This document shows, piece by piece, positions 1 through 64,000 of a DNA stretch of 64,000 nucleotides (position 1 is its first letter; every line of letters starts with the position of its first letter). This stretch comes from Pseudomonadota bacterium (GTDB lineage: Bacteria > Bdellovibrionota_B > Oligoflexia > Silvanigrellales > Silvanigrellaceae). Where the stretch lies: assembly GCA_039799905.1 (NCBI GenBank), contig JBDLRP010000042.1:32001-96000 (forward strand). The letters are read 5' to 3'. The notes under the pieces are model-generated. The model ran no database searches. It was not told where the DNA came from and worked only from the letters and a program-made list of their open reading frames with translations. The position numbers and the translations under genes were made by a program.

Positions 1-432
1 GTCGGAAACACTTTCTTCAGAACCGGCAACAACCACACCCGAACGGCCCAATTCACGAAGCCGCCCGCCTTCTTTTTCATAGAACATCGCACGATCGATC
101 AGCGGATTTCCCAAACTCAGAAACGCGCCTGATTTTCTTACGAGTTCGCTATCGACGCGTACTCGCATCCAATAGGTACCGTGCGCAAAACCTAAATTTG
201 GTGCTCTTGAGGTAGACTGACGAAATTGGCTTCCTTGCGTGCTGACGATTTCGCCGGCAGTGATGGCCGAGGTCGGGTCGAAAAAATACTCAATGCAGGC
301 ACCAATCTGTGCAGCCTCACCCGACCACGATTGAACGACTCCATCTCGGCAATCGAAATCGGCAAATGCCTCTCGGGCTGTTTGTACAAACAGCAACAAA
401 AGCACGACAAGACATTTGACCCAAAAAGGCAT
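1..432 (-). CDS. N-terminal part of a 7TM-DISM extracellular (DISMED2-type) sensor protein, running off the left edge
   Basis: Not in the ORF track because it has no stop in the window. My translation from ATG 432 is MPFWVKCLVVLLLLFVQTAREAFA (signal peptide)...IEYFFDPTS...FRQSTSRAPNLGFAHGTYWMRV...LGNPLIDRAMFY...GRSG. The NLGF-x3-YW-x-R pattern is typical of DISMED2, and a GAGG SD lies upstream. Confidence 0.75.
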   Translation of the reverse strand, partial: MPFWVKCLVVLLLLFVQTAREAFADFDCRDGVVQSWSGEAAQIGACIEYFFDPTSAITAGEIVSTQGSQFRQSTSRAPNLGFAHGTYWMRVRVDSELVRKSGAFLSLGNPLIDRAMFYEKEGGRLRELGRSGVVVAGSEESVSD

Positions 433-742
433 GAGAGTACCTCTACCTCAATCTTCCTGTATCGGTAGGAAACCCCTTGAATCAAAGAAAAAAAGAACCA
501 AAAAACTGCATGGTAGGCAAAAAGAATTTCAGTCTCAGAGCCTAAGTTTGATCTTGCTGATTTATATAGGGATTAGTCTGTGGAAGCCGCTCTGAACGAT
601 TGGCTCCGATTGCCGTCGCATTGCTATTCCGGGCAGCGTGAGCAGTATTTGCCCAGTGAGACTCTCGTCTGCTGGAAAGCTGGAGAACTTGAGCAAAGCG
701 AAGGTTTAGGAATTAAGGCTGACCTAGAAATCAAATCTCACG

Positions 743-1861
743 TCACCGGTAGACCCTGATTTTATTCAGGTTGACCGTTGTAGAACGGATGAATCTGCTT
801 GAACGGAAGGAAATTTCGACCGGCAAAACCAAACTGTCGAAACTCCGGTTCCCGAAGCCTGTTTCCTCAATCACCTGATTTTCGCCGTATCGAATGACCA
901 CAAAATCTTTTTTTTCTTCCGTATCGATGAACATGTCGAATGAAATACTGCGACCAAGATCGCTCCCAAAGCGCGCAAGTTCAATAACTTGATCATTTTG
1001 GAACGGGCCAAATTTCATATCCGGGAGCGAGATTGTCTGCACGGGTGGAAGATCAGGCTGTGGACGATTTGCATCGTCACCAAGAAATTCGCCCAGCGGC
1101 GTATCGACAAGATAAGTCGCATAATTCCATGGAGTGCGACCGCCATCATGGATGCCGATAATTTTAAGTGAGCTGTCATCAAGGACTGTACTTCCGCTGT
1201 TGCCCGGTTCCGTATCGCACTGATGACTGAATTGATCGATCCCCCAACCTCCACGAGAGGATGTCTCCAAAATGCAATTTTGCGACCATTCAAGTGGCCT
1301 TCCTTGAGGATGCCCGAAAATTGTCAGGGCAGTTCCCAGTTTCGGTCTCAACTGCAATTCAAACTCAACTTTCTCGCTGGGAATTTTGTCGACCTGGAAA
1401 ATTGCATAATCGCGGTTGTCGTTGTGCTCCGCGGCGAGAACCTTCACACACTGTGATACAAGGTACGCTGATTTATCCCTGCGGTATCCCCAGTTCACTG
1501 AAACACCTTCGCACGACTTGGATGAACGCCGCGCGGGCGCTTCGAAACAATGACCTGCCGTAAGCACCAATCCATCGCCTATGTGGGTCGCGGTGCAGCC
1601 CATCGATATTTTCCCAAAGGCGTCGAGTAGACGTGCATATTTTTGAGGAATATTGCCGCCGTCGTTAAGCACAGGGATGAGATCGTTTTTGCCGATTATT
1701 TTCTCGGTGGAATCAGAAGCCAGAAAGGTGAGCGGGCCATTGCGACCTTGGGTTTTATTCACCCTCAAGCGTCCTTCCCCGCCTGCGCAGGCAAGCAGAA
1801 GAGTCGGAATGGAAACGACTAAAGCGGCTGAATTAAGAACTGAAGGACGACGAATACGCAT
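743..1861 (-). CDS. Trypsin-like (S1) serine protease lipoprotein with a C-terminal beta domain
   Basis: LTAGHC (His), RDYAIF (Asp) and PGNSGS (Ser) motifs, with lipobox LLAC. Start moved from 1882 to ATG 1861, which follows a GGAGG SD. Confidence 0.9.
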   Translation of the reverse strand: MRIRRPSVLNSAALVVSIPTLLLACAGGEGRLRVNKTQGRNGPLTFLASDSTEKIIGKNDLIPVLNDGGNIPQKYARLLDAFGKISMGCTATHIGDGLVLTAGHCFEAPARRSSKSCEGVSVNWGYRRDKSAYLVSQCVKVLAAEHNDNRDYAIFQVDKIPSEKVEFELQLRPKLGTALTIFGHPQGRPLEWSQNCILETSSRGGWGIDQFSHQCDTEPGNSGSTVLDDSSLKIIGIHDGGRTPWNYATYLVDTPLGEFLGDDANRPQPDLPPVQTISLPDMKFGPFQNDQVIELARFGSDLGRSISFDMFIDTEEKKDFVVIRYGENQVIEETGFGNRSFDSLVLPVEISFRSSRFIRSTTVNLNKIRVYR

Positions 1862-1949
1862 GAATCCCCTCCGTGGGAGCATGTCGGGCGAACCCTGCCT
1901 GCAAATTTAAAAATGAATCGTTAATATCCGCCGCAAAGTACAAAATGAA

Positions 1950-1985
1950 ATACAAACAAGCAAGCCGACCAACAGCTCGGCTTGC
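1950..1985 (-). terminator. Probable intrinsic terminator after the small cytochrome c gene
   Basis: On the minus strand: GCAAGCCGA-8 nt loop-TCGGCTTGC followed by TTGTTTGTATTT. Confidence 0.6.
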
Positions 1986-2037
1986 CGCAACAACTTAACA
2001 TCAAAAAGTACTTGAGATTTTGGGGTTGGTTTTGATT

Positions 2038-2451
2038 TTAATTAAAGTCGGTACTATTGGTCAAATAGTCGACGAGGTTCGCTTTGTCTGTGCTGTTCCA
2101 GTTGGCTTTGGGTGTTCCCTTGGGCATTGTTCCGGCGTTGATTCTAATCAGCATGCGGTCACGTTTGGCTTTGACACCCGCAAAGGTCGACAAATTTGGC
2201 GACACACTCCCCTCGTGACAACCTGACGAAGCACAGTTCGTTAAGATGACTGCTTTATAGGTCGCCGTGTATTGAGCACCGTCAGTGGTCGTGCCCGTGT
2301 TGGTGCCTCCGGTGCCCGTGTTTGTTCCACCGGTGCCTGGGTTGGTGCCGGTATCCGCACCGGTTCCGGTTCGGGTGGTACTCTCTGCTCCGCATGCTGC
2401 GATCACAAGAAAAAGTGCCGCAGAAATACAAAGAATATTTGCCGTTTTCAT
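2038..2451 (-). CDS. Small lipoprotein c-type cytochrome (CX4CH motif) on a Gly/Thr-rich linker
   Basis: Lipobox IAAC, linker GTGGTNTGTGGTNTG, heme motif CASSGCH and candidate distal Met in MPKG. Confidence 0.7.
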   Translation of the reverse strand: MKTANILCISAALFLVIAACGAESTTRTGTGADTGTNPGTGGTNTGTGGTNTGTTTDGAQYTATYKAVILTNCASSGCHEGSVSPNLSTFAGVKAKRDRMLIRINAGTMPKGTPKANWNSTDKANLVDYLTNSTDFN

Positions 2452-2562
2452 TGTGTTCGTCTCCGCTAAAGAACAATTACCGATCGTCTAAAAAAATAAC
2501 ACGGCGCATAAGAAACGGAATGCGCCATGACCCAAACTTCTACACTGCAAAAGCAGCCGCAA

Positions 2563-3669
2563 TCACATTCGCCTTAGATGAGACAAAACACGTGATGCTT
2601 TCTCCCTAAACCATTCCGTGTCAGCTTTGCTGTCCATAAACTTGCCAACTGCCTCAAGCACCGTCTTTTCGCGGACGATCGTCTGGCAACTCAGTAGAAT
2701 GTCGCATCCTGCTGCCAATGCATCGCATGAAGCCAGCCTCAAAAATGAGTCATCCGAGACATCAACAGAATTCTGTCCTTCGTCGACGATCGCAGCGGTC
2801 ACCTTTTTAGCAACTCCGTAGAAGTCGGAGATCGCGTTCATGCGCAGGTCATCGGAAAGTATGAGGCCGTCGAAGCCCAATTCGCCGCGCAAATAGTTTT
2901 GCAGAATCAAAGGACTCAATGTTGCGGGCCGGCTTGGATCAAGCTCCTGACAGATGACGTGAGCGGTCATGATCATGGGAATCTTGGAGTGTTCAATCAG
3001 ATGCCTGAACGGCAGCCACTCACGCTCACGCAGCGTTGCCAACGTAACATCGGTGGTGGCAAAGCCTTTGTGGGAATCAGTTTCTGTGTGACCGTGTCCG
3101 GGAAAATGTTTGGCACAGCTGAACAAACCGGCGCGGTGAATTTCGTCACAAACAATTGCCGCGCAACGGGCAACAGTCACTGCATCCGACGAAAAAGACC
3201 GATCACCGATGGCGGGATTTTCAGGCCGTGTCAGCACATCGGCAACAGGTGCCAGCAGACAATTGATACCCAAGCCGCGTGCAGTGGCCGCCTGCAACAA
3301 GACTTGCGAGCGCAAATCGCCCTCGCGCTCGGACGCAGAAAAAGCAGCGGCCGGTTCGATACGCGGAAACGGCGCCGGCATTCTATACACTCGACCACCT
3401 TCTTCATCGATTGCAATTACAGCACCATTGGGCTGATGGTCGGCGCGTGTCAGCACACGGATACGGTCGCACAGATCCCGAGTCTGGGCGAGGGTTTTCA
3501 TACTGCGCCGAAAAAGCACGACACCACTGGGCTTATACAATTTTAAAAGAGATTCTTCTTCTTCCGTCAACTCTGCCGCGACCAAAGAAGGCCAAACAAA
3601 CAAACCGGCCCGCTGTTCAGCACTCAGCCGCCCGAGGAATGAATGTAATTCGCGAAGTTGCAGAGTCAT
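2563..3669 (-). CDS. nagZ: Beta-N-acetylhexosaminidase (GH3, NagZ family)
   Basis: IDEEGGRV, APVAD, IGDRSFS, KHFPGHGHTETDSH, MTAH and SDDLRM motifs. Start set at ATG 3669 to avoid overlap with glpK. Confidence 0.9.
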   Translation of the reverse strand: MTLQLRELHSFLGRLSAEQRAGLFVWPSLVAAELTEEEESLLKLYKPSGVVLFRRSMKTLAQTRDLCDRIRVLTRADHQPNGAVIAIDEEGGRVYRMPAPFPRIEPAAAFSASEREGDLRSQVLLQAATARGLGINCLLAPVADVLTRPENPAIGDRSFSSDAVTVARCAAIVCDEIHRAGLFSCAKHFPGHGHTETDSHKGFATTDVTLATLREREWLPFRHLIEHSKIPMIMTAHVICQELDPSRPATLSPLILQNYLRGELGFDGLILSDDLRMNAISDFYGVAKKVTAAIVDEGQNSVDVSDDSFLRLASCDALAAGCDILLSCQTIVREKTVLEAVGKFMDSKADTEWFREKASRVLSHLRRM

Positions 3670-3718
3670 GGCAGCCACCTTATTCTGTGTGTTCTCACCT
3701 TCAGCAGCAGAGGTTAAC

Positions 3719-5230
3719 ATGGCAGAATTGATTCTGGCTATTGATCAAGGCACTACTGGCTCCAGCGCAGCTTTCTTTTTGGCGGACTCTCTTGAAATGC
3801 TGGCACATCAGAAGGTTGAGTTTCCGCAGATATTCCCGCAGCCCGGCTGGGTTGAACACAATCCGGAAGACATCTGGCAGAGCGTACTCTCAGCGATTGA
3901 AAAGGGCTGGCAACAACTGCTCAGCAAGCACCCGCACGCGCGCAAACAAGACATCATTTCGATTGGTGTCACAAATCAGAGAGAAACCTGCCTCGGCTGG
4001 AACAGAAACACGGGCGAGACGGGAGGCAATGCATTGGTCTGGCAAGACAGGCGCACTGCAGACCGTTGTTTGGCTTTGCGCGAAAGTGCATGGAAAGAAA
4101 AGATCCACCAGCGCACCGGACTCGTCTGTGATCCTTATTTCAGCGGCACAAAGATGGAATGGCTGCTGAAAAACCGTCCGCAGCTGGCTCAGTGGAATCA
4201 TGCAGGAACATTGTGTCTGGGTACCATCGATTCATTCTTGGTCTACAAGCTCAGCGGCGGTGCGTCTTTCACGACCGATCCGACCAACGCCTCGCGCACG
4301 CTGCTCTTCAACCTTCAGACTGGTGATTGGGACGACGAACTCACAGCTCTATTTACGGTGAGCAAAAATTCGCTTGCCAAAATCGTTCCCAGCTGTGGTT
4401 CTTTCGGCAGCACAAAAAATCTTTCTGTTCTACCGGACAACATTCCTATTACGGGAATCTTGGGCGACCAGCAGTCCGCTCTGTTCGGACAAGGTTGCCT
4501 TGCCAGCGGCGAAGCGAAAATCACCTATGGAACCGGAGCATTTTTGCTGATGAACACAGGAGAAAAGGCGGTTCCAAGCCACTCCGGATTGCTGACAACC
4601 GTCGCGTTCGGGCATCCGGACGGACGGCTCAGCTACGCACTTGAGGGCGCCGCATTTATTGCTGGTGCTGCAGTGCAATACCTGCGCGATCAGTTCGGCT
4701 GGATCAGCAATGCAGGTGAAGTCGAACAGCTTGCCAATCGCGATCCACGCGACCCGAATGTTTTGTTTGTTCCGGCCCTTGCAGGACTCGGGGCCCCCTA
4801 CTGGAATCCCCACGCCAAGGGCGCGTTATTCGGCCTCTCGCGCGGAACAAGCAAATCTCAGGTCACCCGTGCGGTTCTTGAAAGCATTGCACTTCAAAAC
4901 GCGCAACTCTTAGAACTCATGCAAAAGGACTCTGGCCAGACGATTTCCAAGGTAGGTGTCGACGGTGGTGCTGCTCAAAATAACACACTCATGCAATTCC
5001 AGGCCGACTCGCTGCAAACCACACTCATCCGACCCACAAATTTCGAGACGACCGCACGCGGAGCGGCGGCTGCAGCTCTGTTGGGTCTTCGTCCAAAGAG
5101 CCAACTTCCTGAGCCCACACAAGACAAAGTCTTTCGGCCGCAGATGGCGCCGGACGAGGCGCATCGAATCAACCGAAAGTGGCAAGCAGCAGCACAGTGC
5201 CTGAATGAATTTCATCGCACGCAGAACTAA
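3719..5230 (+). CDS. glpK: Glycerol kinase
   Basis: AIDQGTT, PQPGWVEH, TNQRET, WQDRRT, DPYFSGTK, GDQQSALFG and KITYGTG motifs. ATG 3719 follows GAGG. Confidence 0.95.
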   Translation: MAELILAIDQGTTGSSAAFFLADSLEMLAHQKVEFPQIFPQPGWVEHNPEDIWQSVLSAIEKGWQQLLSKHPHARKQDIISIGVTNQRETCLGWNRNTGETGGNALVWQDRRTADRCLALRESAWKEKIHQRTGLVCDPYFSGTKMEWLLKNRPQLAQWNHAGTLCLGTIDSFLVYKLSGGASFTTDPTNASRTLLFNLQTGDWDDELTALFTVSKNSLAKIVPSCGSFGSTKNLSVLPDNIPITGILGDQQSALFGQGCLASGEAKITYGTGAFLLMNTGEKAVPSHSGLLTTVAFGHPDGRLSYALEGAAFIAGAAVQYLRDQFGWISNAGEVEQLANRDPRDPNVLFVPALAGLGAPYWNPHAKGALFGLSRGTSKSQVTRAVLESIALQNAQLLELMQKDSGQTISKVGVDGGAAQNNTLMQFQADSLQTTLIRPTNFETTARGAAAAALLGLRPKSQLPEPTQDKVFRPQMAPDEAHRINRKWQAAAQCLNEFHRTQN

Positions 5231-5370
5231 TCTGCGTGCCGATTTCAATCTGTGCAGCGTTAAAATTCCCGCCTGAGGGATTGCTCTGGATTCATTCTTC
5301 CGAGCAATGATGATTTGAAATTTGTAAACAATCAGCGCATGCCGTAGCTCCCGCTCATGGCGGAGGGGCT

Positions 5371-7539
5371 ATGGAGGGACTGGCGGAATGTTTAAAAGGA
5401 AGAAGTTCGCTCATTTTTCTGATGATCTTCTTCACCGCCATGATGGTTGGATTGGCCGAACTGGGCGCCTTCTTGAGTTACGGGGGTCTCAGTTTCAGTG
5501 CCGTTTGGCCCCCCTGTGGATTGTTTTTTGCATCGTTGACCTTTACTCCTAATCTCAAAAAGAATGCGCCCTATTTTATTGCAGCTGCCGCCGCTGCAAA
5601 TATGGTGTCAGATTTTCTGATTCACAAATCAACGCTCGTTGTAACATTCAGCTTTATCGGGAGTAACACACTGAGCGCACTTTGCGCGGCAGTCGTTGCA
5701 AGGCGACTGCTCTCGGGAGCACAGTCGCTGAACCGCCTCAGAGACATGTTTATCTTTCTGGGATGCGGGCTGCTAATACAAGCGCCGATTGGAGCATCGT
5801 TTGGACTCTGGTTTCAGTCACTTTTCTGGAATCAGACGTCGAGTTGGCTCAAATGGGTTGCATGGTGGTCTTCAAATGCAATCGGGATCATTTGCTTCTC
5901 CATCATTTCTCTTTATGCCTTGCAGAAATTCAGCAACTTTCTTCTCATCCACAGAGAGCCGTCGGTCCAATTCAAGAATCACTGGATATCACTCAGCGGT
6001 AACCGTACTGAACTCATCCTATTGTGGAGCGTCTATCTTATTATCGTGCTGCTGGTGCAGTTCACCCTCATGCCGCCCTGGGGTATTTTTATAATAAACA
6101 TTCTGTATCTGATATGGTCATTCCGCTTCGGGGTGCTTCATTCGGCAATCGCACTGGCCGTCGGCTGTGTCTTCCGCCTTTATCACGGCGAAACGCATTG
6201 GGAATACATGTCTCCCTTTTCGGAAATCCTGCTCCTGAAGCCATTTCCAGCATCAGTTGATGTTCAAGTTGTCACCGTCGTTTCCATTCAACTTTTCATC
6301 ATTGAGCGTTCCTTTGTTGTGAATATTGCAAGCGCTCTTTTTACGGATCTGCACCTCAAGCAACGCGCACTGCTCGAGGCAGCAGAGTCGCGCGAGCGTC
6401 TGATGGCGCGCATGAGTCATGAAATCCGCACCCCTCTCAGTGGCGTCCTGGGATTGGTGGAGGCGTGGGCTATCTCAGAACGTTCTGAACAGCGTGCTCA
6501 TGAACTGCAACTGATTCTGAATTCGGGAGCTCAGCTCAAACGCGTTATTGATGATGTCCTCGACTTCTCGAAACTGACTGCGGGAAAATTGAAGATTTAC
6601 GCGACACGCTGCCAGCTGCGTGATCTTTTTTCGGAAATTATCTCTCTTCACTCCTCCGACGCCCAGCGTAAAGGACTCGACCTGAGTTTAAATATGTCGG
6701 ACTCAACCCATCAGGAAATACTGATTGATTCTGTCCGACTCAGGCAAATCGTCAACAATCTTCTCGCAAACGCAATCAAATTCACTCCACACGGAAGTGT
6801 GAAGGTCGACGTCGATGCAAGCCCTCCGACAGATCTGGAACTTCCGATTCTTCGTATCATGGTCGAGGACACCGGAATCGGCATTCCAGAAAACTCCATT
6901 TCATCTCTATTCCAACCATTCGAACAGGTTGGAAATGAAACAACGCGTGCTTTCGGAGGGACGGGTTTGGGTTTGGCGATCTGCAAAGAACTGACAGAAC
7001 TGTTGGGTGGTCACATTTCGGTTAAAAGTGCGCGCGGCGCGGGCAGCCGTTTTACAGTTGTTCTACCCTTTAAAATTTCTTCTGATGCCTCGCCCATGAT
7101 GGTTGAGAAGTACGCACAATTTCGCGAATTCAGCGCAGGCAGCTCGAAAAATACTCCTGCAGCACTGATCGTTGAAGACGACCCCGTCAACCAGCTTGTC
7201 TCACGAAGATTTCTTGAAGCCGAGGGATTCAGGGTGAAGGTCGTCGAGAGTGGAAGCCAAGCACTGGCAGAGTTGAAGGAGCATTCTGGGGAGTATTCGC
7301 TCGTATTGATGGACTACTTCATGCCAGGAATGGACGGCTGCGAAGTGACGCGCAAATTTCGCGCCTATGAGCATTCGCTGGGGGAAAACGCACATTTGCC
7401 AATCTTGGGACTGACAGCTTCCGTGTTGGAGATCGACCACCAGCGTTGCAGGCAGGCTGGCATGGATGACGTGTTACTCAAGCCTATTGAACGTGAGCAC
7501 TTGCGCGATGCACTAAAAAAAACCCCCATCTTGCGATGA
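5371..7539 (+). CDS. Membrane hybrid sensor histidine kinase/response regulator with a MASE1-like N-terminus
   Basis: Multi-TM N-terminus (AVWPPCG, WWSSNAIG), H-box MSHEIRTPL, N-box NLLANAIKFT, G-boxes DTGIGI and GGTGLGL, and receiver VEDD...LMDYFMPGMDG...KP. Confidence 0.92.
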   Translation: MEGLAECLKGRSSLIFLMIFFTAMMVGLAELGAFLSYGGLSFSAVWPPCGLFFASLTFTPNLKKNAPYFIAAAAAANMVSDFLIHKSTLVVTFSFIGSNTLSALCAAVVARRLLSGAQSLNRLRDMFIFLGCGLLIQAPIGASFGLWFQSLFWNQTSSWLKWVAWWSSNAIGIICFSIISLYALQKFSNFLLIHREPSVQFKNHWISLSGNRTELILLWSVYLIIVLLVQFTLMPPWGIFIINILYLIWSFRFGVLHSAIALAVGCVFRLYHGETHWEYMSPFSEILLLKPFPASVDVQVVTVVSIQLFIIERSFVVNIASALFTDLHLKQRALLEAAESRERLMARMSHEIRTPLSGVLGLVEAWAISERSEQRAHELQLILNSGAQLKRVIDDVLDFSKLTAGKLKIYATRCQLRDLFSEIISLHSSDAQRKGLDLSLNMSDSTHQEILIDSVRLRQIVNNLLANAIKFTPHGSVKVDVDASPPTDLELPILRIMVEDTGIGIPENSISSLFQPFEQVGNETTRAFGGTGLGLAICKELTELLGGHISVKSARGAGSRFTVVLPFKISSDASPMMVEKYAQFREFSAGSSKNTPAALIVEDDPVNQLVSRRFLEAEGFRVKVVESGSQALAELKEHSGEYSLVLMDYFMPGMDGCEVTRKFRAYEHSLGENAHLPILGLTASVLEIDHQRCRQAGMDDVLLKPIEREHLRDALKKTPILR

Positions 7540-7581
7540 GGGTCGTCGATACAAACATGTTTGTCACTTAAGACACAGTAA

Positions 7582-7836
7582 TCATTCATCAATGATATGA
7601 AGTATGTAACGTTTGTTTAATTTTGCAGCACCGCAGTTGAGAATTGTGCGAATTGCATCGGCGGTGCGGCCGTTGCGCCCAATGACCTTACCCACATCCT
7701 CTTTGGCGACCTTAAGCTCAATCACGTTGGTCTGCGTTCCGGCGATTTCGTTGATCTCCACCCGTTCGCCGTTATCCACCAACGATTTCGCAATGTAATC
7801 GATGAGCTCCTTCATGCTGCCCATGCCCGCGTCCAT
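7582..7836 (-). CDS. khpA: KH-domain RNA-binding protein (KhpA/YlqC family)
   Basis: MKELIDYIAKSLVD...ELKVAKEDVGKVIGRNGRTADAIRTIL. The start is uncertain among several nearby ATGs. Confidence 0.88.
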   Translation of the reverse strand: MDAGMGSMKELIDYIAKSLVDNGERVEINEIAGTQTNVIELKVAKEDVGKVIGRNGRTADAIRTILNCGAAKLNKRYILHIIDE

Positions 7837-8096
7837 CACATCCCACCTCATTTACAAAATACCAGTCAGAGCTACCCGATTCGAACTGGACTTAATTCGA
7901 GTCGGCACGCTTAAACACTAGGCCGTTGGGCCGATGCTGGCAAGAAAACATCGGTTGAAGGGCGGAGAATAGGAAAAGCCGACCCATTGAGCCCGAAAAG
8001 ACTTGAGGGCTTGTCAGATTCTTGACCCGTGTCAGCTCAATACAAACGCAGTTCTGGCGATACACGCAGGGAGTCCCTTTGCGCGAGGAGTCGAAC

Positions 8097-9767
8097 GTGG
8101 CTGACCAATTTGCACTCAAGAACAATCAGATTTTTGTTCTGGCCGAGGCCGCCGGGGGTGTCTACAACAGCGACCAGCTGAGAGTGCTGTGCGAAGTTGC
8201 CGACAATGAGTCTGCTTTTCTGAAGATCACCGAAGACCAGCGCATTGGCTTTATGGTTGATCCGCACAAACTTGCCGATGTTCAGGCTCACGTTCGTAAA
8301 AGCGGTCTGTTGCTGCGATCCTACAAATCGTCTGGTGTCCCTTCCCCGCGCGCCTGTTTGGGCGAATTGTGCACCTTTGCGCATCAGCCATCGCTTGGCG
8401 ACGCACTCGAATTGACGACTCATCTACTGAAATCGTTTCCGGCCCCGAAGCGTTATTCAAGTATCGGGATCAACGGCTGTCAAAGAGCATGTCTTGGATC
8501 GTCGACAGAAGACGTTCATGTTGTTGCCGAAGAAAGCGGATACAAAATTTCAATTGGAGGCAAGGGCTCCGACATTTCCCAGCAGGCGCAACTCATTTTG
8601 GAAAACGTTCCACGCACAGATCTGCCTCAGGTCATCGAAAAAATCCTCGCTGTCTTTTATCAAGAGAGTCAGGAGAATGAGCGTATTTTCGACGTGATTG
8701 AGCGCATCGGACTGACCCCGTTTTTAAATGCGCTTCCTGAACACCTGACACCGCACATTCAACAGCCATCTGAAATTCCGGCTGCAGGAGGCAATTTCGA
8801 GTCTAAAAGCGGCGAATCCGCCGAATCGGAAACACAACAAATCCCCGAAACTGGAACTGAAACGGTAGTTCAGGCGGACGCTTCCGTCGAGAATCTCGCT
8901 GTTGCTCTCGATGACCTTCTCGACAGCACAGACAGCGAGTTGGATTCATTGTCGGCGGCCGCACCGGCGCAGAGGGAAGATGATTCTGCGCAGGCAAATG
9001 ATGGACTCGCGGATTTGAATCTTGAGCCCATGCAGAATGAACCGGAAATTGGAGACGCGCTGACCAGTCCGAATTTGATTTCGGCAGAACCTCTGGCCGA
9101 CATTTCATTGCCGGAGAACGACGGTGAACAGATTGCCGATGGACTGGCCGGAGAACTCCTCGAAGTTGCAGACAGCGACCTCGAAGAAGGCTCACTTGAA
9201 GATGTCGAACGTGTCCGCGACGCGATTCGCACCGAACTGTCGATGTCGGCTGCGCCTGAACAAACCATCCGGCCGCACCAAACGGACTTGCTTGACGAGA
9301 TTTCTGACCCTGCATCCGAAGGTTCGGAATTCATAGAAATCGAATCATCCTCGTCAGAGGAAATACTAGAAACAGACGAAATCTCGGATTCGGGCGACGA
9401 TGAATTTGGGCTTCTTGCAAGCGACACAGCGGCAGACCTTGAACACCAAAAGCCACGCACACTCGCAGCCGAAACAAGCAGGCCCACATCACAGCCGAGC
9501 AGACGGGCAACACCTCTTCAGGCACAACCTCCGGTAGGTGGACGTCTCTCGATCCGCTTTGAGGGTGATCAACTGGCAGTTGAGCTTCCCTCGGGACTGA
9601 GCTTCGAGCTCCCGTTCGAGAGTGTCGGAGAGGACGGGCAGTTCGCAATGTCACTCCCTGATGGCGAACTTCGACTCTCACGCAACGGACATATGCTGGC
9701 CGTCAGCCTCGGGATGCTCAATCTCAAGATTCCAATTCCGGCAGCCATGGAGCGCCAGGTTGCCTGA
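8097..9767 (+). CDS. Nitrite/sulfite-reductase-like Fe-S domain protein with a long acidic disordered region
   Basis: GG-x4-QL...KITEDQRI half-domain, Cys motifs ACLGELC and NGCQRAC, ISIGGK and ERI..VIERIG. Then about 250 aa rich in Asp/Glu/Ser. GTG 8097 follows GAGGAG. Confidence 0.7.
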   Translation: MADQFALKNNQIFVLAEAAGGVYNSDQLRVLCEVADNESAFLKITEDQRIGFMVDPHKLADVQAHVRKSGLLLRSYKSSGVPSPRACLGELCTFAHQPSLGDALELTTHLLKSFPAPKRYSSIGINGCQRACLGSSTEDVHVVAEESGYKISIGGKGSDISQQAQLILENVPRTDLPQVIEKILAVFYQESQENERIFDVIERIGLTPFLNALPEHLTPHIQQPSEIPAAGGNFESKSGESAESETQQIPETGTETVVQADASVENLAVALDDLLDSTDSELDSLSAAAPAQREDDSAQANDGLADLNLEPMQNEPEIGDALTSPNLISAEPLADISLPENDGEQIADGLAGELLEVADSDLEEGSLEDVERVRDAIRTELSMSAAPEQTIRPHQTDLLDEISDPASEGSEFIEIESSSSEEILETDEISDSGDDEFGLLASDTAADLEHQKPRTLAAETSRPTSQPSRRATPLQAQPPVGGRLSIRFEGDQLAVELPSGLSFELPFESVGEDGQFAMSLPDGELRLSRNGHMLAVSLGMLNLKIPIPAAMERQVA

Positions 9768-9778
9768 CCTGAAACGGA

Positions 9779-10924
9779 CTACTTGCCCGCAGGCAGTAGA
9801 ATTTGACCCTCGAGAAAATATTTCAACACTCGCTGATTGAGATCTCGCTCGATGGCATACTGCCGGCCCGGCTTTGTCTTGATTTTTGCGCGAAGCACGA
9901 CAGATGATTCCTTCAACGAATCGACACCCAGCAATTCGGGAGAGGAAATCACTTCATGCGGATATTCGCGCGCAATCGCCAAGACCTGTTCACCGAGAAT
10001 TTGCATGGCCCGCTCGACCTGCTCCCCATAGGCGACAGAAACCCGATAATCGACTTGCGAAAAACCTGAGGTCGCATTTTCGATTCGTTTGATTTCCCCG
10101 TTTGGAATCACAAGCAGAGATCCATCGGACAAACGCAGTTTGGTGCACCGGAGCGTGAGCGTTTCAACTGTGCCCGAACGTGAGTCGATGGTGATGACAT
10201 CACCGACCGCAAACTGATCTTCGAAGAGAATGAAGAATCCGGCCAACAAATCTCGCACAAGTGACTGTGCACCAAAACCGATAGCAACCGAAGCAACACC
10301 CGCGGTTGCAAGAATAGGCGCGACGCTCAGGCCGAGAATCTGCAGACTCATGAGCAGACAAATGACTAAAACTAACGCATTGACAACATAGCTCGACGTA
10401 GTGGTTAGTGTTTCCGCGCGCACTTTGCTGCGAGCATTTGTTAGAAGGGCACGACTCGCCATTCCACCATTGAGCAGCCCACGCATCGCTCCGTGAAGAA
10501 ACCGCGCCGTCCAGACACCACCAATTGCAACTACAACAATCTTGAGCAGAATATCGGCTCCCTGGCGAATCCACACGCCGAGGCGGCGCACATCGTCTGA
10601 CAATCGCGCAGGGTAAGAGCCGTCTCGCAGACTGTTTAAATAATCGGCAAGCTCGCCCAAGCCATATGAAATGAGATTGAGAAACCCAAGGCCAACCAAC
10701 AGCAATGCGAGGCTCTGAATGGAACGTTTCACTGGTTCGCCGTAACGGAGCCAGAACGGCTCTGCGGAGAGAGTTCGCTCAGCGGCCTGCAGACTGTCGT
10801 GCTGACGCTGCGCAAGTTGAATTTTTCTGTCGACCAGTGAGCGCAAAAGCACCGAGATCATCAACGCGAAGATGCCGAGTGCGAGCAGAGTGAGAAAAGG
10901 CACGGCTGCGACGTCCAGTGACAT
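9779..10924 (-). CDS. Small-conductance mechanosensitive channel (MscS/YbiO-like)
   Basis: GVASVAIGFGAQSLVRDLLAGFFILFEDQFAVGD...GTVE...LR...IPNG. Confidence 0.92.
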   Translation of the reverse strand: MSLDVAAVPFLTLLALGIFALMISVLLRSLVDRKIQLAQRQHDSLQAAERTLSAEPFWLRYGEPVKRSIQSLALLLVGLGFLNLISYGLGELADYLNSLRDGSYPARLSDDVRRLGVWIRQGADILLKIVVVAIGGVWTARFLHGAMRGLLNGGMASRALLTNARSKVRAETLTTTSSYVVNALVLVICLLMSLQILGLSVAPILATAGVASVAIGFGAQSLVRDLLAGFFILFEDQFAVGDVITIDSRSGTVETLTLRCTKLRLSDGSLLVIPNGEIKRIENATSGFSQVDYRVSVAYGEQVERAMQILGEQVLAIAREYPHEVISSPELLGVDSLKESSVVLRAKIKTKPGRQYAIERDLNQRVLKYFLEGQILLPAGK

Positions 10925-10961
10925 GATCTAAGTATCCCGCAGTGAGTCAATTATCAGGAAA

Positions 10962-11630
10962 TCAAGAACTCGCCGTTTCATCGGTCAGCTGCTGAGCCCG
11001 CGCTGCAGCACGCAGTCGATACCACTTGATAGCGATTGGCATGACAGAAACGATGACTATTCCGACGACGATCACATGAATGTAGTCTTTGATGCCGGGG
11101 ACAGACTGACCAAGCAGGTAACCAGCAAATAGCAACGACCAAATCCAAACAAACGCACCCACGACGTTGTACAACGCAAAACTGCGGTAAGGCATCCCAG
11201 CCACTCCTGCGACCGTGGGTGCAAACGTGCGGATGATGGGAATAAAGCGTGCCAGAATGATTGTTTTACCACCATGCTTATCGTAAAAATCGCGCGTTTG
11301 ATCGAGATGTGAGCGTTTGAAGAGCATAGAATCCGGCCTATCATAAAGCTTTGTCCCGAGCTTCTTGCCGATCCAATAGCCTGTTGCATCGCCTATGATG
11401 GCTGCGGCGGTCAGCAACCAGACCAACGGCCAGATCTCCATGTGCCCGCCAGCAGCGAACAGTCCCGCCGAGAAGAGCAAAGAGTCCCCTGGCAAAAAGA
11501 AACCAATCAACAAACCTGTTTCGGCGAAGATTATCGCCGTCAACCCAACCATCCCCGCGCTCGCAATCAGTGTTTGCGGAGCCTTGAGATATGTCAGCAT
11601 CGTTTGCAGCAATTCAGAGAAAGTTTCCAT
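10962..11630 (-). CDS. dedA: DedA/VTT-family membrane protein
   Basis: FAETGLLIGFFLPGDSLLF, GD..GY.IG and ARFIPIIRTFAP motifs. Confidence 0.9.
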   Translation of the reverse strand: METFSELLQTMLTYLKAPQTLIASAGMVGLTAIIFAETGLLIGFFLPGDSLLFSAGLFAAGGHMEIWPLVWLLTAAAIIGDATGYWIGKKLGTKLYDRPDSMLFKRSHLDQTRDFYDKHGGKTIILARFIPIIRTFAPTVAGVAGMPYRSFALYNVVGAFVWIWSLLFAGYLLGQSVPGIKDYIHVIVVGIVIVSVMPIAIKWYRLRAAARAQQLTDETASS

Positions 11631-11721
11631 GCAGATTCTCCGCGTTTCAAGTATGAGCACAAGGTAAGAGGGAACAAGCGCGCACCTTTGGCAAGCGCTC
11701 TACTGTAACGGTTTGGCGGGC

Positions 11722-12948
11722 TTAGAGCAAGAATGCAACATTCAAGCCAAGGGTCGAATAGAGTTCGGCCAAGCCGCCCTCGTTTTTGCCATCGGGAAAC
11801 AGCGCGCGACCAGAGAAACTCTCCACTGCGAGATCAAGTCCGACCTGCAGCTTTGCAAACAGATAGTTGAAACTCGTGTCGATGAGAAAGATGCGTGGTG
11901 CAGTCACAGAGCCCGTCGCACTCGGACCATTCAGCGCCGCGTCAGGCAAACGGTTGTCAATAACATAGGTGGGTGCCAAAAGCGTGCCTGCATTCAATCG
12001 GACACGAAATGTATCAACCGGCTGAAATTGAAGCCCGCCAAGAAAATAAAAACCGCCCAGATTCAAATCGCGCAGCGGGGACAATTCAAATGGCTTGCTC
12101 TCGTTCTCGGGCGTCTGAACGAACTTCGAGATGCTGCTCGTCAGACGGTGATAATAATACCCCGTGCGGCTGTCCAAAAATAAGCGACCTTTCCACAGAG
12201 GAACACGCGCAAGCACTCCACCACGCCACGTCAAGCGGCTCAGTCCCAGGTCCAGTCCCACCTCCTGACCCGACGTCAGAGATGGAGCTGTGACACGGAC
12301 ATCAGTGAGAGAAGTCACATAGCGAAATCCGCCCTCAAGACCAAAAATGCTCTTCCAATTGACCACTGAAGGGCTACGTGGCGGCAGCGTGAACGAAAAC
12401 GGAAAGACATCGGCGGACATCCCAAAGGACTGCAGGACGAGAGGATACGATTCGATGGTCGTCGCGCGCGAAGTGCCTTTCAAGGCAGAAGAAACGATAC
12501 CCCCGCCCGCAGCAATGACAGTGCGGATCATGGGAGGTGGACCACTGCGACGACCTACACGACTGACAGGCTCATTCGACTTTGCAACAATGAAGCCGCC
12601 TAAAAATCGCCGGCAATCCGAGCGGGAATCCACCACACGCGCTGTGACGCGATTTTCCAGAAACTTCAAGAGGACGACTTGCCCAATCACGTTGCCGGAT
12701 GAGGCACCGCTGCCCTTCCGAACAACATTCACGACGTCGCCGATGTTGGCGTCGACGCTGCCACGAATTAAAAGTTTACAACGTGCTTCGCGAATGACCT
12801 GACCATTGAGATTGGCATTTGCAGGAAAACAATAACCACACAGCGCGAGAAGAACCGCAGTCGCACGCAGCAATCTGCCGAGCGCTGCACGGTACTTTAC
12901 AAACTTCACTCTGCGGCACCCAACTTCCAAGTCACACCAAGCAGCCAT
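11722..12948 (-). CDS. Secreted hypothetical protein with a small N-terminal beta domain and probable C-terminal outer-membrane beta-barrel
   Basis: Signal peptide ending FPANA, amphipathic beta strands and C-terminus LGLNVAFLL. The true start is probably near 12903. Confidence 0.6.
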   Translation of the reverse strand: MAAWCDLEVGCRRVKFVKYRAALGRLLRATAVLLALCGYCFPANANLNGQVIREARCKLLIRGSVDANIGDVVNVVRKGSGASSGNVIGQVVLLKFLENRVTARVVDSRSDCRRFLGGFIVAKSNEPVSRVGRRSGPPPMIRTVIAAGGGIVSSALKGTSRATTIESYPLVLQSFGMSADVFPFSFTLPPRSPSVVNWKSIFGLEGGFRYVTSLTDVRVTAPSLTSGQEVGLDLGLSRLTWRGGVLARVPLWKGRLFLDSRTGYYYHRLTSSISKFVQTPENESKPFELSPLRDLNLGGFYFLGGLQFQPVDTFRVRLNAGTLLAPTYVIDNRLPDAALNGPSATGSVTAPRIFLIDTSFNYLFAKLQVGLDLAVESFSGRALFPDGKNEGGLAELYSTLGLNVAFLL

Positions 12949-14627
12949 TCGGTCCAGCGGTCTCCATCATTGATATACCGCCACTGCACGCCCAGTTCAC
13001 GCGGAGCGGGCGCACCGGGGTGAACATCGATGGCCGCCTCGAATGCAAATGCGCCAGCAAGCAGTCCGGTGAGCGACTGTTTATATTCAATTCCCAATCC
13101 CCAACCACCTTCCAAAGCGCGGTCGGTCGAGAGCGTTCCGAACAACTCGAAGGCGTCGAACGTTTTTTTACTCTTCTCAGTTTTAACTGAACCGGTGCTG
13201 TATTGTGCCTCGCCACCCCAATTGATAGGGAACTCGGGAATCTGAAGAGTGCTTGCAGGAGCGCTGCCTCCACCCTTAAAGCTGAATCTGCTGCCATCAA
13301 TAGGACCAGAAAATGCAGCATACTCGGCACCGTAACGAATATTCCATTCGCCTGCGTAACGGAAACCGTCTTGCAGGGAAAAGGTGTTGAGCAGATAATC
13401 CGGCAATGTCGAGACAACCGGCCCCTTGCTCAATTCAAGTGTGCCGTTTGAAGCGGCGGCTGCAATCTTCATCGTCGAAAAGAAGGTATCGTTGTCGCGC
13501 TTAAAAGACGGCATCGGAAAAGAACTCGGCGCAGCCATCGCGACCGATGGAGCGGAGCGCAGAGCCTCGGAGTCTTTCGACGCTGCCGCAGCCCCAGCTG
13601 ACTTTTGCATACCCGGAGCAGTTGCAGGCGAAACCAACGATTCGCGAGGGGTGAATCCAGCAGCACCGGCATCAGCCCGAGTTGCAGAATTTGAAACCGG
13701 CTTCCAAACACCCGACGCTACGCTGGCTGAATCATTTGAATCACGCCAGACGAGAAGTTGAAACTTGCGATCAGTGCCGCTGCCGTAGGCTGATTCCGCC
13801 TGTTTGATGAGATCAGGATCAAGGGACACCTTTCTCGCTAGCGAAGCGCCCTGCTTCACATCCACAACCTCGATTTCATAAAGTGCGTGACGCTGGTACC
13901 GGAGAACTTCGCCGGTTTGAGGATGCGCCGCCGACTGAACAACGAGTCCCGCCTTCAAGCGCTGACCCACGACCAATCCGCGTTCACTGCCAAAATCAAT
14001 TCCGAACATTTCGGGGTTTTCAAAAACAACGCGGCCGTCGTGTCCAATGGTTTCAGACAAACGTCCGACCGCCTGTGCAAAACCGTTTGCCAGTGTCTCC
14101 CAATCGGCACCGTAAGGTAACAAAACGTCCTCGCGCGCTATGACAGGCTTGAGTTGAGAACCCATCATCGTCAAGCGGATTGCCGTGTGATCGGCGGTAA
14201 AATACACATCCGCCTTGAGCCAACCGTCCAAATCGTATTCACTGACCAACTGAGAACGCTGAAATGAAGACATTTCGCCGCCCGACTGTGAACGCCCGGA
14301 AACGGCTTCCGAAGGGATGGCGTCCATGGTCCAAAACCGACCCGAAGCATCTGCGACTGCCTTCAGCGCTGTGTTGAATTTCTGCGCAAAGTCGTCTGCT
14401 GCAAGCGGCTGAGCAAGTATTCCACGGAGAATAGTTTGATCGGAGAGTGTGCGGCGCGCATCAGCCACGTTCTGCACAACGGGCAGAAGTCCCAAACGCC
14501 TGACGGGTTGCATTGCAGGGCGCCGGTCAAAGCGCGATTTGTCTGAGAAGGCGCGCGCCACCGAGGGCTCTGCAAGCTGCACGACAGCTGCCGCTGCGCA
14601 CAGCAAAACGAGTTTCGATTTCATCAT
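12906..14627 (-). CDS. Secreted hypothetical protein with a FlgT-C-like middle domain and probable beta-barrel C-terminus
   Basis: Signal peptide ending VARA, motif DGRVV...IDFGSERGLVVG, Ala/Ser linker, then beta strands ending LGVTWKLG. A GAGGAG SD lies upstream. Confidence 0.6.
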   Translation of the reverse strand: MMKSKLVLLCAAAAVVQLAEPSVARAFSDKSRFDRRPAMQPVRRLGLLPVVQNVADARRTLSDQTILRGILAQPLAADDFAQKFNTALKAVADASGRFWTMDAIPSEAVSGRSQSGGEMSSFQRSQLVSEYDLDGWLKADVYFTADHTAIRLTMMGSQLKPVIAREDVLLPYGADWETLANGFAQAVGRLSETIGHDGRVVFENPEMFGIDFGSERGLVVGQRLKAGLVVQSAAHPQTGEVLRYQRHALYEIEVVDVKQGASLARKVSLDPDLIKQAESAYGSGTDRKFQLLVWRDSNDSASVASGVWKPVSNSATRADAGAAGFTPRESLVSPATAPGMQKSAGAAAASKDSEALRSAPSVAMAAPSSFPMPSFKRDNDTFFSTMKIAAAASNGTLELSKGPVVSTLPDYLLNTFSLQDGFRYAGEWNIRYGAEYAAFSGPIDGSRFSFKGGGSAPASTLQIPEFPINWGGEAQYSTGSVKTEKSKKTFDAFELFGTLSTDRALEGGWGLGIEYKQSLTGLLAGAFAFEAAIDVHPGAPAPRELGVQWRYINDGDRWTEWLLGVTWKLGAAE

Positions 14628-14748
14628 TGCAGCTCCTCTTGTTCCTCGAATTTTACTAAGAAATTAACATTCATCCATATCAATCCGCTATTTTGACGGG
14701 CCGACGCAAAATTGGCAGGATGATAGAAATGTCTCCGGAGAACCCGCT

Positions 14749-15390
14749 TTGAAAGTTGGTAAGGCCATAAGACGGTTGCTCACCGTGACTGCTCTTTCTG
14801 TTATTGGTTTAGTATTATTAACCAATCTTATAATTATTGTTAAATTACCAATCTTCGCAAAGCCTGTGCTGCCTGAATTCTCCTCAAACACGGACCCAAA
14901 CCAACGCCCCACCGTTATCGTGCTTGGAGCAGGTGTCCGCCGCAGGGAGCTTTCGGGAATGTTGCGCTGCCGTATGCTCAAGGCCATTGAATTGTACAAC
15001 AACCAACGCTCGACACGCGTGCTGCTCTCGGGCGACGGCACCGATCCGCACTACAACGAGACCACGGCGATGCGAAAATTTGCTCTGCAAAATGGAATCA
15101 ACGCCGATGCTCTGCTGACCGACCCTTTGGGCTTTTCAACTTATGATTCCCTGCGCAGGGCAATCGAGGTGTTCGGCATTCGTTCGGCAATGATTGTCAG
15201 TCAGGACTTTCACCTGCAGCGTGCTATTTGGCTGGCAAACAGTTTTGGAATTCAGGCAAGCGGGGAATCGTGTGATTCTAAAAGTTCTTCCTACTTCTAC
15301 GATTTCCGCGAAATTCTTGCCCGCTGCAAAGACGTTTTTCTGCGCTGGTTCGACTTCGCTCCGCGCAGCAATCGGGAAGAAATATTCTAA
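14749..15390 (+). CDS. SanA/YdcF/ElyC (DUF218) family protein
   Basis: N-terminal TM helix, IVLGAG, LLSGD, E..AM, D..GFSTYDS, VSQDFHLQRA and REILAR.K motifs. Confidence 0.88.
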   Translation: MKVGKAIRRLLTVTALSVIGLVLLTNLIIIVKLPIFAKPVLPEFSSNTDPNQRPTVIVLGAGVRRRELSGMLRCRMLKAIELYNNQRSTRVLLSGDGTDPHYNETTAMRKFALQNGINADALLTDPLGFSTYDSLRRAIEVFGIRSAMIVSQDFHLQRAIWLANSFGIQASGESCDSKSSSYFYDFREILARCKDVFLRWFDFAPRSNREEIF

Positions 15391-15395
15391 CTGGA

Positions 15396-17498
15396 TTAAA
15401 GAGCTTTTCCGCGCGTCAATGCATTACGCAACGTGCCGGCTTTGACGATTCCCTTGCGCGATGTGTCCCTGAGATAGGCCTCGCGACTGATTTTGACCGC
15501 CCGAACCACGTCGGGCAGCACTTCGGTCGAACGATTTTTTGAATTCCAATGTGTGATGCGCGCTTTCACATTTTTTCCGTCGGCGGCTTCGGTCACAACA
15601 GCAAGCGCAGCCAGTTCAGTGAGTCGGGCACCATCGTCGAAAGCCTCTCCCTGCTGATAGAACGCAATCGGCATATCAGCTTTCAGACCAAACTGCCGCC
15701 CGCCGGTAAAGGAAAGCGTCACGACCTGTTCCTTCTGCTGAACAAGCGAGGCTTCAAAAGGAAGCGACTCAATCAGCGCATCAAAGGACTTGCGCGCCTG
15801 ACTTTCAGGAGCCACCGAACGGGCCGCGTCGTGAAGTCCTTTTTGCTCAAAAAACTCTCTCCCCAGTGAATCAATCGCCGATAATTTAACAGTCCCATTC
15901 TGCTCGTCGTAATTCAGCGAAAGCAGCAGATCCCACTCACCATCGAGATGAGTTCCGCTCCAGCCCCGCGAAACGACTTCAGACAAACTTTCACCGGCCG
16001 CGGCAATGCGCGATTCCGACTCGGCAGAAACAACAGTCCTCACAGTCTGCAACTGCATCAGACGCGCGATGAAATCACGCCGCCAGCGGCGCACATCAGG
16101 ATGCTTGACGACACCCTGAAAACTTCGGCCCGATGAACGCTCAACTATCGCCAAGGCAGGCAAATACGTTTGTTCCTGAGAAACAAAATAAGTGAGCGGT
16201 TCGGCATTTGCAGATTTTGCATCGTCCGGAGAGACGGCAAATTCATTGGGCCGCGCGCCGCGCACGCGGACGGCGGAGACGAACTGCGAGGGTGTTTTCG
16301 TATTGTTGTAAATTGCGAAACCGTCGGCAGCCGAAACTGCCAACTTACTCAAAGGAGAAAAGAGTTCAAAGTGCTCAACCTTACGCAACACTCCATAAGC
16401 TTCCTGCTGAACCAAAACCCCGTGGCCGCTGCCGCTTTGCAAATCGACACGCACCGTCCCCGCGCCCGTTTGTCCGTTTAAATTGACCGCGAAAGACTTT
16501 GGCGCGCAGCAGGGATGAAAAACGGTGAGACTCTCACCAATAAACTCGCGCGGAATACGCGTCTCGAATGTGCCATCAGCAGCCGTGTCACCGAGTTCCC
16601 GCACGCGGTTGTCGCGCAGACGGCTCATGAATATCTTTGCTGCTGGCAAACTCTTCCCTTCATGATTCGCAACAACCTTCAAGACAAAGCGATTGAGCAT
16701 CGTGTTCGGACTGACACTGTTTGACGGTTCAGCGCCAACACTCTGTGACGGAGCTGCTTTCAAGACACTTTCAGTGAGTGCAGGTGCAACTGGCGTTTGT
16801 TCAGTTTGCTCGCGCTGCTTCCATGGCCCGGCAGTCTGCATACGAACTCGCGGAGGAGCCGCATCAAGGCCATCGAGCGCACAGAAGCGATCAGTAAATC
16901 CGCTTATATTGCAACTCAAATACGCGCGCATTTGCTGAGGGCTTGTGGCAAAGAGTTCGCTTGGTGCACTTTCATCGCGCTGCGGTGCAGACGTCTCATC
17001 GCTGGCCGCGAGGGTTTCTTCACGCAGTGACGGCGCATCACCGCCCGCAATCTCGGCAGGCGCGCCTGCCTGCTGATCTCCAACCGGAACATCGATTGGT
17101 GAACGCAATTCAGAGCCGCCTGCTGTGTCCAGCGGTCCATCTTTGACAATCGGCAATAGAACATCGAGCTGGGTGGTTTTTTTGAACGGATTCCAGCTCA
17201 CGTTTGCGCGCAAAGTCTGCGATAAATGCAATCGTTCAAGCGAAGGGTCAGACACTGTTACCAACGAGTCGTCAAGCTCATAGCGGCGTCCGCCCAGCCG
17301 CACCACTCCGGCTGCGTCGGTCAACAAGACGTCCTGATCATCCAGAGCGACCCACACGCCCGCAATCGGACCTTCGCTGTCGACGACACGGACCTGCAGG
17401 GTGTGAGGCATGAGCGCAACCTTCGCGCCAACGCCAGCAACGACGGTAAAAATTCCAGCCGTTCCGCCCAGTAACCACATCAGCCTAGACTGATTCAT
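15396..17498 (-). CDS. Membrane-anchored or secreted hypothetical protein (about 700 aa) with transthyretin-like repeats and a C-terminal FlgT-C-like region
   Basis: Starts MNQSRLMWLLGG with a hydrophobic helix. Contains VRVVDSEGPIAGV...TDAAG, G.T.ADG.F and LPFEASLV...GGRQFGLKAD. The ORF-track extension to 18098 overlaps gltX and is not credible. Confidence 0.65.
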   Translation of the reverse strand: MNQSRLMWLLGGTAGIFTVVAGVGAKVALMPHTLQVRVVDSEGPIAGVWVALDDQDVLLTDAAGVVRLGGRRYELDDSLVTVSDPSLERLHLSQTLRANVSWNPFKKTTQLDVLLPIVKDGPLDTAGGSELRSPIDVPVGDQQAGAPAEIAGGDAPSLREETLAASDETSAPQRDESAPSELFATSPQQMRAYLSCNISGFTDRFCALDGLDAAPPRVRMQTAGPWKQREQTEQTPVAPALTESVLKAAPSQSVGAEPSNSVSPNTMLNRFVLKVVANHEGKSLPAAKIFMSRLRDNRVRELGDTAADGTFETRIPREFIGESLTVFHPCCAPKSFAVNLNGQTGAGTVRVDLQSGSGHGVLVQQEAYGVLRKVEHFELFSPLSKLAVSAADGFAIYNNTKTPSQFVSAVRVRGARPNEFAVSPDDAKSANAEPLTYFVSQEQTYLPALAIVERSSGRSFQGVVKHPDVRRWRRDFIARLMQLQTVRTVVSAESESRIAAAGESLSEVVSRGWSGTHLDGEWDLLLSLNYDEQNGTVKLSAIDSLGREFFEQKGLHDAARSVAPESQARKSFDALIESLPFEASLVQQKEQVVTLSFTGGRQFGLKADMPIAFYQQGEAFDDGARLTELAALAVVTEAADGKNVKARITHWNSKNRSTEVLPDVVRAVKISREAYLRDTSRKGIVKAGTLRNALTRGKAL

Positions 17499-17684
17499 CC
17501 GGACGCGCCCCCTCAGTTTGAACCGAACCGCGGCAGCGGACCAGTCGATGCTCTGATTGTACGCGATCACGCATCGCAATGGGTTACAGGTGTGGCATTC
17601 ATGACTCCTGCCCGCTCGCGTTGCCAAAGCGCTCTGAAGCGTGCAATAGTTCAGCTTTCTTATGATTTTATTGCCGAGGAAAGC

Positions 17685-19199
17685 ATGACCACGAGCAACA
17701 CACGACCAGTCCGAGTCCGTATCGCCCCGAGTCCGACCGGTGATCCTCATATCGGCACCGCATACATTGCGCTCTTCAACTACGTATTCGCCAAAAAACA
17801 TGGCGGAAAATTTATTGTCCGAATCGAAGACACCGATCAAACACGCTTCCGCAAAGACAGTGAAGGGATGATTCTCGACTGTCTGCGCTGGGTCGGTCTG
17901 CCTTGGGATGAAGGCCCCGACGTGGGCGGTCCGCATGCACCCTACCGGCAAAGTGAACGCACTCAGCTTTACCGCGAATATGCGCAGGTGCTGCTCAACA
18001 AGGGTCACGCGTACCGATGCTTCTGCTCGGGTGAACGGCTCGATCAGGTGCGTAAGGAACGCATGGCACAAAAGCAACAAGGTGGTTACGACCGTCATTG
18101 CCGCGAACTGGCTCAGGACGTTGTCGAGCAGAAATTGAAAAGCGGAGCCGCATTCACTATCCGGATGAAAATGCCGACGGGCGGAAGTACGAGCTTCAAT
18201 GATGGTCTGCGCGGCATTGTGTCATTCGAGAACGACGGCATCGATGATCAGGTTTTGCTCAAAAGTGACGGCTTTCCCACCTACCATCTCGCCAACGTCG
18301 TCGACGACCACGAAATGCAAATTTCGCACGTCATCCGCGGCGAGGAGTGGATCTCTTCAACGCCCAAGCACGTTGTCCTTTATGACATGTTCGGCTGGCA
18401 GCGTCCTGAATTCACGCATCTTCCGCTGCTGAGAAATGCAGACAAAAGCAAAATTTCGAAGCGCAAACAGCCAACCAGCATTAATTACTACCGACGCAAA
18501 GGTATTCTTCCAGACGCGCTGCGCAACTACCTTGCCCTGATGGGCTGGAGCTACGGCGACGACAAGGAAATTTTTTCGACTCAGGACATGATTGAACACT
18601 TCTCCATCGAGCGCATGACCCTCGGCGGACCTGTTTTTGATCTCGAAAAACTCGCATGGCTCAACGGCCATTATATGCGTTCATTGCCGACCAATCAGTA
18701 CGTCGGACATCTGCGCAAAGAAATTTTCTCGGAAGAAAATCTTGCACTGATCGTACCGCTCATCCGCGACCGCATCGAAAAATTTGAAGACTTTATTGGT
18801 GCAACACACTTTTTCTTTTCGGGCGACTTGAAGTACGACGCACAGCTTCTGCTGCCCAAAGGCCGTTCGCCTGCCGACACGGCACAGGTTTTGAGCGACG
18901 CGCTTGACGCTCTCGAAGTTCTTGAAACATGGAACGTCGCCGACATTACGGCTGCGATGGAGTCATTCCTCACCGCGAAAAATCTCAAGGCCAAGGATGT
19001 CTACATGCCGCTGCGGGTTGCAACGACGGGCGCCAGAGAAACACCGCCGCTGTTCGATTCCATGGCCGTCATCGGCAAGGAAATGGTCCGGCGGCGCATC
19101 CGCTGCGCAGTAGCGAACCTAAACACAATGCAGATTCCGGAGAGCACGCAGGCTCCGGCCGCAAACGACAAAAGCAAGCCAACAGCAGGGAAACACTGA
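17685..19199 (+). CDS. gltX: Glutamate--tRNA ligase
   Basis: [14 protein letters not shown] (HIGH), RIEDTD, YRQSER, CFC...[16 protein letters not shown] and KISKR (KMSKS-like). ATG 17685 follows GAGGA. Confidence 0.97.
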
Positions 19200-19202
19200 A
19201 AC

Positions 19203-21947
19203 ATGCAAAAAGCGATGCACACGGGCGGTAAAAAGCCGACAATACGCCATAAGTTCCTTAACAACGGATGCGAATGTTACCTTGAACAGGTCGACTTCGC
19301 GCCGCTCGTGACGCTGCAGATGTGGGTCAAAACCGGAAGTTTAGATGAACGCGAACATGAGTTTGGCATGGCGCACGTGCTCGAACACATGTTGTTCAAA
19401 GGCACCGAGCGCTTTCCCAAGACCGGCGAAATCGCCCAGCGCGTTGAATCCGCCGGCGGTGAAATCAACGCGTACACAACCTTCGACCACACAGTCTTCT
19501 ACATTAATGCTCCACGTGAATTTGCTTTTCAGGGCGCCGAACTTTTGTTTGACGTCGTCGGTTCCAGCCTGCTCGACAGCGAGGAACTCTCGCGTGAGCT
19601 GGAAGTCGTCATAGAAGAGATCCGCCGCAGCCGCGACAATCCGTCCGCACGCGTCAGCCACAGTCTTTTTTCCAACATCTTCACAGGCCATCCGAAGGCC
19701 AGACCGGTGATTGGCTACGAGGAGGTTGTCCGCAACTTCACACGCGAGACTCTCTCGGCGTTCTACAAACGCTGGTACATTCCGAATAACATGTTCTTTG
19801 TCGGCGCCGGAGATTTTGACCCGGCCGAAATGGACGCTCACCTGGAAACTCTTGCGCTCCGCTTTCCGGCAGGCAGTGTGCCCAACCGAGTTTGGAGCCG
19901 TCAGCACAAAACAGCACGCAAAGAAGCACCCACCTGCCATGTGATTCATGGACCGTATCAGGAAACGCGGCTGCAATTTACAGTTCCCGCACCGTGTCTG
20001 GAAGACGATCAAACACCTGCGTGGGACATGTTCGCGAGCATTCTCGGACACGGTGATTCCTCGCGGCTGGCCCATGCGGTGAAAGACGAATCACAACTCG
20101 TGACAGCCATCGACTCCACATTGTACACGCCGCGTTTTCCCTACGGCTTTGCCGGATTCGGCTTTTATGCCCGCACTGCCACGGCACACGATGCACTGTG
20201 CGCCGCTGTCGGTGAAATTTCCCGGCTCGCAAAAGAGGGACCCACCCAGGCCGAGCTTCAGCGCGTGCTGACTGCAGCCAAGGCCGAGAAGATTTATTCC
20301 AGTGAAAGTATCGAAGGTCATGTGCGAAACATCGGTAATAATCTTCTGACCGCAGCGCGCCTTGAGTTCGACACTCGCTTTCTTGAAAAACTCAGCAGAG
20401 TCAGCATTGAGCAGGTTCAGGCGTGTGCACAGGCGGTCTGCGACAACATTGCACAAGGTCAGGTCATCTGCGTTGCCGCCTGCAATCAGGAACATGCAGA
20501 GCTTTTCAACGAGTCCTCGCTCGCCGCAACCCTCACAAGCGTCTCCGAACAATTGCGCGCACAGAGCTCAACCAACGACAAGGCTCTGTCCGCGCAAGAG
20601 CGAATGGGTGCCGTGTCCCGCACCTCAGAACGCAATCCGGCGATACGGCAAATTTCAGCGCAGCTTGGCGATGGTGTCCGGCTCAATTTCAACACCAGAA
20701 ATTCAACCCGCCTTCCCGTCGCCAGTCATGTGCTTGTCTGGCGCTGGGGTCAGCATGAAGAACCCGAAGACAAAATCGGCCTCAATGCGTTTCTTGCTCA
20801 AATGCTGACCCGTGGTACCACACGGCAAAGCTATCGCAGTTTTGTAACGGAGCTTGAGGACATGGGCGCATCACTCAGCGCGTTCTCAACCCGCGATCTG
20901 TTTGGACTGCGGCTCGACGCACTCAGCGAAGTGCAACCCCGTGCACTCAAGATGCTCACCGACTGCTTATTCCGACCAGCTTTTGCCGAGGACCAGTTTG
21001 AACGCGTGCTGCGCGAAACCGAAGAGGTCCTGACCGCACAAAAAGACAGTCCGGGTTCACGCATGAGCCGTCTGAGCGGTCCGCTTCTTTACGGAACACA
21101 TGCTTACGCCCGCCCGGCGCTGGGCACGCTTGAAACGTTGAACAACATCAGTCTCGATGATCTGCACACACAATGGAACAGATTGTTGCTCACACAGTCA
21201 TTCGTCTTTTCGGGAGCGGGTGATTTCAACTCCGACCAAACATTCGAGACAGTGGCCACAGAATTGGCCGCGGCAGCATCCCAGCGCGGTGAACGCGGCA
21301 ATCATGTTTCTCCGTTGCGTACACCCGAATCGGCGCCACAAATGCCACGCACAGCGCGTGTCGGCTTTGACGTTCTTGAACGCGAACAGGCGCACGTCAG
21401 TCTTGCATTGCGTTCTTATCAACTGTCGGATTCTCGGCGCACGGCATTGGAAGTTGCCTGCGGCGTGCTCGGCGGACAAGGTGGACGTTTGTTCATGGAC
21501 CTCCGCGATGCACAGTCACTGGCCTACAGTCTGGGCTGCTCGCAATCTCCATCGCTGTGGGGCGGCAGTTTCAATTGCTACATCGGAACTGCGGCCGGAA
21601 AGGTGAAGCAGGCAATTGCGGGCATCAAGCATCACCTCGAGAAAATAGCTGCAGAAGCTCCCGATGCGGATGAGCTCAGCCGCGCGAAAAACACTCTTCT
21701 CGGCGGGCAGAGCCTGGACAGCCAGCACCATCATTATCAATCGTCACAACTTGCAATGAGTGATGTGTATGGATTGGGCTTCGACAATTTTCTGGGCTTT
21801 AAAGAGCGCATCGAGAAGGTGAGCGCTGAACAAGTTTCTGCAGCAGTGCGCGACCTGCTGACCAATGAAGCTCCCTGTTTGACCATCATCGGCCCGAAAG
21901 AAACGTGGGTGCCGGAAAGCAGCGACCCACTTCTGAAGTTGAACTGA
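19203..21947 (+). CDS. M16 (pitrilysin/PqqL-like) zinc peptidase, four-domain single chain
   Basis: GSLDE...GMAHVLEHMLFKGT (HXXEH), NAYTTFDHT, an inactive second half (MLTRGT) and RLF..LR....LAY. Confidence 0.92.
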   Translation: MQKAMHTGGKKPTIRHKFLNNGCECYLEQVDFAPLVTLQMWVKTGSLDEREHEFGMAHVLEHMLFKGTERFPKTGEIAQRVESAGGEINAYTTFDHTVFYINAPREFAFQGAELLFDVVGSSLLDSEELSRELEVVIEEIRRSRDNPSARVSHSLFSNIFTGHPKARPVIGYEEVVRNFTRETLSAFYKRWYIPNNMFFVGAGDFDPAEMDAHLETLALRFPAGSVPNRVWSRQHKTARKEAPTCHVIHGPYQETRLQFTVPAPCLEDDQTPAWDMFASILGHGDSSRLAHAVKDESQLVTAIDSTLYTPRFPYGFAGFGFYARTATAHDALCAAVGEISRLAKEGPTQAELQRVLTAAKAEKIYSSESIEGHVRNIGNNLLTAARLEFDTRFLEKLSRVSIEQVQACAQAVCDNIAQGQVICVAACNQEHAELFNESSLAATLTSVSEQLRAQSSTNDKALSAQERMGAVSRTSERNPAIRQISAQLGDGVRLNFNTRNSTRLPVASHVLVWRWGQHEEPEDKIGLNAFLAQMLTRGTTRQSYRSFVTELEDMGASLSAFSTRDLFGLRLDALSEVQPRALKMLTDCLFRPAFAEDQFERVLRETEEVLTAQKDSPGSRMSRLSGPLLYGTHAYARPALGTLETLNNISLDDLHTQWNRLLLTQSFVFSGAGDFNSDQTFETVATELAAAASQRGERGNHVSPLRTPESAPQMPRTARVGFDVLEREQAHVSLALRSYQLSDSRRTALEVACGVLGGQGGRLFMDLRDAQSLAYSLGCSQSPSLWGGSFNCYIGTAAGKVKQAIAGIKHHLEKIAAEAPDADELSRAKNTLLGGQSLDSQHHHYQSSQLAMSDVYGLGFDNFLGFKERIEKVSAEQVSAAVRDLLTNEAPCLTIIGPKETWVPESSDPLLKLN

Positions 21948-21972
21948 GGCCGGCTTTACATGCCGGCGTTCA

Positions 21973-22746
21973 TTACTGCGGTCCAACGCGTGTCATGTGG
22001 GTGTTATTCATGACGTTGTGGCGCAGCTCGGGCGTAGTGCCGCCGGCGGGGTCGAACGAGTTCAGGTCGTTGATGTAGATTCCGGTTGTGAGACGGTCGT
22101 CCTGCACGGATGCAATTTCATAGTTGTGATGCGGCAGGTTCTTCAAAGTGCAGCCGTTTCGCTGAATGACAACTGTTGTTTTCTCCTTGCGAACTTCGAG
22201 CGCCTGACACTCTGCTTTCAATGCGGCAATGTCTGCGTCATCTTGCCCCGACAAGTCCGAGCTCATGGAAAACGTCCATGCCTCAATGGTGAAGTCGATG
22301 TTACGGAAGCCTTTTACCGAGGCGGGCTTCAGCGTGAAATTTCCATTTACATAGACCAATTCCTGCGTATTCAGGGCGGCGTCACCCAACACAAAGGTTC
22401 CGCTCGTGGTGAATGTATCTTTCTTTACGCTGCAGTTGTTTTCGTAGGTCACAAATTCACGGATGAAAGTTCCATCATTCAAAATCAATTTCTCTTCGCT
22501 TTGGGCACCGTCTGGAACACATGAACGCTGCCATGTTCCATCAATCGCGTCGGCGGCGGCTTCAGTGTATTCATTTGCAACCGGAACACCGCGTTCATTG
22601 GCATTGTGACTCGCACCTAGCTCCGTCGATGGCTGTTGTTTGGATTCTAAGACTCCGCAGCCTTGAAGAAATGCGAATGCACAGAGTGACAGTGGAAGAA
22701 CCGACTGAGTGAAGCCTTTGAGAAGGCGAAGTTTGGCAGCAGACAT
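21973..22746 (-). CDS. Hypothetical lipoprotein
   Basis: Lipobox LQGC, an IDGTWQRSC beta-rich body with several Cys, and an AAAGGAG SD. Confidence 0.75.
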   Translation of the reverse strand: MSAAKLRLLKGFTQSVLPLSLCAFAFLQGCGVLESKQQPSTELGASHNANERGVPVANEYTEAAADAIDGTWQRSCVPDGAQSEEKLILNDGTFIREFVTYENNCSVKKDTFTTSGTFVLGDAALNTQELVYVNGNFTLKPASVKGFRNIDFTIEAWTFSMSSDLSGQDDADIAALKAECQALEVRKEKTTVVIQRNGCTLKNLPHHNYEIASVQDDRLTTGIYINDLNSFDPAGGTTPELRHNVMNNTHMTRVGPQ

Positions 22747-22811
22747 GAAAGACTCCTTTGAACGATTTCTGCGAGTCGGGCCACACCGGCGCGCTCACTG
22801 CAGCCTCTTGA

Positions 22812-22826
22812 GCAAAAACAAAGCCA
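22812..22826 (-). promoter_or_regulatory. Putative sigma54 (-24/-12) promoter of the 21973..22746 lipoprotein gene
   Basis: Minus strand TGGC-TTTGTTT-TTGC has the exact TGGC-N7-TTGC spacing, about 65 nt upstream of the ATG. A near-IHF site AATCAAACAATAG is at 22857-22869. Confidence 0.55.
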
Positions 22827-23093
22827 AACAGTCTGACGTAGTAGTTACAGAGAGTTAATCAAACAATAGCCGACAGAACTACGTCATTGAGATACATTTT
22901 TTGCAGTTTATCGACGGCATTTTTTGTCTATCATCTAAAAACATACGTCTCGCGCGCAAATGCGCCGGTCACGCGGCTGAGATTCACCCAAAAGTGGCTG
23001 AACGATTCAGCCAAAGGCCTGCTGCCATGCCAGAATTCATGTCGATTCTCGAACAGAGAGTGAAGTTCTGAGTGCATTGACAACACTCAGCTC

Positions 23094-23112
23094 CTGACAA
23101 ACAGCCATTCAG
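23094..23112 (+). repeat. 19-bp direct repeat, copy 1 (CTGACAAACAGCCATTCAG)
   Basis: Identical to 26056..26074. The two copies bracket ppc. Confidence 0.9.
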
Positions 23113-23279
23113 ATGTCTGCCAGCTGGACCAGACAGAACGTCGAATGATGAGCCAAAAACAATGAAAACTCTGATTCTTACGACTCTGCGAGCGAGTTCT
23201 GTCGCGCGCAGATTGGCCCTGCTTTGCGCAGTTGATTAGAAATCTCCTCACAGATGCGAATCCACGGAGGCACCAGCTC

Positions 23280-26051
23280 ATGTCGGGAATACAGTCGGAA
23301 AAGTTCAACCGCGACCTCGCCTACGTCATGCAGGCACTGAAAGACGTTTTGCGCGAGTTGGGTCATCTGGAGCTGCTACCGTTCATTCCCTTCGTTGAGC
23401 GAAGTGAGGAAGAGATCGCAACGGCACACAACACCGTTCCTGCGCACGCGACACAGCTTGTTCAGCTTCTGTCGTTGTCCTTTCAACTTTTGAACATGGT
23501 CGAAGAAAACGTCAACGTTCAACGGCGGCGTTCTGCCCAGAGCGAGTCAAGCCTCGAAAGCGAATCCGGACTCTGGCCACAAACTTTGCGTGATCTTCGC
23601 ACTCAGGGTTTCTCAGAAGAGTCTGTCCGTCAGGCAATCAAAAAACTGCACGTTGAACCCGTGCTAACGGCACACCCCACGGAAGCGAAACGCTCGACCA
23701 TCCTCCAGCACCACCGCGATTTTTATCTTCTGCTCGTCAGACGAGAGAATCAGATGTGGACTTCAATTGAGCAAACCTGGCATTACGATGAAATGAAGGA
23801 GTTGCTTGAAAGACTCTGGCGGACTGGGTCGATTTTTCTGGAACGTCCAGATGTCGGATCAGAAATCCGCAACGTGATGCACTACCTGAAAAACGTATTT
23901 CCGCAGCTTCTGCCGTGGCTCGACAAACGCTTCAAGGCTGCATGGCAGGAAGTGGGTTTTACGAAGCAGCCGAATTTTCTTGCCGGCGAATATCCGAAGT
24001 TCCGACTGGGCAGCTGGGTGGGCGGCGACCGCGATGGACACCCTCTGGTGACAGCATACATAACACGAAGCGCACTTGAAGAACTCAGGCTCAATGCTCT
24101 TATTGTTCTCAGACACAAGCTTATCGAGCTGGCAAAAAAACTCAGCATCTCGGATCTTGCGCAAGGCATGCCGCAGCAACTTGCCGAGCGACTCTCCGAA
24201 TGCCAAAAAGACTATCCCGAATTGCATGCACGCGCCGTCTCGCGCAATCCACATGAGTCGCTGCGCAATCTTGTGCACATCATGATCGACCGGCTGCCCA
24301 TCGAGGTGGTGCGTGACCATGCCACACACCTGACCGAAAGGCCGCACAGTTACCGTCACCCGGATGAGGTTCTCAATGACCTCCGAATCCTTGCAGCTGC
24401 ACTCAATGAGATCGGTGCGCAGCGACTGATGAATGCCGATCTGCATGAAGTCGTCCGCCTGCTGGAAACCTACGGTTTTCACAGCGCGCGTCTCGATATC
24501 CGGCAGAACAGCCGCTTTCACGAGGCTGCGATGCAGCAGCTGCTGGTTCTTGCAGGTGTTCCGAATGCTGAAAATTATCAAAATTGGACCAACAATGAGA
24601 AGAGCGAATTCCTCATGCAGGAGTTGCGCAACACGCGGCCATTCACAACGCGCACTCAGACATTTGAGAAGCAAACGCACGACGTGATGGAATGCCTGAA
24701 AGTGATCCTCGAACATAGGCAACGTTACGGAGGCTCTGGCTTGGGTGCATATATCGTGAGCATGACCCATTCCGCGCTCGACCTGTTGACGATCTATCTT
24801 CTGGCCCGTGAGGTCGGACTCACTGAAGTTCGCAATCAACAGCTGATTTGCCCGATTGCGGTTGTTCCGCTTTTCGAAACTATTGAAGATCTTCAATCCA
24901 GTGTCGAAATTCTAGATACCTTTCTCGCTCATCCTGTCACCCGTGCAAGCCTCGAGTTTCAAAAACAGGAGGAGGGTTTGCAACGCCCGCGGCAGCAAAT
25001 CATGCTCGGTTACAGCGACAGCTGCAAAGACGGAGGAATTCTCGCAAGCCAGTGGCAGCTGTATCTGGCACAGGCCGAGCTCACACGGATTGGAGAAAAA
25101 CATGGAGTGGATCTGTTCTTTTTTCATGGTCGTGGTGGAACAGTCAGCCGCGGTGCGGGGCCGATTCACCGCTTCATGCAATCACTACCACCCAAAGCGT
25201 TGCACTCAGCATTCCGCATGACTGAACAGGGCGAAACAATCGCGCGTAAATACGCGAATCAGGCGACCGCCGTCTACAACCTTGAAGTGCTGCTCGCAAG
25301 CGCCAGCGCTGAGAGCCTGCAAAGTCAACAAAAAAAGCCTCAGGAACGCTGGGCCGACGAGGTCATGAACAAACTCTCGACCGTCAGTCTTACAGCTTAT
25401 CGCTCACTCATCACACGTGATGATTTCATGACCTTTTTTCGTCAGGCCACTCCCATCGACGTGCTTGAACATTTGCGAATCGGAAGTCGTCCGTCCAAGC
25501 GGACAGGTCAGGCAACTCTAGAAGATTTACGCGCAATTCCCTGGGTCTTCAGCTGGAACCAATCAAGATTTTATTTACCGAGCTGGTATGGAGTCGGAAC
25601 TGCGCTTTGCGAACTTGAGACCAGTGATCCAAATCATTTTTCAATGTTGTGTAAACACCTCACAGAACTACCGTTACTCAATTACGTGCTCCACAACGTC
25701 GAGACAACCGTGGCCTCGGCCAGCGAAGACATAATGCTCGCTTATGCAGAGCTTATTGAACAGGCGGACATCAGGAATGCGTATATGGAAGTAATTCTCG
25801 CCGAATTCCGGCGCACACGACAGATGCTTGTCAGAGTCTTCGGATCATCTATCGAGCAACGCCGTCCGACAGTAGTCAAGACGATTTCACTGCGGGAACC
25901 AAGCCTGCGACTGCTGCACGGACTGCAAATCTTCCAACTGAAAGAATGGCGCAAGAGTGACCCAAAAAATGTTGAAAAACGCGAGCAATTGTTGGCAAAG
26001 ATCTTCGCAACCATCAATGCAATCGCGGGCGGCCTGCGCAACACGGGATGA
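23280..26051 (+). CDS. ppc: Phosphoenolpyruvate carboxylase
   Basis: VLTAHPTE, GSWVGGDRDG, LDIRQ, VPLFET, QIMLGYSDSCKDGG, FHGRGGTVSRG, LRAIPWVFSWNQSR and terminal GLRNTG. ATG 23280 follows GGAGG. Confidence 0.97.
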   Translation: MSGIQSEKFNRDLAYVMQALKDVLRELGHLELLPFIPFVERSEEEIATAHNTVPAHATQLVQLLSLSFQLLNMVEENVNVQRRRSAQSESSLESESGLWPQTLRDLRTQGFSEESVRQAIKKLHVEPVLTAHPTEAKRSTILQHHRDFYLLLVRRENQMWTSIEQTWHYDEMKELLERLWRTGSIFLERPDVGSEIRNVMHYLKNVFPQLLPWLDKRFKAAWQEVGFTKQPNFLAGEYPKFRLGSWVGGDRDGHPLVTAYITRSALEELRLNALIVLRHKLIELAKKLSISDLAQGMPQQLAERLSECQKDYPELHARAVSRNPHESLRNLVHIMIDRLPIEVVRDHATHLTERPHSYRHPDEVLNDLRILAAALNEIGAQRLMNADLHEVVRLLETYGFHSARLDIRQNSRFHEAAMQQLLVLAGVPNAENYQNWTNNEKSEFLMQELRNTRPFTTRTQTFEKQTHDVMECLKVILEHRQRYGGSGLGAYIVSMTHSALDLLTIYLLAREVGLTEVRNQQLICPIAVVPLFETIEDLQSSVEILDTFLAHPVTRASLEFQKQEEGLQRPRQQIMLGYSDSCKDGGILASQWQLYLAQAELTRIGEKHGVDLFFFHGRGGTVSRGAGPIHRFMQSLPPKALHSAFRMTEQGETIARKYANQATAVYNLEVLLASASAESLQSQQKKPQERWADEVMNKLSTVSLTAYRSLITRDDFMTFFRQATPIDVLEHLRIGSRPSKRTGQATLEDLRAIPWVFSWNQSRFYLPSWYGVGTALCELETSDPNHFSMLCKHLTELPLLNYVLHNVETTVASASEDIMLAYAELIEQADIRNAYMEVILAEFRRTRQMLVRVFGSSIEQRRPTVVKTISLREPSLRLLHGLQIFQLKEWRKSDPKNVEKREQLLAKIFATINAIAGGLRNTG

Positions 26052-26055
26052 TGGT

Positions 26056-26074
26056 CTGACAAACAGCCATTCAG
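26056..26074 (+). repeat. 19-bp direct repeat, copy 2
   Basis: CTGACAAACAGCCATTCAG, 4 nt after the ppc stop codon. Confidence 0.9.
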
Positions 26075-26086
26075 CAGATGCAACAC

Positions 26087-26929
26087 TCACTCAATATAGA
26101 CACCAAACTCATAGGCACTTTCATTTCCTGCCTTGTCGCGAACCTTAAGCGAACCGGGTGCAAGGGTTGTCCGTAATTTGAAAGATTTTTTATTTGACTG
26201 CTGCCACGTTGCGCCGGAATCAAACGAGTAGGCGAGCTCATGCAAACCTACTCCACTGTCGCTTGCATTGATGATGACAACCTCCGTCTGCAAACTTTCA
26301 TCTACCTTTGAAATTCCCTGTATCAATGGAGGTGTTACATCAGTCTGCGCAACAGGGTCACTCTTGAGAATATTGTCGGCGAATGGCGATACCTGCTGAT
26401 CGACGACCGAAATTCCCAACAAATTTCCAACTGCCGGAACTGCCAAGCGCACAACAAATCGGGCTTGAAGTATTTCGTTAGCCTTCACCACCGCCGGCTC
26501 CAGCATCCGCTGTTCATCGACCGTCAAAATGCGCTCTGCGACAAGTTCACCGCTCTGCCGCACGACAGAAAGACTCGAGACTTTGAAAACATCAACAACC
26601 GGCAGCTGATAAAAACTCCACACACCCAAGACAGTTGCAAAGACACTTCCCGATTCGGTGATCCTCAATTGCGCACCGTCGAGCGGAATGTTGGCAGGAT
26701 TGTCGAGGCTTGCAACAAGATAGCTGCCGAGGACGGGGACGGGCTGGAGAGGAATTCCAGTCGGCTCAGCGGGCTTGCCGCCTACATCGGAAGTGCTAGT
26801 CGAACCGCTGTTTGGAGTTGTTTTCTTTTGCTCTGGCGCGCCTGTCGGCAAATTCACAAACTTATCGTCCCCGGAAGAACCGCAACCAGTCAGAATCACA
26901 GCTGATAACAACAGGGAATGAAGCAGCAT
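26087..26929 (-). CDS. Hypothetical lipoprotein with a C-terminal Ig-like domain
   Basis: Lipobox LTGC, then DVTPP...ASDSGVG...YSFDSG..W...VRDKAGNES, a typical Ig-like repeat. GGAGG SD upstream. Confidence 0.75.
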   Translation of the reverse strand: MLLHSLLLSAVILTGCGSSGDDKFVNLPTGAPEQKKTTPNSGSTSTSDVGGKPAEPTGIPLQPVPVLGSYLVASLDNPANIPLDGAQLRITESGSVFATVLGVWSFYQLPVVDVFKVSSLSVVRQSGELVAERILTVDEQRMLEPAVVKANEILQARFVVRLAVPAVGNLLGISVVDQQVSPFADNILKSDPVAQTDVTPPLIQGISKVDESLQTEVVIINASDSGVGLHELAYSFDSGATWQQSNKKSFKLRTTLAPGSLKVRDKAGNESAYEFGVYIE

Positions 26930-26957
26930 AGAACCTCCGACACATTCGCCTGTTTAT

Positions 26958-26984
26958 TCTTCGGAGGAAAAAAGACATTTCTTA
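26958..26984 (-). promoter_or_regulatory. Sigma28/FliA-like promoter motif
   Basis: TAAG-N15-TCCGAAGA, about 30 nt upstream of the lipoprotein ATG. Confidence 0.45.
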
Positions 26985-27129
26985 AACGTAATCAGAGCAA
27001 GTCATAAAAAATTAATAGTTTCAATGAATTAAATTTTTAATAAATTGTTTTCAGAGTTTCAATCAGAACCCCGAGACTCTCACAAGAGCGGGTAAAACTG
27101 CGGGTGCACCTCAAAACACGGGAAAACAC

Positions 27130-28719
27130 TCAGTTCTTCCGAGTACCTTCAGTAATGGCAAGACCAGACATTGCCGGCAGGGTGGTCTCAACGAAGCCGC
27201 CCCTAACCTCGACCAACTGGCCTTTACAGCCAAACATGCTTGGCGAAGTACGCCGGCGAGCGGAGACCATGTCACAATATGTGCCATCAGCCATTGAAGT
27301 CGGCACACGAATCGACACCGGTTTGGGTTCAATGTTCAGAGCGAACCAGCCCTTCGTTTCGCGAGAGAATGCAATTTGTCCGCCCTGCTGTGAGTTCCAC
27401 CAGTCAGAAACTCCGGCTGCTCCCACTTCATTTCTGAACTTCACGAGAGCCAAGACATCTGATTCACGGTGCTCGCACAACCAACCACTTTTACCGCAGC
27501 GCGTTGTTCCGTCTTCAGCCCACACTGGCAACGTGTCGCCGCTCGAAGTGACAGGCGGGCCTTCATAGTCATACTGAAACTGATAGCCGCTCATGAGAGC
27601 AACCGTTCCGTAGTTGAACGCGAGAAGGAACATATTCGCAAGCGTATGCAGCGAACCGTCGCGGTAGGTCAGCACCCATCCGCCGCCACCATGGCCACGC
27701 TGGTTGTCGTGGTTGTCTGTGAACACAATAGCTTTCTCGGGCGGCAGAAAACCCCAGCCCTCGCCCATTGAAGAAAGCGGCGAGAGGTTGCCACGCCGAA
27801 AGAGATTTCCGAGAGTCAGGCCGACGCGGAATTCCGTAACCGAACCGTTGTCAATGTATTCACGTGACGAAATTGGCTCGCCACCCTGGTCGATCACTTC
27901 CTGAAAAATGAACGAGGACTTGCTTAACTTCGAGACAATCGCGCCAATGTCGGAAGCGGCCATGTGCTTGGCAGCGTCAATTCGAAAACCACGCACACCA
28001 ATGCGAATTTGCTCGTTGAGAAAATCAGCTATCGTGCGGCGCACAGGCTCGGCGCCCGTGTTGAGGTCAGCCAGTCCGAGAAGCTCGCAGTTCTGAACTT
28101 CCCAACGGTCTTGGTAGTTGCGGATGACGTTGTCGGAGTGACGGCCACAATGATGGAAGTCAGCAAATGAGAAGAGACCGGGGTAGCTGTAACGCTGGTA
28201 TTGAGAACCTGCGGAACCAGCTTCAGATTGGTTGTAGGGAAGAGTCTGCGCCATGTGGTTGATGACAGCATCTGAAATGACAATAACACCAGCTGCGTTG
28301 CAGCGACGCACCATATTCTCGAATTCAGCGCGCGTGCCGCTGCGGCTTTCGAGTTTGTAGCTGACCGGCTGATACCTCTGAAACCAAGGGCCGTTCGGCA
28401 TCAGTCGGTGCTCTTGCGGCGGAGATATCTGCACAGCATCAATACCTGCCGGACCGAGCACGGATTCGCACTCGCGAGCCACGTCTTTCCACGTCCACTC
28501 AAACAGGTGAACGTAGGAGGAAACTTCAGGAATGGAGCGGATTCTTGTGAAGGAGGAGCGTTCGGTGGAGCGTTCGGTGGAGCGTTCGGTGGAGCGTTCG
28601 GTAGCGCGGGTTTGCGAGAGGCTGGAATCTGAATTTGATGCGGGACCACAACTTAGAAGCCACCAAGAACAGGCAGCAGCAAAGGCAATCGCTCGAATTG
28701 ACCAACATCTGCTCGTCAA
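27130..28719 (-). CDS. Lipoprotein alpha-amylase (GH13, animal/actinomycete-like type)
   Basis: Lipobox LLSC, HLFEW, VQISPP, RYQPVSY, DAVINH, GFRIDAAKH, QEVID, DNHDNQRGHGGG, CEHR and the C-terminal IAFSR...G.YCD domain. Confidence 0.95.
   Translation of the reverse strand: MTSRCWSIRAIAFAAACSWWLLSCGPASNSDSSLSQTRATERSTERSTERSTERSSFTRIRSIPEVSSYVHLFEWTWKDVARECESVLGPAGIDAVQISPPQEHRLMPNGPWFQRYQPVSYKLESRSGTRAEFENMVRRCNAAGVIVISDAVINHMAQTLPYNQSEAGSAGSQYQRYSYPGLFSFADFHHCGRHSDNVIRNYQDRWEVQNCELLGLADLNTGAEPVRRTIADFLNEQIRIGVRGFRIDAAKHMAASDIGAIVSKLSKSSFIFQEVIDQGGEPISSREYIDNGSVTEFRVGLTLGNLFRRGNLSPLSSMGEGWGFLPPEKAIVFTDNHDNQRGHGGGGWVLTYRDGSLHTLANMFLLAFNYGTVALMSGYQFQYDYEGPPVTSSGDTLPVWAEDGTTRCGKSGWLCEHRESDVLALVKFRNEVGAAGVSDWWNSQQGGQIAFSRETKGWFALNIEPKPVSIRVPTSMADGTYCDMVSARRRTSPSMFGCKGQLVEVRGGFVETTLPAMSGLAITEGTRKN
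28555..28602. repeat. Perfect 12-bp tandem repeat x4 (GGAGCGTTCGGT) encoding TERS repeats in the amylase linker
   Basis: Read directly from the sequence as four identical units. Confidence 0.95.
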
Positions 28720-28864
28720 AGTCTTCCCCTCGCTAAGTTTACTAACAATTCCCTATTGTTAGCGGTAATTCCACAAGTGTGAAGACGACACTAGATCAGT
28801 TTTGGACTGTCGGCCAGACTTAGATGATCAGAATTCACATAAAATTTATAAATAGCTGAAATGA

Positions 28865-29869
28865 TTAAGCATGATAGTGATCTAAAAAGCTTAAAAATGA
28901 GGCGGGAAATTGTATTTTCGCAATACCGTCGGTTGAGTCGAATTCCCAGTCGAATCGTTCCTTTGCGTTCCAAGTCCGCTGCCGACGAACGTATTGCCAT
29001 GTGAGAGTCGCAATTCTTGCTTTCAGCTCGCTGATCTGAGGCGCATCAGGCGCTTCGTTTTCAGCGAGAGCAGCAATGATTTCCCGATATCCGATGGCTT
29101 TTCCTGCCTGACTCAATGCGAATTCAGCACCAAATTGCTGCTGGAGATTTTTGACCTCGGACAGCCAGCCGGAGGCAAACATCGCGTCGATACGCGAAGC
29201 AATTCTGCGGCGAAGGACATCGTCGTCGCAGTCGACTCTGATAACGTAACTTGAACCGAGCAACTCCTGTTTGGCCAACGTTTGCGTTGACTGGAAGACA
29301 GACTCGGGAGCCACGCCCTCAGGCAGCTGAAAGACGATCTCCAAGGCGCGCTCGATGCGTGTTTTATCGTTAGGATGCAGCTGAGCTGCGCGCAGGGGTG
29401 CAAGAGTCTTCAACCAGCCATGGAGAGCCGGCCACCCCCAAGCCTGCGCCGAGGCTCGAAACATCTGTCGCAATGCATCATTGCGCTCCGGTAGCGGATC
29501 AAGACCGTGCAACACGGAACGCAAATACAAACCACTGCCCCCCACGCAGACCGGCAAGCGTCCGTTGTCGCTTATCTCGCGGCAGGCACCCCACACAAAC
29601 TCTGCGTACCGCGCCGCATCCATGCTACCCAAGGGCTCAAGAATATCGATTCCGCGATACCCATAGCTGCTGATTTCTTGCGAGGTCGGCTTGGCAACCC
29701 CGATGCTGACGCTGCGATAGAACTGAAAGGCATCAATATTGACGAGCTGACACGGTTTTTTAAGTTCGCTCTGCAGTTGCTCAAAAAGCTGGTGAGCCAA
29801 CGCTGTTTTTCCACTCGCGGTCGGTCCGATGACAAACACTGCCTGCGCGAACTTCTGTTCCACTCCCAT
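28865..29869 (-). CDS. miaA: tRNA dimethylallyltransferase
   Basis: GPTASGKT, D.FQFY...IG.AKP, VGGSGLY, HPND..RI.RALE, AIGY.E and YVRRQRTW motifs, directly downstream of mutL. Confidence 0.95.
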   Translation of the reverse strand: MGVEQKFAQAVFVIGPTASGKTALAHQLFEQLQSELKKPCQLVNIDAFQFYRSVSIGVAKPTSQEISSYGYRGIDILEPLGSMDAARYAEFVWGACREISDNGRLPVCVGGSGLYLRSVLHGLDPLPERNDALRQMFRASAQAWGWPALHGWLKTLAPLRAAQLHPNDKTRIERALEIVFQLPEGVAPESVFQSTQTLAKQELLGSSYVIRVDCDDDVLRRRIASRIDAMFASGWLSEVKNLQQQFGAEFALSQAGKAIGYREIIAALAENEAPDAPQISELKARIATLTWQYVRRQRTWNAKERFDWEFDSTDGIAKIQFPASFLSFLDHYHA

Positions 29870-29882
29870 GCTCCGCACCTTT

Positions 29883-31880
29883 TTAAATGCGTGAAAACCA
29901 CTGTGCGACATCGTGCGCAGTCCACCGTCGCCAGACAGGACGCCCATGCGGACAATGCGCAAAAAAATCGACATCAACGCCACGCAGAAGTAGACGCCTG
30001 ACCAGCTCGGCATTGAGCGGGTCACCACTGCGCACCGCCGTATGGCATGCCACAGTTGCCAAGTGCAGGTGGAAAATTTCGCGACGGGTCAGATTCGCTG
30101 GTCGTAAGCCTGCGTCCAACCACTCCTGTCCTAGCCGATGTGCGCGGCGGATAAGAGGATGAGCGTCGACAGACTGAAAGCCGCGCACAGCCAGTAGCCG
30201 TGCCAAAATATCGTCAAACAGCTCTGTCGCCTTTGCGGCATCGACCTGAGTGGGCAACGAGTGGAGTGCAACACTGCGCCCCGAAGGCAACACCTCAATC
30301 TCGAAACCCAGCTGCTCGAGTGTCTTTTCCTCATCCTGCAGAATTTCAGAAAGAGCCTGAGGGATGGGAAGGGTCAGGGGCGCGAGCAAGGACTGCCGCG
30401 CAAGACCATGCTCGCCTTCGATTTGCACGGCAAGCTCTTCAAACAAAATTCGCTCATGAAAGGCGTGCTGATCGACAACCAGTAAATCCTCGCCGGCCTG
30501 AAAAAGTAAAAAACAATTCTTGTACTGGCCAAGATACGACGCATCAAAGAGTGGGCTGTCATGCGGAGGGCGATTTTCAGACTCGCCGACCTGACGGGGA
30601 GCTGCTACCGATGACTGCGCAGATAGCATTGGCTCATCGACAAAAATCGGCGTGGAGCGGACGTTATTTTCGGGGCGCGGCAGAGATGAAAAATGACTGC
30701 CACCGCGCTGCGAGACAGGTGCTCCGGCAGGATTGTGTGCAGATACGGATGGCTGAAATGTGCTTGTCATTTTGGCCGGCGAAAAAAGCTCAGGTGCCTT
30801 TTGCTCCGCACCAGACCATTCGCCGCGCCGCGCATCTGCCGAGACCCTGACAATTGTTTCCGCGGTCGGCAAGGTGCTCAACATCGCGTTTTGAGTGCTC
30901 TGACGAAGATCGGATTGCAGAGCAATGGTCACAAGATCCTGAACCAAAGCGGAGTCAGTAAAGCGAATTTCGGTTTTGTTGGGATGAGCATTGACGTCAA
31001 GAATCTGCGGATCAACGCTGACAAACAAAACACACGCAGGCACAAGGCCCTTCATAGAAAGGCCCGTGTATCCCGACAACACTCCGTTGCGCACAATGCG
31101 ATCCTTGACCAACCGGCCGTTCACAAAAGTTATAAAGTAACGCGGTACGGGACGCGCCAAATCTGGCTTCTGGACGAATCCCTCCAGCGAGAAGGAGCCC
31201 TTCCGATAGGTGAGCGGGATAAATTCATCGGCTTCGCCCGCAAGTAAAGAACGAAAGCGTTCGGCAAGCGATTGCGCAGGTGCAACTTTGAAAACTTCGC
31301 GGCCATTATGGGTCAGACGAAGACCAACCTTGTGGTAGGCAAGTGCCATCGCCTGAACCAATTCCTGGATATGGGCAAACTCCGTGGCTGTTGAGCGTAG
31401 AAATTTGCGTCGCGCAGGTATCGTTCCAAACAGATCACGCACGATAATTTCAGTGCCGGCAGACATTCCGCATGGCTGTGCCCCACTCTGAATGCCATGC
31501 CGCACGTGAATTTCGGTTCCCACCGAATCGTCGCGCCGCCGGCTTCGCAAACAGAATTCAGAAACGGCGGCAATGCTCGGCAAAGCCTCACCGCGAAAAC
31601 CAAATGTAGAAAGATCAAGCAAGTCGTCTGCGCGAGAAATTTTCGAGGTCGCGTGCCGCTCCAGCGCCATGACTGCGTCTTCTGGGCTCATGCCGCAGCC
31701 ATCGTCTGAGATTCGAATCAACTGACGACCGCCGTCGATGAGCTCGATCTCGACCTCCTGCGCCTGAGCGTCCAGTGCATTTTCGAGCAATTCTTTCACG
31801 ACACTGACAGGCCTTTCGACGACTTCGCCAGCTTTGATTTGATTGATCACATGTTCGGGCAGCTTGTGCACCACTCTCAT
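29883..31880 (-). CDS. mutL: DNA mismatch repair endonuclease MutL
   Basis: GEVVERP..VVKEL.ENALDA, DDGCGM, HATSKI, GFRGEAL, DVNAHP.K, endonuclease motif DQHAFHERILFE, ACH and CPHGRP. Confidence 0.97.
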   Translation of the reverse strand: MRVVHKLPEHVINQIKAGEVVERPVSVVKELLENALDAQAQEVEIELIDGGRQLIRISDDGCGMSPEDAVMALERHATSKISRADDLLDLSTFGFRGEALPSIAAVSEFCLRSRRRDDSVGTEIHVRHGIQSGAQPCGMSAGTEIIVRDLFGTIPARRKFLRSTATEFAHIQELVQAMALAYHKVGLRLTHNGREVFKVAPAQSLAERFRSLLAGEADEFIPLTYRKGSFSLEGFVQKPDLARPVPRYFITFVNGRLVKDRIVRNGVLSGYTGLSMKGLVPACVLFVSVDPQILDVNAHPNKTEIRFTDSALVQDLVTIALQSDLRQSTQNAMLSTLPTAETIVRVSADARRGEWSGAEQKAPELFSPAKMTSTFQPSVSAHNPAGAPVSQRGGSHFSSLPRPENNVRSTPIFVDEPMLSAQSSVAAPRQVGESENRPPHDSPLFDASYLGQYKNCFLLFQAGEDLLVVDQHAFHERILFEELAVQIEGEHGLARQSLLAPLTLPIPQALSEILQDEEKTLEQLGFEIEVLPSGRSVALHSLPTQVDAAKATELFDDILARLLAVRGFQSVDAHPLIRRAHRLGQEWLDAGLRPANLTRREIFHLHLATVACHTAVRSGDPLNAELVRRLLLRGVDVDFFAHCPHGRPVWRRWTAHDVAQWFSRI

Positions 31881-31966
31881 GACACTACCTCACCTTGCGG
31901 GACGCTCAGGCTTTGATAGCCTGTCGGAACAGGAAACTGAAGTACCCATGGAAGGAGTTCTCAGAT

Positions 31967-33736
31967 ATGTCGACGTCGAGCCTCAATTATTCAGACAAGC
32001 CTTGGGTTCCGTTCTACGCCAAGGGCGTTCGTGCTGACATCCCCAATATTCCATACGAAAATATCGGTGCGCTGGTGTCGAGCTCAGCCCGCCGCTTTGG
32101 CAATCGCGACGCGTTCATCACCTGCCTGGCCAACGGCATGGAAGGCAAAATCTCTTTCGCAGAGACAGAGCTCTACTCAAATCAGTTTGCTGCATTTCTA
32201 CTCAAAGAGCTGCAATTGCAGAAAGGCGACCGCGTCGCGATTCAGATGCCCAACTGCATTGCCTACCCGCTCGCTCTTTTCGGAATCCTGAAAGCCGGTT
32301 GCGTTGTAGTAAACGTCAACCCGCTCTACACCGATCGTGAAATGGAACACGCGTTCAACGACAGCGGCGCAACTGTGCTGGTCATCATCGATATGTTCGC
32401 CGACAAGCTGCCGCGCGTTCTGCCCAAGACAGGCATCAAGCATGTCATCACCGTCAGCGTCGCCGACTTCTTCCCGCTGCCGCTCAAGTTGCTCATCAAA
32501 ACCCTTCTCAAGGTCAAAAAACAGGTTCCTAACTGCGACGTTCCGCACCTGCCCTTCCGCGAAGCCCTCGCAGCGGGACAGGCACGCATGGCGCAGAGTG
32601 AGAATGCATGGGCGCGCGCAGGAAACAGAGGCCAAGCAGCACTTGCTCTGCCAAGCGTAACACTCGATGACCTTGCTGCCCTGCAATACACAGGCGGAAC
32701 AACCGGAGTCAGCAAAGGTGCAATGCTCACGCATCGCAACCTGCTTTCCAACGTTTATCAGATTCTGGAATTCGCGAAGGTCGCAATCACGACCGGCCAG
32801 GAAACAATCATCACGGCGTTGCCGCTCTACCATATCTTCGCATTCACCGTGAACTGCCTGTCGTTCTTTGAAGAAGGCGCGACAAACATTCTGATTCCAA
32901 GTCCGCGTCCAATCGGGAACCTGAAAAAGGCCTTTGGCAAACATCAAGTCACTTGGATGACAGGCGTGAACACGCTCTTCAATGCCCTGTGCAACGAGCA
33001 GTGGTTTGTGCAAAACCCGCCCAAGAAGATGAAGATGGCGATTGCGGGTGGAACGGCGCTGCTGTCGGCGACTGCCGAAAAATGGGCGAATGTGGTGGGA
33101 ACTCCTGTCATCGAAGGCTACGGCCTAACCGAGACGAGTCCGGTTCTGACCTTCAATCCGATTGGCAATAAAGTGAAGAAAGACTCCATCGGTGTGCCGA
33201 TGCCCTCAACCGAAATTCGCCTTGTCGATGACAACGGCAAAGATGTGAAAGCCGGTGAGCCCGGCGAGCTCATTGCCCGTGGTCCACAGGTGATGCCGGG
33301 CTATTGGAAGCGTCCGGATGAAACTGCCAAAACAATCAAAGACGGCTGGCTCTATACGGGCGACGTTGCAGTCATGGACAACGACGGTTACTTCAAGATT
33401 GTCGACCGCAAGAAGGATATGATTCTCGTCTCAGGATTCAACGTGTATCCGAACGAGGTTGAGGACTGTATCGCGAAGCATCCCGAAGTGGTTGAAGTTG
33501 CGGTCATTGGCATTCCCGACGGAGCATCCGGCGAGGCCGTCAAGGCCTATGTCGTGCCGCGCTCACCATCACTGACTCAGGATGCACTGCGCGCGCACTG
33601 TAAGGACATGCTGACCGCCTACAAAGTTCCGCGCTTTGTTGAATTCCGAAAAGAGCTGCCGAAGACTCCGATTGGAAAAATCCTCCGCAAGGACCTGCGC
33701 GCCGAGTTTCTTGCCTCGCAGCAGAAAAACAGCTGA
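31967..33736 (+). CDS. fadD: Long-chain fatty-acid--CoA ligase
   Basis: LQYTGGTTGVSKG, EGYGLTETSP, GPQVM.GYW, TGD, DRKKDMILVSGFNVYP.EVE and LPKT.IGKILR. ATG 31967 follows AAGGAG. Confidence 0.93.
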   Translation: MSTSSLNYSDKPWVPFYAKGVRADIPNIPYENIGALVSSSARRFGNRDAFITCLANGMEGKISFAETELYSNQFAAFLLKELQLQKGDRVAIQMPNCIAYPLALFGILKAGCVVVNVNPLYTDREMEHAFNDSGATVLVIIDMFADKLPRVLPKTGIKHVITVSVADFFPLPLKLLIKTLLKVKKQVPNCDVPHLPFREALAAGQARMAQSENAWARAGNRGQAALALPSVTLDDLAALQYTGGTTGVSKGAMLTHRNLLSNVYQILEFAKVAITTGQETIITALPLYHIFAFTVNCLSFFEEGATNILIPSPRPIGNLKKAFGKHQVTWMTGVNTLFNALCNEQWFVQNPPKKMKMAIAGGTALLSATAEKWANVVGTPVIEGYGLTETSPVLTFNPIGNKVKKDSIGVPMPSTEIRLVDDNGKDVKAGEPGELIARGPQVMPGYWKRPDETAKTIKDGWLYTGDVAVMDNDGYFKIVDRKKDMILVSGFNVYPNEVEDCIAKHPEVVEVAVIGIPDGASGEAVKAYVVPRSPSLTQDALRAHCKDMLTAYKVPRFVEFRKELPKTPIGKILRKDLRAEFLASQQKNS

Positions 33737-33754
33737 TTTGCCCGAACGGACGCA

Positions 33755-36649
33755 ATGATAAAGACTTTCCACGCGCAAGGATTTCTACTCGCTGAACATT
33801 CAGTGTACGAAAACCTTGCGCGTCTGCTTTTGGACGACAGCACTCCAGCGGCGCACAAACGCTGGAGTGTCGTATGTGAGCGCAAAGAGGATTTGCTTGC
33901 CGTCAGGGCGCAGATTTTTGCACTGCTCAACAAAATTCACAGAGAAAAAAAACCGGACGAAGAGCTCAGGGCGTGGGCAGGCATCAGTTTGTACACACCC
34001 GATACGTTGGTGAGGAATATTGCCCTCACGCTCTCCAACAACTCAGCGTTGACGCTCGGACAGGAGATCTACGAGCAGCTTCGCAGGCCGTTCACCGACG
34101 TTGTTGAACAGGAAAAACTGGTGCGTTTGCTGCTACTCAGGCTCGGCTACAGCCTAAGTGACGTTGCGCCGCTCGCCAAACAGATTCTCACACTGGCCGA
34201 CACTCCTCTGCCCGCAGACGAGAGTTTTCTCAACCTGCTTCTAGAAGTGCAAAACAGCCCTCAGGGGCAGAAGAGCATCGGCGACATTCCCGACTGTTCC
34301 TTGCGCACAATTTGCGTCGCTTTTCAGCTGGCGCAGAAAATTCTCGGTTCATTTGGAAGACTGCAGTCATTTGTCGGCAACTATTGGTCGCCGCATTTTC
34401 ATCAGCATCTTGAAAAGTTTCTCGAGCAGGATCCTCTCTATCAGGACTTTCTTCTGCCGGTTCGATTCCTGTCGGAACCGCTGCTCTGGGTTGCTGCTCC
34501 TGAGTTCTGCAAAGACAAAAATTCAAGTTACCGTCCAGGGAATTTTCAGGCCGCATTTATTGATTCTCTTCGAGACGGTCTGTTTTCTGCACGGAGCAAA
34601 TGGACAGAACATCGCACGGCGAGTGGCATCACGTGGTGGGCACGCACACAGATTCCCACCGCTCAAATTCTCCCAGAAGTGCCGCATGCAAAAATCGAAA
34701 TACTTGGCTCTTATGCGGCTCTTTCGCACCGCTTTGAATCCGACATTCGTTCGTCGGGCGCAGAAACCCAGTTTCTTTTGGGTGACATCGACAAACGCTT
34801 GCTCAATACAGTGCGTGCCGACGGCTCAGGTGTGCACTCACTCACACCCGCCGATTTTTTACCGCAAAAAGAAATGACAGAAGCGTGCAACGGAGCTGAC
34901 GCATGGCAGACACCGGCGCAAGAAAAGGTTGCACAACTACGCGAGGAATTTCAGAGTTACTGGGACAAGTTGCACAGGTTTGACAATCTCATCGGCGAAG
35001 CGCTCGCTATGTATGATTTGAGCCCGTCGCTGCGCGAACATGGTGTCTCGTTTGAACTCATGCTGCACCGATTTTTCGACAGCGAGTCGTTCAATTTTGC
35101 AAACACGGATCTTATCAGTCAGCTGCCCCCTGCCCTCTCGTTGCTTGCGGGTGTCATGCATGCGCAAAAATTTGTCGTGCTTGGGCCACCGCATTCGCAG
35201 ACGGCGCCAAGTTTTCATCTTCGGCTCCTCAACTCCGTATTTCACCTTCTGCGCAGCCGTCAGGTGGCGATCGATCCGATTGCATCCGAGGAATCCTACC
35301 GCGGGTACTGGCAGTCGATCTTGAACAAGGATGCGGACGTTGTTTTTCTGATGCGCAGCCACAGGGAGCTGAAAGACTTCCCTGCTGACTTACGGCGGTG
35401 GTGCCTGCCGCCCGTTGAACAGAGGATGTGGAGCGACTCACTGCTCCGCGAGTCGGCCTTTCTGCGCTGGCTTGGCAGCGCGCGCCCCTTTCAACTTCAG
35501 GATGAAAATTGGCCACGACTGCTCAAGGAATCTGCTCGCAAAGGCAAAATAAACAGCCTGAGTGTCACTGCATTTGAAGATTACGTCGAGTGTCCGCTGC
35601 AGTTTTATTGGGTGGGTTTGCACGGGCTCGGACAGGATGCACAGCCGGTTCTGCAACCCGACGCTCTTATCACTGGGCAAAAGGCCCACGCCATGGCCGA
35701 AAAACTCATTCGCGGGCTCAGACAAATCTGTTTGCTCGAGCAGACAGAGTCTCAGCGCACGGAAAACAGTTGGCTTCATTTTTTTGTTTCTCTGCATGAT
35801 AATTTTCTTGATACGGAATTGTTTCTTTCCACATCCGCGGATGAATGGCTCGACGCACTGACAAAGAGTCTGAACAGTGAAAATCTTTCGCAAACGCACA
35901 AGGTTCATGTCAGGGCTCTGCTCGTTGAACTGACAGAGGTTATTTTTTCGGGCACTGAGCTACAGGGTGACAGTGCACTGAGCCCACTCAGACAGCGGCT
36001 CGTCCGCGAGACTGTGCGGCGCGCAATGCGCAAGCTCATCCAAAGCGAACTTCACGATGCGGGCGCCTCATTGCAACAGTCGGATCGTGCCGCTGTTCGT
36101 AAAGGTTTGATCAGAGCAGCATTTGTTGAACAGCCTGTCGACTTTTTGCTGCACGGCGAGTTACGCCTGACAGGTCGCATCGACCGTGTCGACACTCATC
36201 CCGAAGGCGACAGAATCATCGACTACAAAACCAGCAAGGTTGCTAAAAAAGACCCTGCGCTGGTGATCGATCCGCGGATGGTCAAGACAACCAATAAACT
36301 GAGCGTCCAAGGCGGGATTTATAGTTTGGCATGGGCCAGGAAAATTGCCGAAGAACGCGGGCAAGGAGAAGCATCGGACGGACGCCGCAACGCTGTTGCC
36401 GCGTTTTCACTGTTACGACTCAAAACAATGGACATGTCGCGTGAGCCTTATGCAACCTTCGCCTTTGAAGAACCGATGAGCTGGCAGGATGAAAGCTGCC
36501 AGACTCTGCACACAGAGTACGCCCGCTATGGGCAGTCGCTCTCAGACGGTGATTTCTCGCCCAGGCCGATCACTGCAAGTCTTTGCACTTGGTGCACACT
36601 CAACAGCATTTGTCCGGCAAAGGGACAGTCGGGCGGAGAGCCGGCATGA
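33755..36649 (+). CDS. addB: AddB-like PD-(D/E)XK nuclease subunit with an Fe-S staple and a highly divergent N-terminus
   Basis: LSVTAFEDYVECPLQFY, G...H, LTGRIDRVD, IIDYKTS, Q..IY and CTWCTLNSIC. Overlaps the helicase gene by ATGA. Confidence 0.75.
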   Translation: MIKTFHAQGFLLAEHSVYENLARLLLDDSTPAAHKRWSVVCERKEDLLAVRAQIFALLNKIHREKKPDEELRAWAGISLYTPDTLVRNIALTLSNNSALTLGQEIYEQLRRPFTDVVEQEKLVRLLLLRLGYSLSDVAPLAKQILTLADTPLPADESFLNLLLEVQNSPQGQKSIGDIPDCSLRTICVAFQLAQKILGSFGRLQSFVGNYWSPHFHQHLEKFLEQDPLYQDFLLPVRFLSEPLLWVAAPEFCKDKNSSYRPGNFQAAFIDSLRDGLFSARSKWTEHRTASGITWWARTQIPTAQILPEVPHAKIEILGSYAALSHRFESDIRSSGAETQFLLGDIDKRLLNTVRADGSGVHSLTPADFLPQKEMTEACNGADAWQTPAQEKVAQLREEFQSYWDKLHRFDNLIGEALAMYDLSPSLREHGVSFELMLHRFFDSESFNFANTDLISQLPPALSLLAGVMHAQKFVVLGPPHSQTAPSFHLRLLNSVFHLLRSRQVAIDPIASEESYRGYWQSILNKDADVVFLMRSHRELKDFPADLRRWCLPPVEQRMWSDSLLRESAFLRWLGSARPFQLQDENWPRLLKESARKGKINSLSVTAFEDYVECPLQFYWVGLHGLGQDAQPVLQPDALITGQKAHAMAEKLIRGLRQICLLEQTESQRTENSWLHFFVSLHDNFLDTELFLSTSADEWLDALTKSLNSENLSQTHKVHVRALLVELTEVIFSGTELQGDSALSPLRQRLVRETVRRAMRKLIQSELHDAGASLQQSDRAAVRKGLIRAAFVEQPVDFLLHGELRLTGRIDRVDTHPEGDRIIDYKTSKVAKKDPALVIDPRMVKTTNKLSVQGGIYSLAWARKIAEERGQGEASDGRRNAVAAFSLLRLKTMDMSREPYATFAFEEPMSWQDESCQTLHTEYARYGQSLSDGDFSPRPITASLCTWCTLNSICPAKGQSGGEPA

Positions 36650-39600
36650 GCAAAATCGAACTCAGCAGTGAACAAAAACTCGCCGCATTTTTCCCAACAG
36701 GACTGGCCGAAGAGAATATTTCGCGTAAACGGCATCTGGTGATTGAGGCTGGTGCGGGAGCAGGAAAGACACGGGTTCTGACCGATCGTGTTCACTGGCT
36801 GCTTTGTACCTCAACAAAAAATTTCCGATTGAGCCCCGCTGAACTTGTGCTTGTGACCTTTTCAAAGGCAGCCGACGAGGAGCTCCGGCATCGTGTGGAA
36901 AAGGAAATCAACGGCGCACAGCTCGGCGACGAAGAAAAACAGCGAATTCTCAGCCGTCTTCATATTTCCACAATCGACAGTCTGTTTATGCAGATTGTCA
37001 ACAATCTTTTTCCACCTTGGTGGGAACAGACCAAAAAAATGCTTCCTGCAGAGACACTCCATGAATGGCGGCTTAAAGAACAGCGATTTCCGCCGCCGGT
37101 GACACTCGTGTCAGACAGCGAGCTGCTGCCCGAGATCAGCGATGAACTGCTGCGTGTATTGCAGGAGCACTCGCAGGATCCAGTGAGTGAATGTGCTACT
37201 CTGGATTTTATTCTTGCCGGGGCATTTCAGTCACAAGGAGCGTTTTCTGCGAATAAACAGGTTCGCCCTGAACTGCGTGGTCTTGAGCGAATTGCCGCCG
37301 CCATGCTGCATGAAAGCTTTCTGCGTGAGAACGCGCCGCCGCTGCGGTTCGCACTCGAGCGTATTCATCCGTCTTCTCAGCCTTTGCTGACGCTCATTCG
37401 CAGCAAGGCACGCGAGCTATTTTACCGCAGGCTGATGCACGGACGACTCACGCACAATGATCGTATGCTCTTTTTGTATCATCTGCTGTGCATTGATGAC
37501 GAAAAATTGCAAACGGGTGGCTTTTTTGCGCTTGCAGGCAGGCAGCCCCTGCCGTTGCGCTGCAAAGAACTGATCGTCGATGAATATCAGGACACCAACG
37601 AATTGCAGCACGAAATTCTCTACCGGCTGCTCGAGCCCAACAAGGGACGGATGGTGGTGGTCGGCGACCCGAAACAGAGTATTTATGGTTTTCGCAGCGC
37701 TCACGTCGGTGTTTTTCAGCGGCTCAAGTCAGACCCCATCTGGCAGCTCGTTGAACTGACCCGCAACTATCGCAGCCATCAGGACCTGCTGCCCTTCATC
37801 AACCTGCTTTCAGACATGACGTTTTCCTACAAAAACAATCGCATTCCGCTTGAGTTTCACAACACGACCTTTGCTCTTTCGGCCCAACAGACTTTCGTCG
37901 GCTCAAAGTCGCTCGATGCCGGCCGTAATCATGTGGAAATGCCACTGGAGAAATTGCCGCCCCAACCGCGTGTGCTTTTGCTCGGAGCCTCACTCAGCAA
38001 ACAGCGCAGTGACGTTGATGATTTTAAAGCAACAACTGAACCCAACACATTTGCGGTGTGGGCGCTGGCGCGCGAATTGGCGCGCTTCGCCGCTCAACCG
38101 GTCGATGGACTGCTCAGCGAAAGCGAAAAGCAGGCGCAAACAGCCCCCGATGAAAAGCGATATCAATGGTCGGAGATGGTCGTTTTGTGCGAGACCAACG
38201 ATCTGGTTGCTCAAACCCAACTGCATCTCAATTCATTCGGCATTCCTGCTGTTGCCAAGCTGAGCCGGCCGGCAAACTCAGACTCCCTGCGCAGCCAGCA
38301 CAGCGAAGAACTCGGACTTTTGTTTGCCAAATGGCTCTGTCGTCCGCTCAACATCCGCGAGCTTGCACAATTTCTCTGGAGCGGATGGCTGGGTCTGACG
38401 CGCGAACAGACATCGATGATTCTTAAGGCTGCCAACAATGGTCTGCTGGACCCACAGGTGCTCACCCTCTCCAACTCTTCCGGAGAAGATTCAACTCACC
38501 CAAAGGCAAGACCGGAATTTCCTGAGGCTTGGAACGGTTGGATTGCACACCTTCTGCACTGCCGCACGCTGGCATCACGACATTTCTTTGCGGCATGGCA
38601 GCTGCTGCGCTGGGGGTTTGTTTGCTCTGAACACAATCTGGCAATGGAGAACACGGCGATTGCTCTTCACAATGCGCTGGAAGTTTGGTCTTTGCGCCAA
38701 CAGCTCGAACAGGCCACCGACTGGCCCGAGGAGTTTCTCAACCAACAGTTGCAGCAGCTGCGCCTTGCTCAAACTCAAACACAAACCAATCAGAATGCCG
38801 TGACAGTCTGCACAGTTCATGGCGCCAAAGGTCTAGAATGGCCGGTGGTGGTTTTTTGGCCGAATGCAGCCCGCGAGCGCTCGCCCGAAAATTTTGTTTT
38901 CAAGAGTCACGAAAACGCAACGTTCGTCAAATGGCTTGCCGAGGACAAAGAATCAGCATCGCTGGTGCGCTGGATCGAGAATCCGCATACTCCCACAGAT
39001 CGTGTGTCCATTCAGTCTGAATCGGGACGTGGAGAGCAGGTCGTGCGTTGGAGCACAGACCTGCAGGACAGGCTCGAGCAGGATTTTGAACGTCAGCGGG
39101 TATTTTACACAGCCTTCACTCGAGCGCGCGAATTTCTTGTCCTCATGTCGCCGGCCGTACAGGCCCGAACACGCTCAAACCTGCGCGACAAACTCGCTCC
39201 GCTTAAACAGGGCGATTCCTTCGACGCGGAAGTCCTGAAATTGAATGGACTTGAATACAATGTACTGGCGATGTTTGCAGACCTGGCTTTTGATTTGCGC
39301 AAAGAGGCCAAGCGCGGTGCGCGTCCGCCGGCTCCTTGGCATGGACTTGAATACGAAGCCCAATGCAAAGTCGCCGACTGGCAGGGGCTTGTCGCCATGC
39401 GTGATTATTCACCTGCATGGCTGCCTTATGTGAAAGCCGTTGAAGCTGAAACGGAGCACGGCGACACCGCATCGGGTGTGCAAAGCGCGTGGATTTCAGA
39501 ATGGTTGAATGCTCAACACACGGCGGCAATCAGCAGCCCTTGGAAAAAACCAGTTGATGAAACTCCCGCACCAAGCGATTCGACCGCAAAAGAAAACGCC

Positions 39601-40278
39601 AATCCCTTGATCGTCTCGCGACCTCTGACAGAAGGAGTGTCAGCGGCTGAAGAAGGTCTGCGCTTTCATGCCTACATGGAACACGCCGAACCAAGACAAC
39701 TCAACAAACGTGGCTTTCTGCAAAAACTACTTTCGGCCGCGACCGTCCGCGAGCATGAATTGGAAATTTGGAGCAGCGCAGACGTCACACAATCCGAATT
39801 CAATCGCAAACGTGGCCTTGCACAAACCCAACGCCGGATCATCGACTTGTTTTGCGTCATCCACCAGAAAAACATCACAAAAGAGTTTTGGATGAGCCCA
39901 TGCCTGTGTGGAAATTTCGAGACAGAGCGGGCGATTGAAGAGTCATCCTTAAAAACGGTCAAAGAGCGTTTGCAATCTCAGTTGCAGATCGATCCGCATT
40001 TAAACTTGGTCATCGACTTCAAAACCGGTGTTCCCGCGCAGGAACACATCAGGCAGATGAGCACGTATCTTCAATGGATTAGAGAAATTCTGACAACACA
40101 TCCGCAACAGCTCGTCAATGACATAAGCCCGACAACACTGTTTGCCGAGAATGTCAGACCATTGATGGGCATAATTTACTACACCTCCTTGCCCGACGGG
40201 GGTGAGATGCACAAGTTTGCATCGGGTCTTGTATCCGTCGACAAAAACGCGTCGGTTCTTTTTATCAGTCCTGATTAA
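36646..40278 (+). CDS. addA: AddA-like UvrD/RecB-family helicase-nuclease
   Basis: AGAGAGKT, TFSKAA, STIDSL, VDEYQDTN, VGDPKQSIYGFR, NYRS, TVHGAKGLEWP, YTAFTRARE and C-terminal IIDL...IDFKTG...QM..Y. Confidence 0.82.
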   Translation: MSKIELSSEQKLAAFFPTGLAEENISRKRHLVIEAGAGAGKTRVLTDRVHWLLCTSTKNFRLSPAELVLVTFSKAADEELRHRVEKEINGAQLGDEEKQRILSRLHISTIDSLFMQIVNNLFPPWWEQTKKMLPAETLHEWRLKEQRFPPPVTLVSDSELLPEISDELLRVLQEHSQDPVSECATLDFILAGAFQSQGAFSANKQVRPELRGLERIAAAMLHESFLRENAPPLRFALERIHPSSQPLLTLIRSKARELFYRRLMHGRLTHNDRMLFLYHLLCIDDEKLQTGGFFALAGRQPLPLRCKELIVDEYQDTNELQHEILYRLLEPNKGRMVVVGDPKQSIYGFRSAHVGVFQRLKSDPIWQLVELTRNYRSHQDLLPFINLLSDMTFSYKNNRIPLEFHNTTFALSAQQTFVGSKSLDAGRNHVEMPLEKLPPQPRVLLLGASLSKQRSDVDDFKATTEPNTFAVWALARELARFAAQPVDGLLSESEKQAQTAPDEKRYQWSEMVVLCETNDLVAQTQLHLNSFGIPAVAKLSRPANSDSLRSQHSEELGLLFAKWLCRPLNIRELAQFLWSGWLGLTREQTSMILKAANNGLLDPQVLTLSNSSGEDSTHPKARPEFPEAWNGWIAHLLHCRTLASRHFFAAWQLLRWGFVCSEHNLAMENTAIALHNALEVWSLRQQLEQATDWPEEFLNQQLQQLRLAQTQTQTNQNAVTVCTVHGAKGLEWPVVVFWPNAARERSPENFVFKSHENATFVKWLAEDKESASLVRWIENPHTPTDRVSIQSESGRGEQVVRWSTDLQDRLEQDFERQRVFYTAFTRAREFLVLMSPAVQARTRSNLRDKLAPLKQGDSFDAEVLKLNGLEYNVLAMFADLAFDLRKEAKRGARPPAPWHGLEYEAQCKVADWQGLVAMRDYSPAWLPYVKAVEAETEHGDTASGVQSAWISEWLNAQHTAAISSPWKKPVDETPAPSDSTAKENANPLIVSRPLTEGVSAAEEGLRFHAYMEHAEPRQLNKRGFLQKLLSAATVREHELEIWSSADVTQSEFNRKRGLAQTQRRIIDLFCVIHQKNITKEFWMSPCLCGNFETERAIEESSLKTVKERLQSQLQIDPHLNLVIDFKTGVPAQEHIRQMSTYLQWIREILTTHPQQLVNDISPTTLFAENVRPLMGIIYYTSLPDGGEMHKFASGLVSVDKNASVLFISPD

Positions 40279-40349
40279 GTCCTTCTTTTTCCGACATGAC
40301 TGTCAGACAATAAAGGTGGGTCGGGAAACCGCCCGCGGATTGGGGACCA

Positions 40350-42050
40350 GTGATGTCGGCAATTCACAAATTTGGAATTGGCTTCGGACTCTTTCTCACA
40401 TCGATGCTCGCGACAACGGCGGTCAGAGCATCCGAAGGTGGTGTCACACGCTATGTGAAAGACGCCTCGCAATACTGCTTTCCTAAACTGAGCGCAGAAG
40501 ACCAAATTAAATACTATTCTAAAATTGCCAACATCGGTGCCAGCTACACACATGGGTGCATCGGCTGCGATCAAAACCAGAACCTGCGATCGCTGACAGA
40601 CCTCACAAACGACCAACTCTGGTTTCGCAGAAATTATCTGATTCACTTTCTCGCAGATGTACAATGGAAGGATCCGTCATACGGAATCGCAGACAAAATT
40701 GCAGTTCTTGAAAATGACCCAAAAAATCGTCCTGCAGCGCTCATCCCGCAGTGGTCTTTGCGCCGCGAAGGGTACACTGGTGAGTGGATTTATGACGTAC
40801 GCCGTGACATTGCACACCTGACAGATCCGAACTTTTCGACTTGGCTGCGTGAAAACACAGCTTACGGCGAAACCGCAGCACTGGTGGGTGATGCCCAGAA
40901 GGTTCACGATTTGTCGAGAGCTCGCAGCGGGCTGCGGCGCGGTAGCATTTATCAGACCTTCCGCACAAGCGGAACTCAGGATCGTAACTCACCGCGGGTG
41001 ATTGACCTCGCACTCGACGGCGGGCGCATGCACGATTTCTTCGAGGCTTACGTCCCGCAGGAAATCATGGTGCCTTTGCAGAAATCAAAATGGACCGATG
41101 TGGCATTGCGGAGAAAGGCGGTCGATGCGGCCATCCGTCATGTCAAATCGCTCAATCCTTCGATGATCATGGCCATCGACGCGCTGTTCTGGGATTCGGT
41201 TTCCCATGCTCTCGCCTACATGCGCGAGTCCAAGCCCGACAGCCTTATTGTCAGGTTGCTGCTCAACGTCATGGCTCTGCAAGATAAAAACGGAATGAAC
41301 TTCAACGAGACCCGCCGTTTTAACGTCTCACAGGATTTTTATCAGGTGCTGGCCGGCATTTCGCAAGACAACCAATATGGTCCGTCAATTCCAATCCTTC
41401 TTGCGCGGCTCATCAACGATCCGCTGACCGTCTTTGCACAAAAGAAGTACGAGCCGATTCTCGGTGCAGTTTTCGGACAGTACATTGCAAGTATGACCGG
41501 ACAAAACATGGCCGATCAGCTCGCCCAGTGGCTGCGCCGGATGTCGACAGTCGGCATAAATTCACTCAGTGCCGATGAAGAAACCTATTTTGATGAAGAA
41601 ACAAATACTCACTACACGGCTGCAGAACTCGAGACACTGCGCAGCGCCCATGACGACTTCCAAAAAATTCTCAGCGCGGCACTGGAAGAAAATGGTCTTC
41701 CTCCGTCGGTATACTTCAACTCATTGGCCGAACCCAGAAAAGCACCAGTCATCGGCAAGTCTGCATCGGGGCTGATTTCAGCGCTGGCAAACTGGGCCAT
41801 ACTGAAGGCGGTGAAAGACCTTCCGCTTTTCATGCAGTCGCTTGAAAGAGCGATGCAATACGAAAACCGCGCAGCGCGGGCCGCGACCTCGCAGTCCGAC
41901 AACAACATCCACCTTGTGAACGTCGACAAGTTTTTCGAAAACTTTCCCTATTTCCTCAAACCCGAAACAATGCATCCGTCTGTCTTTGGTGCGCGCCAAA
42001 TGGCAGGAATGATCAACAAAGCAGTATGTCAAAGTGTGGGGCAACAATGA
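40350..42050 (+). CDS. Secreted protein, probable divergent SGNH/GDSL-type hydrolase
   Basis: Signal peptide ending AVRA, IGASYT (block I-like), DLALDG (block II-like) and ETMHPS..G...MA (block V-like). Confidence 0.55.
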   Translation: MMSAIHKFGIGFGLFLTSMLATTAVRASEGGVTRYVKDASQYCFPKLSAEDQIKYYSKIANIGASYTHGCIGCDQNQNLRSLTDLTNDQLWFRRNYLIHFLADVQWKDPSYGIADKIAVLENDPKNRPAALIPQWSLRREGYTGEWIYDVRRDIAHLTDPNFSTWLRENTAYGETAALVGDAQKVHDLSRARSGLRRGSIYQTFRTSGTQDRNSPRVIDLALDGGRMHDFFEAYVPQEIMVPLQKSKWTDVALRRKAVDAAIRHVKSLNPSMIMAIDALFWDSVSHALAYMRESKPDSLIVRLLLNVMALQDKNGMNFNETRRFNVSQDFYQVLAGISQDNQYGPSIPILLARLINDPLTVFAQKKYEPILGAVFGQYIASMTGQNMADQLAQWLRRMSTVGINSLSADEETYFDEETNTHYTAAELETLRSAHDDFQKILSAALEENGLPPSVYFNSLAEPRKAPVIGKSASGLISALANWAILKAVKDLPLFMQSLERAMQYENRAARAATSQSDNNIHLVNVDKFFENFPYFLKPETMHPSVFGARQMAGMINKAVCQSVGQQ

Positions 42051-43153
42051 AGTCAGCAGCTCATCTGGCGTTGTGGCTTGCAACAGGGATTTTCGCTTCT
42101 GCGGATGCAGATGCTGAAGCGGCTCAAAAGAAAAAGAGACGTCCGTCTCAGTCACTCACACGCAGCGGCGGGCCCCAACGAGCCGTGGGAATTGTTGAAG
42201 TCTTTCTTTTCAAGAATAAAAACGTTGCCCAACGCTGCGCTGCATCACACGTCGGAAACGGCATCGTCGTCACCGCGGGCCACTGTTTCCTGGGTGCCTA
42301 TGATTGCAACGAAGCTGTTGTTCACTGGGATGACGATTCGGTTGTCTCACGCTGTCAGCACATCATCTACAGCAATGCCAGCGAGGCCCACGCCAAAGGA
42401 CGGGAGATTTCAAACGATCTGACTGTATTCAAGGTCGACCGCTACCCTGAGGCCAGTGTCAACCTCGCGCCTGCAGCAATCGTTCAGGAACTGCAAAATG
42501 CGGGTGCTGATGCAATAGCAATTTCCAAAACGACACTCAACGGAAATCCCGCCACGATGACCTCGGCTACCTGCAGGATTGTCTTTGGTCCGATCCTGAA
42601 TATCTTCTCACAACCCAAGCCGTCGGACACCGCACGGCATAACTGCGACCTTTCCGAGATCTCCAGCGGCTCTCCGCTCATCAATTCGGCAACGAATCAA
42701 CTGATAGCACTGCATCAGGGCACAAGCCTCCTGCCGGATCTGGAATCGTCACCCAACGGTGCGTCGTCGCAAAAAATTCATTATGCCAAGGTCATCTCCG
42801 ATTTTGATGTGCGAAAGGCCATCAGTCTGCCTGATGCCCTGCCCAATGAAATTCGGGTGGGCGGTTTTGCAGGTGAGGTTTTCAATACCGGAATTGCAGA
42901 GCCCATCCAGATGACCGTTGCCCGCATTCAGGCGCGCGCTGGCGAGTCGACCGTCTCGTTCGGGGTACACAATGGTCTGGATTCGGTCATTGAGGCCATC
43001 GACGGCAACGGCAAGAAAATGATTTTTGCAGGCCCGCGTCGCGCTGGTTACGACCAGCGATTCCGCATGAAGGCTCCCGTGCAAATCAAGCTCACCAATG
43101 CACAGGGTGGCATCGCACCCGTCGCTTGGATTGAGGACATTCAAAGCCCATGA
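42047..43153 (+). CDS. Secreted trypsin-like serine protease, paralog of 743..1861
   Basis: CAASHVGNGIVVTAGHCF, NDLTVF and HNCD..EISSGSP. ATGA overlap with the upstream gene. Confidence 0.82.
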   Translation: MKSAAHLALWLATGIFASADADAEAAQKKKRRPSQSLTRSGGPQRAVGIVEVFLFKNKNVAQRCAASHVGNGIVVTAGHCFLGAYDCNEAVVHWDDDSVVSRCQHIIYSNASEAHAKGREISNDLTVFKVDRYPEASVNLAPAAIVQELQNAGADAIAISKTTLNGNPATMTSATCRIVFGPILNIFSQPKPSDTARHNCDLSEISSGSPLINSATNQLIALHQGTSLLPDLESSPNGASSQKIHYAKVISDFDVRKAISLPDALPNEIRVGGFAGEVFNTGIAEPIQMTVARIQARAGESTVSFGVHNGLDSVIEAIDGNGKKMIFAGPRRAGYDQRFRMKAPVQIKLTNAQGGIAPVAWIEDIQSP

Positions 43154-43168
43154 AGCGCTGACGTTTGC

Positions 43169-45478
43169 TCAAGGAGGAGGAGGGTCGTCGTCCCAGCAGA
43201 CACCGCTCCCCCCTGAACACTTGGGAATTGAGTAACGAATAGGCTTCGAGAGCAACCCAGAGACGTCCATATACCTCATGTAAAACTCAGCTGTATCGTC
43301 TTCTTTGAATGTAAAATCACTCAACTTCAATGTTCGCCGCACAGAAACCGGCGCCGCGGGTGTTCCACCATCAGACTCACGACAGCGGGTGTAGTCGCTG
43401 AGAGGCGCGGTGCTCACGGCATCCGCCGTGCCACCAATGACCCACTTGTAAATCAGCATTCCTATTTCCTCGTACTTGCCACCGGCATCCTGAGGCAAAG
43501 TTCTCACACTCAGGCGGTTGAGATCGTCACGGTACACATACGAGCCGATACTTTGCTGCAAGAAAGTGGCGTTTCCGCCCTTCTTTCCATTGAGATTCAT
43601 TTCTTCTTCGGACGGAGTTCCCGAGGGCAAACAAATAGCAGCTGGTACCGAGTCGTCAAAATGCATTGTGACCTTACCAGCGCTCAAATCCTGCATCGTT
43701 AATGGATTGAGGGTACTCGGGGCGTTTGTATCGTTGATTTTCATATCAATATCACCCAGCAAAACCGACTGATCATCGTCTGTGATAACCGGTCGACCGG
43801 TATCGATAATGACCGTTACCACATTCAAACGCTTGGGTGAGATTGCGTTCGGATCGTCAAGCGACTCACTGACGTTGCCGAACTTGTCTTTCATGAACAC
43901 ATTCCAACGCTGACGACCACCGGCCTGTGCGATCTTGGCGGCCCGCTGGATGAATCCTGCTTCCTCGGCAGTGAATGTGGCAACACCCTTTACACATTCC
44001 TTGAAGACAGGTTCGATCATGGAATAGGCAGGTATGCTGAATCCCAAAGAGTCGCCGTCGTTGCATATCGGTGATTGCATTGTGAACGTGCTGCCGGCAA
44101 GACCCGGCACAACATTGGTGTGTCCGGAAACGCTCACAATCTTCACGTTCGTCCAGTCGTCAACTTCGTCAATCGTTCCACCGACCTCTTCAACCTCGAC
44201 GGGAACCGCCAAATTCACCTTCATCAATAAATCACGCGAGGGCGGACCAACCTTTTTATGCCCGAAAATCACCAACGGCGGAAAAGCATCGGCATTGTCT
44301 GACGACGCAGTTGAGCGCGACACTTTGATTATAAACTTTCCTTCAGTCGAGTCCGTTTTCTTAAAAATCTTGGGCAACGGGATGCTAAATTCGGACTGAA
44401 AAATACTGACTTCCCTGGCTCCCTCAATGGCTTCAAGAGAGGGCTCGAATTTATTGTCGGTTTCAAAGACTTCAACTTTCGCACCGCGCAAATTCGGGGT
44501 CAGCGAATCAATCCGCAAAAACAGAGAGTCGTCTTTTGTATGAACGACGTCACGTCCATCAATTTTGAGGTACTTCAGTTTCTCGGGAAAGCTTGGCACC
44601 AGAGCGTTGCTTCCTCCCGACTGGTCGGCGCAGGTGCGCAGTATAACAACAGGAGGCGTTTTTTCGATTAGCGAAAAATTATTCGATGGCGCAGATAAGT
44701 ACGTACAATAGCCATCTGCCAGAGCAAGAATGTGATATCGGGTCAATTCAACGCTCGCATCGAGCGGACCGATAAATGCTGTGCCATCCTCTCCTGTTTT
44801 GACAAAAACAGGCCGCAAAAGTGAGTCATGCCAAAGCGGTACACCGGATTCAAGCTTGCCGTCAGAAATTCCCGAGACCTTAATTCCGGCCAGAGGCTGA
44901 CCCGATTCGTTGACCACTTTGACGCGCACAAATCCAGCTTTGTTGAACAGTAGTCCGTCAATGCCAATGGTATCTTTGCCGGCAAACAAATTTCGCCGTG
45001 AAAGTGGCAACGGCGCCTGAAAATATGGAATAGCCTGATAATCCAAAGTTGAGTTGACTGCAGGCATGATCTCGATGCGCGAATACTTGTCGACTTTCTC
45101 TACCAAGTCTGGCCGGCCTGTGCCAACGAATGGCAAAGCACCACCCATCGAGAGCAACTGATCGAGTTGTGTCGCCTTTTTCGCTTCATAGAGATCGCTG
45201 TCGCGCAGCTGGAACGAGAATTGTCCTTGCTCGCTGTTGTATTTCAAGTCGAAAGGCACCTGCCGTTGCCCCTCGGTGTCGATGAGTGAGAGCTGCAAGT
45301 TCTTGAGGTCGATTCCCTTTTGAACTCCGACAATTCCCGAAACGACGCGAGATTCACCCACCAAATAGACACGTCCGCCAGACGGCCTTGCACATGAATG
45401 CAGCCAGCCACAGGCAGCAATCAAGGCGATTGCACCTGTGGCCCGTTGCAGACTTTCTTGGAGAGCTCTCATAACCAT
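43169..45478 (-). CDS. Large hypothetical lipoprotein with a carboxypeptidase-regulatory-like domain
   Basis: Lipobox LHSC, VRVKVVNESGQPLAGIKV...TGEDG, several Cys, and C-terminus CSGGSGVCWDDDPPPP. Starts 28 nt after the stop of the giant coiled-coil gene. Confidence 0.75.
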   Translation of the reverse strand: MVMRALQESLQRATGAIALIAACGWLHSCARPSGGRVYLVGESRVVSGIVGVQKGIDLKNLQLSLIDTEGQRQVPFDLKYNSEQGQFSFQLRDSDLYEAKKATQLDQLLSMGGALPFVGTGRPDLVEKVDKYSRIEIMPAVNSTLDYQAIPYFQAPLPLSRRNLFAGKDTIGIDGLLFNKAGFVRVKVVNESGQPLAGIKVSGISDGKLESGVPLWHDSLLRPVFVKTGEDGTAFIGPLDASVELTRYHILALADGYCTYLSAPSNNFSLIEKTPPVVILRTCADQSGGSNALVPSFPEKLKYLKIDGRDVVHTKDDSLFLRIDSLTPNLRGAKVEVFETDNKFEPSLEAIEGAREVSIFQSEFSIPLPKIFKKTDSTEGKFIIKVSRSTASSDNADAFPPLVIFGHKKVGPPSRDLLMKVNLAVPVEVEEVGGTIDEVDDWTNVKIVSVSGHTNVVPGLAGSTFTMQSPICNDGDSLGFSIPAYSMIEPVFKECVKGVATFTAEEAGFIQRAAKIAQAGGRQRWNVFMKDKFGNVSESLDDPNAISPKRLNVVTVIIDTGRPVITDDDQSVLLGDIDMKINDTNAPSTLNPLTMQDLSAGKVTMHFDDSVPAAICLPSGTPSEEEMNLNGKKGGNATFLQQSIGSYVYRDDLNRLSVRTLPQDAGGKYEEIGMLIYKWVIGGTADAVSTAPLSDYTRCRESDGGTPAAPVSVRRTLKLSDFTFKEDDTAEFYMRYMDVSGLLSKPIRYSIPKCSGGSGVCWDDDPPPP

Positions 45479-45506
45479 CCTTGGCTACCGTCCTCCGTCA
45501 AGGCGC

Positions 45507-48500
45507 TCACTTGGATTTGAGCGCGGTTGTGAAAGCAGTGCTGAAGTACACGTCATAGCTGCTGCATCCCGATGATCCGCACTGCGCTGGGCCCCAGAAC
45601 TTGGCAGTCGTGCGCAGTTCGTTGCCATTGACAAACCGGCCGGCATCCTTGAGTGCCTTGTGTTTGAGTGCAACCTTCGTCACGCCCGTGCTCGCCAGTG
45701 AAACCAATTCGCCAGCGCTCGACTGACCATCTTTGTTCCTGTCGAACCAAACAAGCAACTTGCTATATGCGGCATCCTTGCTGTCGATCATGCCGTCGCG
45801 GTTTGAGTCGTACTGAGCAAGTGCGGCATAACCGTCGCGCGCCTTCTTGCCGCTGTGAGCCAGTCTGGTTCCCTCACCAAACAGCTCCCGACCACCGTCA
45901 ATCGCACCATTGCCGTCGAGGTCCATCGCGAGCAGGCCCACTCCGTCAAACCCACCAATCCAGCCAGTGCGTTCCTTCACGCCATCTCCGTCGAGGTCGA
46001 AACGAACCTTGCTCTCTTCGAGCGAGCTGAGCAGTGGTCGACCTACATTTGTGAAGTCGAGGATGATAGGCGAGAACAGCTGAACCGTGTAGGAACGTGT
46101 TGAACCGGCTGTTGGTCCGCCGAACGGTGTGAACTGAATCGATTCACCGTACCAGCTTTTTGAGCGGCGGATGAACGGTTCCAGAATACCGGGCATTTTG
46201 ATATCAAACACACCTTCAGCAGGCTGTCCGGTTAGCTTGGCGCTGGTACCGGCGACGCTTGCTGTGGCAGCGCTGACGTTCATCTGGAAGTTGAATTCTG
46301 CATCGCATGCAGAGTTCACACCCTTATCACACAAGTTTGCACGGACTCGCATTTTGTCTGCCGCACCAAAGACGCGGAACCAAATCGTGCTCGTTGCACT
46401 TGCCCATTGAGAGCCGGGGATTCCTCGGAAATTGACCCAGCACTGTGTTGTTCCGTGAGAGTGCCAGAACTTCACGCCGGCGCCGCGGCGGATACTAGTG
46501 CCGGTACAGGTGTCACTCCAGTTTGCCAGCGCAGGCGCAGTGAAGAAGTGCTGAACTTCCGAAATTTGCGGTGTGAGTTTCGGAATCTCACGTGGAGAAT
46601 AGCCAATATCGGCACCCGCAGCCTTTGTCGCAGCGACAAGTGTCGGCTCTCCTGAGCGAATGGCAAGCGTCATCATCACGTCGAGCGCTTTGCTCAGAGC
46701 TGACTCCATATTACCAGTTCTGTCCTGCAGCGATTTAACGTCTTTGGCTGTTTTGCCGAACTGTGCCAGCTGATCTTTCATAGCAGCGACATCTTTGTCG
46801 ATTTGACTGATACGTGCAGTTTGAGCGGCGTCTGTCGCCTCATTCGCAGCAAAGCGCTTTTGCACGTTTATCATCGTGTCGAACTCTTCTTGACGTTCAA
46901 TAGCTTCAAATGTCGAGTCGACCCCCTCGGTGATAGTGAAGGCCATTTTTCCAAGCAACGTATTTGCGGCATCTGCCGGCGAAACCTTGCCAATCTTCTC
47001 GGACGGACTGGTCATATTCGCCATCGCTGCGCTGATGGTTGTGTGCTTGCTGCTGATCATTTTCGCAAAACGCACTTCCACGTTGGCCAGCGACGGTTTC
47101 AATGCTGTAACGGAGTTAGCGAAGTCAGTGACGGCGCGTTTGAAGCCATCGTCGGCAACCAATCGGGCGCGAACATCTTTCGACGTCGCTGAAGTGCCAT
47201 TGAGAACGCCCATTGCCCACGCTTTGATCTGGCTCATACACTTCGGATCATCGGCCCCGCCCTCCACCTTGCGAATGGATTCAAGCATCACATAATGATG
47301 CAAGCTGCTGCCGTCTGTCAGCTTGGGCTGCCAGAAGTAGAGTGCGTCCATGTTCGAACCGCGATTTGAGTTCACCAGCGCAGAAATATATTCATCCGCA
47401 AGGAAGTCGAACGAATCACGGCCAAAGGCATTGGCGAAGTCGGCATCGGCTTTGCCGCCACACGATGCCATAATCGGAACAAAGGAAGCGTCGAATGCCT
47501 CAACACGGGTGATTTTATTTCCATTGCGCGTTGGCTGCTTTGGCTGCAGAGCCGCAAGGAACGCCCGTCGCAATTGGCCGAACATTGTCAGCGTGTTGAC
47601 AAGCGGACCCTTCGTGGGTTTACCGTTGACCATCACTTTGGTGACCGCACCATAGTCGGCAGATACACCATCGGAGAAAGCTGTCATGGAAGCATCGTCA
47701 AGTTTGAGGTCGACGACCTCAACCAGGTGGCTCGAAAGAGCACCTTCCATCGCCTTGTCCTGCGCTTTCATCTGAGCAAGATCGGTAGCAACCTTCTTGA
47801 AGTTTGCCTGAACTTCTGCACCGAGGTTAGCGACCATTTTTTCAGCGTTCGCGGCAACCTCTGCGAGGCGTTTGTTGAAGTCGGCCTTCATTTCTTCAAG
47901 GTTCTTGTTCAGGCCGTCGATTTGCCCCTGAGTCAACTTGAACTGATTTTGGACGTGTTCTTTTTGTGCAGCGACGTCGGCCTTGATCAAATTGATTTGG
48001 TCAGCATGTTGCTGCGCCATGGCCAACGACTGGTTGGCGATTTGTGCAACGGCCTTAATCTCGTCCTTCAAAGAGGTCATCTCTTTGGTCATCTGATCTT
48101 TCAATGCCTGCTCTGCAGCCACAACTTCTGCAAACTGCTTCTGCACTTTTTCCTGCTCTTCCTTCAACTCGGTGTTGGTTTTGTCAACCTGACTCTCCAA
48201 CGCAACGATCTTGTCGCTCAACTCTCTCTTGATATTCTGACTCACCCACTCGAAGTTGGCTGCTTCCGTCTTGACCTGCAACATGAGGTCCGCGTTTACG
48301 GCCTCCTGTTTGGCACTGTTGTCCGCGATAGCGGCAAACAAAGCGTCATCCTGATTCTTCATATCGCTGCGCACAGCGGAAAGCTCTTTGGTCATGTTTT
48401 CTTTGATGGCGTCAATCTGCTTTTGGTAATCAGCAATTGCACCGCCGAGTCCGTCGCGCACGCCCGCAACACTGACTTCTACGTTCTGAATTCGCTGAGC

Positions 48501-51500
48501 AAGTGATGAACTTGCAGCGTCGACTTCACTCGAAATCAATGCCTTCATTTTTTCACTTTCGCGTATCGCATCAGCCTTCATGATCGTGGTCACTTCCTCA
48601 AGGCCATCGATACGTACCCTGAGCGCCTGCAGCTCTCCCTTTGTTGCGTAGTTTTGCGCAACGTAAGCCTTGAACTCTTCCTGCGCCTGAGCAACGGCTT
48701 CGACGCGTGCCGCCACCTTTTGGGTTTCCAATGCAGCATCTGCGAGTTTCTTCTCGATTGCCTGAGCCGACGCTATAATGGCGGCTTCGGTCACTTTGCG
48801 CTCAGCAGCAAGGCCGGTCTTCAGGTCATCAATCGTCGCCAAGGTTTTCTGGTCGATGGCTTTTAAAGTTCCTTGCAGTTTGGCAATCTCTTCTGCACTC
48901 GAGTTGGCCTGTCCGGCCATCGCGGCTTTCAAGTCATCTTCAAGTTTCTGCCGAGCATCCGCCTGAGCAGTGTTGAGAGAAGATAAATCGGCGCTGAGCT
49001 GCTTGAGTTGCTCGGCACGTTCCGATTTCTCGAGCTCGAGTGCAATGCGTTGATCCGCAGTCGCCGCAGCAAGCTTGGCATCGAGTGCCGCAGTTGCCTG
49101 TTCCTGCTTCGAGATAGCTTCCATGAGCTCTGAAACTCTTCTTGCGGCATCGGCCTCAGCCTTTTTCTGGGCTTCAATCAGGAAGTCGATCTGTGCTTTC
49201 AGATTTGCGTTACCTGCGTCAATTTTGCTGATGAGGGAACTGTTCAATGCCGTCAGGGCATCGCCCGACTCCTTCCTCAGTGTCGCAACGGATTCATTCA
49301 ACGTGGATGTGAGGCGTGATTCCGCATCTTTCAGCTTGCCTTCCAAGCTTGCGATGCTGCCATTGATTGCGTTCACCTCATTTTTCAGCTTTTCAGAAAT
49401 CTTGCCATCGAGTGCGGCAAGCTTGTTGTCCATTGCGGAACTGAGGTTTGCGAGGCCATCGGCGATCTTGGCATCCAAGACACTGCGCGCTTCTTTGACG
49501 GTTGTGTCCAATGCGGTAATTTTCGCATTGAATTCACCCCGCAGATTCTCGACGTCCTCGCCCATCTTCTTTTCAATATTGTCCGCACGGGCTTTGCCCT
49601 CTGTATCGACTCTGACAATTTGCTCGGTCAAGGCGGCCATCTTCAGCTGGGTGGCAACTGATTCGGCCTTCAATTTTTCCGTGATGTCCTGAGTTGTCTT
49701 TTTTAGTTCTTCTGCGGATTGAGCAGACGCATCATTGATCTTCTTGTCAAGTTCGGCTCGGACTTTAGCATCACCTTCAGCCATTGTTACAAGCAAGCTG
49801 TCTGCTGCAGCCTTCAAGTCTGCTGCAGATTTAGAGGACGCCTCCTCGATCTTGGCCAACATTTGATTCTTTACTTTGACAATTTCAGAATTTGTCATTG
49901 AAAGGTTAGCATTGGTCGACGCAATCTCATTGATAATCTGCAGCGACTGAGCCTTGAGTGCCTCGATTGCTGCAGAATTTTTTCCGGCATCAGCTTTCGC
50001 CTCAGCAGCAAGTGCATCAAGCTTCTTTTGCATGTCAGCTCGGTTCGCATCATCCGTGCTCTTTATGAGAGCCTTCATTTCAGCAGCAAGCGAGTTCTTG
50101 CTGTCAACAATGGCCTGCTCGAGGGCAGCCTTTTCACGAGCCACCTGGCTCTGAAAATCTGCAAGCGCCGCGGTCGTAGAAATGATCTTCTTCTCATTGT
50201 CAGCAATTTTGGAATTGAGAACGTTTGCCTTTGTTTCGAAGGCGCTCTTGGTGGAGGCAATCTCGTTGGTATTGGTATCAATTTTCTTCTGCAGATCGGC
50301 CTTTTGTGCGGACAGGGAACTCTCAAGCGAAGCAACTTGTGAGCGGAGCTCGTCTGCAGATGCTGCGCTGGCAGCAGCGATTGCCGCATTGAGATTTGCA
50401 GTTGCCGACGTCAGGTTGCTGTTTGTTGCCGACAAATCGCTGTTCAGTTGGGTCAACTCTGAACGCAACGCAGTTTCCTGAGCAGCAAGACTCGCAACAA
50501 ACTGTTCTTTTGTCTGGCTCACTGACTCGCGTAGAGCAGCCTCGGTGAACGCCAATTGAGCTCTTGTCTCGTCAATTTTCGCAGCGTTGCTCGCGATCGC
50601 TGCGGACAATTTAGCGGCCTCCTCTGACAGTTTCGCAGCGTTTTCAGCATTGCCGTCGGCAATGGCTTTCGCAATTTCCTCGTTTTTCTTAATTTGTTCG
50701 GCTCTATTTGCATCAATGGCTTTTGAGTTTGTATCGATAGCTGACTGTAGCTCAGTCTTGGTTGCACTGATGGAGGCAACCAGCTCAGCCTTGGTTTTGT
50801 TGGCAGCATCCTCAAGAACTGCTTTGGTATCCGCAATAAATTTATTGGTGGAGTCGATTCGCGCATTTGCACGAGCAACTTCATCTTGCAGCTCAGCCTT
50901 CTGCTGCTGAAGCTTGTTCTCAAGAGCGTTGAGTCCGTCCTTCAAGGAAGCAACATTGGTGTCCAGATCCTGCTTGAGCAGATCCTGAGCAGCCTTGAGA
51001 GCCTCCTCTTTCTGCAGCATCAGTTCCTTGTTTGCTGCAATCTCGGCAGTGTTCGCTGCAATCTTCTCGTTCAATTCATCAGTGGCTGAAGCCAGCTCTT
51101 CAAGGGTAGCAGCATTGGCCACAGCAATGGCCTCGCGCAACTCCTCATCTTGCACTGCCATCTCACCACGCAATTTGCCTGCCTCAGCCAAGATCAAGTC
51201 AGTCAAGGAGTCGTTCTGAATTTTAAGCGAATTCTTAAGGCCGAGCTCGGCTTCGGCAAGGCGGATAGCATATTTTTTGTCAACTTCACTGATGCTCTCA
51301 CCCAGCTGTGCATCAGCTGCGGCGAGTTTTTCGAACTGGCCTTCCATGTACAATCGCAAAACCTGATCACGACTGTCCACATCCTTGAAACGATTTTCGA
51401 CCTGCACTTTGAAGTCGCGCAACTCGAGTTCAAGGGCGTCAATGCGAGCTCCCAAACGCTTGTCTTCTGCCTCGCGTTCCAATTTCTCTTTATCGATGAG

Positions 51501-51728
51501 GCCCCGCAACAGACGCTCGGTCGCTTCCGCGTTGCGCTTTGTCAGTGAGTCAGCTGTACCAGCGCTATTGGCCTTCAGTTTGGTCGAAGAGCGGGCAGCT
51601 AAGTCAAGCAGCTGTTGGTCGCTGCTGCCTGAAGTGCGTCCGCAACCACCAACGGTGGACAGTAGAGTCAGACTGGAAAATGACAAAAGCGCCATACGGA
51701 TTGAATGATTGCGTCTGTTTGATCTCAT
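45507..51728 (-). CDS. Giant coiled-coil lipoprotein (2073 aa) with a C-terminal FrpC SPM-like Ca-binding domain, paralog B
   Basis: Lipobox VGGC, about 1300 aa of heptad-rich A/E/K/L sequence, and C-terminus FSPIILD..FDLDGDG..TGW..LAMDLDGNGAIDGGRELFG..GYAALAQYDSNRDGMID..LLVWFDRNKDG.S..GEL.SL. Confidence 0.88.
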   Translation of the reverse strand: MRSNRRNHSIRMALLSFSSLTLLSTVGGCGRTSGSSDQQLLDLAARSSTKLKANSAGTADSLTKRNAEATERLLRGLIDKEKLEREAEDKRLGARIDALELELRDFKVQVENRFKDVDSRDQVLRLYMEGQFEKLAAADAQLGESISEVDKKYAIRLAEAELGLKNSLKIQNDSLTDLILAEAGKLRGEMAVQDEELREAIAVANAATLEELASATDELNEKIAANTAEIAANKELMLQKEEALKAAQDLLKQDLDTNVASLKDGLNALENKLQQQKAELQDEVARANARIDSTNKFIADTKAVLEDAANKTKAELVASISATKTELQSAIDTNSKAIDANRAEQIKKNEEIAKAIADGNAENAAKLSEEAAKLSAAIASNAAKIDETRAQLAFTEAALRESVSQTKEQFVASLAAQETALRSELTQLNSDLSATNSNLTSATANLNAAIAAASAASADELRSQVASLESSLSAQKADLQKKIDTNTNEIASTKSAFETKANVLNSKIADNEKKIISTTAALADFQSQVAREKAALEQAIVDSKNSLAAEMKALIKSTDDANRADMQKKLDALAAEAKADAGKNSAAIEALKAQSLQIINEIASTNANLSMTNSEIVKVKNQMLAKIEEASSKSAADLKAAADSLLVTMAEGDAKVRAELDKKINDASAQSAEELKKTTQDITEKLKAESVATQLKMAALTEQIVRVDTEGKARADNIEKKMGEDVENLRGEFNAKITALDTTVKEARSVLDAKIADGLANLSSAMDNKLAALDGKISEKLKNEVNAINGSIASLEGKLKDAESRLTSTLNESVATLRKESGDALTALNSSLISKIDAGNANLKAQIDFLIEAQKKAEADAARRVSELMEAISKQEQATAALDAKLAAATADQRIALELEKSERAEQLKQLSADLSSLNTAQADARQKLEDDLKAAMAGQANSSAEEIAKLQGTLKAIDQKTLATIDDLKTGLAAERKVTEAAIIASAQAIEKKLADAALETQKVAARVEAVAQAQEEFKAYVAQNYATKGELQALRVRIDGLEEVTTIMKADAIRESEKMKALISSEVDAASSSLAQRIQNVEVSVAGVRDGLGGAIADYQKQIDAIKENMTKELSAVRSDMKNQDDALFAAIADNSAKQEAVNADLMLQVKTEAANFEWVSQNIKRELSDKIVALESQVDKTNTELKEEQEKVQKQFAEVVAAEQALKDQMTKEMTSLKDEIKAVAQIANQSLAMAQQHADQINLIKADVAAQKEHVQNQFKLTQGQIDGLNKNLEEMKADFNKRLAEVAANAEKMVANLGAEVQANFKKVATDLAQMKAQDKAMEGALSSHLVEVVDLKLDDASMTAFSDGVSADYGAVTKVMVNGKPTKGPLVNTLTMFGQLRRAFLAALQPKQPTRNGNKITRVEAFDASFVPIMASCGGKADADFANAFGRDSFDFLADEYISALVNSNRGSNMDALYFWQPKLTDGSSLHHYVMLESIRKVEGGADDPKCMSQIKAWAMGVLNGTSATSKDVRARLVADDGFKRAVTDFANSVTALKPSLANVEVRFAKMISSKHTTISAAMANMTSPSEKIGKVSPADAANTLLGKMAFTITEGVDSTFEAIERQEEFDTMINVQKRFAANEATDAAQTARISQIDKDVAAMKDQLAQFGKTAKDVKSLQDRTGNMESALSKALDVMMTLAIRSGEPTLVAATKAAGADIGYSPREIPKLTPQISEVQHFFTAPALANWSDTCTGTSIRRGAGVKFWHSHGTTQCWVNFRGIPGSQWASATSTIWFRVFGAADKMRVRANLCDKGVNSACDAEFNFQMNVSAATASVAGTSAKLTGQPAEGVFDIKMPGILEPFIRRSKSWYGESIQFTPFGGPTAGSTRSYTVQLFSPIILDFTNVGRPLLSSLEESKVRFDLDGDGVKERTGWIGGFDGVGLLAMDLDGNGAIDGGRELFGEGTRLAHSGKKARDGYAALAQYDSNRDGMIDSKDAAYSKLLVWFDRNKDGQSSAGELVSLASTGVTKVALKHKALKDAGRFVNGNELRTTAKFWGPAQCGSSGCSSYDVYFSTAFTTALKSK

Positions 51729-51777
51729 GCCACGCCCCCATGGGATGAAAAATTTGCCCGGGAAGTTCCAAGAGGTA

Positions 51778-51804
51778 TGCTCGGCGGGTTTTCAAAAAGC
51801 TTGA
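51778..51804 (-). promoter_or_regulatory. Sigma28/FliA-like promoter of paralog B
   Basis: TCAA-N15-GCCGAGCA about 50 nt upstream of ATG 51728. Confidence 0.5.
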
Positions 51805-51919
51805 TAACTTTTGTTAAATCACTCGAATCATTGCTTTAATTTGCCGAGTCTGGGGTTCTGTTCGACTCCGGAGGTGGTGCCAGATTTGCCCGATTTCCGG
51901 TGCCGTTTACACAAAATGT

Positions 51920-51954
51920 AAAAAAGCGGCGAATCCACCAAAGGATTCGCCGCT
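51920..51954 (-). terminator. Intrinsic terminator after paralog A
   Basis: 12-bp perfect stem AGCGGCGAATCC-6 nt-GGATTCGCCGCT followed by TTTTT on the minus strand. Confidence 0.9.
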
Positions 51955-51989
51955 CGCATTACTGACTGACGCGCAAAGAACCGTTCCGT

Positions 51990-54900
51990 TTATTTGCCCT
52001 TCATGACGGTTGTGAATGCGGTACTGAAGTAAACATCATAGCTGTTGCAACCCTGACTGCCGCACTCCTGTGGTCCCCAGAACTTCGCCGTAGTGCGCAG
52101 CTCGTTGCCATTGATGAAGCGGCCCGCGTCTTTCAACGACTTATGCTTGAGGGATACCTTGGTGACACCGGTTTCAGCAAGCGGCACAATTTCGCCTTCT
52201 CCTGTCTTGCCATCCTTGTTCTTATCGAACCACACCAAAAGGTTGCTGTAGACAGCGTCCTTGGCATCAATCATGCCATCGCCGTTGTCGTCATACTGGG
52301 CAAGTGCGGCATAACCGTCGCGTGCGCGTTTTCCGTTACGCACCAGTTTCGTTCCTTCGCCAAACAGCTCTAGCCCGTTGTCAATGCTGCCATTTCGGTT
52401 GAGGTCCATGGCCAAAATGCCCACGCCTCCGTATCCGCCGATCCAGCCAGTCCGCTCCGTCACTCCGTCTCCGTTCAGGTCAAAGCGGACTTTGCTTTGG
52501 TCAATGGATGTAAACTGTGGCCGCCCAATGTTTGTATAGTCGAGGACGATCGGTGAATAGAGCTGAACCCGATACGCAGAGGTTGCTCCAGCTTTGCCAT
52601 CTCCAAATGGCGTGAAACTGATCACCTCACCCCACCAGGCAGAATCGAGGTATCCATAGCCAAAGTTGCTTGACCTGCGGATGTAGGGGTCAAGAATCAA
52701 CGGCATCCTAAAGTCGAACACACCCTCAACAGGTTGACCGGTGAGCTTGGAACTGATGCCAGCGACACTCGTCGTAGCAGCTGTGGAGCTGAACTGATAA
52801 CTAAACTCGGCATCACAGGTCGAGTTAGCGCCTTTGTCGCACAAATTCGAACGCACGCGCATTTTGTCGGCGGCACCGAACACACGGAACCAAATCGTAC
52901 TCGCTGCACTTGACCATTGCCTGCTCGAAATACCGCGGAAGTTCACCCAACACTGTCCGCCCGCAGTCCAGAATTTAACGCCTGCTCCGCGGCGGATGCT
53001 GTTGCCGGTACAGGCGTCGCTTCCGTTTGCCAGTGCGGGTGCCGCAAAGAAGTGCTGAACTTCCGAAATCGCGGGTTTAACCGGACGCACTTCCTTAGGC
53101 GCATAACCCATTGCAGCGCCCGCTGCTTTCGTAGCAGCAACCAATGAAGGCTCACCCGAACGAATGGCCAAACTGAGCATCACATCGAGCGCCTTGCTTA
53201 AAGCGGCTTCCATTTTTCCAGTTTTATCCTGCAGCGATTTGACATCGTTTGCAGTCTTTCCAAACTGGGCAAGCTGAGTTTTCATAGCTGCGACATCTTT
53301 GTCCAGACTATTGATGCGCGCTGTCTGCTTTGCATCGGTGGCTTCGTTCTGAGCAAAGCGTTTTTGTACCTCGACGATCGCGTCGAACTCTTCCTGACGC
53401 TGGATTGCGTCAAAGGTCGCGTCGACACCGTCGGCAATCGTGAAAGCCATTTTGCCCAACAAATTATTAGCAGCATCTGCCGGCGACACCTTGCCCAGCT
53501 TCTCCGCCGGATTGCTGATATTCACCATAGCCTGTGAAATCGTCGTGTGTTTGTTGTTGATCATCTTTGCGAACCGAAGCTCAACGGCTGCCAGTGATGG
53601 TTTCAAATCGTTGACCGACTTGGCAAAATCCGCAACAACCCGCTTGAAGTTGTCGTTGCCGGCAAGACGCGCGCGCACGTCCTTCGACGTTGCCGATTTG
53701 CCATTCAAAATACCTGTTGCCCATGCTTTCACTCGGCTCATGCAATTCGGGTCGTCCGCGCCACCTTCAAGTTTGCGCACTGCCTCAAGCAACACGTAGT
53801 GATGAAGGTTTGAGCCGTCACTCAGCTTGGGCTGCTTGAAGAAGACTGCATCCATGTTGGAGCCGCGATTTGAGTTAATCAGTGCCGAAACATACTCGTC
53901 AGCAAGAAAGTCGAATGAATCCCGGCCAAATGCGTTGGCAAAATCGGCATCTGCACGGCCGCCGCATGCCGCCATGATAGGAACAAATTCCGCATCAAAA
54001 CCCTCATTGCGTGTCAATTTGGCTCCGTCGCGGGTCGGCATCTTCGGTTGCAGGGCCTGAAGGAATGCCTTTCTTACCTCACCGAAAAGCTCGAGTGTGG
54101 TGACCAGTGGGCCGCGAGTTGGTTTTCCATTCACGATGGTCTTTGTAACCTTACTGAAATCAGACGTCACTCCGTCTGAGAATGCAGTCATCGAACCTTC
54201 ATCCAGCTTGAGGTCAACGACCTCGACGAGATGGCTCGAAAGTGCACTTTCCATCGCTTTGTCCTGTGCCTTCATTTGAGCGATGTCGGTCGCGACCTTC
54301 TTGAAGTTTTCCTGAACTTCGCTGCCCAAATTTGCAACCAGTTTTTCCGCATTCGCCGCGACTTCAGCAAGACGCTTGTTGAAGTCGGCTTTCATCTCAT
54401 CCATTTTCGTGTTGAGCCCGTCAATCTGGCCCTGAGTAAGCTTGAACTGCTTAGCCACGTGCTCTTTCTGGGCTTCAACATCGGCTTTGATAAGATTGAT
54501 CTGCTCTGCATTTTGTTGTGCCATCGCCAAAGACTGATTGGCGATTTGTGCAACCGCCTTGATCTCATCCTTGAGGGCAGAGATCTCTTTGGTCATCTGA
54601 TCCTTCAAGGCCTGTTCCGCAGCTACCACTTCGGCAAACTTCTTTTGAACAGCTTCCTGCTCGGCCTTCAAGTCGGTGTTGGTTTTGTCGATCTGGCTCT
54701 CGAGTGCGACAATCTTCTCACTCAGTTCCTTCTTGACGTTTTGACTCATCGTTTCAAAGTTTGCCGCCTGAGTTTTAATTTGCAACATCAGGTCTGCATT
54801 AACTGCCTCTTGTTTCGCTTTATTGTCCGCAATCGAAGCAAACAGAGCGTCATCCTGAGTCTTCATGTCCGAACGCACCGAGGCCAGCTCTTTCGACATG

Positions 54901-57900
54901 TTGTCCTTGATCGACGATATCTGCTTTTGATAATCATCAATCGCGCCACCAAGCTTGTCGCGAACGTCTGCAACGTTGGCCTCGACGCTCTGTATCCGCT
55001 CCGTCAGTGCGCTTTTGGCAGCTTCCACCTCTTTCGAAATAAGTGTCTTCATCTCCTCGTTCGAGCGGACCATGTCTGCGTTCATGATCTTCGTGACATC
55101 TTCCAGGCCAGAAACGCGTGTTTGAAGCGCAAGCAACTCACCCTTGGTTGCGTAGTTTTGTGCGACGTAGGCTTTGAATTCTTCCTGCGCCTGCGCAACT
55201 GCCTCAACCCGCGCAGCGACTTTCTGTGTTTCAATGGCGGCGTCTGCCAACTTTTTCTCGATTGCCTGTGCCGAAGCAATGATTGCTGCCTCGGTCACCT
55301 TGCGCTCTTCAGCCAAACCAGTTTTTAGGTCGTCGATGGTCGCGAGTGTTTTCTTGTCGATTTCCTTCAGAGCACCCTGAAGATTGGCGAGTTCGTCGGC
55401 ACTCGCAGCTGCCTGTCCGGCAAGAGCAGTCTTCAGGTCAGCCTCGAGTTTTGCACGTGCATCAGACTGTGCAGTGTTGAGTGAGGTAAGGTCGGCGCTT
55501 AACTGCTTCAACTCAGCGGCCCGCGCCTGCTTTTCAAGCTCAAGCGCAATTGCTTGTTCTGCACTGGCAGCAGCCAGTTTGGCATCCAGAGCAGCGTTGG
55601 CGAGTTCCTGTTGACCAATCTTCTCCAGCAGGTCGGCGACCTGTTTTGCGGCATCCGACTCGGCCTTTTTCTGAGCCTCGACAAGGAAGTCAATTTGCGC
55701 CTTGAGGTTTGCGTTGCCTGCATCAATCTTACTTGTCAGACTCGTATTCAACGCTGTCAACGCATCGGATGACTCTTTGCGCAGAGTGTTCATGGAATCA
55801 TTTAATTGGGTTGTCAGTTTTTGTTCAGTTTCAACCAGCTTGCCTTCGAGGTTGGCAATACTGCCGTTGATCGCAGAAACCTCCGCTTTCAATTTGTCTG
55901 AAATCTTACCTTCCAGAGAAACAAGTTTGGAGTCCATTGCCGCACTGACGTTTGCCAGACCTTCGTTGATCTTGGCGCTGAGCACGTCGCGGGCATCCTT
56001 AACCGACGCATCGAGGGCGGTGATTTTTGCAGTAAATTCTCCACGGATATTGTCTATGTCTTCCGCCATTTTCTTCTCAAGATTCGCGGAGCGTTCTTTT
56101 CCTTCTGTATCGACCTTGACGATTTGTTCAGTCAATGCCGCCATCTTCAGCTGCGTGGAAACCGACTCTGCTTTCATTTTATCGGTAATGTCGGCTGTCG
56201 CCGCTTTCAACGCGTCTGCCGACTCAGTCGAAGCATCATCAATGCGCTTCTCAAGGTCTGCACGCACTTTGGCGTCAGCTTCGGCCATCTGTGTGAGCAG
56301 CCCATCAGCCGCCGCTTTCAGGTCTGCCGCAGATTTGTTTGAAGCCTCTTCGATCTTTGCAAGCATCTGGTTCTTAACGCGGGCAATTTCGGAGTTCGTC
56401 ATCTCCAGATTTGAGTTCGTTTTGGCGATCTCCTCGATAATTTCCAAAGATTGCGCCTTCAGTGCATCAATCGCGGCGGCGTTCTTGTTGGAGTCTGCTT
56501 TTGCATCCGCTGCAACCGCATCGAGCTTCTTCTGCATTTCTAGCCGATTAGCCTCATCAGTGCTCTTGATGAGCGCCTTCATCTCTGCAGCAAGAGAGTT
56601 TTTACTGTCGACAATCGCCTGTTCAAGTGCAGCCCTCTCCTGCGCCACTTGTGTTTTGAAATCGTCGAGTGCAGCTGTTGTTGAAATGATTTTCTGCTCA
56701 TTTGCATCAATTTTTGCTTCGAGATCTGCAGCCTTGGTTTCAAATGCACTCTTGTTGTCTGCAATCGCTTTTGTGTTGTCGTCGATTTGCTTTTGCAGCT
56801 CGGCCTTTTGCTCAGTCATGCTGGATTCCAGAGCAGCAACTTTCGACCTGATCAGCTCAGAAGTACTTGCACTCGCAGCCTCAATCGCTGTCTGCAAATT
56901 GGACTTCGCAATCTCGAGGTTGCTGTTGGTGTCGTTAAGGTCAGATTTTATTTGGGCAAGGCCTGCCTCGAAGGCGACCTGTTGATCGGTCAAACTTGCA
57001 ACCATCTGGTCTTTTGTCTGACTGATTGAATTGATCAGGGCGACTTCAGTCGACTTCAGCTGACTTTTTGTTTCCTCAATGGCTGCCGAGTTGCTTGCAA
57101 TTTTTGCAGCGAGCTCTGCAGCTTTTAAATTCAGTGACTCCGTCAACTCGGCATTGCCAGCGGCTATTGCCTTGCTCAACGAGTCGTTGACCTTGAGCTG
57201 CTCAGCTTTGTTGTCCGCTATAGCCTTTGCGTTCGCATCTATTGACGACTGAAGTGATGTTTTTGTTTCGTTGAGGCTTGCAACAAGTTCCGCCTTCGTC
57301 TTGTTGGCGGCGTCTTCCAGCAGCGATTTGGTGTCGGCGATAAACTTGTTGGAGGAATCGATACGTGCATTTGCCTTGGCCACTTCATCAAGCAGCTCCG
57401 CCTTCTGCTGTTGCAGGCTGTTTTCCAAAACATTCAAGCTATCCTTCAATGCTGCAACGTTTGTCGAGATGTCCTTTTTGAGCAGTTCCTGCGCTGCCTT
57501 CAGAGCTTCTTCTTTCTGCAGCATCAGTTCCTTGTTGGCGATAATATCGGCTGTGTTCTGAGCTATTTTCTTATCGAGCTCGTCCTTCGCTTCAGCAAGC
57601 TGATCGAGCGTCGCAGCGTTTGTAACTGCAATTTCTGCGCGCAGTGCCGCATCCTGGTCGGCAAGTTCACCACGCAATTTTCCAGCTTCCGCAAGCACAA
57701 GGTCTGTCAGGGAGTCGTTTTGGGCCTTCAGAGATTCCTTCAGTGCCAGTTCTGCTGCGCCAATCCGCATTGCAAATTTTTTGTCGATGTCGCTGATACT
57801 GGATGCCAACTGTGAATCCGCTTCTCTCAGTTTGTCGAATTGACCTTCCATATACAATCGCAGAACTTGATCTCGGCTGTCGACGTCGGTGAAGCGTTTC

Positions 57901-58232
57901 TCGACTTGTTCCTTGAATGTTCTGAGCTCAAGCTCGAGGGCATCTATGCGGTCACTCAGACGTTTGTCCTCAGCAATACGTTCGTCTCTCTCTTTGTCGA
58001 TGAGTCCACGCAAGAGGCGCTCAGTCGCTTCGGCGTTTCGTTTGGTGAGAGAATCCGCAACACCAGAGCTGTTCGCTTTCAGGCGGGTGGAAGAACGCGC
58101 AGCCAAATCGAGTAGCTGCTGATCGCTGCCCCCGGAATTGCGTCCGCATCCCCCAACAGTTGCTAGCAAGGTGAGACTCGAGAATGACAAAAGAGTCATA
58201 CGAATTGCTTGCTTGCGCCTGTTTGTTCTCAT
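51990..58232 (-). CDS. Giant coiled-coil lipoprotein (about 2080 aa) with a C-terminal FrpC SPM-like domain, paralog A
   Basis: Colinear with 45507..51728 from MRTNRRKQ...VGGC to YSPIVLD...FSTAFTT. Start set at ATG 58232 by alignment with paralog B and an AAGGGG SD. Confidence 0.88.
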   Translation of the reverse strand: MRTNRRKQAIRMTLLSFSSLTLLATVGGCGRNSGGSDQQLLDLAARSSTRLKANSSGVADSLTKRNAEATERLLRGLIDKERDERIAEDKRLSDRIDALELELRTFKEQVEKRFTDVDSRDQVLRLYMEGQFDKLREADSQLASSISDIDKKFAMRIGAAELALKESLKAQNDSLTDLVLAEAGKLRGELADQDAALRAEIAVTNAATLDQLAEAKDELDKKIAQNTADIIANKELMLQKEEALKAAQELLKKDISTNVAALKDSLNVLENSLQQQKAELLDEVAKANARIDSSNKFIADTKSLLEDAANKTKAELVASLNETKTSLQSSIDANAKAIADNKAEQLKVNDSLSKAIAAGNAELTESLNLKAAELAAKIASNSAAIEETKSQLKSTEVALINSISQTKDQMVASLTDQQVAFEAGLAQIKSDLNDTNSNLEIAKSNLQTAIEAASASTSELIRSKVAALESSMTEQKAELQKQIDDNTKAIADNKSAFETKAADLEAKIDANEQKIISTTAALDDFKTQVAQERAALEQAIVDSKNSLAAEMKALIKSTDEANRLEMQKKLDAVAADAKADSNKNAAAIDALKAQSLEIIEEIAKTNSNLEMTNSEIARVKNQMLAKIEEASNKSAADLKAAADGLLTQMAEADAKVRADLEKRIDDASTESADALKAATADITDKMKAESVSTQLKMAALTEQIVKVDTEGKERSANLEKKMAEDIDNIRGEFTAKITALDASVKDARDVLSAKINEGLANVSAAMDSKLVSLEGKISDKLKAEVSAINGSIANLEGKLVETEQKLTTQLNDSMNTLRKESSDALTALNTSLTSKIDAGNANLKAQIDFLVEAQKKAESDAAKQVADLLEKIGQQELANAALDAKLAAASAEQAIALELEKQARAAELKQLSADLTSLNTAQSDARAKLEADLKTALAGQAAASADELANLQGALKEIDKKTLATIDDLKTGLAEERKVTEAAIIASAQAIEKKLADAAIETQKVAARVEAVAQAQEEFKAYVAQNYATKGELLALQTRVSGLEDVTKIMNADMVRSNEEMKTLISKEVEAAKSALTERIQSVEANVADVRDKLGGAIDDYQKQISSIKDNMSKELASVRSDMKTQDDALFASIADNKAKQEAVNADLMLQIKTQAANFETMSQNVKKELSEKIVALESQIDKTNTDLKAEQEAVQKKFAEVVAAEQALKDQMTKEISALKDEIKAVAQIANQSLAMAQQNAEQINLIKADVEAQKEHVAKQFKLTQGQIDGLNTKMDEMKADFNKRLAEVAANAEKLVANLGSEVQENFKKVATDIAQMKAQDKAMESALSSHLVEVVDLKLDEGSMTAFSDGVTSDFSKVTKTIVNGKPTRGPLVTTLELFGEVRKAFLQALQPKMPTRDGAKLTRNEGFDAEFVPIMAACGGRADADFANAFGRDSFDFLADEYVSALINSNRGSNMDAVFFKQPKLSDGSNLHHYVLLEAVRKLEGGADDPNCMSRVKAWATGILNGKSATSKDVRARLAGNDNFKRVVADFAKSVNDLKPSLAAVELRFAKMINNKHTTISQAMVNISNPAEKLGKVSPADAANNLLGKMAFTIADGVDATFDAIQRQEEFDAIVEVQKRFAQNEATDAKQTARINSLDKDVAAMKTQLAQFGKTANDVKSLQDKTGKMEAALSKALDVMLSLAIRSGEPSLVAATKAAGAAMGYAPKEVRPVKPAISEVQHFFAAPALANGSDACTGNSIRRGAGVKFWTAGGQCWVNFRGISSRQWSSAASTIWFRVFGAADKMRVRSNLCDKGANSTCDAEFSYQFSSTAATTSVAGISSKLTGQPVEGVFDFRMPLILDPYIRRSSNFGYGYLDSAWWGEVISFTPFGDGKAGATSAYRVQLYSPIVLDYTNIGRPQFTSIDQSKVRFDLNGDGVTERTGWIGGYGGVGILAMDLNRNGSIDNGLELFGEGTKLVRNGKRARDGYAALAQYDDNGDGMIDAKDAVYSNLLVWFDKNKDGKTGEGEIVPLAETGVTKVSLKHKSLKDAGRFINGNELRTTAKFWGPQECGSQGCNSYDVYFSTAFTTVMKGK

Positions 58233-58279
58233 CACACGCCCCCTTGCGATTAAATAAAATCGAGTCTTGACATCAGAGA

Positions 58280-58306
58280 GGCTCGGAAGAGTTGAGGGAA
58301 TATTTA
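58280..58306 (-). promoter_or_regulatory. Sigma28/FliA-like promoter of paralog A
   Basis: TAAA-N15-TCCGAGCC about 48 nt upstream of ATG 58232, at nearly the same distance as in paralog B. Confidence 0.5.
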
Positions 58307-58492
58307 TAGAAAATCTCAAGGAGCTAATAAAACTCAGTAATTTTAGATACAAAATTTGCGCTGCTCACGTCCCCTGCAGTGCAATTCCTGAGGAATAGAA
58401 AATGGCCCATTCATTTCGGCATGTAAAAGGTACCGTCTAAACATCCCAAGCTTATCTTCCGATACGTCTGAGTGTTTGCATTCGGGGGTGCC

Positions 58493-59326
58493 GTGAATCA
58501 CATTTTGCCATACGTGTCCGTGGCTGTTTTGTTGTTTCAAGGGTGCGAGAGCGCACCAACCTACAAAGCGACTTCAAAGCCACCCGTGACTAAATCTAAG
58601 GCTGGCGCCAACGCTGAGGCTATCGGGAGCGAAGGCGCCAGCGCGGCGCAGGAAGAAAACGTAGGACAAGCCCAGCCGCCGGGCGAAAATGCGACGCCTG
58701 AAGAACCCAAACCAGTTGCTCGTCCGTCATGTGACGACAAAACAACGGTGAAGAGCGACGTCATCAAGGTCTTGATTCCCAAAAATGATCCGCAAAATGG
58801 CGGAAAACAATGTCCTTTCGGAAAAGACGACAACAACGCGACGACCAACGGCGGCGGGAAATATACAGCTCGTATTGAACGACGTTTCGACATCGCGATC
58901 CCTGCCGACAGACAGGTCTGCACTCTTGAGGCCAGCAGCGCACAACAACAGATTGAGTACGACGACCATCTTTTCCTGAATCTCAACAACCATGTGTTGA
59001 TAGCAAGCCGCAGAATTCCGACCGACAAATTCAACAAGGCTGCAAACGGTTTTTACCTGTACGACTGGGCAAAAATCCGAGGAACACAGGCGGAAGGGCA
59101 ATCCAAATGCGCAGACGGCGTCACGTGTTCGATTCCAAACACGCAGACAACGGGCACCTTTTCCTTCAAGTTGAGTGAAGAAGCCAACAAGCGGATATTC
59201 GAGTCGCTTGCCGGACAACCACTGTATTTCAGCATGGTTCTGACCGGCGACGACAACCCGCCTGTCGATTGCTCCCAAATATACGATATTACTCTGGATG
59301 TTTCGTACACCTACATCCCCAAATAG
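58493..59326 (+). CDS. Hypothetical Cys-rich lipoprotein
   Basis: Lipobox FQGC, an Ala/Glu/Pro linker and a beta-rich domain with six further Cys. GTG 58493 follows GGGGG. Confidence 0.75.
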   Translation: MNHILPYVSVAVLLFQGCESAPTYKATSKPPVTKSKAGANAEAIGSEGASAAQEENVGQAQPPGENATPEEPKPVARPSCDDKTTVKSDVIKVLIPKNDPQNGGKQCPFGKDDNNATTNGGGKYTARIERRFDIAIPADRQVCTLEASSAQQQIEYDDHLFLNLNNHVLIASRRIPTDKFNKAANGFYLYDWAKIRGTQAEGQSKCADGVTCSIPNTQTTGTFSFKLSEEANKRIFESLAGQPLYFSMVLTGDDNPPVDCSQIYDITLDVSYTYIPK

Positions 59327-59405
59327 CGCTTGCTGAGGGTTGCAATTTCGATAAAACCCTCGGCTCAGGCAGCAATCCAGCTGCCCAAAGCCGACGGGAT
59401 TATTC

Positions 59406-62072
59406 ATGTCAGAGCAAAATCCAGATATTTCTGTTGAACGACGTGTTCCCGAGATCCTCGCCCCTGTCGGCGGACGAGAGCAATTCTTTGCTGCACTGAA
59501 CTCCGGTGCCGATGCAGTCTTCCTTGGCCTCAAGAACTTCAATGCGCGTGCACGCGCAGAAAACTTCACCTGCAACGATTTGCGCGAACTGGTTCCTCTG
59601 GCGCACAGACATGCGATGAAGGTTCTGGTGACAATGAACATCCTCATCAAAAACTGTGAATTGACTGATTTGGTCAATACGCTCGCTGAACTTGAGGATA
59701 TTGGTGTTGACGCAATCATCGTTCAGGATGTTGGTTTGGCGCGTCTCTGTCGGCAGTTCTTTCCGAATCTGCGTCTGCACGCGTCGACACAGCTGGCTGT
59801 TCACAACACAGATGGTGTTAGGGCAGCCATGGCGATGGGTTTCAAACGAGTTGTTCTTGCGCGCGAACTGACAGCTCTTGAAATCAAAAAGATCCGTGCT
59901 GCAATTCCGCTCGAAGATGTCGAGCTCGAAGCTTTTTGTCATGGAAGTCTTTGCTACTCATACAGCGGTTTATGCTTTTTCAGCGGTGCTGAAGACGCCC
60001 GCAGCGGAAATCGCGGTGAATGCGCGTATACGTGCCGCAAACCGTACAAGATTCTCAACGAGCCTGGACACGGTTTCCTCTTCAGCATGAAGGACCTCAA
60101 CACGGTCGAAAACCTCGGCCTGTTGCTGGACGCCGGAGTCGACACTCTTAAAATCGAAGGACGAAAAAAAGACGCCCAGTATGTGACAGGAGTCGTTGAA
60201 GCCTATCGCAACCAACTCAATAAACTCTTTGGCCGGCAAACTCTCAGGCCCGAGGCTCCTGCAATTGCACACGCCATGAGTTCTGAGGGAAGCAACAAAG
60301 ACGAAGCACTCCGCGAGCAGCTCAGCCTGACCTTTCACCGCAACGACACTTCCTTCTTTCTCAAGGGCCGCTATCACGAAAACGTCATCGACCTTGATAA
60401 TCCGACTCACAAAGGCCAGTTCGTCGGAACCGTCGAAAAGGTTGTCGGACGCAAGGTAACGGTGACCAGTGAATGCGCGCTCGAGCGTTTCGATGGTCTT
60501 CGCATCGACCCCAGCAACAAACTCTATCACTCGACGCCGCAGCATGGCTTACAAAGCAATTCGCAGTTGACGGATGTAAAATCGAGATACGATAACAAGG
60601 TCTGCCATTTTTCATTGCGGACTATGTGGCAGGACGGCCGTCTTACACCCACGAGCGAAGCAAGACGCACTGTGGAAATCGAAATCCCCGACGATCTGCA
60701 AATGCCAAGCGCAGGCGACCTCATATATCGGACGCGTTCTGATGCGTTGCGGCGTAAGGTCGAGAAACTGAGCGCACCACAAGGACAAGAGCGACTCAAG
60801 CCCAACACGAATGTCGAATTTAAAGTGGACTTTGAGACCAATGGCGAGCTTTTAAAAATTGGTGTTTCGGCAGTCAAACTCGAGAAGGTCATTTTCAAAA
60901 CATCTGCAGAATTCGCAGCCATCCGTCCGCAGGCGGGTTCTTCAAGCCTGTGTCACGACCTTGGAGACCTGCTCAAAACATTGGGCAATATCAACTTCGC
61001 TGCAGATAAAATTGATTTCATGGGCGACTCTGAGTGGTTTGTGCCGCGCAGCCGTCTTAAAGAGCTCAAACGTACTCTTGAAAGTCATCTGCCAACCGCT
61101 CACGCAAAATTCCTCAGTGAACGCCTTTCCGTTGCGGTTGAGCACATCGCCTCATTCAGCAGTTCGGGTCAGAGAGCACCTGCGCGATTGGGTTCAACCC
61201 TTTCACTGAAGATTGATCGCTGTGAATATTTACCATGGATCGAAGAACTGCTCGGTGGCAGCAGTCCGTCGCTGGGCAGCGAAAAAATAACCGTCGATGA
61301 ACTTGTGTTTGAACCAAAAAGAGCGTTTCTCAACGAGCTATCGCCCGCCAAGCTTGCGGAGACACTAAAGACATTTGCACAATTAAACGAAATCTCCATC
61401 CGGCTCGCCTTCCCAACCGTCTTGCGTGCATGGGACGAACCGCTGATGAAGCGCTGGACCGAGGAATTCTTCGCTGCCGGGCTCACTGCAGTTGAGATTG
61501 GCAACGTCGGCCATTTTTCGATGCTCGAACGTTGGAATCTTAAAGAAAAAGTAACCTCATTCTCTTCCGATTTCACTCTCTATTCGCTCAATCAGGCGGC
61601 TGCCGCAGAGTGGGCCGAGCGGGGGGTCGAGAGAATCACCCTGTCTGTTGAGGATGATTTCAAAAACATCTCTTCGCTGCTCTCTGGGTTTCCTTCAAGC
61701 GCGAGTGCGCAGGTCATTCTGTACAAAGATACACCCCTGTTCATCGCAGAAAGCTGCAGTCTGACTGCTCTACACAATGGCTGCCCGACGAACAAAGTCT
61801 GCGGATACCGGACACTTGAAATTCAGAACGATGAAGGTGAGATTTTCTACGTCGCACATGAATCCTGCAAATCCATTGTCTATGCAAAGAAGCCTTTTGC
61901 CCTGAGCCAGAAGCTTAATCTACTGAGAAACACAGGCGCGCAGCACTTCCGTGCTGATTTCCTCACCCGGCTCTATGACAAAGAATCGCTGCAGAAAATT
62001 GTCAAAGCACTTCTCACAGATGAAGCCATCGGAGAAACTCACAGCGCCAACTTCAACAGGACACTTTTGTGA
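59406..62072 (+). CDS. Large peptidase U32-family Fe-S hydroxylase (RlhA/TrhP-like)
   Basis: PEILAPVG, GADAVFLG, FNARARA, DAIIVQD, HASTQ, VVLAREL, E.FCHGSLCYSYSGLC, NRGECAYTCR, SMKDL and LKIEGR. A second degenerate U32-like barrel with its own Cys cluster is at the C-terminus. Confidence 0.88.
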   Translation: MSEQNPDISVERRVPEILAPVGGREQFFAALNSGADAVFLGLKNFNARARAENFTCNDLRELVPLAHRHAMKVLVTMNILIKNCELTDLVNTLAELEDIGVDAIIVQDVGLARLCRQFFPNLRLHASTQLAVHNTDGVRAAMAMGFKRVVLARELTALEIKKIRAAIPLEDVELEAFCHGSLCYSYSGLCFFSGAEDARSGNRGECAYTCRKPYKILNEPGHGFLFSMKDLNTVENLGLLLDAGVDTLKIEGRKKDAQYVTGVVEAYRNQLNKLFGRQTLRPEAPAIAHAMSSEGSNKDEALREQLSLTFHRNDTSFFLKGRYHENVIDLDNPTHKGQFVGTVEKVVGRKVTVTSECALERFDGLRIDPSNKLYHSTPQHGLQSNSQLTDVKSRYDNKVCHFSLRTMWQDGRLTPTSEARRTVEIEIPDDLQMPSAGDLIYRTRSDALRRKVEKLSAPQGQERLKPNTNVEFKVDFETNGELLKIGVSAVKLEKVIFKTSAEFAAIRPQAGSSSLCHDLGDLLKTLGNINFAADKIDFMGDSEWFVPRSRLKELKRTLESHLPTAHAKFLSERLSVAVEHIASFSSSGQRAPARLGSTLSLKIDRCEYLPWIEELLGGSSPSLGSEKITVDELVFEPKRAFLNELSPAKLAETLKTFAQLNEISIRLAFPTVLRAWDEPLMKRWTEEFFAAGLTAVEIGNVGHFSMLERWNLKEKVTSFSSDFTLYSLNQAAAAEWAERGVERITLSVEDDFKNISSLLSGFPSSASAQVILYKDTPLFIAESCSLTALHNGCPTNKVCGYRTLEIQNDEGEIFYVAHESCKSIVYAKKPFALSQKLNLLRNTGAQHFRADFLTRLYDKESLQKIVKALLTDEAIGETHSANFNRTLL

Positions 62073-62377
62073 AACCGGTGAGCGAGCGACTGCAATCACT
62101 TCGTCAGCGGGTTGATGAAACCGACGAGAAAATAGTTGAGCTCCTGCGCACAAGACTAGAACTTGTGCTGCAAATGGCCGACTGCAAAAATGCGGAGAAG
62201 CTTTCGCTGCGTGACACCCAACGTGAACAGGAGGTGTTGCGCCGCGTGGAGCTTCTCAACCAACGGCACCAGCCGACACTTCCGTCGGACCGGCTTGCTG
62301 AAATTTTTAAGACCGTGATGGGGCTGAGCCTCAGGGCACAGGAAGAGAGGAGTCAGTCCTCGGAGCGCAACCAGTAA
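62069..62377 (+). CDS. Stand-alone chorismate mutase (AroQ/CM type II)
   Basis: L..LRQRVDETDEKIVELL..R......ADCK......RDTQREQEVL...IFK..M.LS...QE. The GTG start overlaps the U32 stop (GTGA). Confidence 0.85.
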   Translation: MKPVSERLQSLRQRVDETDEKIVELLRTRLELVLQMADCKNAEKLSLRDTQREQEVLRRVELLNQRHQPTLPSDRLAEIFKTVMGLSLRAQEERSQSSERNQ

Positions 62378-62682
62378 TCCGCTGAAGTTGCAAACACACG
62401 CGCAAGCTTTTCGGCCAATTCGCGAGTCACACGCTGCCCGCCGCGGGCAATGGCCTGCGCCTCGCCGGCGGGTATTCCGACAGTCATTGCCAGGTCACGG
62501 TAAGTCCAACCTCTGCTCTCAAGTTCTCTCTGCAGCTTTGTCTGAACTGCGCTCGTATTGGGCTGCATTGAGTTTTGCTGGCGTAACGAAGGCGGACGCT
62601 TGCCCTTCAATTCGCGCTTGGCGAGTTCAATCAGCAGCTCCTCACTCAGGAACAAATCTTTCAAATCTTGCTGATCGCTCAT
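62353..62682 (-). CDS. XRE/HigA-like helix-turn-helix protein
   Basis: LQRELESRGWTYRDLA...I..G.QRVT.ELAEKLARVFATSADYWL, with an AAGGA SD. Confidence 0.8.
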   Translation of the reverse strand: MSDQQDLKDLFLSEELLIELAKRELKGKRPPSLRQQNSMQPNTSAVQTKLQRELESRGWTYRDLAMTVGIPAGEAQAIARGGQRVTRELAEKLARVFATSADYWLRSED

Positions 62683-62779
62683 CCTTCACTCCGCTCGAAC
62701 AGGTCGTCTGCCTTTTCAGAATTCACTTCGGGTTCTATCATTGAAAGATTGAGAGCCCAAACAACGGAGACCCCACGCC

Positions 62780-63388
62780 TTGCAGGTAGCCCGCACCGAC
62801 CGACAACTCGTCGTCCAAATTCTTTCAAAACTCCCGTGGTTTTCATTGGTTATTATACTCGGACAAATTTGCTTCTTCATGCTCGCTGCCTTTGCCGACG
62901 ACCGGTCGACGCTTTTCTCGCTGCAAACCGGAGATTCCTCTGGGGCGCTGGGCGGAGCCTTTGACCTGCGCGCTCCAATGCAAAATCTCGCCCTCAACGC
63001 AATAAGCAGCTTTTTTGTCCATGCGGATGCGACGCATTTGTACACAAATCTTGTGTTTGCGTTGTTAGTCCTGATTCCGCTCGAATTACGCTTTGGTAAG
63101 CTTATGACAGGTCTTGCGCTCTTGTCGGGGCATCTTTCCGGACTTCTGGGCGCTGCATTTGCCTTTTATTTTCTCTCACAGCCTCCCTTGGTTGCCGGAA
63201 TGAGCGGAGGACTGCTGGCGGCGGCCGTGCCAGTGCTCGCCACAAGAGGGAAGACGTTCGCGCTGATGTTTTTGGGTTTGCTCTGCATTGGTTGGATTGT
63301 TTTTTCTTGGCATTCATTTGCCAGCCATGCCCTCCCAATTGCGGCAGGCTGGCTGTTGAACAACACAAAACTCAACGGCAAGAATTGA
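62780..63388 (+). CDS. Rhomboid-family intramembrane serine protease
   Basis: S.FVHAD..HL..N, LE...G, catalytic GMSG and SH in the last TM helix. Confidence 0.8.
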   Translation: MQVARTDRQLVVQILSKLPWFSLVIILGQICFFMLAAFADDRSTLFSLQTGDSSGALGGAFDLRAPMQNLALNAISSFFVHADATHLYTNLVFALLVLIPLELRFGKLMTGLALLSGHLSGLLGAAFAFYFLSQPPLVAGMSGGLLAAAVPVLATRGKTFALMFLGLLCIGWIVFSWHSFASHALPIAAGWLLNNTKLNGKN

Positions 63389-64000
63389 CGGGTTGCGCCG
63401 GCGCATCCTCATTGGGCTCCGGCAATGGTGTTATGCTCGCTCCGCCGGAGGTCGGTTCACCATCGACGGTCGACAAAACCGCGACGGGATATCCCGAAAA
63501 AACATTCAAAACCGTGCCGCTGTCACCCTTTTCAAACGCAAACTTGTGAACCGCTGGATCGTAGTCAAAAATAAACCCACCACTGAATGAAGCCGAAGAC
63601 AAATTGTTTCTTGAATTGTTCCCGTCGAGTTTTTGGACAACCACCTGCCCAAGCGAACGGTTGTCTTTGTCGGCGGAAACAATCTTGAAGTAATCAGGAA
63701 ACACCATTCCGCGTTTTTCAGTTTCACTCAGTGCTGAAAAGCTCTGTTCACCATCGCGAATCCATTTGTCGAAAAACGAACGCGCAAGCGCTCCGCTCTG
63801 ACAGGCCGTAAATTCATTCGGAATGCTGTTGGCAGTCCGTCGGCATCCCAAATAGCGTTCACGCAGTATGCTCAGCGATGTTGTGGCATCAAGGCGAATG
63901 GATTTGAGCTGTTCATACTCGACGGGACCAGTCGCAAAGTCAAAGAATTTTTCACGGACTTCCGAGCTCAACTGACACAAAGCCCTGGTGTCTGGTTCAC
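63372..64000 (-). CDS. C-terminal part of a probable trypsin-like serine protease, start beyond the right edge
   Basis: The frame is open to the window edge (EPDTRALCQ...). It contains FEKGDSGT followed by PVAVLST. The His and Asp motifs are not visible. Confidence 0.6.
   Translation of the reverse strand, partial: EPDTRALCQLSSEVREKFFDFATGPVEYEQLKSIRLDATTSLSILRERYLGCRRTANSIPNEFTACQSGALARSFFDKWIRDGEQSFSALSETEKRGMVFPDYFKIVSADKDNRSLGQVVVQKLDGNNSRNNLSSASFSGGFIFDYDPAVHKFAFEKGDSGTVLNVFSGYPVAVLSTVDGEPTSGGASITPLPEPNEDAPAQPVNSCR

Follow-up and report, generated by a model that had tools for sequence, protein, structure and literature searches.

Predicted coiled-coil lipoproteins with a C-terminal SPM-fold domain and two conserved partner genes: a likely undescribed surface-fibre system in uncultured Oligoflexia

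The SPM (self-processing module) found in Neisseria FrpC (PDB 6SJW) has been described as exclusive to RTX proteins; its chemistry depends on a strained Asp-Pro bond and requires the Asp carboxylate, such that the D414A mutation abolishes cleavage (PMC7078468). Trimeric surface fibres known from Bdellovibrionota include the Bdellovibrio MAT fibres, in which the signal peptide is followed by a shared beta-rich domain of ~130 aa; they are of beta-helix/beta-prism type, measure ~55 nm and carry S74 or beta-sandwich tips (PMC10769870). Few known routes place lipoproteins on the Gram-negative surface, and in the literature searched no described route was found for 190-nm lipid-anchored coiled-coil trimers. 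Slam is laid out as TPR plus a 14-strand barrel, and T9SS triads of the SprB-SprF-PorE type comprise a giant surface protein, its cognate barrel and a lipoprotein with a carboxypeptidase-regulatory-like domain.

The window examined here (the whole 64,000-nt stretch, from contig JBDLRP010000042.1) belongs to a genome whose named relatives are uncultured Silvanigrellaceae/Oligoflexia. The initial annotation of two tandem ~2,080-aa paralogs of common layout was borne out: fibre genes A (51990..58232, minus strand; 2,080 aa from the ATG) and B (45507..51728, minus strand; 2,073 aa) were identical at 1,555 of 2,082 aligned columns (75%). In both proteins a lipoprotein signal is followed by a coiled-coil stalk, a helical domain, a neck, an Ig-like domain and an SPM-fold domain, with the head architecture of A drawn from its 75% identity to the B model. 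The proposed VGG-C lipobox was found by eye after a hydrophobic stretch as V-G-G-C29 (in B within 51642..51728, minus strand, with Gly and not Asp at +2; in A with the Cys29 codon at 58148-58146), and full-length homologues repeatedly carry an N-terminal Cys near the position of B Cys29; thus both are predicted lipoproteins with a signal peptide II-type signal. Other cysteines form a pair at 1423/1497, a set of four in the beta region and a pair near the C-terminus. The anticipated ~1,300-aa coiled coil was recovered as about 1,310 proline-free residues (B residues ~30-1340; 47709..51641, minus strand; 19% Ala), with the first Pro in A or B not before residue 1371. The hydrophobic period of the B stalk was 3.54-3.66, mostly 3.6-3.66. 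At a coiled-coil rise of 0.148 nm per residue the stalk would be ~190 nm long if continuous, and the lipobox, the proline-free stalk and the period fit the predicted lipid-anchored rod. The twin arrangement stood for this locus and did not generalize: it is a local duplication, and most loci hold one fibre.

The annotation had placed two accessory lipoproteins beside the fibres, and a gene-neighbourhood survey upheld one of them. Gene C (43169..45478, minus strand), a 769-aa predicted lipoprotein (Cys29) that as described starts 28 nt after B, is a chain of transthyretin-like and FnIII-like beta-sandwich domains (Z 9.7, rmsd 2.2, 81 aligned). It lies directly after 35 of 45 readable long fibres versus none of 19 complete short SPM proteins, and is therefore a conserved partner of long fibres and part of the system; six of the ten long fibres with no C following occur in three genomes that have neither a C nor a clear E (see below). 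Gene D (58472..59326, probable start 58493, plus strand), correctly noted as a Cys-rich predicted lipoprotein (7 Cys) divergent from A, had no homologue in loci L031-L100. Only at the window locus and in genome G012 does it stand divergent from a fibre; it is absent from this position in G004 and has homologues in other neighbourhoods in G001, G005, G006, G008 and G010; it was thus rejected as a conserved member and is considered a local neighbour only. A and B are separated by 261 nt, within which a terminator-like hairpin (51924..51955, minus strand; 13 pairs, 8 of them G-C, with a T tail) ranked first of 29 such sites, a site count not above that of shuffled sequences (mean 23.5, sd 5.2); A may therefore be transcribed separately from B-C. 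Promoter-like sites showed no excess (12 versus 9.3 expected by chance). Metatranscriptome contigs from four runs of three studies were found on A and B, one spanning B into the start of C (45077-45946), though contigs of this kind are no proof of transcription and reveal neither its strand nor its level.

The survey also revealed a third conserved gene that the annotated set of fibres and two lipoproteins had missed. Gene E, which looks like a 10-strand outer-membrane barrel, has a signal peptide, ~10 alternating strands by sequence pattern and a small beta N-domain; it scored 0.95 in the Atlas to a Bdellovibrionota barrel cluster, with a recognition score of 2213 (under the 2300 mark) and Pfam and NCBIfam barrel matches that were all sub-threshold. 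E adjoins fibre and C in 18 of 29 readable loci. The other 11 have no adjacent E, and E is not at the window locus; the third fibre of the same genome, on contig C48, has C and E adjacent, and a stand-alone E (G000:C21:269125-270459) is present in this genome, as in all 13 genomes of the host genus. In genome G011 the stand-alone E is the only E found and the only C is of the window type. By a quick tree method, the window-type and C48-type C genes fell into different clades. Complex prediction of the C48-operon C (2-522) with E (23-369) gave a score of 0.37, next to 0.66 for one control, and weighs neither for nor against their interaction. The barrel gene after the Bdellovibrio-type fibre L087 was considered as an E and found to be unrelated. 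No Pfam or NCBIfam family was above cut-off for A, B, C, D or E, and the SMC and helix-rich matches were compositional only.

Across 116 genomes, a long fibre was detected in 22, C in 23 and E in 25 (one E marginal). Both C and E occurred in 21 of the 22 long-fibre genomes, representing 12 of 13 genera and 7 of 8 families, and in only 2 of the 94 genomes without a long fibre (G077 and G086), with E alone in G006. Because genes lying next to fibres were the basis of the C and E profiles, their detection in those genomes follows in part from the design, and related genomes are not independent. We lean towards a trimeric surface fibre (A, B) for which C and E provide the export or the anchor. A doubtful, less probable reading is that the fibre reaches the surface by a general route, e.g., type II secretion, and that C and E form a separate, often co-regulated outer-membrane module, with a base plate, sensor or receptor as its equally doubtful function. 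Such a route would have an exit in the GspD-type secretin found above cut-off in the genome, and it is consistent with (i) C and E occurring without a nearby fibre (loci L116, L117, L122, L168, L170, and L172); (ii) the absence of an adjacent C for Bdellovibrio-type fibres and four Oligoflexia fibres; and (iii) short SPM proteins needing neither gene. Against it stand the rarity of C plus E in genomes without long fibres and the position of C as the next gene after the fibre in seven families, mostly with a gap of no more than tens of bases.

The helical domain of B (about 1341-1600), in which the annotated Cys pair was confirmed as Cys1423/Cys1497, and the coiled-coil neck (about 1601-1716) occupy 46581..47708 (minus strand) in the structure model; searched within the larger head model (pTM 0.45), the helical domain had no clear fold match and no usable Atlas match. 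The following Ig/FnIII-like beta-sandwich (about 1717-1885; 46074..46580, minus strand) was matched with a middling score (Z 7.7, rmsd 2.5, 82 aligned) and contains an insertion, a loop modelled with low confidence, that is not the same in all clades of the alignment. Among 23 close homologues the head was conserved at 49-67% identity versus 38-56% for the stalk and is not hypervariable. This conservation among close kin would suit a rod that is periplasmic and runs parallel to the membrane, where it would brace or shape the envelope while C and E tether it to the outer membrane, as would a lipid anchor without a proven export signal and the occurrence of trimeric coiled coils with beta-layers in envelope connectors, as reported for SlpA. 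We consider this arrangement unlikely, since a ~190-nm rod is far longer than the periplasm is wide, no peptidoglycan-binding domain was found in Pfam or NCBIfam, the distribution is patchy (none of the 13 genomes in g5, a sister genus, has long fibres, and 1 of 21 in family f8 does), fibre copy number (1-3) and stalk length vary, and heads differ by clade. Adhesion to prey, which the initial annotation had proposed, found no support and was not adopted: cultured Silvanigrellaceae are listed as non-predatory, and long fibres occur in only 1 of 44 genomes of a Bdellovibrio genus. A search for relatives in viral contigs gave 75 candidates, none of which was confirmed.

The C-terminal domain had been annotated as an FrpC-like self-processing module, of which the fold held and the self-processing is likely absent. 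The last ~190 aa matched the FrpC SPM by sequence (6sjw, E 7.6e-28), by the Foldseek comparison that had been suggested (E 9.8e-11) and by structure comparison (VIA; Z 21.7, rmsd 2.5 Å, 163 of 179 aligned, 36% identity). The domain comprises residues 1893-2080 of A (51993..52556, minus strand) and 1886-2073 of B (45510..46073, minus strand), each with a Ser-Pro start in which Ser is the equivalent of FrpC D414 (S1893-P1894 and S1886-P1887). Ser-Pro replaced the scissile Asp-Pro in 76 of 76 ORFs of the loci and in 27 of 27 aligned fibres. The equivalents of W451/W519, D499, D521 and E532 were kept in all 27, those of D462 and E474 in 23 and 25, respectively, and the probable D579 equivalent was invariant; in B, three sequential EF-hand-like loops (1-3) are retained while the loop-4 ligands are lost. 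Since D414A abolishes cleavage in FrpC, the uniform Ser suggests that clip-and-link is likely absent and that the domain is predicted to bind Ca2+ and fold without cleaving. Self-processing via the invariant Ser, by an N-to-O acyl shift at an aromatic-Ser bond and with shedding like the MAT S74 chaperone, is improbable: the invariance of Ser and of the probable D579 equivalent and a C-terminal position shared with S74 would agree with it, but the FrpC chemistry strains an Asp-Pro bond and needs the carboxylate, and the wider family also has Ala, Pro, Thr, Arg, Lys, Gly, Glu and Asn at this position, which fits a structural role. The SPM fold numbers 23,599 clusters at 50% identity; a broad C-terminal alignment was too diverse for scanning, and the narrower one used instead recovers only a subset of the family. 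Short SPM-terminated proteins were found in 36 of 44 genomes of the Bdellovibrio genus, some on closed chromosomes, and the role of Ser-Pro is therefore testable in a group with cultured members.

The stalk was scanned for two motifs that are both associated with parallel trimers. A beta-layer-type motif, Y-A-T-K-G-E (consensus from PMC4786415), was found at B 1027-1032 (48633..48650, minus strand) and at the same position in A (55154-55137, minus strand). It occurred 41 times versus 1.4 in shuffles and in 38 of 70 fibres, with matches that begin with Tyr or Phe where the published consensus residue is aliphatic. The R-h-x-x-h-E motif, of which B has three, occurred 144 times versus 11.6 in shuffles and, under a stricter control, 164 versus 50.7 (82 fibres), when other salt-bridge pairs were enriched only 1.4-1.6 fold. 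This family-wide enrichment supports the prediction of a trimeric stalk. A dimer or folded-back helical bundles forming a shorter particle is very improbable: a period near 3.6 with high Ala also occurs in helical repeat proteins and R-h-x-x-h-E is also found in some dimers, but both trimer motifs are enriched, and few turns are possible in 1,260 stalk residues that lack Pro and have a Gly content of 2.5%.

In the favoured reading of a surface fibre served by C and E, A and B would be exported by Sec, lipidated at Cys29 and delivered to the outer membrane by the Lol route (LolA is present in the genome). Single unfolded chains would then pass through, or dock on, E, with C as a periplasm-side chaperone or base; a 10-strand barrel would be too narrow for the folded trimer. 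Ca2+-driven folding of the C-terminal SPM-fold domain would start head-to-base trimer assembly, resulting in parallel three-stranded rods of ~190 nm whose Ig-like heads may contact surfaces, particles or other cells. For the window locus E would have to be supplied in trans, with the stand-alone copy as its most likely source. The trio of fibre, C and E is likely an undescribed surface-fibre system, and as a module of three genes, none of which belongs to a curated family, it is a candidate new fibre/export pathway of uncultured Oligoflexia. More tentatively, the trio could be a new dedicated outer-membrane export/anchoring pathway, a "split autotransporter" in which lipidated chains of 2,000 residues are threaded to the surface by a separate small barrel together with an Ig-chain lipoprotein, and the Ser-Pro SPM domain, folding on Ca2+, drives trimer assembly from the tip. 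If so, the SPM fold, which is used in protein ligation tools and here terminates Sec-exported proteins without the cutting Asp, would be a general Ca2+-folding export module first, and FrpC clip-and-link a derived special case.

As previously noted, no described system with this architecture was found in the literature searched. The fibre domain shares with the FrpC/ApxIVA SPM (PMC7078468) its fold, EF-hand-like loops 1-3, Trp pair and domain-start Pro, and differs in its Ser for the scissile Asp, lost loop-4 ligands, C-terminal position and extra Cys pair. As an exception to RTX exclusivity, it belongs to a Sec/lipobox protein: the annotated lack of RTX nonapeptides and type I secretion genes was upheld, with no GGxGxD motif in A or B and no match over cut-off to the adaptor TIGR01843 in the 94% complete genome, so the fibres are not RTX/T1SS substrates. 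From the MAT fibres (PMC10769870), trimeric Bdellovibrionota surface fibres that resemble the predicted ones in having paralogues and in ending with a folding module, A and B differ as alpha-helical predicted lipoproteins whose stalk begins directly after Cys29, with no N-terminal beta domain, a head of helical, Ig and SPM domains and no Pfam S74 match. Slam/type XI translocons reportedly also link an outer-membrane barrel gene to lipoprotein cargo (PMC9090332); E has ~10 strands by sequence pattern and a small beta N-domain, a giant coiled coil would be its cargo, and C is an additional lipoprotein. The Slam barrel PF04575 had no match in E homologues or the genome, nor did the control match anywhere. 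T9SS triads likewise unite a giant protein, a barrel and a lipoprotein, whereas fibre cargo is lipidated and helical; PorP/SprF and the T9SS C-terminal domain had no Pfam or NCBIfam matches. Trimeric autotransporter adhesins of the YadA and OMP100 type have a long trimeric coiled-coil stalk with beta-layers, non-heptad periodicity and a distant head, comparable to the layout predicted for the fibres, and a lipoprotein helper is reported for enterobacterial members. The YadA-type anchor PF03895 was absent from the fibre proteins and the genome (E. coli control positive) and the C-terminus is an SPM fold, so the fibres are not members of this class; they are of opposite polarity, with an N-terminal lipid anchor, a C-terminal head and the barrel as a separate gene.

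Fibre genes A (58232-51990, minus strand) and B (51728-45507, minus strand) encode proteins of 2,080 and 2,073 aa that are 75% identical over their whole length, bearing out the two tandem giant paralogs with a VGG-C lipobox proposed in the initial annotation. Both N-termini display a basic n-region and a hydrophobic stretch followed by V-G-G-C29, the first proline does not occur before residue 1371, and a motif check of A and B found no RTX nonapeptide, as had been claimed. This anatomy is firm. None of A, B, the lipoprotein gene C after B, and the predicted outer-membrane barrel gene E is named by a curated family in Pfam or NCBIfam; a newer precomputed accession, PF26745 (name not given), marks matches bearing the FrpC-type self-processing module (SPM) fold. 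Close homologues of the fibre were found in records of Silvanigrellaceae, Oligoflexia, Oligoflexales, Bdellovibrio, and Pseudobdellovibrionaceae, all (29/29) metagenome-assembled genomes. Other giant open reading frames of the same genome with lipoprotein-like starts have no SPM match (C19:71910-90482, minus strand, 6,191 aa; C3:38770-45477, plus strand, 2,236 aa; C36:147632-154015, plus strand, at least 2,128 aa).

Sequence comparison matched the final 188 residues to the FrpC SPM (E 7.6e-28). When residues 1304-2073 of B were modelled with AlphaFold2 (27 sequences, pLDDT 69.9, pTM 0.45), the C-terminal domain also matched by Foldseek (E 9.8e-11), the check initially proposed for the last ~190 aa, and by structural alignment (Z 21.7, rmsd 2.5 Å, 163/179 residues). 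According to the available text of Kuban et al. (PMC7078468), the FrpC SPM has four Ca2+ sites and a Trp pair, its D414-P415 bond is cut through attack by the Asp carboxylate, and the module occurs exclusively in some of the RTX proteins; a D414A variant neither cleaves nor ligates (available part of Scheu et al., PMC7846742). The fibres preserve the Trp pair and Ca loops 1-3 and lack the loop-4 ligands D421 and D423; at the D414 position, Ser stands in 27/27 aligned fibres and in 76/76 distinct SPM-terminated ORFs from the compared loci (74 scored by pattern, 2 by eye). The self-processing module of the initial annotation is thus retained as a fold, with its scissile Asp replaced by Ser. Because Ser replaces D414 while the Trp pair and loops 1-3 are kept, we infer that the fibre SPM is likely a non-cleaving, Ca2+-folding domain. 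At E up to 0.001 there are 23,599 clusters with this fold, which makes it very common. Among 208 SPM-like regions collected with the B head as query, and hence biased to B's type, Ser-Pro opens 84 of 89 in non-RTX proteins and 58 of 119 in RTX-repeat proteins, the latter also including 29 with Asp-Pro and 32 with other pairs. In many giant RTX/cadherin-like proteins (P0044-P0068), Ser-Pro SPM-like domains stand as a tandem pair close to the C-terminus, and some of these proteins have an additional Asp-Pro copy farther upstream. The SPM alignments in the supplements to PMC7078468 and PMC12538545 may be relevant to the question of how far Ser-Pro forms had been noticed before.

In the model of the B head, residues from about 1341 to 1600 fold as a helical domain, and a short neck of coiled coil joins it to an Ig/FnIII-like sandwich (about 1717-1885). 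The match of the sandwich is of middling quality (Z 7.7), and the final strand of the sandwich leads into Ser-Pro. A loop inserted in the sandwich is short in the window fibres and exceeds that length by >100 residues in the clade to which the genome's third fibre belongs; across 23 close homologues, head variability was not above that of the stalk. Ala makes up 19% of the coiled-coil stalk, whose hydrophobic period is 3.54-3.66, and two motifs were examined: (i) R-h-x-x-h-E, a trimer determinant found in some dimers too (available text of Bjelic et al., PMC3653964), which occurs three times each in A and B (0/500 shuffles reach three) and 144 times over 70 fibres (11.6 expected); and (ii) Y-A-T-K-G-E, which occurs once each (reached in 20-21/500 shuffles), its type being observed 41 times over the 70 fibres versus 1.4 expected. 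The latter search widened the beta-layer consensus of trimeric coiled coils, [aliphatic]-A-T-K-[polar]-[DE] (Hartmann et al., PMC4786415, in its available part), to Tyr/Phe at the first position, which most matches have. When the control was conditioned on h-x-x-h frames (82 fibres), R-h-x-x-h-E was observed 164 times versus 50.7, whereas K-E, E-K, and E-R pairs were only 1.4-1.6 fold enriched. Since both motif types are enriched across fibres, the stalk is likely a parallel trimer; a rise of 0.148 nm over its roughly 1,310 residues would make a rod of about 190 nm, the length estimated initially.

Gene C (45478-43169, minus strand; 769 aa) begins 28 nt downstream of B, and its model (pLDDT 77.8) is a chain of beta-sandwiches that includes a transthyretin-like domain (Z 9.7) and FnIII-like ones. 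Of 53 distinct long fibres, 8 were left unscored (contig end, or truncated gene next); C follows 35 of the 45 scorable ones, directly or past a tandem fibre, and 0/19 complete short (about 420-610 aa) SPM-terminated proteins. Therefore, C goes with the long fibre and not with the SPM as such. The ten long fibres without adjacent C count against a fibre-C-E system; six are Bdellovibrio-type, from three genomes with no C found and at most a marginal E match. At L037:2-5044 (G003:C184), fibre and C share one open frame with no intervening stop, which is either a natural fusion or the product of faulty assembly. Convergent on C are a secreted protein of 566 aa that belongs to no family and a trypsin-like protein (40350-43153, plus strand), a pair that stays beside C in the closest relatives only (L035, L075, L077, L127).

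Of the two accessory lipoproteins proposed initially, C was upheld by this neighbourhood survey and the Cys-rich D (58472-59326, plus strand, divergent from A) was rejected as a member, as it adjoins a fibre in the window and G012 only. D homologues occur in 25/61 genomes, within an unnamed Cys-rich lipoprotein family of up to 10 matches per genome (G043). The window's flanking genes are housekeeping or unrelated, encoding an AddAB-like PD-(D/E)XK nuclease and UvrD-like helicase pair (33755-40278, plus strand), the trypsin-like protein, and a U32-family protein.

Comparison of genes downstream of fibre loci identified a third family, E, of 370-550 aa. Its members have a signal peptide and a small N-terminal beta domain, and they show some ten alternating strands as well as a C-terminal strand of barrel type. 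Its OMP-barrel matches are all sub-threshold, and its Atlas score to a Bdellovibrionota outer-membrane barrel cluster is 0.95 (recognition 2213, below the 2300 mark). One or two E copies adjoin fibre and C in 18/29 loci with readable flanks; nine of the 11 without E belong to the window's clade, the window included. The full set is present at the genome's third fibre locus (L031:7235-16022 = G000:C48:65234-74021), where a 1,561-aa fibre is followed by a C paralogue, E, and, as the fourth gene, a further predicted lipoprotein of ~575 aa without a Pfam match that is kept after E in L039, L047, L049, and L126. A stand-alone E is present in 13/13 genomes of the genus, here at L136:7123-8460 (G000:C21:269125-270459) flanked by a gene for an aromatic amino-acid hydroxylase and by the convergent gene of a predicted lipoprotein of 418 aa, with similar contexts in G011 and G001; in G011 it is the only E found, and the only C is window-type. 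In a phylum sample of 116 genomes, long fibres (scored where the match reaches the helical domain) were found in 22, C in 23, and E in 25 (one marginal), including all 23 C genomes. Both C and E occur in 21/22 long-fibre genomes versus 2/94 others. These counts carry the caveats that genes from the same genomes went into the profiles, that related genomes are not independent of one another, and that many of the assemblies are in fragments. C and E were also found together without a nearby fibre, which counts against the three-gene reading; G006 (86% complete) has E with no C or long fibre found.

Short predicted lipoproteins (420-610 aa) with a C-terminal Ser-Pro SPM fold occur widely across the class and frequently have other small lipoproteins as neighbours (L033, L042, L044, L048, L055, L065-L071, L095, L098-L100, L147, L148); a single genome (G081) has as many as nine matches. 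A 550-aa protein ending in Ser-Pro SPM (L061:6230-7879) has a prepilin-like N-terminus by eye, no Pfam match, and a neighbour with a near-threshold N_methyl match; judging by this locus, a pilus or pseudopilus may be another structure that the fold caps. The fibre at L051:5323-10599 (G011:C136) diverges over its last ~30 residues, probably through a frameshift or assembly error; the near-identical P0024 (L161) ends normally. In a Bdellovibrio genus, some SPM-like match occurs in 36/44 genomes, mostly in short proteins, such as the secreted 380-410 aa forms on closed chromosomes (L178-L183; G125, G127, G128, G137, G140, G159); the six checked have non-lipoprotein signal peptides by eye and Ser-Pro in 5/6. 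Forms of 1,100 aa also occur there (L184, L185). The adhesion to prey suggested initially is not supported, because long fibres occur in only 1/44 genomes of that genus and Silvanigrella and Fluviispira are listed as non-predatory (available text of PMC11656739).

Surface display of the fibre and a dedicated C-E route are plausible proposals. Most likely, each chain would undergo Sec export, lipidation at Cys29, and carriage to the outer membrane; LolA is present in the genome. C and E, going by gene linkage, would then pass or hold the chain at the surface. Type II secretion may instead be the exit route, and it remains a candidate because the genome has three secretins, one a GspD over cut-off, while no YadA anchor and, in line with the initial remark on the window, no T1SS adaptor over cut-off were found in it. 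The C-terminal SPM would fold on Ca2+ (the FrpC SPM affinity is near 150 µM in the available text of PMC7078468), starting trimer assembly from head to base, and the Ig-like head would be displayed about 190 nm outward. That the head attaches to surfaces or other cells is a guess.

Overall, fibre, C, and E form a real, conserved, and apparently undescribed three-gene system. As the initial annotation had supposed, no paper describing the trio was listed in the largely open-access literature on SPM homologues, on lipoproteins of Bdellovibrio that are fibrous or coiled coils, on the genomes and surface fibres of Oligoflexia, and on translocons for lipoproteins in connection with coiled coils. 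A and B lack the defining features of RTX/T1SS proteins. For the Slam barrel (PF04575), neither the E homologues nor the genome gave a match, with a profile that also stayed silent in its control. MAT fibres (available text of PMC10769870) and trimeric autotransporter adhesins likewise have defining features that are absent here; the likeness to MAT fibres is loose, and the system can be likened to a trimeric autotransporter adhesin of opposite polarity whose barrel is split off as a separate gene.
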